Origin: a virus
Lineage: Duplodnaviria > Heunggongvirae > Uroviricota > Caudoviricetes
Length of the DNA stretch: 12,150 bases
Strand: one strand, 5' to 3'
IMG/VR virus record: IMGVR_UViG_2681813004_000020
Coordinates: 1 to 12,150 of that record
Shown here: positions 1 to 12,150 of the stretch, in pieces
How the letters are laid out: each line of letters starts with the position of its first letter
Numbering within the stretch: the first letter of the stretch is position 1
Program-made: the position numbers and the translations under genes
Notes under the pieces: model-generated
Database searches by the model: none
What the model was told of the DNA's origin: nothing
The model's input: only the letters and a program-made list of their open reading frames with translations

Positions 1-1284
1 TTACTTCTTCGCCTCTGCAACCACTTTACTACCCACGCCGCGGTTATTGTATTCCCACATGCGGTTGTAGTTAGTGTCATTCAGATTGCGCTGTATTTCG
101 TCGTTATCATCTACGCTGCCGGTATTACCCGCAAACGGACGATTAGAGATCACCGCATCGGCCCACGGTTTAGCCGTGTTAAAACCTTCGTTGATGGCGC
201 TATCACGGATCACCACCTGACCGTTGGTATTGGCATCAACATCCAGCGAGCGGCCCAGTTGCGCCACACCATCACCGAAAGCATTGAAACGGCTGTTTAC
301 GGCGAGGAAACCGTAGTAAATGTTGGACAGCGTAGCCGGTGCAAACACATACGCTTCTTGCTGAGTACGTGAGTTCACCACGCGGAATTCGGTGTTATCG
401 AACACCACTGCGCCGCGACCAGAAACGATATCCACATCCCCTTCAATGTAGCTGTTGGTCACCAGCGTACGCGGCTGACGGTTGGTTTCCAGACGGTTCT
501 GCACACCGCTGTTGGTGACAAAGAAGGTGTTCTGACGACCGAGAATGTTAACGTTGTTAATCTGTACCTGGTCACCATCAGTACGCAGTGCCACCGCCGG
601 ATGGTTACCTGCATCTACGCTATCGCCCAGCGTGTTTTCGATGGTCAGATTTTGCAGTTGCAGGCCATTGTTTTGTGACCAGAAGACCGCAGAGCAGAGA
701 ACACCGATACTGTCGCTGCGTTTGCTCTGGCAGCTATCGTACATATACCACGCTGGTTTACCTGGCATATATTTGCCGCGCGGGTTGACGTCGTGACGCC
801 AGTCGGCAGGGCTCATGCCACCATCAAGGGAAAGCCCAATCTTCACATCAATCGGTTTTTCACCTGTACCGTACAGAGTAATTCCACCCGGAGCGGCAGG
901 GACATATACCGTTCCCTGATACTCACCAGGCATCACGGCAATATACTGGCGCTTGTTGGTACGCTTGATAATTGCCGCATCTACCGCCGCCTGAATCGTG
1001 GTATGCGTTACACCTTGAGTGCCCGCCGGGCCGACAATAAAGTCAGGTTGCGCAGGCAGGGTAATCGGGGAAGGATTCCACGCTGCAGCACCTGGTGTCA
1101 GGGATGCAAAATAGTGTTGAGCATCGAAATTCTGCGCTTCTTTTGCCGACAGAATCGGGCGAGAAGAGGTACCAGGCGCGGTTTGATCAGAAGGACGTTG
1201 ATCGGGCGGGGTTGAGCTACAGGCGGTCAGCGTCACGCCAAAAGCCAATGCCAGCGCCAGACGGGAAACTGAAAATGTGTTCAC
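1..1284 (-). CDS. ybhC: YbhC, pectinesterase-fold outer-membrane lipoprotein (acyl-CoA thioesterase), the host gene flanking lambda attB
   Basis: 427-codon ORF filling the window start; N-terminus MNTFSVSRLALALAFGVTLTAC has a signal peptide and lipobox Cys; GTG start at 1284..1282, TAA stop at 3..1; sits directly beside the lambda att core, as in E. coli. Confidence 0.85.
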   Translation of the reverse strand: MNTFSVSRLALALAFGVTLTACSSTPPDQRPSDQTAPGTSSRPILSAKEAQNFDAQHYFASLTPGAAAWNPSPITLPAQPDFIVGPAGTQGVTHTTIQAAVDAAIIKRTNKRQYIAVMPGEYQGTVYVPAAPGGITLYGTGEKPIDVKIGLSLDGGMSPADWRHDVNPRGKYMPGKPAWYMYDSCQSKRSDSIGVLCSAVFWSQNNGLQLQNLTIENTLGDSVDAGNHPAVALRTDGDQVQINNVNILGRQNTFFVTNSGVQNRLETNRQPRTLVTNSYIEGDVDIVSGRGAVVFDNTEFRVVNSRTQQEAYVFAPATLSNIYYGFLAVNSRFNAFGDGVAQLGRSLDVDANTNGQVVIRDSAINEGFNTAKPWADAVISNRPFAGNTGSVDDNDEIQRNLNDTNYNRMWEYNNRGVGSKVVAEAKK

Positions 1285-1330
1285 AGGTTGCTCCGGGCTA
1301 TGAAATAGAAAAATGAATCCGTTGAAGCCT

Positions 1331-1420
1331 GCTTTTTTATACTAAGTTGGCATTATAAAAAAGTATTGCTTATCAATTTGTTGCAACGAACAGGTCACTA
1401 TCAGTCAAAATAAAATCATT
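1331..1420. other. attL (B-O-P'): lambda att core plus P' arm with IHF and Int arm-type sites
   Basis: Exact 15-bp core GCTTTTTTATACTAA at 1331-1345; IHF-consensus TATCAATTTGTTG at 1371-1383; arm-type Int sites AGGTCACTAT and CAGTCAAAAT at 1392-1411; int stop follows at 1419. Confidence 0.9.
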
Positions 1421-2492
1421 ATTTGATTTCAATTTTGTCCCACTCCCTGCCTCTGTCATCACGATACTGTGATGCCATGGTGTCCGACTTATGCCCGAGA
1501 AGATGTTGAGCAAACTTATCGCTTATCTGCTTCTCATAGAGTCTTGCAGACAAACTGCGCAACTCGTGAAAGGTCGGCGGATCCCCTTCGAAGGAAAGAC
1601 CTGATGCTTTTCGTGCGCGCATAAAATACCTTGATACTGTGCCGGATGAAAGCGGTTCACGATGAGTAGATGCAATTATGGTTTCTCCGCCAAGAATCTC
1701 TTTGCATTTATCAAGTGTTTCCTTCATTGATATCCCGAGAGCATCAACATGCAATGTTGTAGGGATGGCAATTTTTACGCCTGTTTTGCTTTGCTCGACA
1801 TAAAGATATCCATCTACGATATCAGACCACTTCATTTCGCATAAATCACCAACTCGCTGCCCGGTAACAACAGCCAGCTCCATTGCAAGTCTTAGCCAAC
1901 ATGGTGATGATTCTGCTGCTTGATAAATTTTCAGGTATTCGTCAGCCGTAAGTCTTGATCTCCTTACCTCTGATTTTGCTGCGCGAGTGGCAGCGACCGG
2001 GTTTGTTGTTATATGGCCTTCTTCAGCTATTGCCTCTCGGAATGCATCGCTCAGTGTTGATCTGATTAACTTGGCTGACGCCGCCTTGCCCTCGTCTATG
2101 TATCCACTGAGCATTGCCGCAATTTCTTTTGTGGTGATGTCTTCAAGTGGAGCATCAGGCAGCCCCCTCCTTATTGCTTTAATTTTGCTCATGTAATTTA
2201 TGAGAGTCTTCTGCTTGATTCCTCTGCTGGCGAGGATTTTTTCGTAGCGATCAAGCCATGAATGTAACGTAACAGAATTATCACTGTTGATTCTCGCTGT
2301 CAGAGGCTTGTGTTTGTGTCCTGAAAATAACTCAATGTTGGCCTGTATTGCTTCAGTGATTGCTATCCTCCTGTCTCGGCCTAATCCAAACTCTTTACCC
2401 GTCCTTGGGTCCCTGTAGCAGTAATATCCATTGTTTCTTATATAAAGATTAGGGGGTAAATCCCGGCGCTCATGACTTCGCCTTCTTCCCAT
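1419..2492 (-). CDS. int: Tyrosine integrase, lambda Int type
   Basis: 357-aa ORF starting MGRRRSHERRDLPPNLYIRNNGYYCYRDPRTGKEF, recalled as near-identical to lambda Int; catalytic elements HELR, LLGH and the Tyr in SQYRDD are present; ATG start; adjacent to attL. Confidence 0.95.
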   Translation of the reverse strand: MGRRRSHERRDLPPNLYIRNNGYYCYRDPRTGKEFGLGRDRRIAITEAIQANIELFSGHKHKPLTARINSDNSVTLHSWLDRYEKILASRGIKQKTLINYMSKIKAIRRGLPDAPLEDITTKEIAAMLSGYIDEGKAASAKLIRSTLSDAFREAIAEEGHITTNPVAATRAAKSEVRRSRLTADEYLKIYQAAESSPCWLRLAMELAVVTGQRVGDLCEMKWSDIVDGYLYVEQSKTGVKIAIPTTLHVDALGISMKETLDKCKEILGGETIIASTHREPLSSGTVSRYFMRARKASGLSFEGDPPTFHELRSLSARLYEKQISDKFAQHLLGHKSDTMASQYRDDRGREWDKIEIK

Positions 2493-2688
2493 TTCTGATC
2501 CTCTTCAAAAGGCTACCTGTTACTGGTCGATTTAAGTCAACCTTTACCGCTGATTCGTGGAACAGATACTCTCTTCCATCCTTAACCGGAGGAGGGAATA
2601 TCCTGCATTCGCGCACCCATCGACGAACTGTTTCAAGGCTTCTTGGGCGTCGCTGGCGTGCATTCCACTCCTGAAGTGTCAAGTACAT
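2470..2688 (-). CDS. xis: Excisionase, lambda Xis type
   Basis: 72-aa ORF MYLTLQEWNARQRRPRSLETVRRWVRECRIFPPPV, recalled as matching lambda Xis; overlaps the int start by 23 nt as in lambda. Confidence 0.93.
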   Translation of the reverse strand: MYLTLQEWNARQRRPRSLETVRRWVRECRIFPPPVKDGREYLFHESAVKVDLNRPVTGSLLKRIRNGKKAKS

Positions 2689-2714
2689 CGCAAAGTCTCC
2701 GCAATTACACGCAA
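2665..2714 (-). promoter_or_regulatory. cII-activated pI-type promoter (TTGC-N6-TTGC box) at the xis 5' end
   Basis: Minus-strand TTGCGTGTAATTGC (plus 2701-2714) lies 13 nt upstream of the xis ATG, matching the lambda cII recognition repeat; the implied transcription start falls inside xis, as known for pI. Exact -10 not determined. Confidence 0.55.
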
Positions 2715-2719
2715 GAAAA

Positions 2720-2735
2720 GCCGCATTGATGCGGC
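2720..2735 (-). other. Perfect 7-bp-stem hairpin (GCCGCAT/ATGCGGC) followed by TTTTCTT on the minus strand, just upstream of the cII box; possible weak terminator or RNA processing site
   Basis: Inverted repeat read directly from the sequence; the loop is only 2 nt if fully paired, so terminator function is uncertain. Confidence 0.3.
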
Positions 2736-2794
2736 GATGGTAGGTCTGGATATCATTGAGCCATGAACAGGCCTCATCGAGTGTGAGGCTGTGG

Positions 2795-3139
2795 TTAGTC
2801 CTTTCGTAACTCGCTGATTCTCCTGTAAGTCTCTGGTGCTTTGTTTCCGTGTATCTTCATTTCAGACTTCAACAGAGCAACGAGGGAATCCCATTCGTTG
2901 AGGATGCCTTTGAATGCCGGAACGCGCTTTGCAACCTTGTCGAATGAATCTCTGATTTCTGGAATCTTCTCAACAAGTGCAACGCATCGTCGGAAGTCTG
3001 CTGCGTCATGGGGAGCGCCGAAGTGATGACCATAGATATTCTTTTTCAGGCCACATGCGATTGAGGCAAGAGTTGCGCTACTGATGCCAACATCGCCAGT
3101 CGATTGCCATTTCAAAACCTTCATAGACAAATCTGACAT
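2795..3139 (-). CDS. Hypothetical protein, 114 aa, int/xis-proximal accessory gene
   Basis: ATG at 3139..3137 preceded by GGAGACAAGAA (Shine-Dalgarno GGAG); TAA stop at 2795; no family recognised. Confidence 0.6.
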   Translation of the reverse strand: MSDLSMKVLKWQSTGDVGISSATLASIACGLKKNIYGHHFGAPHDAADFRRCVALVEKIPEIRDSFDKVAKRVPAFKGILNEWDSLVALLKSEMKIHGNKAPETYRRISELRKD

Positions 3140-3167
3140 TTCTTGTCTCCAATAAAAAAAACCTCCA

Positions 3168-3335
3168 TCAGGCGGCTTGGTGTTCTTTCAGTTCTTCAAT
3201 TCGAATATTGGTTACGTCTGCATGTGCTATCTGCGCCCATATCATCCAGTGGTCATAGCAGTCATTGATGTTCTCTGCTTCGATAACTCTGTTGAATGGT
3301 TCTCCATTCCATTCACCTGTGACTCGGAAGTGCAT
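3168..3335 (-). CDS. Hypothetical small protein, 55 aa (MHFRVTGEWNGEPFNRVIEAENINDCYDHWMIWAQIAHADVTNIRIEELKEHQAA)
   Basis: Found by manual translation (absent from the ORF track); ATG at 3335..3333 preceded by GGAGATGATAA; TGA stop at 3170..3168. Confidence 0.5.
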   Translation of the reverse strand: MHFRVTGEWNGEPFNRVIEAENINDCYDHWMIWAQIAHADVTNIRIEELKEHQAA

Positions 3336-3373
3336 TTATCATCTCCATAAAACAAAATCCGCCGTAGCGAGTT

Positions 3374-3404
3374 CAGATAAAAGAAATCCCCGCGAGTGCG
3401 AGGA
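3374..3404 (-). terminator. Intrinsic terminator candidate directly after the ASCH-protein stop
   Basis: Minus strand TCCTCGC-ACTC-GCGGGGA (7-bp stem with one G-U pair, 4-nt loop; plus 3387-3404) followed by TTTCTTTTATCTG (plus 3374-3386). Confidence 0.5.
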
Positions 3405-3407
3405 TTG

Positions 3408-3692
3408 TTATTCATTGCCGATATTCACCTTTATCGCGAACACCTTTACCGGTTTATCACCGAAGTGCGGATGTGTGATTGTCTTGATTTCATATCCGTC
3501 ATACGGAACATCAATTCTGCGGCTGGAATCGTCGCGCTTCGGATATCCCTTTGTGATAATCAGGCGGTCATACTCCCGGAACATAATTCGCTTATTCCAA
3601 TAGTCATTACACAGGCGATACTCTTCCGTTTTCTCTCCTCGAATCATGGCATCGAAGTATTCACCTTTGACGGCAAGTTGTAGGTTAGCCAC
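3408..3692 (-). CDS. ASCH-domain protein, 94 aa
   Basis: N-terminal LQLAVKGEYFDAMIRGEKTEEYR contains the ASCH signature GxKxxExR (G19-K21-E24-R26); GTG start at 3692..3690 preceded by AGGAGG with 7-nt spacing; overlaps the upstream stop by 8 nt. Confidence 0.7.
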   Translation of the reverse strand: MANLQLAVKGEYFDAMIRGEKTEEYRLCNDYWNKRIMFREYDRLIITKGYPKRDDSSRRIDVPYDGYEIKTITHPHFGDKPVKVFAIKVNIGNE

Positions 3693-3987
3693 GGTTAACC
3701 TCCTGCGGAGTAGCCTTTACAAGCACTGGTGCAAATCCATCTTCATTAAGGTTATGAATATAGACTTCTGTTCTCCTGCGCTCTTCAACGTTTAATATTG
3801 TTTCTGGATCATAAACCCATACTTTCATTCGACTATTCCATGAAGAAATCGCTTCAGATCTAGTTCGTTTTTCTGGTCCTTGGGCACCACATTTGCATGA
3901 CACATAGCGCATTTTCCCTCTGATACTGAATGAGTATCCGATGTTAAGCACAGTGGAACCACAGAATGGGCAGCGATATAGATTCAT
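3685..3987 (-). CDS. Lar-family-like zinc-ribbon protein (restriction alleviation family) with a ~45-aa C-terminal extension, 100 aa
   Basis: N-terminal LYRCPFCGSTVL...VSCKCGAQGPEKRTRSEAISSWNSR matches the recalled Lar-family pattern CPFCG...C-x-CGA-x-GP...EAI-x-x-WN-x-R; ATG preceded by AAGGTGGA; ATGA stop/start overlap with the upstream gene. Confidence 0.55.
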   Translation of the reverse strand: MNLYRCPFCGSTVLNIGYSFSIRGKMRYVSCKCGAQGPEKRTRSEAISSWNSRMKVWVYDPETILNVEERRRTEVYIHNLNEDGFAPVLVKATPQEVNRG

Positions 3988-4601
3988 AAATCATCCACCT
4001 TAGGCGCAGCTGAGACAGCAACATTCCAGAACTCAGAAAACATATTGTATGCACCAGATAGATTGGAAGTAGCATACCCTCCAAGCTCACTTCTAATCTG
4101 AACGGCTCTCATCATTTCCGGGGTTAACTCCTTCGGCACCATAACCCAACCATCCGGAGTTACCGGAGAGTTGCCACCGGGAATATTTTCCGGAATATTT
4201 TGTTGTGCGTTTTGTGGTTGTTCTGATTTACCCTGAAGCATGGCGGCGCGGCAGGCGTTCCAGCCAGCTGTTCGCCCAAGCGCGTAAACTTCAGATGGAT
4301 CAAGATAATCAATGTCATGCCCGTCCTCATCGTCGTTCTCAGGTAATGCAGCAGGTACTACCGGTACTGGCGGAGCGGCGTAGACCTCAATAATTCCATT
4401 ATCAATAGGCCATTCTCCATCCTTGAGGTAGTCACTTGTGCCGTCAACTTGCTGTTCTGCAATGTGGAATGCACCTATTGGTTTTGCTTCCAGCGATGCC
4501 AGAGCAATCCGTGCCAGTTCCATTTGTTCGCCACTAGTAAGTCCGTTATCAAGCGGGGATTTAATGAACAATTCGATACGTTCTTTAGTGATAGTGCTCA
4601 T
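3984..4601 (-). CDS. Hypothetical protein, 205 aa
   Basis: Start set to the internal ATG at 4601..4599 (MSTITKERIELF...), which has an AGGAG SD 7 nt upstream and lies 1 nt after the upstream TGA stop; the 33-codon extension in the ORF track overlaps the neighbouring gene and has no SD. Confidence 0.6.
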   Translation of the reverse strand: MSTITKERIELFIKSPLDNGLTSGEQMELARIALASLEAKPIGAFHIAEQQVDGTSDYLKDGEWPIDNGIIEVYAAPPVPVVPAALPENDDEDGHDIDYLDPSEVYALGRTAGWNACRAAMLQGKSEQPQNAQQNIPENIPGGNSPVTPDGWVMVPKELTPEMMRAVQIRSELGGYATSNLSGAYNMFSEFWNVAVSAAPKVDDL

Positions 4602-4602
4602 A

Positions 4603-5160
4603 TCACTCTCCTTTGATGCGAATGCCAGCTGCGCTTGCTGATTCTTCATATGCGCGTTTAGCAGCGTTAAGGATTGCTGCCAGTGGCGTATAGCCGCCAT
4701 CCATTCGGATTGTGTTGTGGATGCCAGCCATTGTGTCGCGCAATTTGCTGTGGCTAGCAGACAGTTCTGCTATGCACTTCTCTGCGGCATCGGCTCGATC
4801 TTTTTCACGCTGGAACATTTTGTGAGTGCGGTCTATAGCTTCGATTCGTGCCGCTGATGTCTTCTGCACGGCTTCAAGCTCAACACGCAGCTTCCCAACC
4901 GTAAGAGCAATATCCTCGTTCTTCTGGTCGCGGCGTTTGATGTATTGCTGGTTTCTTTCCCGTTCATCCAGTAGTGCCAGCACGGTTTCTGGCCCGGTCA
5001 GAAATTTGAAGGCGTTGAGCGCATCAATATCCACACCGTAATCCTTAAGTTCCTGTTCAGTTAACAAATCATCATCAACTGGCAACATTAACAGGCGTTC
5101 CATTGCCGGAATTGCACGCTCTGCCGCCTCACGCAGTGCCTGATAGTCAATCTTGCTCAT
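4603..5160 (-). CDS. ea22: Ea22-like protein, 185 aa
   Basis: Internal LLDERERNQQYIKRRDQKNEDIALTVGKLRVELE and C-terminal AGIRIKGE resemble lambda Ea22 as recalled; AAAGGAG SD 8 nt upstream; ATGA overlap with the upstream stop. Confidence 0.5.
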   Translation of the reverse strand: MSKIDYQALREAAERAIPAMERLLMLPVDDDLLTEQELKDYGVDIDALNAFKFLTGPETVLALLDERERNQQYIKRRDQKNEDIALTVGKLRVELEAVQKTSAARIEAIDRTHKMFQREKDRADAAEKCIAELSASHSKLRDTMAGIHNTIRMDGGYTPLAAILNAAKRAYEESASAAGIRIKGE

Positions 5161-5714
5161 TGGATGACTCCTTTACGAAGCTGTTCGGCGATATCTTCGA
5201 GAATGCCATCAGAGAATGAACGGTCAAAATCGCCTTCCGGCGCATTGGCCATAAACTCAGTAGAGGTAAGAATCATCCGGGCAATATCAGCGGCGTTCTT
5301 CGCAGTATCATCAATAAAACCAGCTTCCCAGGCAGCCAGCATTCTGTTCGCCACAAAGTAAGCGCCCTCCTTGCGTGCTTCAGTCTTCACTTCAGCCAGA
5401 AAAGCATCGGTGGCTGGGGTTTCAGTAATATCATCTTCCCATTCGCTAAACTCCTCACGACAAAAGTCATTAAATTCCTTCTCAGATTGCTTAAGCGAGG
5501 AATTTTCAGCAGCCATCTTCGCGCATTTAGCCTCAAGGTTATCAATCGTGATTCCAGCAGAACGACACTCCCGCAACGCCGTTTCTAGTTTTGATTCAAG
5601 TTCACCGAACTTACGGACAAGATATTCATCGTTTGTTTCGTCAACCTTTAAATCACTTGGGATGCATTTACCTTTCAGAAAACCATCCATCTCAATTAGT
5701 GTCATTTGTTTCAT
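5157..5714 (-). CDS. Hypothetical acidic protein, 185 aa (start at [12 protein letters not shown])
   Basis: ORF track starts at a GTG (5732..5730); the first ATG (5714..5712) forms an ATGA overlap with the upstream stop and is preferred; a second ATG lies at 5705. Confidence 0.55.
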
Positions 5715-5875
5715 TTCTTCCCACTCCGCCACATCGCATTCAGATATTTGTTGTCATTAACAGAACCGAAACTCTTTCTCTTAAGCAATTCCTCTCTCGA
5801 TGGCATTGGCTTTGCGCGTTGGCGAATAATCATTTCTGCCGGAAGAATGCCGGGATTGTATGCAAGTCCTCTCAT
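5711..5875 (-). CDS. Hypothetical small protein, 54 aa ([54 protein letters not shown])
   Basis: ATG at 5875..5873 preceded by GAGGAA; an in-frame upstream ATG at 5893 would give 60 aa; start lies inside copy 1 of the 109-bp tandem duplication. Confidence 0.45.
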
Positions 5876-6049
5876 GGTAAATTCCTCAGTCATTACTGAT
5901 AGCGCCATAGCGTGAGCGGTAATTACGCAGGCGCGGGTCAATTTCTGCCGGAAGAATGCCGGGATTGTATGCAAGTCCTCTCATGGTAAATTCCTCAGTC
6001 ATTACTGATAGCGCCATAGCGTGAGCGGTAATTACGCAGGCGCGGGTCA
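5832..6049. repeat. Perfect tandem duplication, 2 x 109 bp (5832-5940 and 5941-6049), with 5-bp microhomology ATTTC continuing at 6050-6054
   Basis: Base-by-base comparison: the two units are identical; the flanks differ (C at 5831, AGGG at 6055). Confidence 0.95.
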
Positions 6050-6288
6050 ATTTCAGGGAAGTGGGTATATGTGGCTTTGCGGAATGGTCGGATTGATGTC
6101 TGGTAAATTCGCTCGCGTTCTTCTTTCTCTGCAAGCCATATACAATGGCGAAATTCCTTTTCCTCTTTCGTTTCCTGCGGTAGCGACATTATCCGATCGT
6201 AGTTTTTTCTGAATTTATCCAGCACCTCCGATACGGAATTGCCGGAACAGCGGCGCGCGTCATCCGCACCATACAGAGGCGCTGGCAT
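5995..6288 (-). CDS. Hypothetical protein A1, 97 aa (MPAPLYGADDARRCSGNSVSEVL...), paralog of the 8937-9119 gene
   Basis: ATG at 6288 preceded by CAGGAGAAAAC; stop lies inside copy 2 of the 109-bp duplication; first 30 nt identical to the paralog. Confidence 0.6.
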   Translation of the reverse strand: MPAPLYGADDARRCSGNSVSEVLDKFRKNYDRIMSLPQETKEEKEFRHCIWLAEKEERERIYQTSIRPFRKATYTHFPEIDPRLRNYRSRYGAISND

Positions 6289-6304
6289 GGTTTTCTCCTG
6301 TTGA

Positions 6305-6853
6305 TTATTTAGCTAACTTTTTCCAGATCGCTGAAACGTATTTGGCTTGGTGAATGGCATCATCAAGCGCGTTGTGGCGAGTTCCTTTGAATGGCATATC
6401 TCGCTTAGGGTCTAATCCTATTACCTTCCCAAGTTCGACGATTGTTCTTACGTCGCGGTCATTCCACCACTGCCACGGAACTGGCTGCCCTGTCAGCGAA
6501 TAACTGTTTCGGAGAATAACGCAGTCAAATGATGCTCCATTCCCCCAAACCTGAACGAATTTGTGGTTAGCGTTCTTTATGATGAATTCAGATAACCATG
6601 AAAGAGCCGTTGAAAGCTCCTGAGTGTTGCTGGTTAGCGATTTTCTGGCTTCTTCACTCTGTTCCAGCCACCATAAAATCGTTGAAGCGTCAGGACGCGC
6701 CCGATATCGCATTGATGACTCAAGCGAGATATTTACCGAGAACTCTTCTCCTGTTTCTCCGGTATTCGGGTCAAAGAATACCGCCCCAATAGAAATAACT
6801 GGCGCATATGGCCCGTTGCCCATTGTTTCAAGGTCAACCATTAAGTGATTCAT
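6305..6853 (-). CDS. DnaQ-like DEDDh 3'-5' exonuclease, 182 aa
   Basis: Exo I motif VDLETMG near the N-terminus and H-x4-D motif HNALDDA near the C-terminus; AAGGA SD; lies next to ssb as in many prophage recombination modules. Confidence 0.8.
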   Translation of the reverse strand: MNHLMVDLETMGNGPYAPVISIGAVFFDPNTGETGEEFSVNISLESSMRYRARPDASTILWWLEQSEEARKSLTSNTQELSTALSWLSEFIIKNANHKFVQVWGNGASFDCVILRNSYSLTGQPVPWQWWNDRDVRTIVELGKVIGLDPKRDMPFKGTRHNALDDAIHQAKYVSAIWKKLAK

Positions 6854-6861
6854 GTAAGTCC

Positions 6862-7368
6862 TTAAATTGCGTGAATAGCGTGACGAGGGAAGGGGAGAGT
6901 TACTGGTGCAAAGGGTATATCGTCGTCAAAATCCATCGGAGGTTCGTTGTGTTGTGCTGGTGATGATTGCTGCTGTGGCTTCTGTGATTGCCTGCTGGCT
7001 GCTTGTTGTTTGCTGTCGCCAATTCCGCCAAGCATTTGCATCACGCCATTAATTCCGACATGAACCTCGGTTGTGTAACGGTCTTGCCCTGACTGGTCTT
7101 TCCACTTTCTGGTTCTCAGCATTCCCTCGAAATAAATCTGATCACCTTTTTTCACATACTGCCCCACGACCTCAGCCAGTTTCCCGGATACAGCAACACG
7201 ATGCCATTCAGTCAATTCCTTTTGCTCGCCAGTATTTTTATCTCGCCATTGTTCTGACGTGGCTATTGTCAGGTTAGCGAACGCTGTACCTGATGGTGAG
7301 TATCGAACTTCCGGGTCTTGTCCTACCCGACCAAGGATAATCACCTTATTTACGCCTCTGCTTGCCAT
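6862..7368 (-). CDS. ssb: Single-stranded DNA-binding protein (SSB) with an atypical 15-aa extension after the DDDIPF tip
   Basis: N-terminal [23 protein letters not shown]...[11 protein letters not shown] matches the E. coli SSB OB fold as recalled; Gln/Pro-rich linker; [11 protein letters not shown], then the frame continues [15 protein letters not shown] before TAA. Confidence 0.9.
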
Positions 7369-8076
7369 TTATGCCGCCTGTTTTAGTTCGTTAACTCTGA
7401 TGTTCATTACCTGAACGCATTTAGCCTGCGCCTCCTCATTGCCAGCCATTAATTGCCAGTCACGCTGATAACGCTCGATGAGTTTTTTCTTGTCAGTTTC
7501 TGTTGACGCATAATCGCTGAAGTCTTTCAGGATTTGTTCGCAGTCAACCGATGGAGATTTCTGGTTGGTATTTTCTGGTGATGGTTTGTTATCTGATGCT
7601 GGTATTGCCCATCCCGGCAGCGATGGAGGGAGCCAGTAAAATCCTGTTCCATCCTTGAGTTTTGCCCTGTGCCATCCCTGCTTTTTATCGAGAGATGTTT
7701 GTGCGAAACCTTCCTCAAGGTTATACAGATACCGACCGATTCCCCACTGAACGGCAGCGCGCTTCATTGCACCGGAACGACCACCTTTGACGGCTTCTAC
7801 CTGCGTGTTTTCAGCAGCATCCCATTTGGTTACCCATTCGGAATCAATCTTTATTGATATGCCGCATTCAACGCCGCCGTTGTTGGGAATATCGCGGTAT
7901 TCATTGCGCCATCCTGCTTTGCCGCAAACATCGTCCAGGCGTTTCATGATTGCCCGGTTCGTTACATAAGCCAGCACCATAGCCCACACTTTGCCATCGC
8001 GTGTTTTACCGCTTTGCTGTATTCGCCATTCGATATCTTCAGGGCTGAATGGCTCATCGAATTTATTCAAATCCAT
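7369..8076 (-). CDS. Rad52-type single-strand annealing protein, 235 aa
   Basis: Motif GAMKRAAVQWGIGRYLYNL resembles the Rad52 signature GLKRALRSFGNALG; GAGGTGA SD; directly upstream of ssb. Confidence 0.65.
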   Translation of the reverse strand: MDLNKFDEPFSPEDIEWRIQQSGKTRDGKVWAMVLAYVTNRAIMKRLDDVCGKAGWRNEYRDIPNNGGVECGISIKIDSEWVTKWDAAENTQVEAVKGGRSGAMKRAAVQWGIGRYLYNLEEGFAQTSLDKKQGWHRAKLKDGTGFYWLPPSLPGWAIPASDNKPSPENTNQKSPSVDCEQILKDFSDYASTETDKKKLIERYQRDWQLMAGNEEAQAKCVQVMNIRVNELKQAA

Positions 8077-8084
8077 AATTCACC

Positions 8085-8255
8085 TCAGAATGGACACGGC
8101 CCAAGGAAATAACGCTGATTTAATACTTCAACTCGGGACAAATTAAGGCATACCCGCATTCCTTCGCGGTCGCCATTATGGCGATACCAGAGAGCTTTCT
8201 GCGTGTACATGCGTCTCTGTAACTTGCTCTCCTTCACTGTGGTTGCAAGTGACAT
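8085..8255 (-). CDS. Hypothetical small protein, 56 aa (MSLATTVKESKLQRRMYTQKALWYRHNGDREGMRVCLNLSRVEVLNQRYFLGPCPF), paralog of the 10416-10604 gene
   Basis: Manual translation; GAAGGAGATATTC-ATG (strong SD); stop overlaps the SD of the Rad52-type gene; aligns over its length with the 62-aa protein in the other module (shared L-x-R, A-x-W/Y-x-R-x-x-GD, CL, N-x-R-x-FL, terminal PF). Confidence 0.55.
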   Translation of the reverse strand: MSLATTVKESKLQRRMYTQKALWYRHNGDREGMRVCLNLSRVEVLNQRYFLGPCPF

Positions 8256-8334
8256 GAATATCTCCTTCGTTACCGATTAATTCTTTCATCTGACGAATGA
8301 ATTCTTCGTCTGACCAGTTATCTGTAAAACTCAT
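8176..8334 (-). CDS. Alternative small ORF, 52 aa (MSFTDNWSDEEFIRQMKELIGNEGDIHVTCNHSEGEQVTETHVHAESSLVSP), overlapping the 56-aa gene in another frame
   Basis: ATG forms an ATGA overlap with the kil-like stop, mirroring the junction in the other module, but has a poor SD and overlaps the better-supported 56-aa gene by 80 nt. Confidence 0.2.
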   Translation of the reverse strand: MSFTDNWSDEEFIRQMKELIGNEGDIHVTCNHSEGEQVTETHVHAESSLVSP

Positions 8335-8483
8335 TTCCTGCGATACCACGGATGGTTGATAGCTGATTTCATCGCTTTATTTGCTTCAAGCCACATTTTT
8401 GAATCACCAATAAATCTGGCTATTACTGCTTTGTTCTGTGCAGCACGAAGCATCTGGTGATTGATGGCTATTTCATTGCGCAT
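8331..8483 (-). CDS. Kil-like small protein (paralog), 50 aa
   Basis: MRNEIAINHQMLRAAQNKAVIARFIGDSKMWLEANKAMK... aligns with the other module's Kil (IATFIGDEKMFREAVEA versus IARFIGDSKMWLEANKA); GGAGG SD 5 nt upstream; start overlaps the 3' end of the cIII-like gene. Confidence 0.6.
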   Translation of the reverse strand: MRNEIAINHQMLRAAQNKAVIARFIGDSKMWLEANKAMKSAINHPWYRRK

Positions 8484-8602
8484 AACGCCTCCAGTTGTTT
8501 CTTTGCTGCTCTGATTAATTGTTTAACTCGGCGTGATAATTCAGATTCGTGCGGGTAGAAAGCGGACATGACGCCGCTACCCGCGAGCTGAAAGTGCATC
8601 AT
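8468..8602 (-). CDS. CIII-like small protein (divergent paralog), 44 aa
   Basis: MMHFQLAGSGVMSAFYPHESELSRRVKQLIRAAKKQL parallels CIII (AGxx...SESLLERITRKLRDGWKRL); TAAGGAG SD 5 nt upstream; immediately downstream of repeat copy 1; same cIII-then-overlapping-kil arrangement. Confidence 0.6.
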   Translation of the reverse strand: MMHFQLAGSGVMSAFYPHESELSRRVKQLIRAAKKQLEALCAMK

Positions 8603-8664
8603 GGGTAACTCCTTATATTTGATTGCATAACGAAAACGCCTCGAGTGAAGCGTTATTGGTATGC

Positions 8665-8692
8665 ATATAAAAAAGCCCTCACACTGGAGGGC
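8665..8692 (-). terminator. Intrinsic terminator inside repeat copy 1
   Basis: Minus strand GCCCTC-CAGTGT-GAGGGC followed by TTTTTTATAT; a second weaker hairpin AACGCTTC-ACTC-GAGGCGTT then TTCGTT lies at plus 8635-8654. Confidence 0.6.
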
Positions 8693-8785
8693 AAAGAAGA
8701 TTTCCAATAATCAGAACAAGTCGGCTCCTGTTTAGTTACGAGCGACATTGCTCACATAGCAGACTCGCAAATCTGCTATAGGTGC

Positions 8786-8944
8786 TTATTCGCATCGCAT
8801 GACAACATCAAATTTTTCGAGATTACTTTGTCGCAACAATCCTTCTTCTACGCGGTCAGCTTTTCTATAATTATCAAATTCGAAATGTTTAATTACTTCT
8901 TTCGTTTCTCGCTCTATAACTTCAACAATGTATTTCTTATTCAT
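8786..8944 (-). CDS. Hypothetical small protein, 52 aa (MNKKYIVEVIERETKEVIKHFEFDNYRKADRVEEGLLRQSNLEKFDVVMRCE), copy 1
   Basis: Manual translation; ATG overlaps the stop of the upstream gene (GATGAATAA); weak SD; duplicated exactly at 11027-11185. Confidence 0.4.
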   Translation of the reverse strand: MNKKYIVEVIERETKEVIKHFEFDNYRKADRVEEGLLRQSNLEKFDVVMRCE

Positions 8945-9119
8945 CGTTCTCATCTTTTAACGCGAGTTGTATATCGCGTCGGTACATCCGTTCTGCTTTT
9001 GTTTCTGGTGGCAGATCAATAAACGTGTCGAAAATGTTTTTGATATTTTCCAGCACCTCCGCCTTGGAGCTACCGGAGCAATTGCGCGGGTCATCCGCAC
9101 CATACAGAGGCGCTGGCAT
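8937..9119 (-). CDS. Hypothetical protein A2, 60 aa (MPAPLYGADDPRNCSGSSKAEVL...), paralog of the 5995-6288 gene
   Basis: ATG at 9119; first 30 nt identical to A1, then diverging; TAA stop overlaps the start of the 52-aa ORF. Confidence 0.55.
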   Translation of the reverse strand: MPAPLYGADDPRNCSGSSKAEVLENIKNIFDTFIDLPPETKAERMYRRDIQLALKDENDE

Positions 9120-9142
9120 AATGGGAGCCTTATTTTCAGTAA

Positions 9143-9730
9143 TCAGAAAGGAGGGTAATCGTTCTGGCTGTAACCATAATCATCTGCATGATTCTGGCTT
9201 ACGTTTTTAGAGCGATTGTCTTTATCTTTGAGATTGGCAACCATGTTGGCGATAGTTTCTGGTTGCTTGCCTTCTGCCTTTTCTTTAAGGGTTTGACCTG
9301 TTTGTGCAATAAACGGGATGCGTATTTCCATCTGGTAGCTGTCTGCGCCAGTCTTTTTGTTTGTGGTTAATACTTTCTGGAGCACTAACCCGATTTTCTT
9401 TCCATGAAATTCAGGTGCAACAAATTTACTGGCGGAAACCATATGCTGCGTTAATTGTCCAATCCCGGCACACCCCATCATGGCGTGAACGACATTTGCG
9501 CCAAATTTGTTTTCCGTGCCGTCATTTTTCTGAACACAGACGCTAAGATATTGGATTTTACGTCCGTCGTCGGATTCGCCAGAAAACTCAATAAATTTGG
9601 CTCCTTTTTCTGATTGCTTTAGTTCTGCTTCAGTAATGGTAATGATATGAGCACCAGTTTCGTTAATAAAACCACCTTGCCCTGCGGTCAGTGCTGCTTC
9701 TTCGTTATAAGTAAAAATCACGTTGCTCAT
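9143..9730 (-). CDS. Putative cognate ssDNA-binding partner of Sak4 (DUF669-like?), 195 aa, with an SSB-like C-terminal tail DYPPF
   Basis: ATGA overlap with the Sak4 stop; C-terminus ...HADDYGYSQNDYPPF resembles the acidic SSB tip DDDIPF; family assignment by context and tail only. Confidence 0.5.
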   Translation of the reverse strand: MSNVIFTYNEEAALTAGQGGFINETGAHIITITEAELKQSEKGAKFIEFSGESDDGRKIQYLSVCVQKNDGTENKFGANVVHAMMGCAGIGQLTQHMVSASKFVAPEFHGKKIGLVLQKVLTTNKKTGADSYQMEIRIPFIAQTGQTLKEKAEGKQPETIANMVANLKDKDNRSKNVSQNHADDYGYSQNDYPPF

Positions 9731-10407
9731 GCGGCGTTTTCCTTAATTTGATGAACATTATTGATGCCGTAGTAATCACAAACAGTGGCATCGACGAAAG
9801 AGAGATCGTTATCAATCTCATTGGAATCAAACATTCCCATTGGGGATTTAACAGTGTCTGCACCGTTGTTTTTTGTGGTGAAAAAGAACTGGTCATCACG
9901 GGTAAGGGTGCGAAGAACTATAGTAAACATGCCTTCGACAGTGATTTTCTCGTCCAGCATTTTGCCGATAGTCTTCATTTTCACACGCCCCATAGGAGTT
10001 TCTTCGGTGTGCGCAAGAAAATAGACTCTCAGGTCATCAGGCGCATCCTGCGCAGCCTTAATGACCTCCCATGCGTGACGGCCTATCTCAGTAAATTTAT
10101 CAAACGATTTTTCTTCTGAGCGGCGCATAAACTCATTGCTCATCACATACTGGAAGTCATCAACAATAACGATTCTTTTCCCGTATTCGTGAGCACGCTT
10201 AATTACGGCAACTATTACGTCCCATTTGTCAGTGGTAACTACGGTTCCTTTTTTTGCTCTGGCATCCCATGCAAGCCAGTCTTTTGATTTAAATGGTAGC
10301 GGCTTGCCTATTGGTTTTATAAGTATTGCTTCCTCTGGATTGATATTTCTCATGCTGGTTGATTTTCCGGTGCCAGACTCACCGAGTATTAATGTCGCAG
10401 TTCCCAT
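9727..10407 (-). CDS. Sak4-like RecA-core P-loop ATPase (AAA_24-type phage recombination protein), 226 aa
   Basis: Walker A GESGTGKS at residues 9-16, Walker B-like IVIVDD; size and position downstream of kil, where lambda has its Red recombination genes; GAGG SD. Confidence 0.7.
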   Translation of the reverse strand: MGTATLILGESGTGKSTSMRNINPEEAILIKPIGKPLPFKSKDWLAWDARAKKGTVVTTDKWDVIVAVIKRAHEYGKRIVIVDDFQYVMSNEFMRRSEEKSFDKFTEIGRHAWEVIKAAQDAPDDLRVYFLAHTEETPMGRVKMKTIGKMLDEKITVEGMFTIVLRTLTRDDQFFFTTKNNGADTVKSPMGMFDSNEIDNDLSFVDATVCDYYGINNVHQIKENAA

Positions 10408-10415
10408 AATTTGCC

Positions 10416-10604
10416 TCAGAATGGTAATTCGGATGGGGAGGAAAGAAACTCGCGCTCATTCATGCGCTCTCTTTGTGCCTGCCATAAACAAAGTTGTTTC
10501 TTTGATTTATCTCCCGCTTTACGCCAGTAACGAGCCTCAGCAATGTGATATTCTCTTTTTAATCGACTTAACTCTGGAGTTTTCGCCAGTTCTACCGGAA
10601 TCAT
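10416..10604 (-). CDS. Hypothetical small protein, 62 aa (MIPVELAKTPELSRLKREYHIAEARYWRKAGDKSKKQLCLWQAQRERMNEREFLSSPSELPF)
   Basis: Internal ATG with GGAGG SD and an ATGA overlap with the kil stop; paralogous to the 56-aa protein at 8085-8255. Confidence 0.5.
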   Translation of the reverse strand: MIPVELAKTPELSRLKREYHIAEARYWRKAGDKSKKQLCLWQAQRERMNEREFLSSPSELPF

Positions 10605-10714
10605 TTTGACCTCCATTTCCTGTAGGCTTCGACGGCCTCACGAAACATCTTTTCATCGCCAATAAAAGTGGCGATAGTGAATTTAGTCTGGATAGCCATA
10701 AGTGTTTTATCCAT
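10601..10714 (-). CDS. kil: Kil (FtsZ-targeting host-killing peptide), 37 aa
   Basis: MDKTLMAIQTKFTIATFIGDEKMFREAVEAYRKWRSK; ATG overlaps the last codons of cIII as in lambda; the ORF-track version includes an unsupported N-terminal extension. Confidence 0.6.
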   Translation of the reverse strand: MDKTLMAIQTKFTIATFIGDEKMFREAVEAYRKWRSK

Positions 10715-10847
10715 TTTTTGGAACTCCTGGCTGATTAAGTATGTCGATAAGGCGTTTCCATCCGTCACGTAATTTACGTGTGATTCGCTCAAGTAAAGAT
10801 TCGGAAGGGCAGCCAGCAACAGGCCACCCTGCAATGGCATATTGCAT
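10707..10847 (-). CDS. cIII: CIII (FtsH/HflB protease inhibitor), lambda type, 46 aa
   Basis: MQYAIAGWPVAGCPSESLLERITRKLRDGWKRLIDILNQPGVPKNG matches lambda CIII as recalled over its whole length; AAGGAG SD 7 nt upstream; lambda CIII is recalled as about 8 residues longer. Confidence 0.8.
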   Translation of the reverse strand: MQYAIAGWPVAGCPSESLLERITRKLRDGWKRLIDILNQPGVPKNG

Positions 10848-10905
10848 GGTGTGCTCCTTATTTATACATAACGAAAACGCCTCGAGTGAAGCGTTATTGG
10901 TATGC

Positions 10906-10933
10906 ATATAAAAAAGCCCTCACACTGGAGGGC
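10906..10933 (-). terminator. Intrinsic terminator inside repeat copy 2
   Basis: Same GCCCTC-CAGTGT-GAGGGC plus U-tract as in copy 1. Confidence 0.6.
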
Positions 10934-11026
10934 AAAGAAGATTTCCAATAATCAGAACAAGTCGGCTCCTGTTTAGTTACGAGCGACATTGCTCACATAG
11001 CAGACTCGCAAATCTGCTATAGGTGC

Positions 11027-11185
11027 TTATTCGCATCGCATGACAACATCAAATTTTTCGAGATTACTTTGTCGCAACAATCCTTCTTCTACGCGGTCAG
11101 CTTTTCTATAATTATCAAATTCGAAATGTTTAATTACTTCTTTCGTTTCTCGCTCTATAACTTCAACAATGTATTTCTTATTCAT
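11027..11185 (-). CDS. Hypothetical small protein, 52 aa, copy 2 (one extra in-frame ATG upstream)
   Basis: Identical to 8786-8944; here preceded by GGGGAAGA, and the ATG overlaps the stop of the 98-aa gene. Confidence 0.4.
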   Translation of the reverse strand: MNKKYIVEVIERETKEVIKHFEFDNYRKADRVEEGLLRQSNLEKFDVVMRCE

Positions 11186-11481
11186 CATTCTTCCCCAAGA
11201 GCTTTTCTGATTGCTGCAAGACCTTTATTAACAGCTCCATACCATTCTGGATATGTTGTCTTTGTTCTATTTTTGGTTTGCTTAAGTAATAACTGAAGTG
11301 CTTCGAGAAGGTCAGGTGCTGCCGCTATTAGATTGGCATCTTCAATGCATTGAACTTCCTCACAGATTGCAATATACGAACGCCAGCCTGCGCCATTTTC
11401 AAGTGAGTCTGCCTGGATGATTTTAATCTCATCGCCATCCATCATTATTTCCCACTTACCTTCAGTACCTTTAAATTCCAT
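11185..11481 (-). CDS. Hypothetical protein, 98 aa
   Basis: ATG at 11481 preceded by AGAGGCTAAC; acidic N-terminal half; no family recognised. Confidence 0.6.
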   Translation of the reverse strand: MEFKGTEGKWEIMMDGDEIKIIQADSLENGAGWRSYIAICEEVQCIEDANLIAAAPDLLEALQLLLKQTKNRTKTTYPEWYGAVNKGLAAIRKALGEE

Positions 11482-11492
11482 GTTAGCCTCTG

Positions 11493-11520
11493 TTGTTTAT
11501 GCCAAAAATAAAGGCCGACT
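11493..11520 (-). terminator. Intrinsic terminator (tL1-like position) overlapping the stop of the 107-aa gene
   Basis: Minus strand AAGGCCG-AATAGT-CGGCCTT (7-bp stem) followed by ATTTTTGG. Confidence 0.6.
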
Positions 11521-11842
11521 ATTCGGCCTTATCTACATTCCTGAACCAAACGCAGATCGGACCGTCTTCTGTATCGTGAATCGAACCGACAAACCATCCT
11601 TCTCCATCTGGCATGCTTGGCTCCCATCCACTGATGTTTTGATTCCCATCTTCAAAATACGCGTCAATTACCGTTTGATTGTTGTCGTTTTCCATTTCAA
11701 CAATTGATGATTCAATGCCATGCTGCTTGCAGAAAGATCTGAACTCATCAGCTGAAATTACCTCTCTATCCCCAAACAGGTTGGCGTATTCTGGGTGCGT
11801 CCAGTAGCCATCCTCGCTTCGCTCTACTACTAATGCTTCCAT
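11519..11842 (-). CDS. Highly acidic Trp-rich protein of unknown function, 107 aa, first gene after N
   Basis: ATG at 11842 preceded by GAGGTGAGAT; about 24 Asp/Glu against 6 Lys/Arg; four Trp; no family recognised. Confidence 0.65.
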   Translation of the reverse strand: MEALVVERSEDGYWTHPEYANLFGDREVISADEFRSFCKQHGIESSIVEMENDNNQTVIDAYFEDGNQNISGWEPSMPDGEGWFVGSIHDTEDGPICVWFRNVDKAE

Positions 11843-11850
11843 ATCTCACC

Positions 11851-12150
11851 TCAAATAAGTGGTTTGCTGCCTAATTTCATTTTCTGGCGACCAACACAAG
11901 TCACACCCATTTCACTGCGTGGCTTGCGGTAGTAAATACGGTTCTGTTTACGCTCTACTTCTTCTGCCTTCTTGCAGCGAAGGCTTCCGAGTGATGCTGC
12001 TTTATCTGCTCTGACGCAACCAGAGAGCTTTAGCGCAATTTTTCGCGCCAGTCGCTGCTCTTGCATTGCCTGTTCACGTTGAGCCTGTCTGCGTGCTCTG
12101 CGGCGATTTCTGGCGTTATCGTCAGCCAGATATGTAATGACTACTGTCAT
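11851..12150 (-). CDS. N: N-like transcription antitermination protein (phage 21-type C-terminus); the ATG sits exactly at the window edge, so the true start may lie further upstream
   Basis: Arg-rich motif NARNRRRARRQAQREQ near the N-terminus; C-terminus RKPRSEMGVTCVGRQKMKLGSKPLI parallels lambda N ...SKPGERGITCSGRQKIKGKSIPLI; position at the head of the leftward operon. Confidence 0.8.
   Translation of the reverse strand: MTVVITYLADDNARNRRRARRQAQREQAMQEQRLARKIALKLSGCVRADKAASLGSLRCKKAEEVERKQNRIYYRKPRSEMGVTCVGRQKMKLGSKPLI

Follow-up and report, generated by a model that had tools for sequence, protein, structure and literature searches.

The early-left (pL) operon of a lambdoid prophage of Escherichia coli carries a perfect tandem duplication of 109 bp across the junction of two adjacent genes, namely abc2, which encodes the phage anti-RecBCD protein 2, and a gene of the DUF2737 family. 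The extra copy most probably arose in vivo and is not a product of the assembly. It is best explained, again with good confidence, as a recent and spontaneous microhomology-mediated tandem duplication in an operon repressed by CI, and it is likely neutral. Both flanking genes remain intact, and a hybrid open reading frame (ORF) of 32 codons has been formed between them.

The window, that is the whole stretch of DNA that was analysed (12,150 bp), belongs to a lambdoid prophage at the ybhC/lambda attB site in the E. coli draft assembly GCA_001447405.1. It matches contig AOTC01000251.1 (36,774 bp) with 0 mismatches over 11,984 bp. The window starts in ybhC and then runs through int, xis and the early-left operon, with all genes on the minus strand.

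Structure of the repeat and of the hybrid reading frame

The two units of the repeat occupy positions 5832-5940 and 5941-6049, and direct comparison showed them to be identical. In the analysis with Tandem Repeats Finder (TRF) they formed the sole array in the 12,150-bp window (5832-6054, period 109, 2.0 copies, 100% matches, 0 indels), arranged head-to-tail without a spacer. At an offset of 109 the match is 114 bases long: the pentamer ATTTC continues for 5 bases past the second unit (6050-6054), and there is no extension to the left. The same five bases open each of the units (5832-5836 and 5941-5945). A perfect repeat of 109 bp cannot be of chance origin. The novel junction at 5940/5941 reads GGGTCA/ATTTCTGCC, while the outer boundaries read AATAATC/ATTTCTG on entering one unit and GGGTCA/ATTTCAGGG on leaving. 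In the single-copy ancestor the endpoints of the duplication correspond to two ATTTC pentamers at a distance of 109 bp.

Read along the coding strand, each unit consists of abc2 codons 80-97 with the TGA stop, a 10-nt spacer and the first 14 codons of the DUF2737 gene. It also includes the Shine-Dalgarno (SD) site GAGGA, which overlaps the abc2 stop and is located 7 nt before the ATG. The promoter-proximal copy (5941-6049) contains the genuine 3' end of abc2 (codons 80-97 and the stop), together with a second SD/start that opens the hybrid ORF. The other copy (5832-5940) is promoter-distal on the minus-strand operon. It contains a redundant abc2 tail, which forms the 3' part of the hybrid ORF, followed by the SD and the first 14 codons of the functional DUF2737 gene. 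As the duplicated interval extends across the gene boundary, one complete copy of each flanking gene is preserved.

The abc2 gene (5995-6288, minus strand) encodes an intact protein of 97 aa that matches PF11043 over positions 1-97 of 97 (E 5.6e-63, 209.6 bits, cut-off 25) and is identical to RefSeq WP_001111278.1. It is a full-length, highly similar homologue of the Abc2 of phage P22 (PDB 8b1t/8b1u; 8b1t_A, E 2.8e-57), in which P68 is conserved. The DUF2737 gene (5711-5875, minus strand) is intact as well. Its product of 54 aa is a full-length member of the family (PF10930, E 2.3e-28), is identical to RefSeq WP_001214436.1 and, going by the annotation in relatives, is a homologue of HK97 gp38 and HK620 hkaI. 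The stop of this gene overlaps the start of the next one (ATGA), which is hkaH-like and encodes 185 aa.

The hybrid ORF (5886-5984, minus strand) translates into DUF2737 residues 1-14 followed by Abc2 residues 80-97. Its ATG (5984-5982) is situated in the promoter-proximal copy, and its SD (GAGGA, 5992-5996) has the same 7-nt spacing as at the native DUF2737 start. The translation-initiation region is identical in sequence to the native one because the whole unit was duplicated. The stop codon of the hybrid ORF (TGA) shares bases with the SD that precedes the genuine DUF2737 gene. The resulting gene order is abc2, hybrid ORF and DUF2737, with a 10-nt stop-to-start spacer at each step.

In the Pfam search the hybrid matched PF10930 at positions 1-15 and PF11043 at positions 78-97 (hybrid residues 13-32). 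The first of these matches covers only 15 of the 53 profile positions and, at 26.1 bits, is barely above the cut-off of 25. Whereas the 54-aa product is a complete DUF2737 protein, the hybrid shares just the first 14-15 residues with this family. From Abc2 it has residues 80-97 alone, a disordered tail that is absent from the model of the RecBCD complex, and it should not be counted as an Abc2. The hybrid is present in RefSeq as WP_187640473.1 under the name 'DUF2737 family protein'. Judged by its composition (14 DUF2737 residues and 18 residues of the Abc2 tail), this name is nominal and misleading.

A preliminary description of this DNA had already placed the two identical units at 5832-5940 and 5941-6049, which TRF and the direct comparison confirm to the base. 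The 5 bp of microhomology that it placed at the distal junction are real, as seen from the 114-base match. ORF translation and the Pfam matches likewise bear out that the unit spans the 3' end of abc2 (there called A1) and the SD/start of the 54-aa gene, and that the hybrid peptide has precisely the 32 residues that were proposed. Both flanking genes had been considered intact, in agreement with the identity of their products to the two RefSeq proteins. The fusion had also been described as out of frame. This is correct relative to DUF2737 but not for the Abc2 tail, which is read in its native frame, as hybrid residues 13-32 align with PF11043 positions 78-97. On the coding strand the microhomology (GAAAT) has the codon phase GAA-AT in both genes (Abc2 E79-I80, DUF2737 E14-M15), and this shared phase keeps the Abc2 part of the hybrid in its original frame.

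Distribution of the duplication and the prophage context

Upon removal of one unit, a locus of 780 bp is obtained that is 100% identical to E. coli E2865 (NZ_AP018808.1) and to several Stx1a-converting phages; these identical relatives span 109 bp less than the window locus. The locus is present in about 1,370 of the 5,426 complete E. coli genomes and in about 147 phage records, and all of them are single-copy. A BLAST search with a 120-bp junction sequence was uninformative, as each half alone matches single-copy genomes. It was replaced by a 49-nt query in which any 28-nt megablast seed necessarily includes the new junction. No match to this 49-mer was found in the 50,697 phage records searched, and the 5,426 complete E. 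coli genomes gave five partial matches, all in ETEC.

The five ETEC matches were rejected as carriers of the duplication: their loci are single-copy and differ by an A-to-T SNP that changes ATTTCA to ATTTCT (ATTTCTGGG). In E. coli ETEC1730 and the genomes of four related ETEC from pigs, this SNP is found in abc2 at the equivalent of positions 6050-6056. As a result, the direct repeat that abc2 has in common with the DUF2737 side measures 7 bp (ATTTCTG) there and not 5 bp (ATTTC), yet the locus of this group is still single-copy.

The search was extended to the exact 34-nt junction, for which there were 0 matches in the GTDB species representatives, IMG/VR and the JGI metagenomes. A codon-degenerate junction pattern produced 3 matches (a Burkholderiaceae MAG and two metagenome contigs), which is about the number expected by chance. 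They show neither abc2/DUF2737 context nor flanking homology and were dismissed as chance matches. In a collection of about 15 billion proteins the hybrid has no other member in its 90% cluster, and AOTC01000251.1 is the only contig that encodes it. The 109-bp duplication is private to one assembly. Given that the copies are undiverged and that the immediate relatives are single-copy, this private occurrence points to a very recent event.

The surrounding operon is mosaic. From position 1 to 6288 the window is 99.7-100% identical to the prophage of E. coli E2865 (O26-type), apart from an IS3-family insertion in E2865 near window position 3122 that is absent from the window. A sharp mosaic boundary follows at 6288/6289, exactly at the start of abc2. 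Upstream of this boundary, E2865 has a hypothetical gene and an ERF recombinase, whereas the window has a 3'-5' exonuclease, SSB and a Rad52-like protein. In several relatives the abc2/DUF2737/hkaH interval contains extra genes, e.g. an HNH endonuclease (HK629) or a 'replication initiation protein' (HK446), and this is also the case in the PhiR12 series. This segment of the operon appears to be a recurrent hot-spot for insertion and mosaicism. The 109-bp duplication thus shares its region with the mosaic junctions and morons of lambdoid early-left operons, where insertion and module exchange around abc2, DUF2737 and hkaH are frequent and a module boundary coincides with the abc2 start. In those cases, however, foreign DNA has been acquired, while the 109-bp case is a self-duplication.

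A second private rearrangement was observed on the same contig. Here, an extra early-left module, complete in itself, is flanked by the two copies of a perfect 320-bp direct repeat (8626-8945 and 10867-11186; whole region 8626-11186). It is composed of cIII, kil, an AAA/Sak4-like ATPase, a 195-aa protein (DUF669 in relatives) and an abc2' truncated to 60 aa (8937-9119). The second module is situated downstream of the extra one and comprises cIII, kil, the Rad52-like protein, SSB, the 3'-5' exonuclease and the full abc2. In total the prophage contains two cIII, two kil, two recombinase modules and about 1.6 abc2 genes. The lambda cIII thermoregulator (Rfam RF01804, 88.5 bits) was detected at 10802-10860 on the minus strand, at the cIII of the extra module (module A). 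It was matched for this cIII only, as the leader of the module-B cIII (8468-8602) is below the Rfam gathering score for RF01804.

At the junction of abc2' with the repeat (8945/8946), only about 3-4 bp are shared with the parental sequences. The truncated abc2' protein was found on AOTC01000251.1 only, and the repeat-module-repeat arrangement is contiguous in no complete E. coli genome. As a marker for close relatives in the pre-duplication state the abc2'/repeat junction was of no use, being private to the same contig. It may be speculated that the 109-bp and 8945/8946 junctions could stem from related events.

Origin of the duplication

For the 109-bp duplication a slippage-type mechanism is inferred. 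A nascent strand whose last bases are ATTTC (GAAAT in coding orientation) would slip to the identical pentamer located 109 bp behind, at the same replication fork. The slipped strand would then copy the 109-bp interval a second time, through slipped-strand or template-switch replication. Tandem-repeat junctions in E. coli typically show 4-15 bp of microhomology, and events that span a few hundred to a few thousand bp have been attributed to template switching within one fork (PMC1428787; see also PMC3411829). By chance, a junction microhomology of at least 5 bp is expected in about 0.5% (0.005) of the possible 109-bp duplications in the collapsed window, and in 0.6% when random unit lengths of 50-300 bp are taken. 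Since microhomology of this length is rare by chance, it favours template switching or slippage over an artefact of contig concatenation. A structural cause of slippage, namely a hairpin by which the two pentamers would be brought close to each other, is unsupported by the fold z-scores at the unit (-0.85 for DNA and -0.52 for RNA).

The same features are known from microhomology tandem duplications in E. coli and Salmonella: a head-to-tail repeat, a 5-bp endpoint repeat of which one copy is found at the novel junction, a short range (109 bp), identical copies and revertibility by recombination or slippage. The mechanism is thus undistinctive. The sole peculiarity is that the endpoints have the same codon phase in two adjacent genes, by which an in-frame hybrid mini-ORF is created. 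The recent, microhomology-mediated duplication that the preliminary description had put forward is supported both by the private occurrence in one assembly and by the single copy in relatives that are otherwise 100% identical. The two-copy variant would be expected to be unstable and to return to the single-copy state when the identical 109-bp repeats recombine or replication slips between them. Going by work of the Lovett laboratory on E. coli tandem repeats of roughly 100 bp, this collapse would be expected at a rate of the order of 1e-5 to 1e-4 per generation and would depend little on RecA. The earlier argument that the duplication can revert cleanly because 109 is not a multiple of 3 is a non sequitur: reversion needs two identical direct repeats and is independent of the length modulo 3.

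It may be asked whether the second unit was instead introduced during assembly or finishing. Contigs or graph nodes with an overlap of 109 bp (e.g. at k = 109) would then have been joined untrimmed, and the real genome would contain one unit. Odd k-mer sizes, including 109, can be used by assemblers, and the unit length is both odd and within the usable range of de Bruijn k-mers. Such an artefact would also agree with the presence of the duplication in a single draft WGS contig (AOTC01000251.1 of GCA_001447405.1), while the roughly 1,370 E. coli genomes and 147 phages with the locus are all single-copy. Nevertheless, this explanation is considered unlikely. Concatenation predicts no microhomology above chance, whereas random placement would yield the observed 5 bp in about 0.5% of cases. 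The site lies well within the 36.8-kb contig, with about 6.4 kb between it and the closer of the two ends. Moreover, assemblers tend to collapse short tandem repeats and do not usually expand them. Finally, the second private junction on the same contig shows a signature of illegitimate recombination (3-4 bp) that an assembler cannot create, and this supports a real history of illegitimate recombination in the prophage.

Consequences for the operon and the hybrid peptide

In a lysogen the pL operon is repressed, and therefore the variant should be phenotypically silent until induction. In view of this repression and of the intact flanking genes, it is probably neutral. Through the extra copy, a 32-codon ORF with what would be a bona fide ribosome-binding site has been placed between abc2 and DUF2737. 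After induction of the prophage, translation is predicted to proceed from abc2 to the hybrid ORF and from there to DUF2737. Since the duplication included the whole translation-initiation region, ribosomes should initiate at the hybrid ORF with about the same efficiency as at the native DUF2737 gene, and the coupling by termination and reinitiation should be preserved.

A duplicated regulatory element is unsupported: no promoter or terminator is predicted in 5500-6400, and no Rfam family was found at the duplication site. The tL3 terminator annotated in HK620 hkaI is located at about codons 32-35, outside the 14 duplicated codons. A functional or programmed tandem repeat (a phase-variable repeat, an iteron array or a regulatory RNA) was rejected, as the repeat is private, has two copies and gives no RNA or structural signal.

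For the peptide itself, the cryo-EM structures of RecBCD-Abc2-PpiB offer a point of reference. In these structures the model of Abc2 covers residues 3-66, PpiB is engaged by P68 and the remaining C-terminus is disordered (PMC9836394). The part beyond residue ~66 is outside the modelled RecC-binding helices, and it has been suggested that the C-terminus reaches in the direction of the RecB motor domains (PMC9836394). The hybrid, with PF11043 positions 78-97 only, contains neither the RecC-binding helices (residues 3-66) nor P68. Without the known RecC-binding part, the peptide is most likely an inert by-product. The literature on the function of DUF2737 yielded nothing useful.

A selected, functional duplication is accordingly judged very improbable. 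Here, the hybrid peptide would modulate RecBCD, PpiB or Abc2, or the mini-ORF would retune the coupling and the dosage of DUF2737 and the downstream genes. The perfect copy of the native SD/start and the Abc2 tail read in frame would fit such a role, as would the proposed reach of the Abc2 C-terminus towards the RecB motor domains (PMC9836394). However, the duplication occurs in a single assembly without spread or recurrence, and its identical copies indicate a very recent event. The peptide is also devoid of the residues that bind RecC (3-66) and of the P68 that engages PpiB, and a fusion would be in frame by chance in about 1 of 3 cases. With the operon repressed in lysogens, the opportunity for selection is small. 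Hardly any credence is given to the specific proposal that the hybrid is translated on induction and that the free 32-aa peptide modulates or competes with Abc2, RecBCD or PpiB, or that the mini-ORF retunes the translational coupling of DUF2737. If this were true, it would represent the birth of a microprotein by gene-junction duplication, caught in the act.

The consensus of an assembly is seldom decided by minority or chimeric reads, and it is therefore highly improbable that the second copy is owed to template switching during library amplification, which also uses microhomology in vitro, or to a minority-cell variant promoted into the consensus, even though spontaneous duplications are common as such variants in cultures (PMC3411829).

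Overall, the duplication is regarded as an ordinary, recent and probably neutral structural variant of the slippage type, which is of a well-known kind and involves no new biological system. Its significance is small and concerns annotation hygiene and its use as a textbook example. A genuine duplication would make the strain a natural 109-bp tandem-repeat reporter for reversion, and an artefact would call for correction of the record. The case illustrates how slippage across a gene boundary, between pentamers in the same codon phase, can give rise to a translatable hybrid mini-ORF and leave the parent genes undamaged.

Follow-up and report, generated by a model that had tools for sequence, protein, structure and literature searches.

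[quoted passage not shown]

What does it mean that two different annealing systems lie in one early-left operon? The region belongs to a lambdoid prophage of Escherichia coli integrated adjoining ybhC and was analysed in a stretch of 12,150 nt (hereafter the window). A preliminary description had noted a Sak4-like ATPase with an SSB-like partner upstream of a Rad52-type annealing protein, an SSB and an exonuclease, and had offered redundancy, cooperation or a transitional state as explanations. In a survey of 246 lambdoid Rec modules, no phage carried two strand-annealing proteins (SAPs) (PMC12315714), and the two separated SAP genes of our locus contrast with the published picture of an uninterrupted lambdoid Rec cluster with a single SAP (PMC12315714). 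The locus thus falls outside the definition of a single lambdoid Rec module, which holds at most one SAP in a cluster without intervening non-recombination genes. We consider it likely that a “merodiploid” of the early-left segment from cIII to abc2 has formed here recently, and that it represents a transitional state of module exchange rather than a selected two-system design.

All five recombination ORFs are intact, lie on the minus strand and belong to the families first assigned to them (Sak4, SSB partner, Rad52-type, SSB and DEDDh exonuclease), as profiles and sequence identities bear out. The idea that two systems share one slot had to be abandoned: a recent rearrangement has put two complete alleles of the segment from cIII to abc2 in tandem, and a cIII, a kil, an hkaM-like gene and an abc2 accompany each annealing module. 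The two SAP genes are separated by a truncated abc2, a small orf, terminators, cIII, kil and small genes. The genes of the upstream (A) and downstream (B) sets are as follows.

10416-10847, minus strand: regulatory and accessory genes of set A (cIII-a 10707-10847, kil-a 10601-10714, hkaM-like gene 10416-10604)
9727-10407, minus strand: Sak4 (HkaL-type RecA-core ATP-dependent annealase), 226 aa, intact; PHROG 2872, AAA_24
9143-9730, minus strand: Sak4-cognate SSB (HkaK, “SSB-2”), 195 aa, intact; PHROG 743, E=5.9e-67
8937-9119, minus strand: truncated abc2 (abc2'), 58 Abc2 codons followed by two new codons and a stop
8085-8602, minus strand: regulatory and accessory genes of set B (cIII-b 8468-8602, kil-b 8331-8483, PHROG 2123 gene 8176-8349, hkaM-like gene 8085-8255)
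7369-8076, minus strand: Rad52-family strand-annealing protein, 235 aa, intact; PF04098, 100% identical to mEp235 gp32
6862-7368, minus strand: canonical OB-fold SSB (“SSB-1”), 168 aa, intact; PF00436, E=1.6e-36, 100% identical to mEp235 SSB
6305-6853, minus strand: DnaQ-like DEDDh 3'-5' exonuclease (Rv2179c-like), 182 aa, intact; PF16473, E=3.8e-73, full length
5995-6288, minus strand: full-length abc2 (anti-RecBCD), 97 aa, last gene of set B; PF11043, E=5.6e-63

The duplicate cIII, kil, hkaM-like and abc2 genes, the truncation of the upstream abc2 and a perfect 320-nt direct repeat around the upstream set had been overlooked before.

Set A has the same gene order as the Rec module of HK620 (cIII–kil–hkaM–hkaL/Sak4–hkaK/SSB–hkaJ/abc2; type “HK75”, Zheng et al. 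2025). Its proteins are 97-100% identical to those of HK620/JEP4, and against the HK620 module alone cIII, kil, HkaM, Sak4 and SSB-2 show 97-99.6% identity (97.8%, 97.3% and 98.4% for cIII-a, kil-a and the hkaM-like gene, which match PHROG 550, 2461 and 1723). The Sak4 protein matches PHROG 2872 over residues 1-220 (E=3.9e-108) and scores above the cutoff of 27 bits with Pfam AAA_24 (30.2 bits, E=5.1e-7), which places it in the expected family and not among non-recombination ATPases; it carries a Walker A motif (GESGTGKS, residues 9-16) and a Walker B motif (IVIVDD, residues 79-84), and is 99.6% identical to HK620 HkaL and 100% identical to JEP4. The biochemistry of the HK620 pair has been published: Sak4 is an ATP-dependent annealase, and the C-terminal tail of the cognate SSB stimulates it (PMC5928155). 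From the 99.6% identity to the HK620 protein, ATP-dependent single-strand annealing is predicted for the Sak4 described here. SSB-2, the gene of which overlaps the Sak4 stop, is 99.0% identical to HkaK and has an acidic/aromatic C-terminal tail (...NDYPPF); the pairing of Sak4 with SSB-2 was seen in all 80 Sak4 loci compared. An assignment of SSB-2 to DUF669 did not hold, as Pfam gave no DUF669 match even at E<=10, no family at all at E<=0.01 and a spurious GnsAB match only at E<=10, and the assignment rests on PHROG 743 and the identity to HkaK. Close homologues of SSB-2 are annotated as DUF669 in RefSeq.

Set B follows the order of the mEp235/mEpX2/Sf6/epsilon34-type module (Rad52-type SAP–SSB-1–DnaQ-like exonuclease–Abc2; type “ES18”) and occupies the same place, between cIII/kil and DUF2737 plus the ea genes. 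Its proteins are 82-100% identical to those of mEp235, with 97.8-100% for the Rad52-type protein, SSB and exonuclease; Kil is likewise 100% identical, and Abc2, like the exonuclease, about 98%. The Rad52-family protein matches PF04098 Rad52_Rad22 over residues 4-136 (E=5e-26; 91.9 bits, cutoff 20.3) and PHROG 1097 (E=3.5e-130), and so lies within the annealing-protein superfamily to which it had been assigned, while a sequence search of the PDB returned no match for it. SSB-1 scores 166.9 bits with TIGR00621 (cutoff 53.95) and has the acidic motif DFDDDIPF, followed by 15 extra residues. The exonuclease, 97.8% identical to its mEp235 counterpart, shows the motifs DLE (residues 7-9) and HNALDD (residues 160-165). 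Full-length Abc2 covers PF11043 positions 1-97 and matches P22 Abc2 (PDB 8B1T) over residues 1-97 (E=2.8e-57), cIII-b matches Pfam cIII (E=7.8e-30), and the other small genes of the set match PHROG 2055, 2123 and 1723. The set B module itself is no different from the mEp235 type; here the Sak4 set lies in front of it and a tandem duplication of 109 nt behind it.

The boundaries of set A carry the main evidence for how the two alleles came together.

10867-11186: upstream repeat copy, with small orf (11027-11185/8) and tL2-like terminator hairpins (10916-10933, 10876-10895)
8626-8945: downstream repeat copy, with small orf (8786-8944) and terminator-like hairpins (8675-8692, 8635-8654)
8941-8950, minus strand: novel joint between abc2 and the second small-orf copy, with microhomology AGAA-n-GA when the window is compared with donor-type and sister sequences (L006, L113)

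The 320-nt repeat (8626-8945 and 10867-11186) is perfect and brackets set A; its upstream copy is 96% identical to the tL2A/B region of HK620, and both module types have, upstream of cIII, a 128-nt tL2 segment with 95-100% conservation, which therefore forms a ready homologous linker. At the other end, abc2' is identical to the abc2 of the donor-type contig L006 up to GATGAGAA and then runs on as the small orf of the recipient. Its product matches Pfam Anti-RecBCD_p2 at positions 1-59 of 97 only, so that it is not a full-length Abc2: P68 and the C-terminal region are missing, and the RecC-contact helices (residues 3-52) are retained. Unlike in HK620, abc2 is thus cut after codon 58, fused to a foreign small orf and located upstream of a second complete Rec segment; judged from its sequence, abc2' is a scar of the rearrangement. 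The microhomology at the joint amounts to 4+2 nt (AGAAnGA), between abc2 codon 58 and the overlap of the orf98 stop with the small-orf start, one side being provided by the orf98 stop (GAAGAATGA). Base 8946 in the joint is C and matches neither parent type, the donor type having G and the recipient type T.

Both parental types could be identified. Over window positions 3760-8950 and 10867-11936, a sister prophage (L113) shows 99.9% identity (about 6 SNPs); it has one copy of the repeat and lacks set A, including Sak4. The inserted segment 8951-10866 matches the donor-type contig L006, which carries a full-length abc2, at 1916 of 1916 nt. The truncated upstream abc2 marks the tandem form as the derived one; an insertion is the probable direction of change, rather than L113 being a deletion derivative.

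The arrangement is a singleton in the collections covered. The source contig, AOTC01000251.1 from source strain GCA_001447405.1, is the sole record in them with the joint, so that the tandem form is known from one draft assembly contig and was judged at the level of the assembly. No record among 5,426 complete E. coli genomes and 50,697 phage records covered at least 80% of 6305-11200 or of the junction, and both systems were found together at no place in these collections; the joint was likewise absent from viral, metagenome and species-representative collections, and its exact 29-mer from genome, viral and metagenome contigs. The truncated Abc2 product occurs on one contig among about 15 billion proteins, and both junction-specific products are confined to the source contig. 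In 160 related loci (80 Sak4 and 80 Rad52), none had a second annealing protein (0/80 and 0/80), in line with the initial view that two annealing systems in one early-left operon are unusual.

The anatomy, breakpoints, parental types, gene intactness and singleton status are direct observations, and the following course of events would account for them. The recipient would have been of the mEp235/L113 type (orf98–small orf–tL2 terminators–cIII–kil–hkaM-like–Rad52-type–SSB–DnaQ-like exonuclease–abc2) and would have gained 1,916 nt of a HK620/JEP4-type phage, comprising cIII, kil, hkaM, Sak4, SSB-2 and the first 58 abc2 codons. One end of the acquisition would lie within sequence common to both phage types, namely the small orf and the near-universal tL2 “linker” that now form the 320-nt repeat; the other would be an illegitimate joint at AGAAnGA, connecting abc2 codon 58 to the orf98-stop/small-orf-start overlap. 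Unequal crossover, Campbell-type insertion of a 2,241-bp circle and template switching are routes that fit equally well, and phage annealing proteins are able to recombine diverged or very short homologies (PMC2327257, PMC3945230). In short, a piece of about 2.2 kb of a HK620-like phage was probably spliced recently into a mEp235-like prophage, yielding a one-off and probably short-lived intermediate. The truncated abc2 scar, the microhomology joint, the perfect flanking repeat, the sister prophage without insert, the 100% donor-type match and the singleton status all argue for a transitional state, the one of the three initial explanations that gained positive support; redundancy and cooperation gained none.

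The most probable alternative is a single unequal crossover of two whole phages, in which immunity/N to abc2 codon 58 would come from a Sak4-type phage and small orf to int from the resident. Two features upstream of set A bear on it.

11851-12150, minus strand: N antiterminator gene, extending past the window end, at the start of the pL early-left operon; PHROG 271, E=4.8e-37
11185-11842, minus strand: recipient-type orf107 (11519-11842) and orf98 (11185-11481), upstream of the repeat; PHROG 1372 and 1273

N contains a mosaic boundary at ~11937-11958, with its left part 99.9% identical to L113 and its right part 99.5% to HK620; it thus turns HK620/JEP4-like as a whole-phage exchange would predict, and Sak4-type loci with orf98 and/or the small orf upstream of cIII do exist (L014, L017, L049, L052). 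However, the orf107/orf98 region is 99.9% identical to L113, as are the 1,070 nt directly upstream of set A (10867-11936, 1 SNP), whereas the best Sak4-type loci reach 91-99.5% in this interval, over parts only. We therefore regard such a crossover as possible but rather unlikely; it is a variant of the insertion described above with the same end product.

An assembly artefact, by which HK620-type and mEp235-type prophages at different sites were threaded together through the shared 320-nt repeat, is improbable. It would fit the occurrence in one draft contig that ends just past N, the perfect 320-nt repeat inside a short-read-era contig, the breakage of donor-type contigs L006 and L017 at or inside the same repeat in other assemblies, and a second odd duplication nearby.

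5832-6049: perfect tandem duplication of 109 nt that covers the 3' end of abc2 and the 5' end of DUF2737

Threading through the repeat could not, however, generate the joint of abc2 codon 58 and the small orf, since its match to either parent type is limited to 4+2 nt, much shorter than the overlap or k-mer of any assembler, and its base at 8946 occurs in neither; the joint of the 109-nt duplication is also novel sequence that must exist in reads, and a look-up lists the source contig in 2 samples. The 109-nt segment is single-copy in L113, and its duplication is a second, independent singleton rearrangement; its presence on the same contig could reflect either a recombination-prone lineage or assembly problems. 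The source contig ends just beyond N, 227 nt past the window.

Finally, an evolved dual system, kept by selection for cooperation or different substrates (the DnaQ-like exonuclease could for example serve Sak4/SSB-2, which has no nuclease of its own, or having two annealases could be insurance against host defences), is very doubtful, for although one operon holds both sets with every gene intact and in the same orientation, lambdoid Rec components are combinatorially promiscuous (PMC12315714) and the truncated Abc2 keeps its RecC-contact helices, the joint and its two products are confined to the source contig, the zero divergence between insert and donor-type sequence and between the repeat copies leaves no time for selection, cIII and kil are duplicated as passengers while the in-gene truncation scar persists, recombination at the perfect 320-nt repeat would remove the additional set with appreciable frequency, and none of the 160 related loci or 246 surveyed phages has two annealing proteins.

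If the prophage can be induced, transcription from pL under N antitermination would run through the duplicated terminator cluster and cover both sets, so that both annealing systems would be made: Sak4 and its cognate SSB would perform ATP-dependent annealing as in HK620, and the Rad52-type SAP, SSB-1 and exonuclease would act with Abc2-modified RecBCD. The tandem form is expected to be unstable. A crossover in the 320-nt repeats would remove the Sak4 set and restore the L113 form. The 5' ends of the two abc2 copies, with a 30-nt perfect run and 63% identity overall, would recombine more rarely, and such an exchange would eliminate the Rad52 set and bring the module replacement to completion. 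This predicted resolution by loss of either set would mark the locus as transitional instead of a selected design.

[quoted passage not shown] These phages double an accessory function and not the strand-annealing protein, and in none has a tandem repeat of the entire segment from cIII to abc2 been described. Models of lambdoid mosaic joints weigh illegitimate recombination against exchange, homologous or homeologous, in conserved linkers (Hendrix/Juhala; Martinsohn 2008; De Paepe 2014), and our locus bears both signatures, with one boundary in a conserved linker (tL2 and small orf) and a microhomology joint inside a gene. Published joints have usually been deduced from old, “cleaned-up” mosaics at gene boundaries; unlike these, the locus keeps both alleles, the truncated gene and perfect flanking repeats, and its candidate parental types are available at 99.9-100% identity.

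The early-left operon of this prophage carries, in tandem, two versions of an entire segment for which one copy is the norm. The window covers the left arm of a lambdoid prophage whose integration site adjoins E. coli ybhC, and the NCBI draft contig AOTC01000251.1 (36,774 bp, assembly GCA_001447405.1) contains it with 0 mismatches. In the preliminary description, a Sak4-like and a Rad52-type recombination system had been placed together in a single module slot. The coordinates and families of the five genes named there all hold, but the two systems belong to separate copies of the segment: an upstream, HK620-type set with Sak4 (set A) and a downstream, mEp235-type set with the Rad52-type protein (set B).

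Features of the window, with set A and set B in the order of the operon
1-1284, ybhC, host gene beside the prophage
1419-2492, int
2470-2688, xis
11851-12150, minus strand, N gene, head of the long early-left operon running toward int
11027-11185, set A small orf, followed by tL2-like terminator hairpins
10707-10847, cIII-a, set A
10601-10714, kil-a, set A
10416-10604, hkaM-like gene, set A
9727-10407, Sak4-type RecA-core ATPase, set A (PHROG 2872, E=3.9e-108)
9143-9730, SSB-2, the Sak4 partner, set A (PHROG 743; 99.0% identical to HkaK)
8937-9119, abc2', set A, matching positions 1-59 only of the 97-residue family
8786-8944, set B small orf, followed by the same terminator hairpins as in set A
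8468-8602, cIII-b, set B
kil-b, set B, followed by two small genes, one of them a second hkaM-like gene (8085-8255)
7369-8076, Rad52-type protein, set B (Pfam Rad52_Rad22, E=5e-26)
6862-7368, canonical SSB (SSB-1), set B
6305-6853, Rv2179c-like DEDDh exonuclease, full length, set B
5995-6288, abc2, full length, set B

Set A matches phage HK620 exactly in gene order, its proteins are 97–100% identical to those of HK620/JEP4, and, save for its truncated abc2, it belongs with the HK620-type Rec modules. The 9727-10407 protein falls in PHROG 2872 and in AAA_24 (Pfam score just over threshold), carries both Walker A (GESGTGKS) and Walker B (IVIVDD) and is 99.6% identical to HkaL of HK620, in agreement with its first identification as a Sak4-like RecA-core ATPase and not a member of a non-recombination ATPase family; a PDB sequence search returned no matches. 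[quoted passage not shown] The neighbouring 9143-9730 protein had likewise been recognized correctly as the SSB-like partner, but Pfam DUF669, proposed as a check on it, was not recovered even at E<=10. Set B follows phage mEp235 exactly in gene order, at 82–100% protein identity (Rad52-type protein, SSB and Kil 100%, exonuclease 97.8%), and is of the mEp235/Sf6/epsilon34 module type. Its annealing protein lies within the Rad52 superfamily, as had been proposed, and its SSB and exonuclease are of the types first described; a PDB sequence search with the Rad52-type protein gave no matches and an NCBIfam search gave matches for the SSB alone. Apart from abc2', the proteins of sets A and B are full length. 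mEp235 and JEP4 have each been isolated as viable phages. All components of the locus are already known, several being 99–100% identical to proteins of isolated phages, and there is no new biochemistry here.

Each set opens with one copy of a direct repeat of 320 nt, perfect over its length (8626-8945 and 10867-11186) and made up of the small orf and the terminator region. Within it, a 128-nt block (8626-8753 and 10867-10994) is the counterpart of HK620 tL2A/B and holds two terminator-like hairpins, for example GCCCTCCAGTGTGAGGGC with T6 after it. This block lies just upstream of cIII, is 95–100% conserved in Sak4-type and Rad52-type phages alike, and looks like a conserved linker permitting the exchange of Rec modules by homologous recombination. 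Sak4-set contigs from other draft genomes break at the 320-nt repeat: that of L017 (IMGVR_UViG_2541047931_000004) at its boundary (window 11185), and that of L006 (IMGVR_UViG_2681813004_000019) inside it, at window 10907. This suggests that the segment is multi-copy in these genomes too, and a frequent assembly break point.

Two sampled IMG/VR loci represent the candidate parental types. The Rad52-type sister prophage L113, which has one repeat copy and is without set A, is 99.9% identical to the window over 3760-8950 and 10867-11936 (about 6 SNPs in about 6.3 kb), while the donor-type contig L006 carries the inserted 8951-10866 at 1916/1916 nt and then reads on into a full-length, 98-aa abc2. 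At the fusion of abc2' with the small orf, the transcribed strands read as follows.

Donor type (L006), abc2: ...GATGAGAA-G-GA-CCGAAC...
Recipient type (L113), orf98 stop / small-orf start: ...GGGGAAGAA-T-GA-TGAATAAG...
Window joint: ...GATGAGAA-C-GA-TGAATAAG...

The three-way comparison therefore places the crossover within a 4+2-nt microhomology, AGAAnGA, whose central base (window 8946) differs from both parent types. Its product is a 60-codon abc2' ORF with a new stop; the small-orf ATG overlaps this stop, and in the upstream copy it overlaps the orf98 stop in much the same way. Between the two abc2 5' ends there is a 30-nt perfect run, with 63% identity overall.

From these sequence comparisons, the locus most likely arose when an HK620-type segment entered an mEp235/L113-type prophage, giving a merodiploid. 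One exchange would have taken place within sequence common to both types, with the 128-nt tL2 block as a natural linker, and the other would have been illegitimate and microhomology-mediated, within abc2. Exchange between homologies that are diverged or very short is a known activity of phage annealing proteins (PMC2327257, PMC3945230). The candidate routes, which are indistinguishable here, are unequal crossover, template switching and the integration of a 2,241-bp circle in the Campbell manner. The event was very recent, because the insert has 0 differences from the donor-type sequence and the repeat copies have 0 from each other. On induction, N-modified RNA polymerase would be expected to pass both terminator clusters, so that both sets would be expressed; both annealing systems are also predicted to be active. 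The tandem arrangement should be unstable: by recombining, the 320-nt repeats would give back the L113 form and, more rarely, exchange at the abc2 5' ends would remove set B, completing the module replacement.

In a sub-variant of this account, two whole phages undergo one crossover, with the same end product. The N gene contains a mosaic boundary at about 11937-11958, to the left of which the sequence is 99.9% identical to L113 and to the right 99.5% to HK620/JEP4; since the right-hand sequence is HK620/JEP4-like, the N-terminal (nut-specific) part of N is of the phage type of the inserted Sak4 set, as a single crossover would have it. However, the flanks on either side of the insert are both 99.9% matches to one prophage type, and the 1,070 nt upstream of set A are 99.9% identical to the Rad52-type L113, above any sampled Sak4-type locus.

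The first description had rightly called the presence of both systems unusual, and a pair of annealing proteins was found in none of 80 Sak4 loci, 80 Rad52 loci or 246 surveyed phages. Among 50,697 phage genomes and 5,426 complete E. coli genomes, no record spans 80% or more of 6305-11200 in a single place and none covers the junction interval 8780-9125, while thousands of phage and complete E. coli records have one set or the other. The exact 29-nt joint was not found in 185,579 species-representative genomes, IMG/VR or the JGI metagenome collection, and among about 15 billion proteins the truncated Abc2 product has an exact match on a single contig. An exact look-up of the small orf in its 55-aa version, which starts within abc2', was also empty, because gene callers choose the downstream ATG. 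The Sak4 loci with flanks carry SSB-2 in 80/80 and abc2 in 70/80 cases, and a Rad52, Redβ, Erf or RecT homologue in 0/80; none of the 80 Rad52-type loci has Sak4, SSB-2, a second abc2, two repeat copies or the joint. Matches to ‘Erf’ in tblastn searches of the Rad52 loci were rejected as a second annealing gene, as they map to the Rad52-type gene itself, within a C-terminal domain that is shared. A survey of 246 Enterobacteriales lambdoid phages with Rec modules listed three with pairs of genes of the same function, none of which duplicates the strand-annealing protein (Zheng et al. 2025, PMC12315714). As published, a lambdoid Rec module forms a single contiguous cluster and has one annealing protein, a description that this locus does not fit; to this limited extent the locus is a structural variant that is new, though the kind of system is not.

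The main alternative to merodiploid formation is an assembly artefact, in which the assembler threaded through the 320-nt repeat. The whole case rests on one draft contig, but repeat threading is unable to make the abc2'/small-orf joint, which has just 4+2 nt in common with either parent type plus a base found in neither, and we regard an artefact as unlikely. Redundancy, cooperation and a transitional state had all been raised at the outset. A transitional state fits the data, whereas a selected dual recombination system, which we consider somewhat less probable still than an artefact, has the intactness of the genes as its sole positive support; against it, the arrangement is a singleton with zero divergence, cIII and kil are duplicated as passengers, abc2 bears a scar, and the repeat destabilises the whole. 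Least probable, in our estimate, is that the tandem form is functional and not merely transient, with both annealing systems expressed and jointly advantageous to the phage. Sak4/SSB-2 and the Rad52-type annealing protein with SSB-1 and the exonuclease might then act on different substrates or back each other up against host defence. The truncated Abc2 retains residues 1-58, and the ordered RecC-contacting helices in the cryo-EM structure of P22 Abc2–RecBCD (PDB 8B1T) are residues 3-52, so the fragment might still bind RecC; P68 (the PpiB site) and the C-terminus fall beyond the break. If such dual use were true, this would be the first lambdoid element naturally using two strand-annealing proteins.

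Read as a merodiploid, the locus is an apparently unique natural snapshot of lambdoid module swapping before clean-up. It keeps both alleles in an unresolved product, with a linker boundary, an in-gene microhomology joint and candidate parental types at 99.9–100%, and thus bears on the long debate whether mosaic joints form by illegitimate or homologous recombination. Its structure suggests module exchange via an ‘insert, then delete’ route. The locus is useful as an anecdote of phage mosaicism and as a testable substrate. Moreover, it calls for caution in genome scans, since two normally exclusive systems found together may reflect a very recent rearrangement and not a designed combination.

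A perfect 109-nt tandem duplication at 5832-6049 spans the abc2 3' end and the 5' end of the DUF2737 gene, with its joint at a GAAAT microhomology. It makes a 32-aa chimeric ORF of DUF2737 residues 1-14 and Abc2 residues 80-97 (WP_187640473.1), recorded on AOTC01000251.1 only; the 99.9%-identical sister prophage L113 lacks the duplication. This is a second microhomology-mediated singleton rearrangement, <3 kb from the first.

Over its C-terminal ~105 residues (7369-7690), the Rad52-type protein shares 29% identity with the last 56% of an ERF-family protein that is encoded by an O26 prophage occupying the same attachment site. The annealing cores of the two proteins differ, and the C-terminal domain common to both may serve in partner interaction. 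In the canonical SSB, 15 additional residues (6862-6909) follow DFDDDIPF, normally the terminal tail; the extension is identical in mEp235 and may change tail-mediated partner binding. Furthermore, HkaM-like proteins of 56–62 aa (10416-10604 and 8085-8255) directly precede the Sak4 and Rad52-type genes, respectively. They belong to PHROG 1723, labelled ‘recombinase’, have no Pfam or NCBIfam match and are 33% identical to each other, and we take them as a conserved putative accessory common to otherwise unrelated Rec modules.

What the first reader, a model, noticed from the sequence alone, without database searches (positions are those of the whole stretch)
6862..6909. SSB reading frame runs 15 codons past the conserved DDDIPF tip
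Across bacterial and phage SSBs the C-terminal DDDIPF with a free carboxylate on the final Phe is the docking tip for partner proteins. Here DDDIPF is followed in frame by [15 protein letters not shown] before TAA, ending 8 nt before the exonuclease ATG. This could be a lost stop codon, a sequencing error, or a real masked-tip variant with altered partner binding.
Basis: partly seen in the sequence, partly recalled or inferred. Interest (0 to 1): 0.55.

Follow-up and report, generated by a model that had tools for sequence, protein, structure and literature searches.

The report
Conserved cap on SSB docking tip
The 15 extra residues after the DDDIPF tip of this prophage SSB are real: they are a conserved, selected "cap" shared by SSBs of many phages, plasmids and integrative elements, and a mobile endonuclease gene splits it off in sister phages.

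Summary
The ssb gene (6862..7368, minus strand) encodes ...[24 protein letters not shown], then TAA, 8 nt before the exonuclease ATG.

It is not an error or a one-off lost stop:
- The same junction occurs in phages mEp235, mEpX2, HK75, epsilon34, g341c, CP-1639 and ECP1, and in 297 of 5,426 complete E. coli genomes.
- 111 of the 120 best SSB relatives carry a 15-residue extension. Related tails occur on SSBs of IncN, IncT and IncF-like plasmids, ICE-like elements and phages of other Enterobacterales and Vibrio, beside four different annealase families.
- The tail is under purifying selection (pN 0.28 vs pS 0.67, p = 4e-5) and is predicted disordered.
- The tip itself stays the most conserved segment of the protein.

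In about 27% of E. coli loci, an HNH-like endonuclease gene sits exactly between the Phe and Ala codons. It gives SSB a stop and a free tip, and uses the 14 tail codons as its own C-terminus. The window holds the empty-site allele.

How the cap works is inferred, not shown. It removes the free Phe carboxylate that host partners anchor, so it probably changes partner choice. I found no published description.

The parts
6862..7368 (-). ssb gene, 168 aa: OB fold, Gln/Pro-rich linker, acidic tip, 15-residue cap
   Evidence: ORF and translation. PF00436 E = 1.6e-36. AF2 model: OB fold pLDDT 73-89, residues 115-168 about 30.
6910..6945 (-). codons for the canonical tip, [12 protein letters not shown] (residues 142-153)
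   Evidence: Sequence. Lowest non-synonymous divergence of the protein, pN 0.07.
6865..6909 (-). 15-codon cap, [15 protein letters not shown] (residues 154-168)
   Evidence: The last 45 nt of the gene (14 cap codons plus the stop) are identical in 23 of 26 phage records. 111 of 120 relatives have a 15-aa extension. pN 0.28 vs pS 0.67, p = 4e-5.
6862..6864 (-). TAA stop of ssb; also the point where the downstream module switches (exo or abc2) among phages
6907..6912 (-). TTT|GCA junction: empty insertion site of the HNH-like endonuclease gene found in Sf6, N7, IME10, CurroJimenez, Huey and about 108 E. coli genomes
   Evidence: Some HNH copies keep the Ala codon (P0021; GAG GCA/GCG CCA).
6305..6853 (-). 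Rv2179c-like (DnaQ-type) 3'-5' exonuclease, starting 8 nt after the ssb stop
   Evidence: PF16473 E = 3.8e-73; phrog_255.
7369..8076 (-). Rad52/Rad22-type single-strand annealing protein, directly upstream of ssb
   Evidence: PF04098 E = 5e-26.
5995..6288 (-). Abc2 anti-RecBCD protein; completes the recombination module
   Evidence: PF11043 E = 5.6e-63.

Best explanation
The gene is an intact member of a widespread subfamily of SSBs carried by mobile elements: temperate phages, conjugative plasmids and ICE-like elements of Enterobacterales and Vibrio. In this subfamily the canonical acidic tip ...DFDDDIPF is followed by a conserved, disordered cap of about 15 residues. The consensus is roughly [AS]P-hydrophobic-[TG]-L-x-[FY]-x-[RK]-H-x-[IV]-[HY]-[AVS]-[IL].

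Shown:
- The cap is old, keeps its length, and is under purifying selection.
- It travels with the tip on different SSB bodies.
- It does not depend on which annealase or nuclease lies next to ssb.
- In sister phages an HNH-like endonuclease gene is inserted exactly between the Phe and Ala codons. It brings a stop codon, so SSB gets a free IPF tip, and it reads into the cap codons as its own C-terminus. The window carries the empty-site allele.

Inferred:
- The cap makes Phe153 internal, so it removes the alpha-carboxylate that host SSB-interacting proteins anchor with their 'basic lip'. Docking of host partners such as ExoI, RecQ, PriA and chi should therefore be weakened or changed.
- The still-conserved tip plus the cap probably forms a longer linear motif for another partner, or for regulated exposure of the tip.
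- The endonuclease probably targets the conserved tip codons. The variant tips linked to it (DDSDIPF, DDEIPF, DDQDIPF) would then be immunity or co-conversion polymorphisms.
For: Reality and spread:
- 100% identity to mEp235, and the same SSB in mEpX2, HK75, epsilon34, g341c.
- The junction is in 297 of 5,426 complete E. coli genomes.
- 111 of the 120 best SSB clusters carry a 15-aa extension, in Klebsiella, Citrobacter, Enterobacter, Kluyvera, Pluralibacter, Phytobacter and Salmonella.
- Divergent tails occur in Tatumella, Mixta, Xenorhabdus, Erwinia, Brenneria and Pectobacterium, in IncN, IncT and IncF-like plasmids, and in a Vibrio plasmid.

Context independence: the upstream neighbour is Rad52, AAA_24, ERF or RecT, or the gene sits in a TopB-DUF3577-SSB-DUF29 ICE-like context.

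Selection:
- pN is 0.16 for the OB fold, 0.49 for the linker, 0.07 for the tip and 0.27 for the tail, with pS 0.63-0.9.
- Five disjoint pairs give pS 0.67, pN 0.28, binomial p = 4e-5.

Portability: tip plus tail occurs on a phrog_743 (HK620-type) body and on a divergent body.

Disorder: pLDDT is about 30 for residues 115-168.

The tail is native to SSB, not to the HNH:
- Distant HNH homologues end right after ...KPxYP(E/D) with unrelated short tails.
- The PHROG match covers residues 1-143 only.
- In the HNH model pLDDT drops from 98 to 50 over the tail.
- In tail-less loci the same HNH sits after the Phe-stop and terminates in the flanking DNA.

Tip polymorphism: empty-site alleles are MDFDDDIPF in 76 of 93 cases. 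HNH-linked alleles are DDSDIPF in 16 of 18 and DDEIPF in 2 of 18, never DDDIPF.

Role of the alpha-carboxylate: PMC10164576.
Against: - No binding, stability or genetic data exist for the cap. The mechanism is an inference from what is known about canonical SSB tips.
- The tip stays under very strong purifying selection in capped SSBs. That is unexpected if the cap simply inactivated it.
- About 27% of E. coli loci (98 + 10 genomes) and viable phages such as Sf6 carry an uncapped SSB in the same module, so the cap is dispensable for viability.
- Among E. coli and Salmonella phages the 45-nt tail has no synonymous change while ssb bodies are saturated. Conservation there reflects recent sharing by recombination rather than selection on the peptide.
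Confidence: 0.72

Rival explanations
1. The extension arose when the HNH gene between ssb and the downstream gene was deleted, fusing the ssb frame to the last 14 codons of the endonuclease. On this view the tail is endonuclease-derived debris.
For: The same 14 residues end the HNH ORF in Sf6, N7, CurroJimenez and Huey. Deletion chimeras in this region are frequent: P0011 and P0014 are SSB-HNH fusions, and P0024, P0053, P0060 and P0063 are HNH-exonuclease fusions. The linker codon differs by one base (GAA vs GCA).
Against: Capped SSBs occur on plasmids, ICE-like elements and phages of many genera with no HNH nearby. The conserved core of the HNH family ends before the tail, and other members carry unrelated tails taken from their flanks. 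The tail is disordered in the HNH model. Some HNH copies retain the SSB-type Ala codon. The codons to the left of the junction differ at synonymous sites among empty-site alleles, so the junction is old.
Confidence: 0.06
2. The 45-nt tail is conserved as DNA, for example as a recombination boundary sequence between modules, the recognition site of the endonuclease, or a regulatory element. Its translation would then be incidental.
For: The 45 nt are identical in 23 of 26 phage records whose ssb bodies are 72-90% identical. Between the window and CP-1639, 72 of 79 synonymous sites differ in the OB fold but 0 of 12 in the tail. The downstream module (exo or abc2) switches exactly after the TAA.
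Against: Outside the E. coli/Salmonella group the tail accumulates synonymous changes (pS 0.67) while the peptide is kept. The tail occurs with unrelated downstream genes on plasmids and ICE-like elements. There is no promoter-like or terminator-like site and no unusual RNA structure (z = -0.14). The HNH also inserts at tail-less alleles, so its target does not need the tail.
Confidence: 0.1
3. The cap is a stability or processing signal. Either it is a C-terminal degron that limits the lifetime of the mobile-element SSB, or it is a pro-peptide removed to expose a normal IPF tip. This would explain why the tip stays conserved.
For: The tip is the most conserved segment despite being internal. 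The cap ends in a conserved basic residue followed by hydrophobic residues at the C-terminus ([RK]-H-x-I-[HY]-A-[IL]). From my own memory, and untested here, this resembles C-terminal ClpX recognition motifs such as that of MuA. The cap is disordered.
Against: There is no direct evidence. No protease site or degron was tested. The middle of the cap (P-V-T-L-P-F-P) is as conserved as its end, which a simple C-terminal degron does not require.
Confidence: 0.15
4. The extension is neutral read-through after an ancient loss of the stop codon, tolerated because phage SSB is dispensable, and spread by hitch-hiking.
For: Uncapped alleles (tip-stop, with or without HNH) exist in close relatives. Lambdoid phages often lack an ssb gene altogether (PMC12315714).
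Against: Length is invariant at 15 residues over 111 clusters. Substitutions are conservative. There is a significant deficit of non-synonymous change. The tail is more conserved than the linker of the same protein. The tail travels with the tip onto other SSB bodies.
Confidence: 0.06
5. A sequencing or assembly error removed a stop codon after the Phe codon in this window.
For: None beyond the oddity itself.
Against: The identical sequence is present in many independent phage and genome records.
Confidence: 0.01

Closest known systems
Canonical bacterial SSB (E. coli SSB, PDB 1EQQ/4MZ9) with the SSB-Ct tip DDDIPF
   Same: OB fold (PF00436), disordered Gln/Pro-rich linker, and an identical tip sequence [11 protein letters not shown]. 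About 60-70% identity in the OB fold.
   Different: In canonical SSB the Phe is the last residue, and its alpha-carboxylate is anchored by a basic lip in partner proteins. Deleting that Phe abolishes binding and is lethal (PMC10164576). Here 15 conserved residues follow the Phe.
Phage HK620 SSB (SSB-2, phrog_743) and its Sak4 partner
   Same: A phage recombination-module SSB whose C-terminal peptide (NDYPPF) is required for its cognate annealase to bind SSB-coated ssDNA (PMC5928155). This is precedent for phage SSB tails choosing partners. A homologue lies in this same window (9143..9730).
   Different: It has an unrelated body and its tail ends in a free Phe, with no cap.
Free-standing homing endonuclease genes that split a host gene ('genes in pieces', e.g. 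mobE in nrdA of Aeromonas phage Aeh1; PMC3045599, seen only as title and abstract)
   Same: A mobile endonuclease gene shows a presence/absence polymorphism at one precise site inside a conserved coding sequence. The host gene is cut into two reading frames and the larger piece stays functional.
   Different: Here the cut falls between the tip and the cap, so the upstream piece becomes a canonical SSB. The 14-residue downstream piece becomes the C-terminus of the endonuclease itself. The whole insert is in frame with a single stop codon (447 or 441 nt). Endonuclease activity and homing are not demonstrated.
Conjugative-plasmid SSBs (F, ColIb-P9, pED208 type)
   Same: Mobile-element copies of bacterial SSB. 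The pED208 SSB helps suppress mating-induced SOS and is translocated by the T4SS (PMC8406263). IncN, IncT and IncF-like plasmid SSBs found here carry the cap.
   Different: The papers I could search do not mention a post-tip extension. A T4SS signal cannot explain the phage copies.

Membership tests
Bacterial SSB family (PF00436) | N-terminal OB-fold ssDNA-binding domain | tested here: met
   PF00436 E = 1.6e-36 over residues 6-104. PDB SSBs match at E = 2e-59. The AF2 model has pLDDT 73-89 for the OB fold.
Bacterial SSB family (PF00436) | Disordered linker followed by the acidic tip D-D-D-I-P-F | tested here: met
   Residues 115-153 are Gln/Pro-rich with pLDDT about 30. The tip is [11 protein letters not shown].
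Bacterial SSB family (PF00436) | The tip Phe is the C-terminal residue, with a free alpha-carboxylate for partner docking | tested here: not met
   Fifteen residues follow Phe153. PDB alignments stop at residue 153.
Capped-tip SSBs of mobile elements (group defined in this report) | A tip followed by a 14-16 residue tail matching [AS/IL][PG]-hydrophobic-[TG]-[LF]-x-[FY]-x-x-[HK]-x-[IV]-[HY]-x-[ILM] | tested here: met
   The window tail [15 protein letters not shown] is the E. coli consensus.
Capped-tip SSBs of mobile elements (group defined in this report) | Located in a mobile element (phage recombination module, plasmid or ICE), not at the chromosomal ssb locus | tested here: met
   The window is a prophage next to ybhC, with integrase, Rad52-type annealase, exonuclease and Abc2. 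69 of 80 mostly chromosomal SSB loci end at the tip.
Free-standing homing endonuclease gene polymorphism at the ssb 3' end | Presence/absence of the endonuclease gene at one precise site between otherwise homologous flanks | tested here: met
   TTT|GCA-CCA (empty site) versus TTY-stop...HNH...GAR-CCA. 297 versus 108 E. coli genomes. The same holds for tail-less alleles.
Free-standing homing endonuclease gene polymorphism at the ssb 3' end | The inserted gene encodes an HNH / beta-beta-alpha-Me nuclease | tested here: inconclusive
Free-standing homing endonuclease gene polymorphism at the ssb 3' end | The enzyme cleaves the empty-site allele and is copied into it by repair (homing) | not testable with these tools
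   Only indirect evidence: HNH-linked tips are never DDDIPF (0 of 18), whereas 76 of 93 empty sites are MDFDDDIPF.
Accidental read-through (lost stop codon or sequencing error) | Close relatives have a stop right after Phe at the same site, and the extension is not conserved | tested here: not met
   111 of 120 relatives carry the extension at constant length. There is purifying selection on it.

The most novel reading that the evidence does not exclude
Mobile elements of Gammaproteobacteria (temperate phages, conjugative plasmids, ICEs) share a previously undescribed class of SSB. Its universal docking tip is capped by a conserved 15-residue linear motif that rewires the SSB interactome. It would blunt recruitment of host nucleases and helicases that need the free Phe carboxylate, and recruit a different, still unknown partner. 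A tip-specific homing endonuclease toggles phage SSBs between capped and uncapped states.
Probability: 0.35. Interest if true: 0.8.

Novelty: new variant of a known kind. Interest (0 to 1): 0.6.

Why it matters
The SSB C-terminal tip with its free Phe carboxylate is treated as the universal hub through which bacterial genome-maintenance proteins find ssDNA. It is also being pursued as an antibacterial target.

A large, selected family of mobile-element SSBs keeps the tip but buries it under a conserved cap. That would mean phages, plasmids and ICEs coat their ssDNA with an SSB that reads differently to the host machinery. This bears on several questions:
- how incoming or recombining mobile DNA escapes host nucleases and SOS induction;
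- which SSB to pair with annealases in recombineering;
- how homing endonucleases exploit the most conserved codons of a gene.

It is directly testable with peptides and with well-studied phages (mEp235, HK75, epsilon34, Sf6).

In practice, annotation pipelines call these proteins plain 'ssb' and often leave the Sf6-type endonuclease gene unannotated.

Tried and rejected
- **Sequencing error or private lost stop:** rejected.
- **Tail derived from the HNH by deletion:** this was my first working idea after seeing Sf6 gp26. I rejected it after the HNH family search, the wide SSB survey, the tail-less alleles and the HNH model.
- **Cap as the docking site for the neighbouring annealase or exonuclease:** rejected as a general explanation. 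Capped SSBs sit beside Rad52, AAA_24, ERF or RecT proteins, with or without the exonuclease, and on plasmids and ICE-like elements.
- **T4SS translocation signal** (the idea came from PMC8406263): it cannot apply to phages.
- **DNA or RNA element in the tail:** no promoter-like or terminator-like site and no unusual RNA fold.
- **Programmed frameshift at CCC TTT G to produce a free tip:** reading the sequence by hand, both shifted frames give ...HQ-stop, not a canonical tip.
- **Searches that added little:**
  - The genome-contig scan returned mostly chromosomal ssb.
  - The second IMG/VR scan returned only near-identical relatives.
  - The 32-residue search of the 1.84-billion-protein library gave only 14 hits.
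  - Foldseek of the HNH model against PDB was not significant.
  - Literature searches for the motif strings found nothing.
- **Resemblances recalled from memory only, not tested:** hexapeptide clamp-binding motifs (Hda QLSLPL, Pol IV QLVLGL) and the ClpX C-terminal motif of MuA.

Full report
**1. Observation**

The minus-strand ORF 6862..7368 encodes a 168-residue protein. It has a clear SSB OB fold (PF00436, E = 1.6e-36) and the canonical tip [12 protein letters not shown] at residues 142-153. The frame then continues through 15 codons, [15 protein letters not shown] (6865-6909), to a TAA at 6862-6864. A Rv2179c-like 3'-5' exonuclease starts 8 nt later, at 6853. Fifteen sense codons after a missing stop would happen by chance about half the time, so the case rests on comparison with other sequences.

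**2. Not an error and not private**

The 701 nt around the gene are 100% identical to phage mEp235 and 99.9% identical to mEpX2. HK75 has the same ssb, and Salmonella phages epsilon34, g341c and NM-3 are 89.7% identical with the same tail. A 99-nt query across the junction is covered at 80% or more in 297 of 5,426 complete E. coli genomes, where PGAP calls the gene 'ssb'.

**3. The tail is shared with a mobile endonuclease gene**

In Sf6, ssb ends ...FDDSDIPF-TAG. Nine nt later starts gene 26 (159 aa), which ends ...[22 protein letters not shown], the same 14 residues. The 45-nt block (14 codons plus TAA) occurs in 26 phage records and is identical in 23 of them. Its left context is one of three:
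- the ssb tip (TTT GCA CCA...);
- one of two diverged endonuclease types, the Sf6 type or the Huey type;
- in Klebsiella phage phiKp_30, a decayed remnant of the endonuclease gene.

To the right, the sequence switches exactly after the TAA to either the exonuclease gene or abc2.

In complete E. coli genomes, 406 carry the tail block. Of these, 297 have it as an extended ssb, 98 with the Sf6-type gene and 10 with the Huey-type gene.

**4. Which came first**

I first suspected that a deletion of the endonuclease gene had fused ssb to its last codons. Deletion chimeras are common in this region (P0011, P0014, P0024, P0053). The evidence points the other way:

- a. Of the 120 best SSB relatives (66-93% identity), 111 carry an extension, always 15 residues. 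They come from Klebsiella, Citrobacter, Enterobacter, Kluyvera, Pluralibacter, Phytobacter and Salmonella as well as E. coli.
- b. More divergent tails of 14-16 residues follow the tip in several other groups:
  - Tatumella, Mixta, Xenorhabdus, Erwinia, Chimaeribacter, Brenneria and Pectobacterium;
  - IncN plasmids (...[23 protein letters not shown]);
  - an IncF-like Salmonella plasmid (IGHGYGVCRKAIYAIS);
  - an IncT Providencia plasmid (AGLGASFGKHTIHAIC);
  - a Vibrio plasmid (APIGLQFPAILHCM).
- c. Distant homologues of the endonuclease end right after the conserved ...EWHKHxKPxYP(E/D), with unrelated short tails. The PHROG profile matches residues 1-143 only. In the model, pLDDT falls from 98 to 50 over the tail.
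- d. The same endonuclease family always sits about 10 nt after an ssb Phe-stop, whatever the SSB body or the upstream annealase. In tail-less loci its ORF simply runs into the flanking intergenic DNA. The matching empty sites, tip-TGA followed by the same flank, exist.
- e. Some endonuclease copies still have the SSB-type Ala codon before CCA (P0021; GAG GCA/GCG CCA).

So the cap is native to the SSB. The endonuclease gene inserts immediately 3' of the Phe codon in both capped and uncapped alleles. The insert is in frame (447 or 441 nt) with a single stop.

**5. Selection on the cap**

I used an unbiased set of 18 capped genes, found through the SSB body rather than through the tail.

| Segment | pN | pS |
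|---|---|---|
| OB fold | 0.16 | 0.74 |
| Linker | 0.49-0.52 | 0.77-0.81 |
| Tip | 0.06-0.07 | 0.88-0.90 |
| Tail | 0.27-0.40 | 0.63-0.70 |

Five disjoint pairs give 39 synonymous and 46 non-synonymous changes in the tail, where 74% non-synonymous is expected (binomial p = 4e-5). The most constant positions are P2, G/T4, L5, F/Y7, P8, H10, I/V12, H/Y13 and I/L15.

The tail is therefore constrained as a peptide. It is less constrained than the tip and more than the linker.

Within E. coli and Salmonella phages the picture differs. The 45 nt carry no synonymous change even where ssb bodies are saturated (window vs CP-1639: 72 of 79 synonymous sites changed in the OB fold, 0 of 12 in the tail). 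There, the tail belongs to a recently shared right-hand segment. The recombination joints fall before, at or inside the tip and tail region in different phages.

No promoter-like site, terminator-like site or unusual RNA fold lies in the tail.

**6. What the cap is likely to do**

AF2 predicts residues 115-168 as disordered (pLDDT about 30), so the cap behaves as a short linear motif.

Capped SSBs lie next to Rad52-type, AAA_24, ERF or RecT annealases, with or without the exonuclease. They also occur in TopB-DUF3577-SSB-DUF29 ICE-like contexts and on conjugative plasmids.

Tip plus cap also occurs on an HK620-type (phrog_743) body and on a divergent SSB body, so it moves as a unit.

Work on canonical SSB shows that partner pockets anchor the alpha-carboxylate of the terminal Phe with a basic lip. 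Deleting that Phe abolishes binding (PMC10164576). A cap makes the Phe internal. My best inference (roughly 0.4) is that the cap weakens or changes docking of host SSB-interacting proteins, and that tip plus cap forms a longer motif for another partner. Two observations temper this. The tip remains the most conserved segment. About a quarter of E. coli loci, and viable phages such as Sf6, carry an uncapped SSB. A degron or a removable pro-peptide is a live alternative (about 0.15).

**7. The endonuclease target**

Empty-site capped alleles are MDFDDDIPF in 76 of 93 IMG/VR loci. Endonuclease-linked alleles are DDSDIPF in 16 of 18 and DDEIPF in 2 of 18, never DDDIPF. DDQDIPF and DDSDIPF appear in other genera. 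A different HNH (T7 gp7.7-like) follows DDEIPF in ES18.

This fits a homing endonuclease that recognises the highly conserved tip codons, with linked variants that resist cleavage or are co-converted. The counts are not phylogenetically independent, and no cleavage data exist.

**8. Comparison with what is known**

The protein meets every SSB criterion except the defining position of the tip at the C-terminus. Searches of the held literature for the motif strings found nothing. A 2025 survey of lambdoid recombination modules states that these 'SSB-1' proteins have not been studied experimentally and does not mention the extension (PMC12315714). The epsilon34 genome paper does not mention it either.

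The nearest functional precedent is HK620 SSB, whose NDYPPF tail is needed for its Sak4 partner (PMC5928155). The nearest precedent for the insertion is a homing endonuclease that splits nrdA in phage Aeh1 (PMC3045599).

**9. Verdict**

The finding is real and is not an artefact. The extension is a conserved, selected cap on the SSB tip. It is widespread on mobile elements and, as far as I could search, undescribed. It comes with a mobile endonuclease polymorphism at exactly the tip/cap boundary. The biochemical consequence is unknown and is the main open question. I rate it a new variant of a known kind, interest 0.6.

Noticed in passing
window 9143..10407 (minus strand): There is a second recombination module in the same early-left region. 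It consists of a Sak4-like AAA_24 ATPase (9727..10407) and a 195-aa HK620-type SSB (9143..9730, phrog_743) ending ...NDYPPF, the tail shown to be essential for Sak4 stimulation in HK620. Two SSBs and two annealases in one module region are reported as rare in lambdoid phages (PMC12315714).
   Followed up: partly
window 8626-8925 and 10867-11166: A perfect 300-nt direct repeat (spacing 2241 nt) brackets the Sak4/SSB-2 module. The module looks as if it was inserted or duplicated between identical repeats. An assembly artefact is not excluded.
   Followed up: no
window 5832-6049: A perfect tandem duplication of 109 nt (5832-5940 and 5941-6049) spans the 3' end of abc2 and the DNA downstream. It creates overlapping ORFs with repeated peptide segments.
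   Followed up: no
window 8937..9119 (minus strand): An Abc2-like N-terminal fragment (MPAPLYGADDPRNCSG...) is 72% identical in DNA to the 5' part of the intact abc2 at 6160-6288. It is probably a remnant of a second Rec module junction.
   Followed up: no
window 1..2492: A ybhC-like gene (1..1284) is followed by a lambda-type integrase (1419..2492) and an excisionase-like ORF, so this is a prophage at the ybhC/att-lambda region. No complete E. coli genome or phage record covers 80% or more of the window, so this mosaic is not in those collections.
   Followed up: partly
   Followed up: partly
L012 1057-1560 and L014 1056-1559 (E. coli RefSeq genomes): PGAP leaves the Sf6-type HNH-like gene (159 aa) unannotated in the two RefSeq loci opened (L012, L014), and tail-only hits mostly show no feature; Sf6-type gene found in 98 genomes. 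The Huey type is annotated as 'hypothetical protein'.
   Followed up: partly
proteins P0011, P0014, P0024, P0053, P0060, P0063, P0199: Natural deletion chimeras occur in this region: SSB N-terminus fused to the HNH C-terminus (P0014, joined at a shared IVG), HNH-exonuclease fusions, and an Ead/Ea22-like protein fused to the SSB tip plus cap. They show frequent illegitimate deletions around the endonuclease gene.
   Followed up: no
proteins P0203, P0211, P0204: The tip-plus-cap module (e.g. ...[24 protein letters not shown]) occurs on an HK620-type SSB body (phrog_743) and on a divergent SSB body with no Pfam hit. P0203 and P0204 are fragments, so chimeric gene calls are not excluded.
   Followed up: partly
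L309 and L310 1960-2040; L218 2936-3005: Tail-less ssb alleles are followed by a conserved 80-nt spacer containing a GC-rich hairpin (GGAGGCGGCATAACTTCGCCTCC). The same spacer follows the HNH gene in L218.
   Followed up: no

Follow-up and report, generated by a model that had tools for sequence, protein, structure and literature searches.

An Arf-like minigene probably overprints the start of an HkaM-family gene in a lambdoid early-left operon

Two small overlapping reading frames between kil and the recombinase gene of a lambdoid prophage are most probably two known genes: an Arf-like minigene (frame A) with an unconstrained tail that overprints the start of an HkaM-family gene (gene B). Codon-position and divergence patterns place selection on the first ~25 codons of frame A and on all of gene B, and each gene occurs without the other in related loci. 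The stretch is found in 854 of 5,426 complete E. coli genomes (about one in six), for which RefSeq annotates either nothing or gene B alone in the 254-nt gap between kil and the Rad52-type gene; the value for annotation lies in identifying which codons of this gap really code for protein.

Layout of the kil-to-recombinase interval

The window (the whole stretch analysed, 12,150 nt) opens in E. coli ybhC (1–1284, minus strand), followed by a lambda-type integrase and then by the early-left operon of a lambdoid prophage, every gene of which lies on the minus strand. Two recombination modules succeed one another within this one operon. Module 1 comprises cIII, kil, two small ORFs, a Rad52/22-type annealing protein, SSB, an exonuclease and abc2; module 2 comprises a lambda-like cIII and kil, a 62-aa ORF, an AAA_24/Sak4 recombinase, an HK620-type SSB and abc2. 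The anti-RecBCD gene abc2 is full-length in module 1 and truncated in module 2. The features that bear on the small genes are as follows.

8331..8483, minus strand: kil of module 1, 50 aa (Pfam Lambda_Kil, E=1.7e-20; phrog_2055, E=2e-35)
8257..8334, minus strand: frame A codons 1–26, Arf-family N-terminal core MSFTDNWSDEEFIRQMKELIGNEGDI (phrog_2123; codon-position differences)
8176..8256, minus strand: frame A codons 27–52 and stop, probable run-on tail over the start of gene B (pN versus pS; changes by codon position)
8262..8267, minus strand: putative Shine-Dalgarno AAGGAG of gene B, within frame A and 6 nt upstream of the B ATG (reading of the sequence)
8085..8255, minus strand: gene B, 56-aa HkaM-family protein (phrog_1723, E=9.4e-36)
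7369..8076, minus strand: Rad52/22-type single-strand annealing protein of module 1 (Pfam Rad52_Rad22, E=5e-26)
6862..7368, minus strand: bacterial-type SSB of module 1 (translation; comparison with the Sf6, ES18 and mEpX2 SSBs)
10601..10714, minus strand: lambda-type kil of module 2, 37 aa from MDKTLMAIQ (Pfam Lambda_Kil, E=5.6e-21)
10416..10604, minus strand: 62-aa HkaM of module 2, homologue of gene B (tblastn to HK620 hkaM; phrog_1723)
9727..10407, minus strand: Sak4-type (AAA_24) recombinase of module 2 (Pfam AAA_24, E=5e-7)
9143..9730, minus strand: HK620-type, HkaK-like SSB of module 2, C-terminus NDYPPF (translation)

Frame A runs for 52 codons, from an ATG at 8334 that shares the sequence ATGA with the stop of the module 1 kil, to its end at 8176. 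The ATG of gene B (56 codons) follows that of frame A by 79 nt, which puts B at +1 relative to A, and the frames overlap by 80 nt (8176–8255). The equivalent gene of module 2 is coupled to kil in the same way, its ATG at 10604 forming ATGA with the kil stop (10601–10603) and a GGAGG lying 5 nt upstream. A 66-codon version of this 62-aa ORF is also open, from an ATG at 10616; ES18 gp50 and HK620 HkaM start at the position equivalent to 10604. The kil assignment in module 2 comes from a Lambda_Kil match to residues 44–74 of a 79-codon ORF, and the 37-aa reading equals ES18 kil in length. The coordinates, the two ATGA junctions and the 80-nt overlap given in a preliminary description of this DNA are all borne out by the ORF list and the sequence. 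As a side observation, the phage SSBs of both modules end in IPF or PPF.

In every lineage the start codon of frame A overlaps with the stop codon of the gene before it, be that kil, KilR or cIII, in the form ATGA, GTGA or TAGTG, and in the lineages compared no well-spaced Shine-Dalgarno precedes it; together these features point to termination–reinitiation as the mode of frame A translation. Ribosomes finishing kil would thus pass to gene A at the ATGA. As the A core is not closed by a stop codon, ribosomes would read on through 26 further codons, entering gene B in the −1 register relative to B. Gene B itself would be translated from its own AAGGAG/ATG inside frame A. This AAGGAG is kept in lineage L110, and GAGGA substitutes for it in the Pseudocitrobacter lineage L093. 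At the other end of gene B, the TGA stop together with the next two bases, GG, belongs to the ribosome-binding site (GAGG) that serves the recombinase gene in nearly all lineages.

Selection across frame A, gene B and their overlap

Scanning IMG/VR viral contigs with an alignment of gene B gave at least 80 loci, all with 100% identical copies of the gene. We set these 80 loci aside, as they offer no divergence and are biased for a comparison of A with B, and replaced them with a species-level genome scan, exact-protein look-ups and a census anchored on the N terminus of A. The lineages compared (the window, L110 and L093) were retrieved through gene B and so are unbiased towards frame A. The anchored census, which used the N-terminal DNA of A, recovered 118 IMG/VR loci; A and B are both present in 72.

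Over the first 20 codons of frame A, pN is 0.06–0.20 against a pS of 0.34–0.87 among the window, L110 and L093, in tests limited to three or four diverged lineages and to regions only 60–78 nt long. In one of the lineage comparisons the A core has a pN of 0.06 against a pS of 0.83, its differences falling 3/0/10 by codon position. Gene B gives a pN/pS of about 0.2/0.6–0.9 between lineages. When the overlap is read in frame B, the values (pN ~0.2, pS 0.9–1.0) resemble those of the part of B that lies outside it; read in frame A, pN (0.35–0.42) equals or exceeds pS (0.10–0.34). Differences within the overlap cluster at the third position of B codons (4/5/15 and 5/6/17 by B codon position between lineages), and the third codon position of B is the first codon position of A in this region.

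The 72 census loci that carry both genes behave alike. Changes fall 1/1/12 by codon position in the part of A that lies before B (p=8e-5), 6/2/14 by B codon position in the overlap (p=0.003) and 10/7/20 in the B-only part. This pattern of codon positions and pN/pS argues that the first ~25 codons of A and the whole of B are under purifying selection. It argues equally that the last 26 codons of A are unconstrained as protein, their sequence being dictated by B.

The behaviour of the tail also bears on true dual coding, in which the whole 52-aa frame A would be functional and both frames selected in the overlap. Frame A is indeed open for 52–56 codons in each of the five lineages that carry overlapping A and B pairs (window/Sf6; mEpX2/HK542; L110; the Pseudocitrobacter pair L093/L114; and L128–L136, which carries a 62-aa-type B). 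The window, Sf6, HK97, mEpX2 and HK542 are also near-identical over the initial 60 nt of the overlap. This near-identity among E. coli phages nevertheless reaches across kil, as fits recent mosaic exchange, and the tail differs between lineages in both sequence and length (52, 53, 54 or 56 aa). Three loci lacking gene A altogether (L109, L112 and L094) likewise have this frame open over ~40 codons. Dual coding should hold back synonymous change in the two frames alike where they overlap; no such signature is seen there, changes falling mainly at the third position of B codons, with a frame A pN no lower than pS. The third codon position of A takes just 2 of the 22 polymorphic changes. We therefore regard selection on both frames as very unlikely, and favour a short selected core followed by a run-on tail.

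The preliminary description had left three readings of the pair side by side (overlapping genes, an indel-split gene or a frameshift site). The first of these is the right one, with the amendment that only the first ~25 of the 52 A codons behave as selected coding sequence. It had also allowed that the 52-aa frame might be spurious; the frame is open in all five lineages with both genes and its core is conserved, the lack of constraint being confined to the tail.

Two gene families, their separate occurrence and their fusions

Frame A matches a PHROG family of its own (phrog_2123, E=7e-42) and carries the N-terminal core typical of the Arf family, [WF]-x-D-[DE]-x-F-I-[RA]-x-[MI]. Scanning viral contigs with the Pseudocitrobacter A protein yielded 56 loci that have one core, W-[SDTG]-D-[DE]-[AE]-F-I-R-[LQ]-M-x-[DE]-[LMV], on unrelated tails; one group among them has the tail ...VNLAAERQNPVISWAEFAGDFT. 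The connection to P22 Arf runs through homologues such as the L137 protein (tail ...VNLAAERQNQVISMAEFAGDFT), which matches the P22 Arf profile (phrog_2445, E=1.7e-19) and is 52% identical to Arf. Residues 1–25 of frame A align to this homologue with 44% identity (BLASTP, E=3e-7). A direct match of frame A to phrog_2445 is weak (E=0.037, residues 5–26). The conserved C-terminal half of Arf (NLAAERQNPVISW.EFAG) is absent from frame A, where residues 27–52 read HVTCNHSEGEQVTETHVHAESSLVSP. From these alignments, frame A has the N-terminal core of Arf without its C-terminal half.

The AlphaFold2 (AF2) prediction for frame A agrees with such a division, with one helix (residues 9–19) followed by a low-confidence tail (pLDDT ~50). 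The working part of gene A would be its first ~25 residues, forming an acidic amphipathic helix, W-S-D-E-E-F-I-R-Q-M-K-E-L. The core is carried on varied tails elsewhere: true Arf tails (phrog_2445, E=2e-19), 32–35-aa acidic forms upstream of RecT, and tails that run into a 62-aa-type B. By way of illustration only, since the loci were found by peptide pattern, 12 distinct DNA sequences encode the same 13-residue core. The Arf family is in this way recognizable by a 13-residue N-terminal core on interchangeable tails.

P22 Arf has been suggested as a possible DNA mimic, being small and acidic (PMC9836394). From P22 genetics, Arf is reported to aid Erf-dependent recombination and phage growth, and is described as a non-essential aid to recombination (PMC12315714). 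By analogy, frame A would act like P22 Arf as a non-essential recombination helper, an extrapolation from the 25-residue core to a protein that has no counterpart of the C-terminal half of P22 Arf.

An alternative role for frame A would be that of a coupling or leader ORF, passing ribosomes from kil or tuning initiation of B, with a functionless peptide. Its start overlapping the preceding stop in every lineage, without a proper Shine-Dalgarno, and the placement of the B ribosome-binding site within A would both suit such an arrangement. Against it, the amino acids of the A core are conserved while third codon positions have diverged. The core is also common to homologues of P22 Arf, itself reported to aid recombination (PMC12315714), and A-like genes are present where no B follows. 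Nor is there a conserved RNA structure between the two starts. A fold of the single sequence pairs the A and B starts (z=-2.7); a fold of the four-lineage alignment, at -2.8 kcal/mol, does not conserve this pairing, and we rejected it as a candidate. A leader with a functionless peptide is accordingly a very improbable account of frame A, and the Arf-like minigene is the reading that we retain.

Gene B belongs to the HkaM family (phrog_1723). The 56-aa and 62-aa proteins of the two modules align without gaps over 52 residues at 33% identity (BLASTP, E=8e-10). Both cover the family profile from end to end: gene B residues 1–56 align to profile positions 3–58 (E=9.4e-36), and residues 6–63 of the 66-aa module 2 ORF to positions 1–58 (E=2e-33). 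The module 2 62-aa protein is 98.4% identical to HK620 hkaM (tblastn). Judged on sequence, the two proteins are true homologues and real genes, as the preliminary description had proposed. The family is a small one: 34 matches in all at E<=0.001, mostly of 54–73 aa, came from searching 1.84 billion representatives with the family HMM. Every full-length match in this exhaustive search has a Pro-Phe C terminus, and P55 and F56 are invariant in two HkaM-family alignments. Since synonymous variation occurs at both codons (CCA/CCG for Pro, TTC/TTT for Phe), the dipeptide is selected as protein.

Gene B is predicted (AF2) with confidence as a two-helix hairpin (pLDDT 91.5; helices 7–27 and 30–51). 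Foldseek against the PDB returned generic helical hairpins and designed minibinders, none at E<=0.001, and sequence-profile searches of frame A and gene B against Pfam, NCBIfam and the PDB gave no meaningful match. Relatives of gene B lie directly upstream of Rad52-type, Erf-type and AAA_24/Sak4 recombinases alike, recombinase types being taken from precomputed Pfam labels (tblastn labels were ambiguous, the references sharing domains, and were left out). This position is occupied in both modules of the window, in ES18, HK97 and Sf6, and at loci L093–L095 and L105–L113. As the gene precedes Rad52, Erf and Sak4 types, a common partner is likelier than one specific recombinase; gene B may be a small adaptor or inhibitor acting on a target common to recombinase types, for example SSB or a host factor. 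What defines this orphan family is its invariant C-terminal Pro-Phe together with strict linkage to a recombinase of any type.

The two genes also occur apart. Gene B stands without A in module 2, in ES18, in Kluyvera and Yersinia similis prophages and at several Salmonella and metagenomic loci, either coupled to kil or cIII or following an untranslated gap. Its N terminus (LA.T..ES.LQRR) is kept where frame A is absent, as in module 2, ES18 and the Yersinia and Kluyvera prophages. Among A-like genes without B are a 35-aa form followed by a 102-aa gene and RecT, and forms of 32–34 aa. At L165 a 34-aa A-like gene adjoins a 60-aa B gene, the overlap consisting of ATGA alone. On the sequence evidence, A and B are two independent small genes of the lambdoid early-left operon.

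The HK97 annotation has an 83-codon ORF (gp42.1) and an in-frame 58-codon ORF, and the long ORF joins A residues 1–43 to B residues 19–56. The stretch concerned, CATGTCACACGCGAG, holds two extra bases (in parentheses) relative to other genomes: CATGT(C)ACACGC(G)AG against CATGTACACGCAG. A search of IMG/VR finds this insertion pattern a single time, in HK97's own genome, which is also the one fused locus among the 118 of the A-anchored census. A second fusion, of 82 aa and at nearly the same spot as that of HK97, has ACACGCAG changed to ACCTCAG (net -1) in one E. coli lineage (P0030, listed in 36 index blocks), a set of assemblies with an HK97-like Erf/Abc2 module. The remaining fused proteins in the protein database are found in 1–3 contigs each and have differing junctions, a scatter that indels introduced in sequencing or assembly would produce. 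All fusions lose the conserved B N terminus. Since that N terminus is conserved in distant relatives that lack A, the fusions are derived, not ancestral, and the comparison of sequences identifies the HK97 long ORF as a secondary fusion. The HK97 reference ORFs gp42 and gp42.1 thus rest on a private 2-nt insertion. Separately, the fused A–B′ proteins of HK97 and the P0030 lineage indicate that phages can at least tolerate a fusion.

These loci bear on the two other readings of the preliminary description. Were A and B the halves of an ancestral ~80-aa gene broken by an indel, with the module 1 gene now decaying, the single long ORF of HK97 could represent the intact form. Against this, the N terminus and start of B are conserved in A-lacking relatives at 33–52% identity, and the split layout is intact in four diverged lineages with both parts under purifying selection. 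The existence of A alone, of B alone and of adjacent relatives sharing ATGA leaves an indel-split ancestral gene unsupported, and we judge it extremely improbable. The single longer ORF that the preliminary description had suggested seeking in homologues exists in HK97 and one E. coli lineage, in both as a secondary fusion without the B N terminus.

The same ORFs, joined at nearly the same spot in HK97 and P0030, might be taken as a natural counterpart of a programmed +1 (or -2) frameshift from A into B, producing an ~80-aa fusion. On reading the A-frame codons of the overlap, we saw no slippery sequence, no stop-codon, CUU-UGA-type or CCC-UGA-type site and no rare-codon +1 motif. A conserved trans-frame product was not found among the fused proteins, which are rare and varied in their junctions, and any such product of the HK97 type would delete the conserved B N terminus. 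A frameshift site is scarcely plausible on these grounds, and two separately translated genes remain the preferred account.

Comparison with known systems

The Pro-Phe end of gene B resembles the tip of E. coli SSB (DDDIPF) and that of the HK620-type SSB (NDYPPF). Sak4 depends on the latter for binding to ssDNA coated with SSB (PMC5928155), and the former is described as the general docking motif for SSB partners (PMC5872125). A speculative idea, which we consider rather unlikely, is that HkaM-family proteins mimic the C-terminal tip of SSB, a rigid hairpin presenting a free, invariant x-Pro-Phe-COOH. If true, the phage recombinase or host partners of SSB could receive such an end in the pocket that binds the SSB tail, and mimicry would explain why the gene keeps company with three recombinase families unrelated to one another. 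A second SSB-tail-like peptide may be the acidic core of Arf (DFDDDEFI in P22, WSDEEFI in frame A). The Arf core and the HkaM Pro-Phe give inexpensive points of entry for studying the accessory factors of phage recombination.

With lambda Gam, gene B has map position alone in common, lying after kil and before the annealing-protein gene. Placement in the lambda gam slot, as first described, therefore holds as a matter of position and does not extend to homology: neither gene B nor frame A has a Pfam or NCBIfam match, Gam included, and a 56-aa hairpin is not Gam-like. The full-length abc2 of module 1 means that an anti-RecBCD role is already covered there.

HK620 HkaM and ES18 gp50 are closer relatives, sharing with gene B the same profile, the place upstream of a recombinase and the Pro-Phe end. 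The gene order of module 2 matches that of the HK620 module (PMC5928155). Gene B differs from HkaM in being of a 56-aa subtype, 33% identical, and in its upstream neighbour, an Arf-like gene that overlaps it, where the HkaM gene of module 2 is coupled to kil. The label 'arf', first given to HkaM for its map position, was later replaced and the protein counted as an orphan. In HK620, sak4 and ssb as a pair sufficed for all the oligonucleotide recombineering activity seen with the whole module, hkaM included (PMC5928155). With that pair fully active by itself, there is no sign of an HkaM contribution to strand annealing.

P22 Arf (47 aa, phrog_2445) and frame A are both small and acidic, and both lie after kil and before the recombinase. 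They have the core [WF]-x-D-[DE]-x-F-I in common, linked via intermediates (MSVAERWDDDAFIRLM...NLAAERQNQVISMAEFAGDFT). They part company beyond it, Arf continuing into its C-terminal half NLAAERQNPVISWDEFAG where frame A has the tail dictated by B. A relative of frame A (P0016) is already named 'accessory recombination function protein' in the database.

The nearest counterparts of the pair are in Shigella phage Sf6 and related phages. In mEpX2 both ORFs are annotated, as gp35 (A) and gp34 (B); in HK542 both are intact and frame A alone is annotated. HK022 gp38 and HK97 gp42.1/gp42 are counterparts grouped with the Sf6 pair, HK97 departing from the window by the two extra bases that fuse the frames and are private to its record. 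Sf6 is 99% identical to the window in DNA over 486 nt: its gene 30 is frame A and its gene 29 is gene B, overlapping ORFs of equal lengths and an equal 79-nt offset in the same kil–recombinase interval, with no substantive difference between the two small-gene pairs. The gene pair is thus an ordinary one, already annotated elsewhere, and not a new kind of system.

Two recombination modules in tandem

The second recombination module of the prophage, cIII-kil-hkaM-sak4-ssb-abc2', is bracketed by the two copies of a perfect direct repeat, and its abc2 is truncated after 60 of 97 codons (window 8937-9119). With the repeat flanking module 2, the prophage thus has two different recombination modules in tandem. 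A second perfect repeat, this one a tandem duplication, lies at the 3' end of the module 1 abc2, generating two ORFs with 36 residues in common.

Window 8626-8925 and 10867-11166: perfect 300-nt direct repeat, spacing 2,241 nt
Window 5832-5940 and 5941-6049: perfect 109-nt tandem duplication of the abc2 3' end and downstream sequence
Window 5995-6288: abc2 of module 1, its 3' end inside the 109-nt duplication

Among complete E. coli genomes, coverage of the window never exceeds 60%. The tandem arrangement could have arisen when two phages recombined unequally; an assembly artefact is the less likely cause.

Fusions and repeats in frame A and gene B

The HK97 ORFs gp42.1 and gp42 (L001, the HK97 locus, 1727-1978; L170) are underlain by two extra bases, which are absent from every other IMG/VR contig and represent a mutation private to HK97 or else an error left by old sequencing. 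These bases have influenced both PHROG and RefSeq annotation. A natural fusion of 82 residues, joining the core of frame A (the Arf-like minigene) to the C-terminal two-thirds of gene B (the HkaM-family gene), is present in E. coli assemblies L101-L104, with the junction changing ACACGCAG to ACCTCAG. It is listed by 36 contig-index blocks, and its context is in every case an HK97-like Erf/Abc2 module. In certain frame A copies from Salmonella and E. coli (proteins P0001 and P0022; MSFTDNWSDEEFIRQMKEFIRQMKEFIRQMKELIGN...), an in-frame tandem repeat gives two or three occurrences of the core heptad EFIRQMK.

Annotation of the interval and of module 2 starts

In some complete E. coli genomes, all 254 nt of the kil-to-Rad52 interval are without RefSeq annotation; in others, the 56-aa gene is the only call there. 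The mechanical cIII and kil ORFs of module 2 begin well 5' of their likely true starts. Their 134-nt overlap was rejected as a real gene overlap, being an ORF-calling artefact of listed starts placed too far upstream.

L290 (NZ_CP018995.1) 616-869: unannotated kil-to-Rad52 interval
Window 10707-10907: mechanical cIII ORF of module 2, likely true start MQYAIAG... at 10847
Window 10601-10840: mechanical kil ORF of module 2, likely true start MDKTLMAIQ... at 10714

The SSB tip of module 1

The module 1 SSB (window 6862-7368) has an internal SSB tip motif of 10 residues followed by 15 additional residues, a capping that might alter partner binding. The same organization, an internal motif plus an extension, occurs in mEpX2 gp32, whereas the Sf6 and ES18 SSBs terminate directly after IPF.

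Follow-up and report, generated by a model that had tools for sequence, protein, structure and literature searches.

The stretch of DNA analysed here (the window, 12,150 bp, from the draft contig AOTC01000251.1) carries two cIII-kil-recombination modules, each next to a copy of one 320-bp repeat, and raises the question of how a single prophage came to hold both. The whole window was found to be lambdoid prophage of E. coli, otherwise ordinary, lying at attλ on the ybhC side, and every gene in it is on the minus strand.

The repeat pair and the two modules

The two copies of the repeat, R1 (8626–8945) and R2 (10867–11186), are identical at 320 of 320 positions and spaced 2241 bp apart, and the 150-bp flanks on either side share only 24–26% identity, such that the boundaries are sharp. 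A pair of this kind is beyond the reach of chance. The first-pass annotation of this DNA had described identical 320-bp repeats, each with a 52-codon ORF, an inverted repeat and a terminator, and all of these were located in R1 and R2. It had missed that R is composite: its 128-bp linker is widespread, its 192-bp ORF rarer. In both copies the putative tL-type terminator reads GCCCTCCAGTGTGAGGGC followed by TTTTTTAT, a G+C-rich hairpin and a T run; the predicted RNA fold of the linker terminator gave z = -5.2, and the first hairpin is the putative terminator in HK97's own annotation.

10867–11186, minus strand: R2, the first copy in the direction of transcription, 100% identical to sibling L030
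8626–8945, minus strand: R1, contiguous with resident sequence in the siblings
11027–11185 (R2) and 8786–8944 (R1), minus strand: orf52, 52 codons, phrog_6949, function unknown
about 10997–11023 (R2) and about 8756–8782 (R1), minus strand: inverted repeat of 8–10 bp
10916–10933 and 10876–10895 (R2), 8675–8692 and 8635–8654 (R1), minus strand: terminator-like hairpins
10867–10994, minus strand: the 128-bp linker in R2, a putative tL-type terminator region upstream of cIII and probably the homologous anchor of the insertion

The usual order of the pL (early-left) operon is an N-like gene, a 107-aa ORF, orf98, R (orf52 and the terminator linker), HK022-type cIII, kil, a Rad52-type annealing protein, SSB, exonuclease and abc2. 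In the window this order is followed through R1, and R2 leads instead to λ-type cIII and kil and to Sak4, in agreement with the architecture that had been claimed after each copy. The resident genes are as follows.

11185–11481, minus strand: orf98, PF27050 Phage_P22_Y8K6 family, resident and upstream of R, with last bases GAAGAA that supply the microhomology at joint J2
8468–8602, minus strand: HK022/HK97-type cIII, 44 aa, phrog_550, DNA 98.9–100% identical to HK022, HK97 and HK106
8331–8483, minus strand: HK022/HK97-type kil, 50 aa, PF06301, overlapping cIII
8085–8255, minus strand: small protein, 56 aa, phrog_1723, a paralogue of that at 10416–10604 (19 of 56 residues identical)
7369–8076, minus strand: Rad52/Rad22-family single-strand annealing protein, 235 aa, PF04098 (E = 5e-26), phrog_1097
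6862–7368, minus strand: canonical SSB, 168 aa, PF00436, with an annotated homologue
6305–6853, minus strand: 3'-5' exonuclease, Rv2179c-like, 182 aa, PF16473 (E = 4e-73)
5995–6288, minus strand: full-length abc2, 97 aa, PF11043 positions 1–97 of 97

This module is of Rad52 type, with the annealing protein accompanied by neighbouring SSB, exonuclease and abc2 genes. The additional DNA, segment A, lies between R2 and R1.

8947–10866, minus strand: segment A, HK620-type early-left DNA running from the λ-type cIII leader through cIII, kil, a small-protein gene, sak4 and a DUF669 ssb to codon 57 of abc2
10802–10860, minus strand: cIII thermoregulator RNA (Rfam RF01804), leader and start of λ-type cIII, 88.5 bits against a gathering score of 50, E = 3e-21
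10707–10847, minus strand: λ-type cIII, 46 aa, PF02061, with an annotated homologue
10601–10714, minus strand: λ-type kil, 37 aa, PF06301, overlapping cIII
10416–10604, minus strand: small protein, 62 aa, phrog_1723, occupying the hkaM position of HK620 (module layout from PMC5928155)
9727–10407, minus strand: Sak4-like core-only RecA-type annealing ATPase, 226 aa, PF13479 AAA_24 (30.2 bits against a cut-off of 27), phrog_2872 'Sak4-like ssDNA annealing protein' (E = 3.9e-108, full length)
9143–9730, minus strand: DUF669 atypical SSB, 195 aa, phrog_743 SSB (E = 5.9e-67), with homologues annotated DUF669
8937–9119, minus strand: truncated abc2 (Abc2'), PF11043 profile positions 1–59 of 97

The HK022-type cIII leader gave no match to RF01804 at E ≤ 1 with the covariance model, and the DUF669 SSB gave none to Pfam at E ≤ 0.01. 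SSBs of the DUF669 type are the partner that stimulates Sak4, a function shown for HK620 only (PMC5928155). Segment A thus has the Sak4-family ATPase and the adjacent DUF669 SSB of an HK620-type module, while its downstream abc2 is not intact: Abc2' consists of 57 native codons followed by Asn-Asp-Glu-stop, derived from the junction base and R1, and the parental abc2 continues differently past codon 57. This 60-aa ORF, an anti-RecBCD abc2 cut at codon 57, had escaped the first reading of the sequence. The first 30 nt of the full-length abc2 are identical to positions 9090–9119 of abc2', which creates a second direct-repeat pair with a spacing of 2831 bp.

Parental sequences and distribution of the arrangement

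The same prophage was found on nine sibling contigs (five NCBI drafts and four metagenome scaffolds), which were retrieved via the rare 185-aa protein P0032, share the ybhC/attλ site and are 99.87–100% identical to the window in the overlap. Each of the nine has R once and the Rad52-SSB-exonuclease-Abc2 module only, and segment A is absent from all of them. Sibling L030 matches positions 1–5945, 5941–8950 and 10867–12150 at 99.95–100% identity, the sole differences there being a 3-bp insertion, the junction base 8946 and a 109-bp duplication. With the exception of base 8946, the backbone has no base substitution relative to the siblings. Besides the insertion, AOTC01000251.1 has three private structural changes: 109 bp are perfectly duplicated in tandem, int has gained a duplicated GAA (3 bp), and a copy of IS26 has inserted. 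The contig ends inside the IS26 copy, 227 bp past the window.

Segment A is identical at 1920 of 1920 positions to the E. coli prophage L016 (GenBank accession number GCA_027274325.1), which has the intact order cIII-kil-62aa-Sak4-DUF669-abc2(98 aa)-DUF2737 at an attachment site other than that of the window. The search for single-module parents proposed in the first-pass annotation returned both types, the donor at 100% and the resident at 99.95–100%, and these of its claims stood: the modules are alternative versions, each of which occurs singly in other lambdoid phages, and the event is recent, there being no substitution either between backbone and siblings or between insert and donor-type prophage. 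The "module" is not a single unit of exchange, since λ-type cIII-kil is joined to Rad52 in two other prophages (L021 and L022).

The 128-bp linker is 100% identical in donor-type L016, resident-type L030 and HK97, and L016 and L030 share exactly these 128 bp at 100% and diverge on both sides. It was present in 28 of 28 related loci, in single copy in each. Of the 5426 complete E. coli genomes, 2244 had a match to R but just 90 a full-length one, and a single genome among these 90 has this exact R sequence.

Neither the 5426 complete E. coli genomes nor the 50,697 phage records contained a case of the two modules side by side, the best coverage of positions 7369–10407 being 59%, and the exact Sak4 and Rad52 proteins occurred in single-module contexts in 20 of 20 cases. 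A search of about 15 billion proteins placed Abc2', which spans joint J2, on a single contig, listed by NCBI only. The other private features of the contig are likewise listed by NCBI only, which makes absence from Logan uninformative. A 23-mer across J2 had no match in three public collections (viral, metagenome and species-representative genomes). An old arrangement of two recombinases that selection maintains, gene conversion preventing the repeats from diverging, would suit the fact that both annealing systems are intact ORFs; however, the nine single-module siblings, the genome and phage searches, the 20 single-module contexts and the lack of substitutions relative to single-module relatives all speak against it, and we regard it as scarcely credible. 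The siblings and the same searches also dispose of the possibility, raised at the outset, that relatives routinely carry both modules as an old stable arrangement.

The two joints and the proposed insertion

The two ends of segment A are of different nature. One joint falls within the 128-bp terminator linker that is identical in donor and resident. The other is the following.

8945–8950, minus strand: joint J2, donor ...GATGAGAA, C at 8946, then resident GATGAATAAG...

At J2 the donor goes on with GGACC... and resident orf98 finishes in ...GAAGAA|T, where the window has GAGAA-C-GATGAATAAG. Four bases, AGAA, make up the microhomology of abc2 with the last bases of orf98, the probability of at least four matching bases at a given joint being about 0.4%, and base 8946 matches neither parent. 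The window lacks 70 bp of donor abc2, those from codon 57 up to the shared 3' block. Tandem duplication by unequal homologous crossover was considered and rejected, as J2 is not in homology, the flanks are 24–26% identical and only AGAA is common.

It had been proposed that recombination at the conserved linker fixed the allelic modules of two phages in tandem. This holds for one joint: the linker is conserved and exactly common to donor and resident types, and the adjacency of R2 and λ-type cIII lies within it. The second joint (8945/8946) does not conform, as the adjacency of abc2' and R1 lies outside homologous sequence, cuts abc2 and shows a 4-bp microhomology, and all 1284 bp of the right flank match the resident at 100% rather than the donor. 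Moreover, where a sequence occurs in single copy in each genome, homologous exchange there can only swap modules, and linker recombination therefore cannot yield a tandem. Unequal homologous recombination at the linker is thus very improbable.

Judged from its sequence, the pattern is that of a homology-anchored illegitimate insertion with target duplication, having one joint in perfect homology, one at microhomology and a traceable, distinct donor. Insertion of a 1.9-kb foreign segment with duplication of 320 resident bp fits better than the joining of two parental modules. All components are of known types. The reading that we favour, as probable but well short of certain, is that a 1,920-bp HK620-type segment was recently put into a single-module lambdoid prophage by template switching or homology-facilitated illegitimate recombination. 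A growing or invading strand would have left the resident inside the 128-bp linker common to the donor, the donor would have been copied from the λ-type cIII leader through abc2 codon 57, and the strand would then have re-entered the resident template at AGAA, at the end of orf98 and 320 bp behind the exit point, to copy R a second time. Such a switch, with re-entry 320 bp back, would account for the resident sequence of both R copies, the truncation of abc2 and the presence of homology at a single joint; the route is read from the product alone.

An assembly or library artefact would have to be envisaged differently, with two separate lambdoid prophages, one of Rad52 type at attλ and one of Sak4 type elsewhere, and with assembly, gap closing or chimeric library molecules threading the Sak4 segment as a loop on the shared repeat, the tandem being absent from the cell. 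Several observations are consistent with this. The tandem is private to one draft contig across the collections searched, each parent has a match at 100% identity, as the mixing of reads from co-resident prophages would produce, and identical copies of R, in a sequence that a single one of the 90 genomes with full-length R has exactly, are expected of a collapsed short-read repeat node used twice. Poor assembly could also explain the perfect 109-bp tandem duplication and the 3-bp duplication within the same 12 kb, and a contig break in IS26 is typical of short-read assembly. However, a false joint of this origin would lie at a repeat or a k-mer-sized overlap, whereas at J2 a unique gene, broken off at abc2 codon 57, runs into the start of R over 4 bp and one untemplated base. 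Graph and overlap assemblers need shared k-mers or some tens of overlapping bases to make a join, so J2 must exist in the reads, and given J2 the loop (orf98 to R, R to A to R, R to B) has a single linear solution. A mis-threaded path would, in addition, have retained the 70 bp of donor abc2 that are missing here, the duplicated 109 bp differ in extent from the block of about 125 bp common to the two prophage types and so are not a collapsed node, and the window contains no Ns. On balance an artefact is unlikely, although it keeps appreciable weight. We give an even chance to the stronger statement that the window holds a genuine, just-formed module-exchange intermediate between two lambdoid prophages, its two parental types still recognisable at 100% identity, produced by a switch in the linker and a microhomology joint and flanked by two direct-repeat pairs.

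Relation to known systems and predicted behaviour

Homology-facilitated illegitimate recombination and template-switch (MMBIR-like) templated insertion are processes of the bacterial transformation and replication-restart literature. The window resembles their products in having one 128-bp anchor at 100% identity, one 4-bp joint, foreign DNA between the two and duplication of the recipient at the point of re-entry. It differs in that the partners are two prophage or phage genomes and not transforming DNA, in that one base is untemplated, and in that the product alone is observed.

Segment A has the gene order and families of the HK620 module (hkaM, sak4/hkaL, ssb/hkaK = DUF669 and abc2/hkaJ; Hutinet et al. 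2018, PMC5928155), and its DNA is 97–100% identical to this module as carried by many E. coli prophages and Stx phages. Instead of standing alone, segment A lies upstream of a second complete recombination module and its abc2 is cut after codon 57. With the early-left regions of HK97, HK106 and HK022, positions 8400–8753 of the window share 98.9–100% identity, including the annotated putative terminator, but HK97 has Erf in the place of the Rad52-type protein. From the sibling attλ prophages the window differs by the insertion and its other private changes alone.

Where mosaic segments bear traces of homologous recombination, these are in most cases confined to a single flank (De Paepe et al. 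2014, PMC3945230), and the event in the window is likewise an exchange between temperate or defective lambdoid genomes with a trace of homology on one flank. The published mosaics are replacements seen long afterwards, whereas the window holds an addition that keeps both alternatives and both duplicated flanks. On relaxed homologous versus illegitimate recombination in lambdoid mosaicism, that paper cites Clark et al. 2001 and Martinsohn et al. 2008. If the proposed insertion is real, the window would be a natural case of mosaics forming in two steps, insertion and then resolution, and of mosaic joints for which homology on one side suffices.

With N antitermination, cIII, kil and orf52 would each be expressed from two copies in the operon, together with two complete annealing systems and both full-length and truncated Abc2. 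The structure is expected to be metastable, and deletion between one or other repeat pair would give back the old phage of Rad52 type or create a new one of Sak4 type. Recombination between R1 and R2 would remove 2241 bp, as had been predicted, and the product would be the sibling form, the other private changes apart. Recombination between abc2' and abc2, which share 30 identical nt and then about 65% identity, would remove 2831 bp and leave the Sak4 module only.

Gene content of the repeats and of the two modules

The window covers the left end of a lambdoid prophage that occupies attλ next to ybhC, and an exact-protein look-up placed it in the draft whole-genome shotgun contig AOTC01000251.1 (36,774 bp; assembly GCA_001447405.1). 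All phage genes are encoded on the minus strand, so transcription of the early-left (pL) operon runs from right to left. Two copies of a repeat unit, R2 (10867-11186) and R1 (8626-8945), are identical at 320 of 320 positions with a spacing of 2241 bp, and their boundaries are sharp because the 150 bases on each side are only 24-26% identical between copies. The perfect direct repeats described in the first-pass annotation were thus borne out, and annotation of each copy recovered the 52-codon ORF, inverted repeat and terminator that it had listed.

Features of the region, from right to left
Each copy of R, minus strand: 52-codon ORF, phrog_6949, exact protein on at least 1000 contigs
Each copy of R, minus strand: short inverted repeat
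Each copy of R, minus strand: G+C-rich hairpin with a T run, putative terminator in the HK97 annotation
Each copy of R, minus strand: second hairpin
10802-10860, minus strand: cIII thermoregulator (Rfam), 88.5 bits
10707-10847, minus strand: λ-type cIII, first gene after R2
R2 module, after λ-type cIII, minus strand: kil, then a 62-aa phrog_1723 protein
R2 module, minus strand: Sak4-like ATPase, Pfam AAA_24, phrog_2872 (E = 4e-108)
R2 module, after Sak4, minus strand: DUF669-type SSB, phrog_743
8937-9119, minus strand: Abc2', 60-aa ORF matching only positions 1-59 of the 97-position Abc2 anti-RecBCD profile
After R1, minus strand: HK022/HK97-type cIII and kil, DNA 98.9-100% identical to HK022, HK97 and HK106
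R1 module, after kil, minus strand: 56-aa phrog_1723 paralogue
R1 module, minus strand: Rad52/Rad22-family annealing protein
R1 module, after the Rad52-type gene, minus strand: SSB
R1 module, after SSB, minus strand: Rv2179c-like 3'-5' exonuclease
End of R1 module, minus strand: full-length abc2
2470-2688, minus strand: xis
1419-2492, minus strand: int

The order and content of the genes had been described correctly in the first-pass annotation, which missed the truncated abc2. The R2 module is of the hkaM-sak4-ssb-abc2 type known from HK620, where SSB stimulates Sak4 annealing (PMC5928155), but unlike in HK620 its abc2 is cut. Judged by amino acid identity (cIII 13/41, Kil 17/37, small protein 19/56, Abc2 31/60), the paired proteins of the two modules are distant paralogues. 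An Rfam search found no known RNA family within R, the sole match being the thermoregulator next to R2; the leader of the HK022-type cIII (approximately 8560-8625) gave no thermoregulator match even at E <= 1, whereas the λ-type leader matches strongly, and the two cIII genes therefore probably differ in translational control. A mobile cassette formed by R and segment A (the Sak4-type insert, 8947-10866) was considered and dropped, as it contains no gene for an integrase, transposase or nuclease.

The int gene has a 3-bp tandem duplication at 2022-2024 (minus-strand GAA), reading GAAGAA instead of GAA, which gives the integrase one extra Glu (357 aa vs 356); the exact 357-aa protein, WP_058101006.1, is on the source contig only.

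Parental types and distribution of the modules

A rare 185-aa protein, P0032 (window 5157-5714), led to nine further contigs, five of them NCBI drafts and four metagenome scaffolds. Those reaching far enough contain the same prophage beside ybhC, and all nine display one R, one abc2-DUF2737 junction or both, with the Rad52 module only, which refutes the suggestion that related prophages might routinely carry both modules. In comparison with the longest sibling, L030, window 1-5945 is identical bar three extra bases, 5941-8950 is identical bar base 8946, and 10867-12150 is identical. Segment A (1,920 bases) is 100% identical to L016, a prophage of E. coli GCA_027274325.1 with a different attachment site and an intact Sak4 module, located next to an exonuclease I gene. 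The linker part of R, exactly 128 bp long, is 100% identical between L016 and L030, which are unrelated on either side of it.

In three metagenome-derived siblings (L032 901-1962, L035 5963-7024, L037 2286-3347) the SSB and the 3'-5' exonuclease were called as a single 353-aa ORF (PF00436 and PF16473), with a one-gap difference from the window within this stretch; the single ORF reflects either a genuine fusion of the two genes or a frameshift error.

The repeat consists of two parts, the 128-bp linker adjoining cIII and an ORF-bearing remainder. The linker is present once in each of 28 related loci (28/28). Matches to R occur in 2244 of the 5426 complete E. coli genomes, but only 90 of these have the full 320 bp including the ORF. 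Among the 90, one, E. coli E21845/O/A (L008 9001-9320), has the exact R of the window, and the copies in the others are 0.6-2% diverged. This strain was rejected as a parent, since it differs in the cIII/kil region and has a Rad52 module of only 92.6% identity; an identical R next to such a module indicates that R moves between backgrounds as a unit.

The two alternative modules recognized in the first-pass annotation each occur singly in other E. coli prophages. A Sak4 module whose abc2 is intact is frequent in these and in Stx phages, the Rad52 module occurs for example in strain PapM-32-1 at the same attachment site, and the junction of R with HK022-type cIII was found in 24 complete genomes. 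All 20 genomic contexts examined for the exact Sak4 or Rad52 protein had a single module. The two modules were adjacent in none of the 5426 complete E. coli genomes and 50,697 phage records, any one of which covers 59% of window 7369-10407 at best.

In L021 and L022, which are among these 20 contexts, λ-type cIII-kil and the 62-aa gene are joined directly to the Rad52-type gene, so that cIII-kil and the recombinase genes reassort independently; the unit of exchange is thus smaller than the module of the first-pass annotation, and the module itself is divisible.

Joints and origin of the tandem structure

The joint that links R2 with the leader of the λ-type cIII falls at the margin of the 128-bp block common to L016 and L030 and requires only homologous exchange or strand invasion at the linker. 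The other joint, J2, between abc2' and R1 at 8945/8946, is of a different kind. On the minus strand, the donor abc2 reads ...AAAGATGAGAA/GGACC, the end of the resident gene orf98, upstream of R, reads ...GGGGAAGAA/TGATGAATAAG, and the window reads ...AAAGATGAGAA-C-GATGAATAAG. The partners have only the 4 bp AGAA in common, and the C at 8946 agrees with neither parent. As a result of J2, abc2 has lost everything after codon 57, and its reading frame closes with Asn-Asp-Glu-stop within R1. R1 and R2 are each the same as the resident R, which is notable because just one of the 90 genomes with a full-length R has this exact sequence.

Fixation of the two modules in tandem by recombination at the linker, as previously proposed, does not account for this structure, since it would swap the modules rather than stack them and J2 lies outside homologous sequence. 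It is reasonably probable that the structure is a natural recombinant, and its product matches the outcome expected of a template switch or of homology-facilitated illegitimate recombination, the most likely mechanism. A strand that was copying the operon of the resident would change to the donor within the 128-bp linker, copy the donor as far as abc2 codon 57, return to the resident template at AGAA in the end of orf98, 320 bp behind the point of departure, and copy R a second time. Such a switch would explain why the resident R is present twice, why abc2 is cut, why homology is one-sided and why donor sequence is absent to the right of R2; we infer both the sequence of steps and the replicative character of the switch. 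The one-sided homology also fits the finding that, in most lambdoid mosaics where homologous recombination has left detectable traces, a trace is present on a single flank (PMC3945230).

A perfect 109-bp tandem duplication was also noted at 5832-6049 (units 5832-5940 and 5941-6049), the duplicated stretch running from the 3' end of abc2 through a 10-bp spacer into the first 44 nt of the DUF2737 gene. The duplication is associated with a 5-bp microhomology, GAAAT (period-109 identity run of 114 nt), and creates a 32-aa chimeric ORF, WP_187640473.1. The unit is single in the siblings (n = 9, each informative at R, at the abc2-DUF2737 junction or at both). An earlier model of ours, in which a Rad52-type segment entered a Sak4-type backbone with J2 and this duplication as the ends of one event, was rejected because the siblings have a Rad52-type backbone on both sides at 100% identity. 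A second reason was that the 109-bp unit is better explained by a 5-bp microhomology within resident sequence than by a donor/resident joint, and does not match the block that donor and resident share.

That the tandem structure is an artefact is considered rather unlikely, although several observations point that way: it is private to one draft assembly, two parental types are each matched at 100%, the R copies are perfectly identical, and several private structural differences are accompanied by no base substitution save the junction base. An exact look-up among approximately 15 billion proteins placed Abc2' and the 32-aa chimeric ORF each on a single contig, the source; a J2-spanning query against complete E. 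coli genomes and phage records, and a J2 23-mer against viral, metagenome and species-representative genome contigs, gave no match beyond the source contig. However, J2 is in unique sequence, with a 4-bp overlap and an untemplated base, and is not made by overlap or k-mer graphs; 70 bp of donor abc2 are absent, which a mis-threaded path would retain; and the 109-bp unit is not the same stretch as the block common to both prophage types. Absence from the Logan assemblies is uninformative, because the private integrase variant of the contig is likewise listed from NCBI only; the reads of the source strain are probably absent from that collection.

Predicted behaviour and significance

All parts are of known families; what is new, if confirmed, is the arrangement, a recent one-sided-homology insertion with two alternative recombination modules in tandem between perfect repeats. 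To our knowledge, published mosaics are old replacements with joints blurred by later exchanges. If real, this is a fresh product, with parents at 100% and both alternative modules and both duplicated flanks still present. Whether lambdoid modules are shuffled by recombination at short conserved sequences or by random illegitimate joining and selection is debated (PMC3945230); here a conserved 128-bp linker would hold one joint and a microhomology of 4 bp the other, so that one-sided homology would suffice, and exchange could go through a two-module intermediate later resolved by deletion. The phage would also be a testable case of two different annealing systems in one genome, Sak4+SSB and Rad52-type+SSB+exonuclease, along with two genes each for cIII and kil. 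Should the structure be artefactual, it would serve as a warning that perfect repeats seen in draft assemblies of prophage regions need read support before a biological reading.

Recombination between the copies of R should remove 2241 bp, the deletion size that had been forecast and that agrees with the measured spacing, and would regenerate the sibling arrangement. The abc2' and abc2 sequences are collinear and in frame, with the first 30 nt identical, 65% identity over 174 nt and a spacing of 2831 bp; recombination between them would drop R1 and the Rad52 module, and the resulting phage would be of the Sak4 type with an uninterrupted abc2. Divergence of this order is much better tolerated by phage annealing proteins than by host recombination (PMC3945230). 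In the cryo-EM structures of RecBCD-Abc2, residues 6-52 of Abc2 (3-66 with PpiB) form the ordered, RecC-bound part (PMC9836394). As Abc2' retains residues 1-57, it might still bind RecC, while Pro68, the PpiB site (PMC9836394), falls beyond the cut.

The source contig stops 227 bp right of the window, and its final 96 nt (L007 1-96; 131-227 bp beyond window position 12150 on the right) belong to an end of IS26 and match it at 100% in thousands of records. The match to the sibling prophages ends 131 bp upstream of the N-like gene. The IS26 copy, which explains the stop of the contig at that point, appears, in this strain alone, to separate N from the pL/nutL region, and may cripple early-left expression.

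Follow-up and report, generated by a model that had tools for sequence, protein, structure and literature searches.

The closest described relative of the gene considered here, which we call gene X, is orf184 of phage mEp213 (mEp213_045, gp45; AFM76385.1, also designated UDP0184), which Silas et al. (bioRxiv 10.1101/2023.04.06.535777) picked as a 'counter-defence-associated' accessory gene from an accessory region that is shared with ral. When expressed alone, orf184 activates cell death by Gop-beta-cII, the death system of a P4-like satellite, in strain ECOR59, and a laboratory strain that received the cloned gop-beta-cII genes reproduced the killing (10.1101/2023.04.06.535777). Suppressor transposon insertions in ECOR59 fell in either 'protein beta' or 'protein gop' (10.1101/2023.04.06.535777). 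The need for both beta and gop in killing suggests that beta is more than a mere antitoxin here, and beta may be the Gop-beta-cII sensor.

The same study provides several points of reference for other small early proteins. Ocr, ArdA and Stp are likewise sensed by abortive-infection systems; the ECOR55 system is triggered by Ocr and ArdA, the ECOR22 system is also triggered by Ocr, and the ECOR66 screens employed Ocr, Aop1 and ArdA (10.1101/2023.04.06.535777). In that dataset orf184 triggered only Gop-beta-cII in ECOR59 and is not listed for ECOR55, ECOR22 or ECOR66. Increased plaquing, among the limited phage-host pairs tested, was found with Ocr, Ral, ArdA, IpII and six new genes, and orf184 is absent from this set. 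Ral is reported to hyperactivate a methyltransferase and caused no cell death in the screen, and the published table gives orf184 0 transmembrane segments (10.1101/2023.04.06.535777).

Gop-beta-cII is also described as residing in the P4 hotspot and as an anti-phage system that restricts lambda and P1. The preprint of Silas et al. has a journal version (Mol Cell, 2025). We looked for homologues of X in lambda and P1 and found none. Because both phages are restricted and yet lack a homologue of X, it would appear that Gop-beta-cII either has several triggers or senses a perturbation that they share. In a domain search of Gop, beta and cII, the only match was to PF14350 ('Beta protein'). Literature searches by accession or by PHROG identifier gave no match, and a search for reports linking Gop to a trigger returned none besides Silas et al.

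Gene X resides in a window (the whole stretch of DNA analysed, 12,150 nucleotides) that corresponds to a lambdoid prophage's left arm. A chromosomal gene, which we take to be ybhC beside the lambda attachment site, ends at 1284 and is followed by the integrase (1419-2492) and excisionase (2470-2688) genes. A long leftward operon extends from past the excisionase up to the N antiterminator and includes genes for a Lar-like restriction-alleviation protein (3685-3987), an Ea22-like protein (4603-5160), the anti-RecBCD protein Abc2 (5995-6288), an Rv2179c-like exonuclease (6305-6853), SSB (6862-7368), a Rad52-like annealase (7369-8076), an SSB-like protein (9143-9730) and a Sak4-like ATPase (9727-10407), as well as kil (10601-10840) and cIII (10707-10907). 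With Abc2 and the Lar-like protein, this operon holds further counter-defence genes, which supports the interpretation of X that we favour below. Both genes that flank X are on the minus strand. Downstream, a 98-aa gene (11185-11481; phrog_1273, E = 1.5e-32), named XkdD/Y8K6 family phage-associated protein in one RefSeq record, forms the left-hand anchor of the X slot. The right-hand conserved flank is the 99-aa N antitermination gene (11851-12150; phrog_271, E = 5e-37), whose start codon is made of the final three bases of the window. Its match to the N_peptide family PF25694 (E = 8e-4) lies under the curated cut-off, and the same ORF is labelled antitermination protein N or N peptide in near-identical E. 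coli prophages. On the strength of the phrog_271 match and these annotations, X is the first gene after N, as the earlier note had claimed.

The gene itself (11519-11842, minus strand) starts with ATG, stops with TAG and encodes an acidic, Trp-rich protein of 107 aa and 12.2 kDa in the orf184/phrog_1372 family. Its pI of 4.11 is lower than that of any other product of the leftward operon, for which the window contains 28 ORFs. The protein contains 24 Asp or Glu residues (22%), 6 Lys or Arg, 3 His and 4 Trp, and has a net charge of -18; the length and the acidic, basic and Trp counts given in the earlier note are exact. That note's description of a good Shine-Dalgarno sequence also holds. As read from the sequence, the N stop codon (TGA) occupies 11853-11851 and the X ATG, which begins 8 nt past it, occupies 11842-11840. 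The sequence from the N stop to the X start is TGAGGTGAGATATG, with a GAGG core 6 nt 5' of the ATG. The N stop codon therefore overlaps the Shine-Dalgarno sequence of X (11845-11853, minus strand; SD GAGGTGAG at 11852-11845), and this stretch is part of a flank that is common to the other cassette alleles described below.

X matches phrog_1372 over residues 1-106 (E = 1.2e-43). Its closest phage relative is orf184 of mEp213, with 97.2% identity over 106 of the 107 residues, and the two proteins differ by four substitutions (V28A, S36Y, Q68P and E107A). Thus X is already known, in the sense that a near-identical protein was earlier synthesised, screened and reported as a Gop-beta-cII trigger, and the suggestion that X has no recognised family and may be uncharacterised must be dropped. 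The 97% identity leads us to expect that X, like orf184, would trigger Gop-beta-cII.

A comparison with three E. coli prophages (L008, L009 and L010) whose flanks are 98-99% identical to those of X reveals that the gene is a swappable cassette. By blastn, homology to these loci is lost at 11516-11529 and restored at 11836-11850, so that the sole segment that differs (11530-11836) corresponds almost exactly to the X ORF. In its place L008 has Ral plus a 121-aa ORF, L009 has an 83-aa ORF, and L010 has an Nmad5-family protein. X is therefore one allele of a cassette bounded by the N stop/Shine-Dalgarno stretch and an intrinsic terminator, an observation that is new here. The earlier note placed X in the early-operon slot of lambda ral and sieB; X does occupy that position, and ral itself is found in the very same slot of prophages with 98-99% identical flanks. 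In lambda, sieB lies between N and ral. Among 5,426 complete E. coli genomes, the flanks (10900-12150 used as query) occur in 2,269 and X in 41, where it is always annotated 'hypothetical protein'.

A broader census of the slot, anchored on the 98-aa downstream gene, collected 80 IMG/VR loci, of which 76 were scored for slot content. The most common occupant is an 83-aa acidic phrog_2471 protein (17 loci), followed by Ral (15), a 156-aa phrog_1636 protein (11), X (9), Nmad5 (6) and a 149-aa phrog_3054 protein with hydrophobic segments (4). DUF7167 and a 60-aa protein are present in three loci each, DUF7446 in two and a PAPS-reductase-like protein in one, and various others are singletons. Besides X, the slot thus accommodates Ral (PF11058, E = 1.6e-48), Nmad5 and at least 10 other genes. 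X and Ral are present together in one locus, which suggests that their roles are not redundant. Given that this slot holds Ral along with about ten unstudied genes, its occupants can be taken directly as candidates for counter-defence functions.

The left boundary of the cassette is formed by an intrinsic terminator-like hairpin (11501-11530, minus strand) that was identified by a terminator scan and RNA folding. Its stem (11530-11511) reads AAGGCCGA-AUAG-UCGGCCUU and is followed by the U-tract UAUUUUUGG. The predicted fold has a free energy of -16.7 kcal/mol (z = -3.95), which was equalled by none of 200 shuffled sequences. The 5' arm of the hairpin codes for the final X codons (K-A-E) and the stop codon sits in the loop. 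This hairpin is kept alongside the other cassette alleles in L008, L009 and L010, and unrelated slot alleles end in K-A-A or K-A-E because the 5' arm of the terminator encodes their last codons.

The arrangement of these elements also bears on when X might be expressed. In another locus (L013), N and X are identical to the window copies, and upstream of N there are a pL-like promoter (TTTACA-17-TATTCT), a boxA-like sequence GGCTCTTTAACA and a hairpin (TCCCGC-CGAAAT-GCGGGA). From this promoter to the 98-aa gene, the hairpin at the X stop codon is the sole terminator-like site. In the window, no promoter-like site was found on the coding strand of X between 10400 and 12150, either within or upstream of the gene, and X should therefore be silent in the lysogen. 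Because X lies ahead of the first terminator, it should be made with N once pL fires and should not need antitermination. We thus infer from the consensus terminator scan that X is an immediate-early, N-independent gene. Such timing would suit a protein that needs to act ahead of host defences.

The family to which X belongs is large. When 1.8 billion representative proteins, clustered at 50% identity, were searched with its profile, 992 clusters matched at E<=1e-3, and 482 still did so at E<=1e-10. Twenty positions are invariant among 27 close homologues (down to 42% identity), and an alignment of 178 domain copies defines a motif with an N-terminal part, V6-x-R8 and G12-(aromatic)-W14-x-H16-P17, and a C-terminal part, W73-x-P75-x-x-P78-x-G80-x-G82-W83-F84-x-x-S87-I88-x-D90-T91-E92-D93-G94-P95-x-x-x-W99-x-R101. 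X carries every motif position. Given the 992 clusters, the invariant positions and the preservation of this motif across 178 domains, we regard X as a genuine gene rather than a chance ORF. The acidity is also a family trait, with a median net charge of -15, medians of 22 acidic and 7 basic residues, a median of 6 Trp and a pI below 5 in 96% of 177 domains. However, among the 178 domains the acids at fixed positions are limited to D9, E51, D53 and the D-T-E-D turn, and the other negative charge is compositional. The conserved residues comprise two Arg, one His, a scaffold of Trp, Phe, Pro and Gly, and a D-T-E-D-G-P hairpin turn, and no enzyme-like set of catalytic residues was seen among the conserved positions.

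Members of this family are found in phages and plasmids alike. Eighty phage records from at least 12 genera carry a homologue, with hosts or names that include Burkholderia, Pseudomonas, Erwinia, Vibrio, Klebsiella, Yersinia PY54 and the P1-like phage D6, and the gene always sits amid small early or accessory genes. In PLSDB, 2,036 plasmids have a homologue; 1,763 of these plasmids are conjugative, and Klebsiella is the source of 1,496. The homologue on IncFII(K) plasmids has the accession WP_004152383. These amount to about 3% of sequenced plasmids and are mostly Klebsiella IncF plasmids, presumably of the pKpQIL-like type. The gene order on an IncFII Klebsiella plasmid is finO, PIN, hypothetical, DUF2726, X homologue, PLD nuclease and repA, with the start of the X homologue overlapping the end of the DUF2726 gene; on an Enterobacter IncF plasmid the homologue lies between traW and traU. 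Both positions, at the distal end of the tra operon and inside it, are outside the leading region. We considered DUF2726 and X as a nuclease/inhibitor pair and rejected this possibility, since the DUF2726, PIN and PLD neighbours recur in no other locus. Clustering of the ORFs around 50 genomic loci likewise gave no constant partner gene, the only recurrent neighbours being integrase at 21 loci, a cytosine methyltransferase-like protein at 9 and tra genes at 6. Because the family reaches well beyond coliphages, any target that it has should matter widely, and the spread of resistance plasmids is one context in which it would.

Among the 150 best-matching representatives of the family, about half are longer proteins, in which the X domain is N-terminal in 38 cases and C-terminal in 40. 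A Lar domain (PF14354) lies N-terminal to the X domain in two proteins (P0064 and P0153) and C-terminal to it in another (P0158), and a Tad2-like domain (PF11195, E = 1.5e-22) is C-terminal to it in P0079, the single such case among 79 long relatives. Two fusions involve an Rv2179c-like 3'-5' exonuclease, and DHH/DHHA1 phosphoesterase and KTSC domains are also fused to the X domain. The remaining partners are mostly unannotated PHROGs or Ea22-like segments. Many partners, such as the Ea22-like and exonuclease modules, are ordinary components of early regions, and the fusions may therefore reflect only the neighbourhood of the gene. The size of the family and its spread to plasmids, the conserved motif and charge, and the Lar and Tad2-like fusions are new here.

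Searches for more distant relationships were uniformly negative for described proteins. No Pfam family matched X at E<=0.1, and there was no HMM match to the ArdA, ArdB-KlcA, Ral, Lar or Gam families, whereas Ral, Lar, Abc2 and Tad2-like domains were readily identified by this library in other proteins that we examined. NCBIfam gave nothing usable, no PADLOC-DB defence model matched at E<=1, and a search of PDB sequences with the X profile returned only noise (E>=0.8). When the family alignment was compared by hhalign with known DNA mimics, the probability was 0.27% over 4 aligned columns for Ocr and 0.1% for Arn. An AlphaFold2 model of X based on the 27-sequence alignment (pLDDT 80, pTM 0.69) opens with short strands at the N-terminus. 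Helices span residues 19-23, 31-40 and 56-63, a strand covers 43-49, and a long loop (64-83) leads into a hairpin (84-102). Over residues 1-15, the segment of the published orf184 model considered here, the confidence is higher (pLDDT 90-98; 10.1101/2023.04.06.535777). Foldseek found nothing below E 1.5 for our model among 350,542 PDB chains, and only uncharacterised relatives in BFVD; the fold resembles neither the solved DNA mimics nor the solved nucleotide sponges. These negative fold results agree with those of Silas et al. As modelled, X has a fold without a solved neighbour, and nothing ties it to a known DNA mimic.

We give an even chance to the interpretation that X, as the E. coli prophage copy of the orf184 family, is a small stoichiometric binder that serves as an arms-race accessory protein. 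The aromatic, Gly and Pro scaffold with a strongly negative surface, together with the lack of enzyme-like conserved residues, points to stoichiometric action, and X is probably a non-enzymatic binder. The gene is dispensable, rare and mobile, it occupies a hypervariable slot that also receives a proven anti-restriction gene, and its 97% identical relative orf184 is detected by Gop-beta-cII, all of which argues for an arms-race accessory protein. The acidity of the whole family, its spread over phages, prophages and plasmids with no constant neighbour, and the fusions to Lar (in both orders) and Tad2-like domains point the same way. In the proposed mechanism, firing of pL would lead to production of X together with N, before the first terminator. 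X would then block or divert a basic or nucleic-acid-binding protein of the host or of a resident element, probably an immunity or DNA-processing component, and Gop-beta-cII would serve as a second line that senses either X or what X does. An anti-defence role is plausible in view of the ral/sieB position, the occurrence of ral in the very same slot and the sensing of orf184 by an abortive-infection system. However, the absence of orf184 from the plaquing-increasing genes, for which some phage-host pairs were tested, argues against such a role, as does the position of the plasmid homologues outside the leading region, in which the anti-defence genes of plasmids are concentrated. Moreover, the slot argument is one of guilt by association, since Ral is the only allele with a tested function, and it is weakened by the fact that lambda carries an exclusion gene, sieB, in the corresponding region.

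A more ambitious version of this proposal, which we hold only tentatively and consider less probable, is that the orf184/phrog_1372 domain has a new fold and inhibits a widespread immunity or DNA-surveillance component, that it is delivered by an N-independent immediate-early cassette, and that Gop-beta-cII is its dedicated guard with beta as the sensor and not as a simple antitoxin. If true, an inhibitor domain would be common to phages of many Proteobacteria and to about 3% of sequenced plasmids. We think it unlikely that X is instead a host-takeover or DNA-metabolism adaptor that binds a replication, recombination or nucleotide-metabolism protein of the host, to the advantage of entering phage or plasmid DNA, and that Gop-beta-cII merely happens to sense. 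The fusions of about half of the top 150 representatives, at either end, to exonuclease, DHH/DHHA1 and Ea22-like modules would fit such an adaptor, as would the neighbouring recombination and replication genes, the plasmid copies in or beside the tra operon, and the lack of a counter-defence phenotype for orf184 in the published screen. Yet X is dispensable and is freely exchanged for unrelated cassettes between the same N and downstream genes, and it is present in only 41 E. coli genomes as compared with 2,269 for the flanks, a pattern of swapping that is typical of arms-race accessory genes and not of core helpers.

Three more specific activities seem more improbable than the adaptor. The earlier note favoured a DNA mimic that inhibits type I restriction-modification enzymes in the fashion of Ocr or ArdA, and the Asp and Glu content of 22%, the pI of 4.1, the acidity that is kept across the family, the inferred immediate-early position, the allelic relationship with Ral (which acts on type I enzymes) and the fusions to Lar restriction-alleviation domains would all be consistent with it. 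We nevertheless judge this mechanism to be unsupported and improbable: Pfam and profile comparisons with Ocr and Arn yield no match, no fold is shared with known mimics, and most of the acidic residues lack positional conservation. In addition, Ocr, Ral and ArdA scored as sensitisers in the published screen and orf184 is not listed among them, orf184 triggered Gop-beta-cII rather than the systems activated by Ocr and ArdA, and X can share a locus with Ral. Even less probable is that X binds or soaks up a small nucleotide that signals immunity, as Tad1, Tad2 or Acb2 do. The lone Tad2-like fusion suggests this activity, and the DHH/DHHA1 phosphoesterase and Rv2179c-like exoribonuclease partners are of enzyme types able to act on (oligo)nucleotides; conserved aromatics with R8, H16 and R101 might line a pocket. 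However, a net charge near -15 and the conservation of just two basic residues do not fit well with anionic ligands, no solved sponge structure is similar, and that fusion is one of 79 long relatives. We see very little chance that the prophage uses X for defence or superinfection exclusion, in the role of sieB. Prophage early regions do carry exclusion genes, sieB lies between N and ral in lambda, and the phrog_3054 allele of the slot has hydrophobic segments, but X is a soluble protein (0 transmembrane segments are listed for orf184 in the published table), the window offers no promoter-like site on its coding strand within or upstream of it, PADLOC gave no match, and homologues also exist on plasmids and in phages that have no prophage context.

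Our preferred reading of X as an arms-race accessory binder can also be set against the named systems directly. SieB is a membrane protein that is made from the prophage, whereas X is predicted to be soluble and the interval 10400-12150 contains no promoter-like site for it. Ocr (T7 gp0.3) and ArdA resemble X in being small, very acidic and among the earliest products expressed, in the case of X by prediction. Along with orf184, they are sensed by abortive-infection back-up systems, although the sensors differ, with the ECOR55, ECOR22 and ECOR66 loci responding to Ocr and ArdA, and Gop-beta-cII to orf184. They also differ from X in having no sequence, profile or fold similarity to it, and restriction relief is known for Ocr and ArdA whereas no such phenotype is reported for orf184. 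Lar and Tad2-like domains are fusion partners of the X domain, but X itself matches neither model; the operon in the window has its own separate Lar-like gene (3685-3987).

The two closest comparisons are with Ral and with orf184 itself. Ral occupies the same slot, from the N stop/Shine-Dalgarno stretch to the same terminator, within flanks that are 98-99% identical, and it ends in K-A-A encoded by that terminator. Ral differs in being 66 aa long and in lacking any sequence relationship to X. Like X, orf184 of mEp213 resides in the operon region between N and cIII, within an accessory region shared with ral. In mEp213 a 74-aa ORF separates N from orf184, whereas in the prophage described here X directly follows N.

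Across the prophages with near-identical flanks (L008-L010) and the IMG/VR slot census (L012-L091), the cassette proteins X (the 107-aa acidic protein), Ral, Nmad5 and an 83-aa phrog_2471 protein are unrelated to one another, and nonetheless each has K-A-A or K-A-E at its C-terminus. The terminator hairpin that these alleles share (window 11511-11530) uses their final codons as its 5' arm, and thus the recombination joint falls within the coding sequence. In the slot from N to the 98-aa gene, the census loci carry approximately ten alternative alleles without known function, of which the acidic phrog_2471 protein is the commonest. The others include phrog_1636 (156 aa), the hydrophobic phrog_3054 (149 aa), DUF7167, DUF7446, phrog_37822, phrog_33140 and a PAPS-reductase-like protein. 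We consider these alleles to be a short list of candidates for counter-defence or exclusion functions.

Sequence 5' of N lies outside the window and can be viewed in L013, a locus with identical N and X, where positions 2074-2192 hold a pL-like promoter (TTTACA-17-TATTCT) with palindromic operator-like sequences on its flanks. Downstream of this promoter lie a boxA-like GGCTCTTTAACA and the hairpin TCCCGC-CGAAAT-GCGGGA, which together make a plausible nutL.

The operon that carries X also contains known counter-defence genes. These encode a full Abc2 anti-RecBCD protein (5995-6288; PF11043, E 6e-63), a partial second Abc2 copy that is 72% identical (8937-9119), and a protein with a Lar-like restriction-alleviation domain (3685-3987; PF14354, E 1e-8). 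The 3' end of the full abc2 gene is overlapped by a perfect tandem repeat (5832-6049; two copies of a 109-bp unit), and therefore the ORFs at 5711-5974 and 5886-6134 contain a repeated peptide. This arrangement could be either a genuine duplication or an assembly artefact. The abc2 fragment belongs to a larger segment bracketed by an exact 300-bp direct repeat (8626-8925 and 10867-11166), whose copies are 2,241 bp apart and enclose cIII, kil, a 66-aa gene, genes for a Sak4-like ATPase and an SSB-like protein, and the fragment itself. As a result of this bracketed module, the prophage has one recombination module with the Sak4-like and SSB-like genes and a second with Rad52-like and SSB genes, and the 53/55-aa phrog_6949 gene is present twice (11027-11188 and 8786-8953). 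In related prophages, the 98-aa gene is directly followed by a Rad52 or RecT module.

Homologues of X also reside on plasmids. WP_004152383 (~36% identical) is present on approximately 2,000 plasmids, mostly conjugative IncF plasmids of Klebsiella (2,036 PLSDB plasmids), and is located in the finO to repA interval (8345-9300 of L002, from Klebsiella plasmid NZ_AP027264.1). There, the start of its gene overlaps the 3' end of a DUF2726 nuclease-like gene whose product is basic (pI 10.4), and PIN and PLD nuclease genes lie nearby; no such pairing with DUF2726 was seen at the other loci. P0020 is a paralogue that is 46% identical to X and was found on >400 contigs. It is a constant component of the P1/D6-like early operon (L143-L148, P1-like phage-plasmids; gene 6001-6312), where it follows DUF4752 and a 74-aa gene and directly precedes the ppp metallophosphoesterase gene.

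Gop-beta-cII, the death system activated by the X homologue orf184, restricts lambda and P1 (Rousset et al. 2022); an orf184 homologue was looked for in these two phages and was not found. Suppressors of orf184-mediated killing fall in both beta and gop (Silas et al., bioRxiv 10.1101/2023.04.06.535777, Supplementary File 5), and beta is therefore needed for toxicity rather than merely for the neutralisation of Gop.
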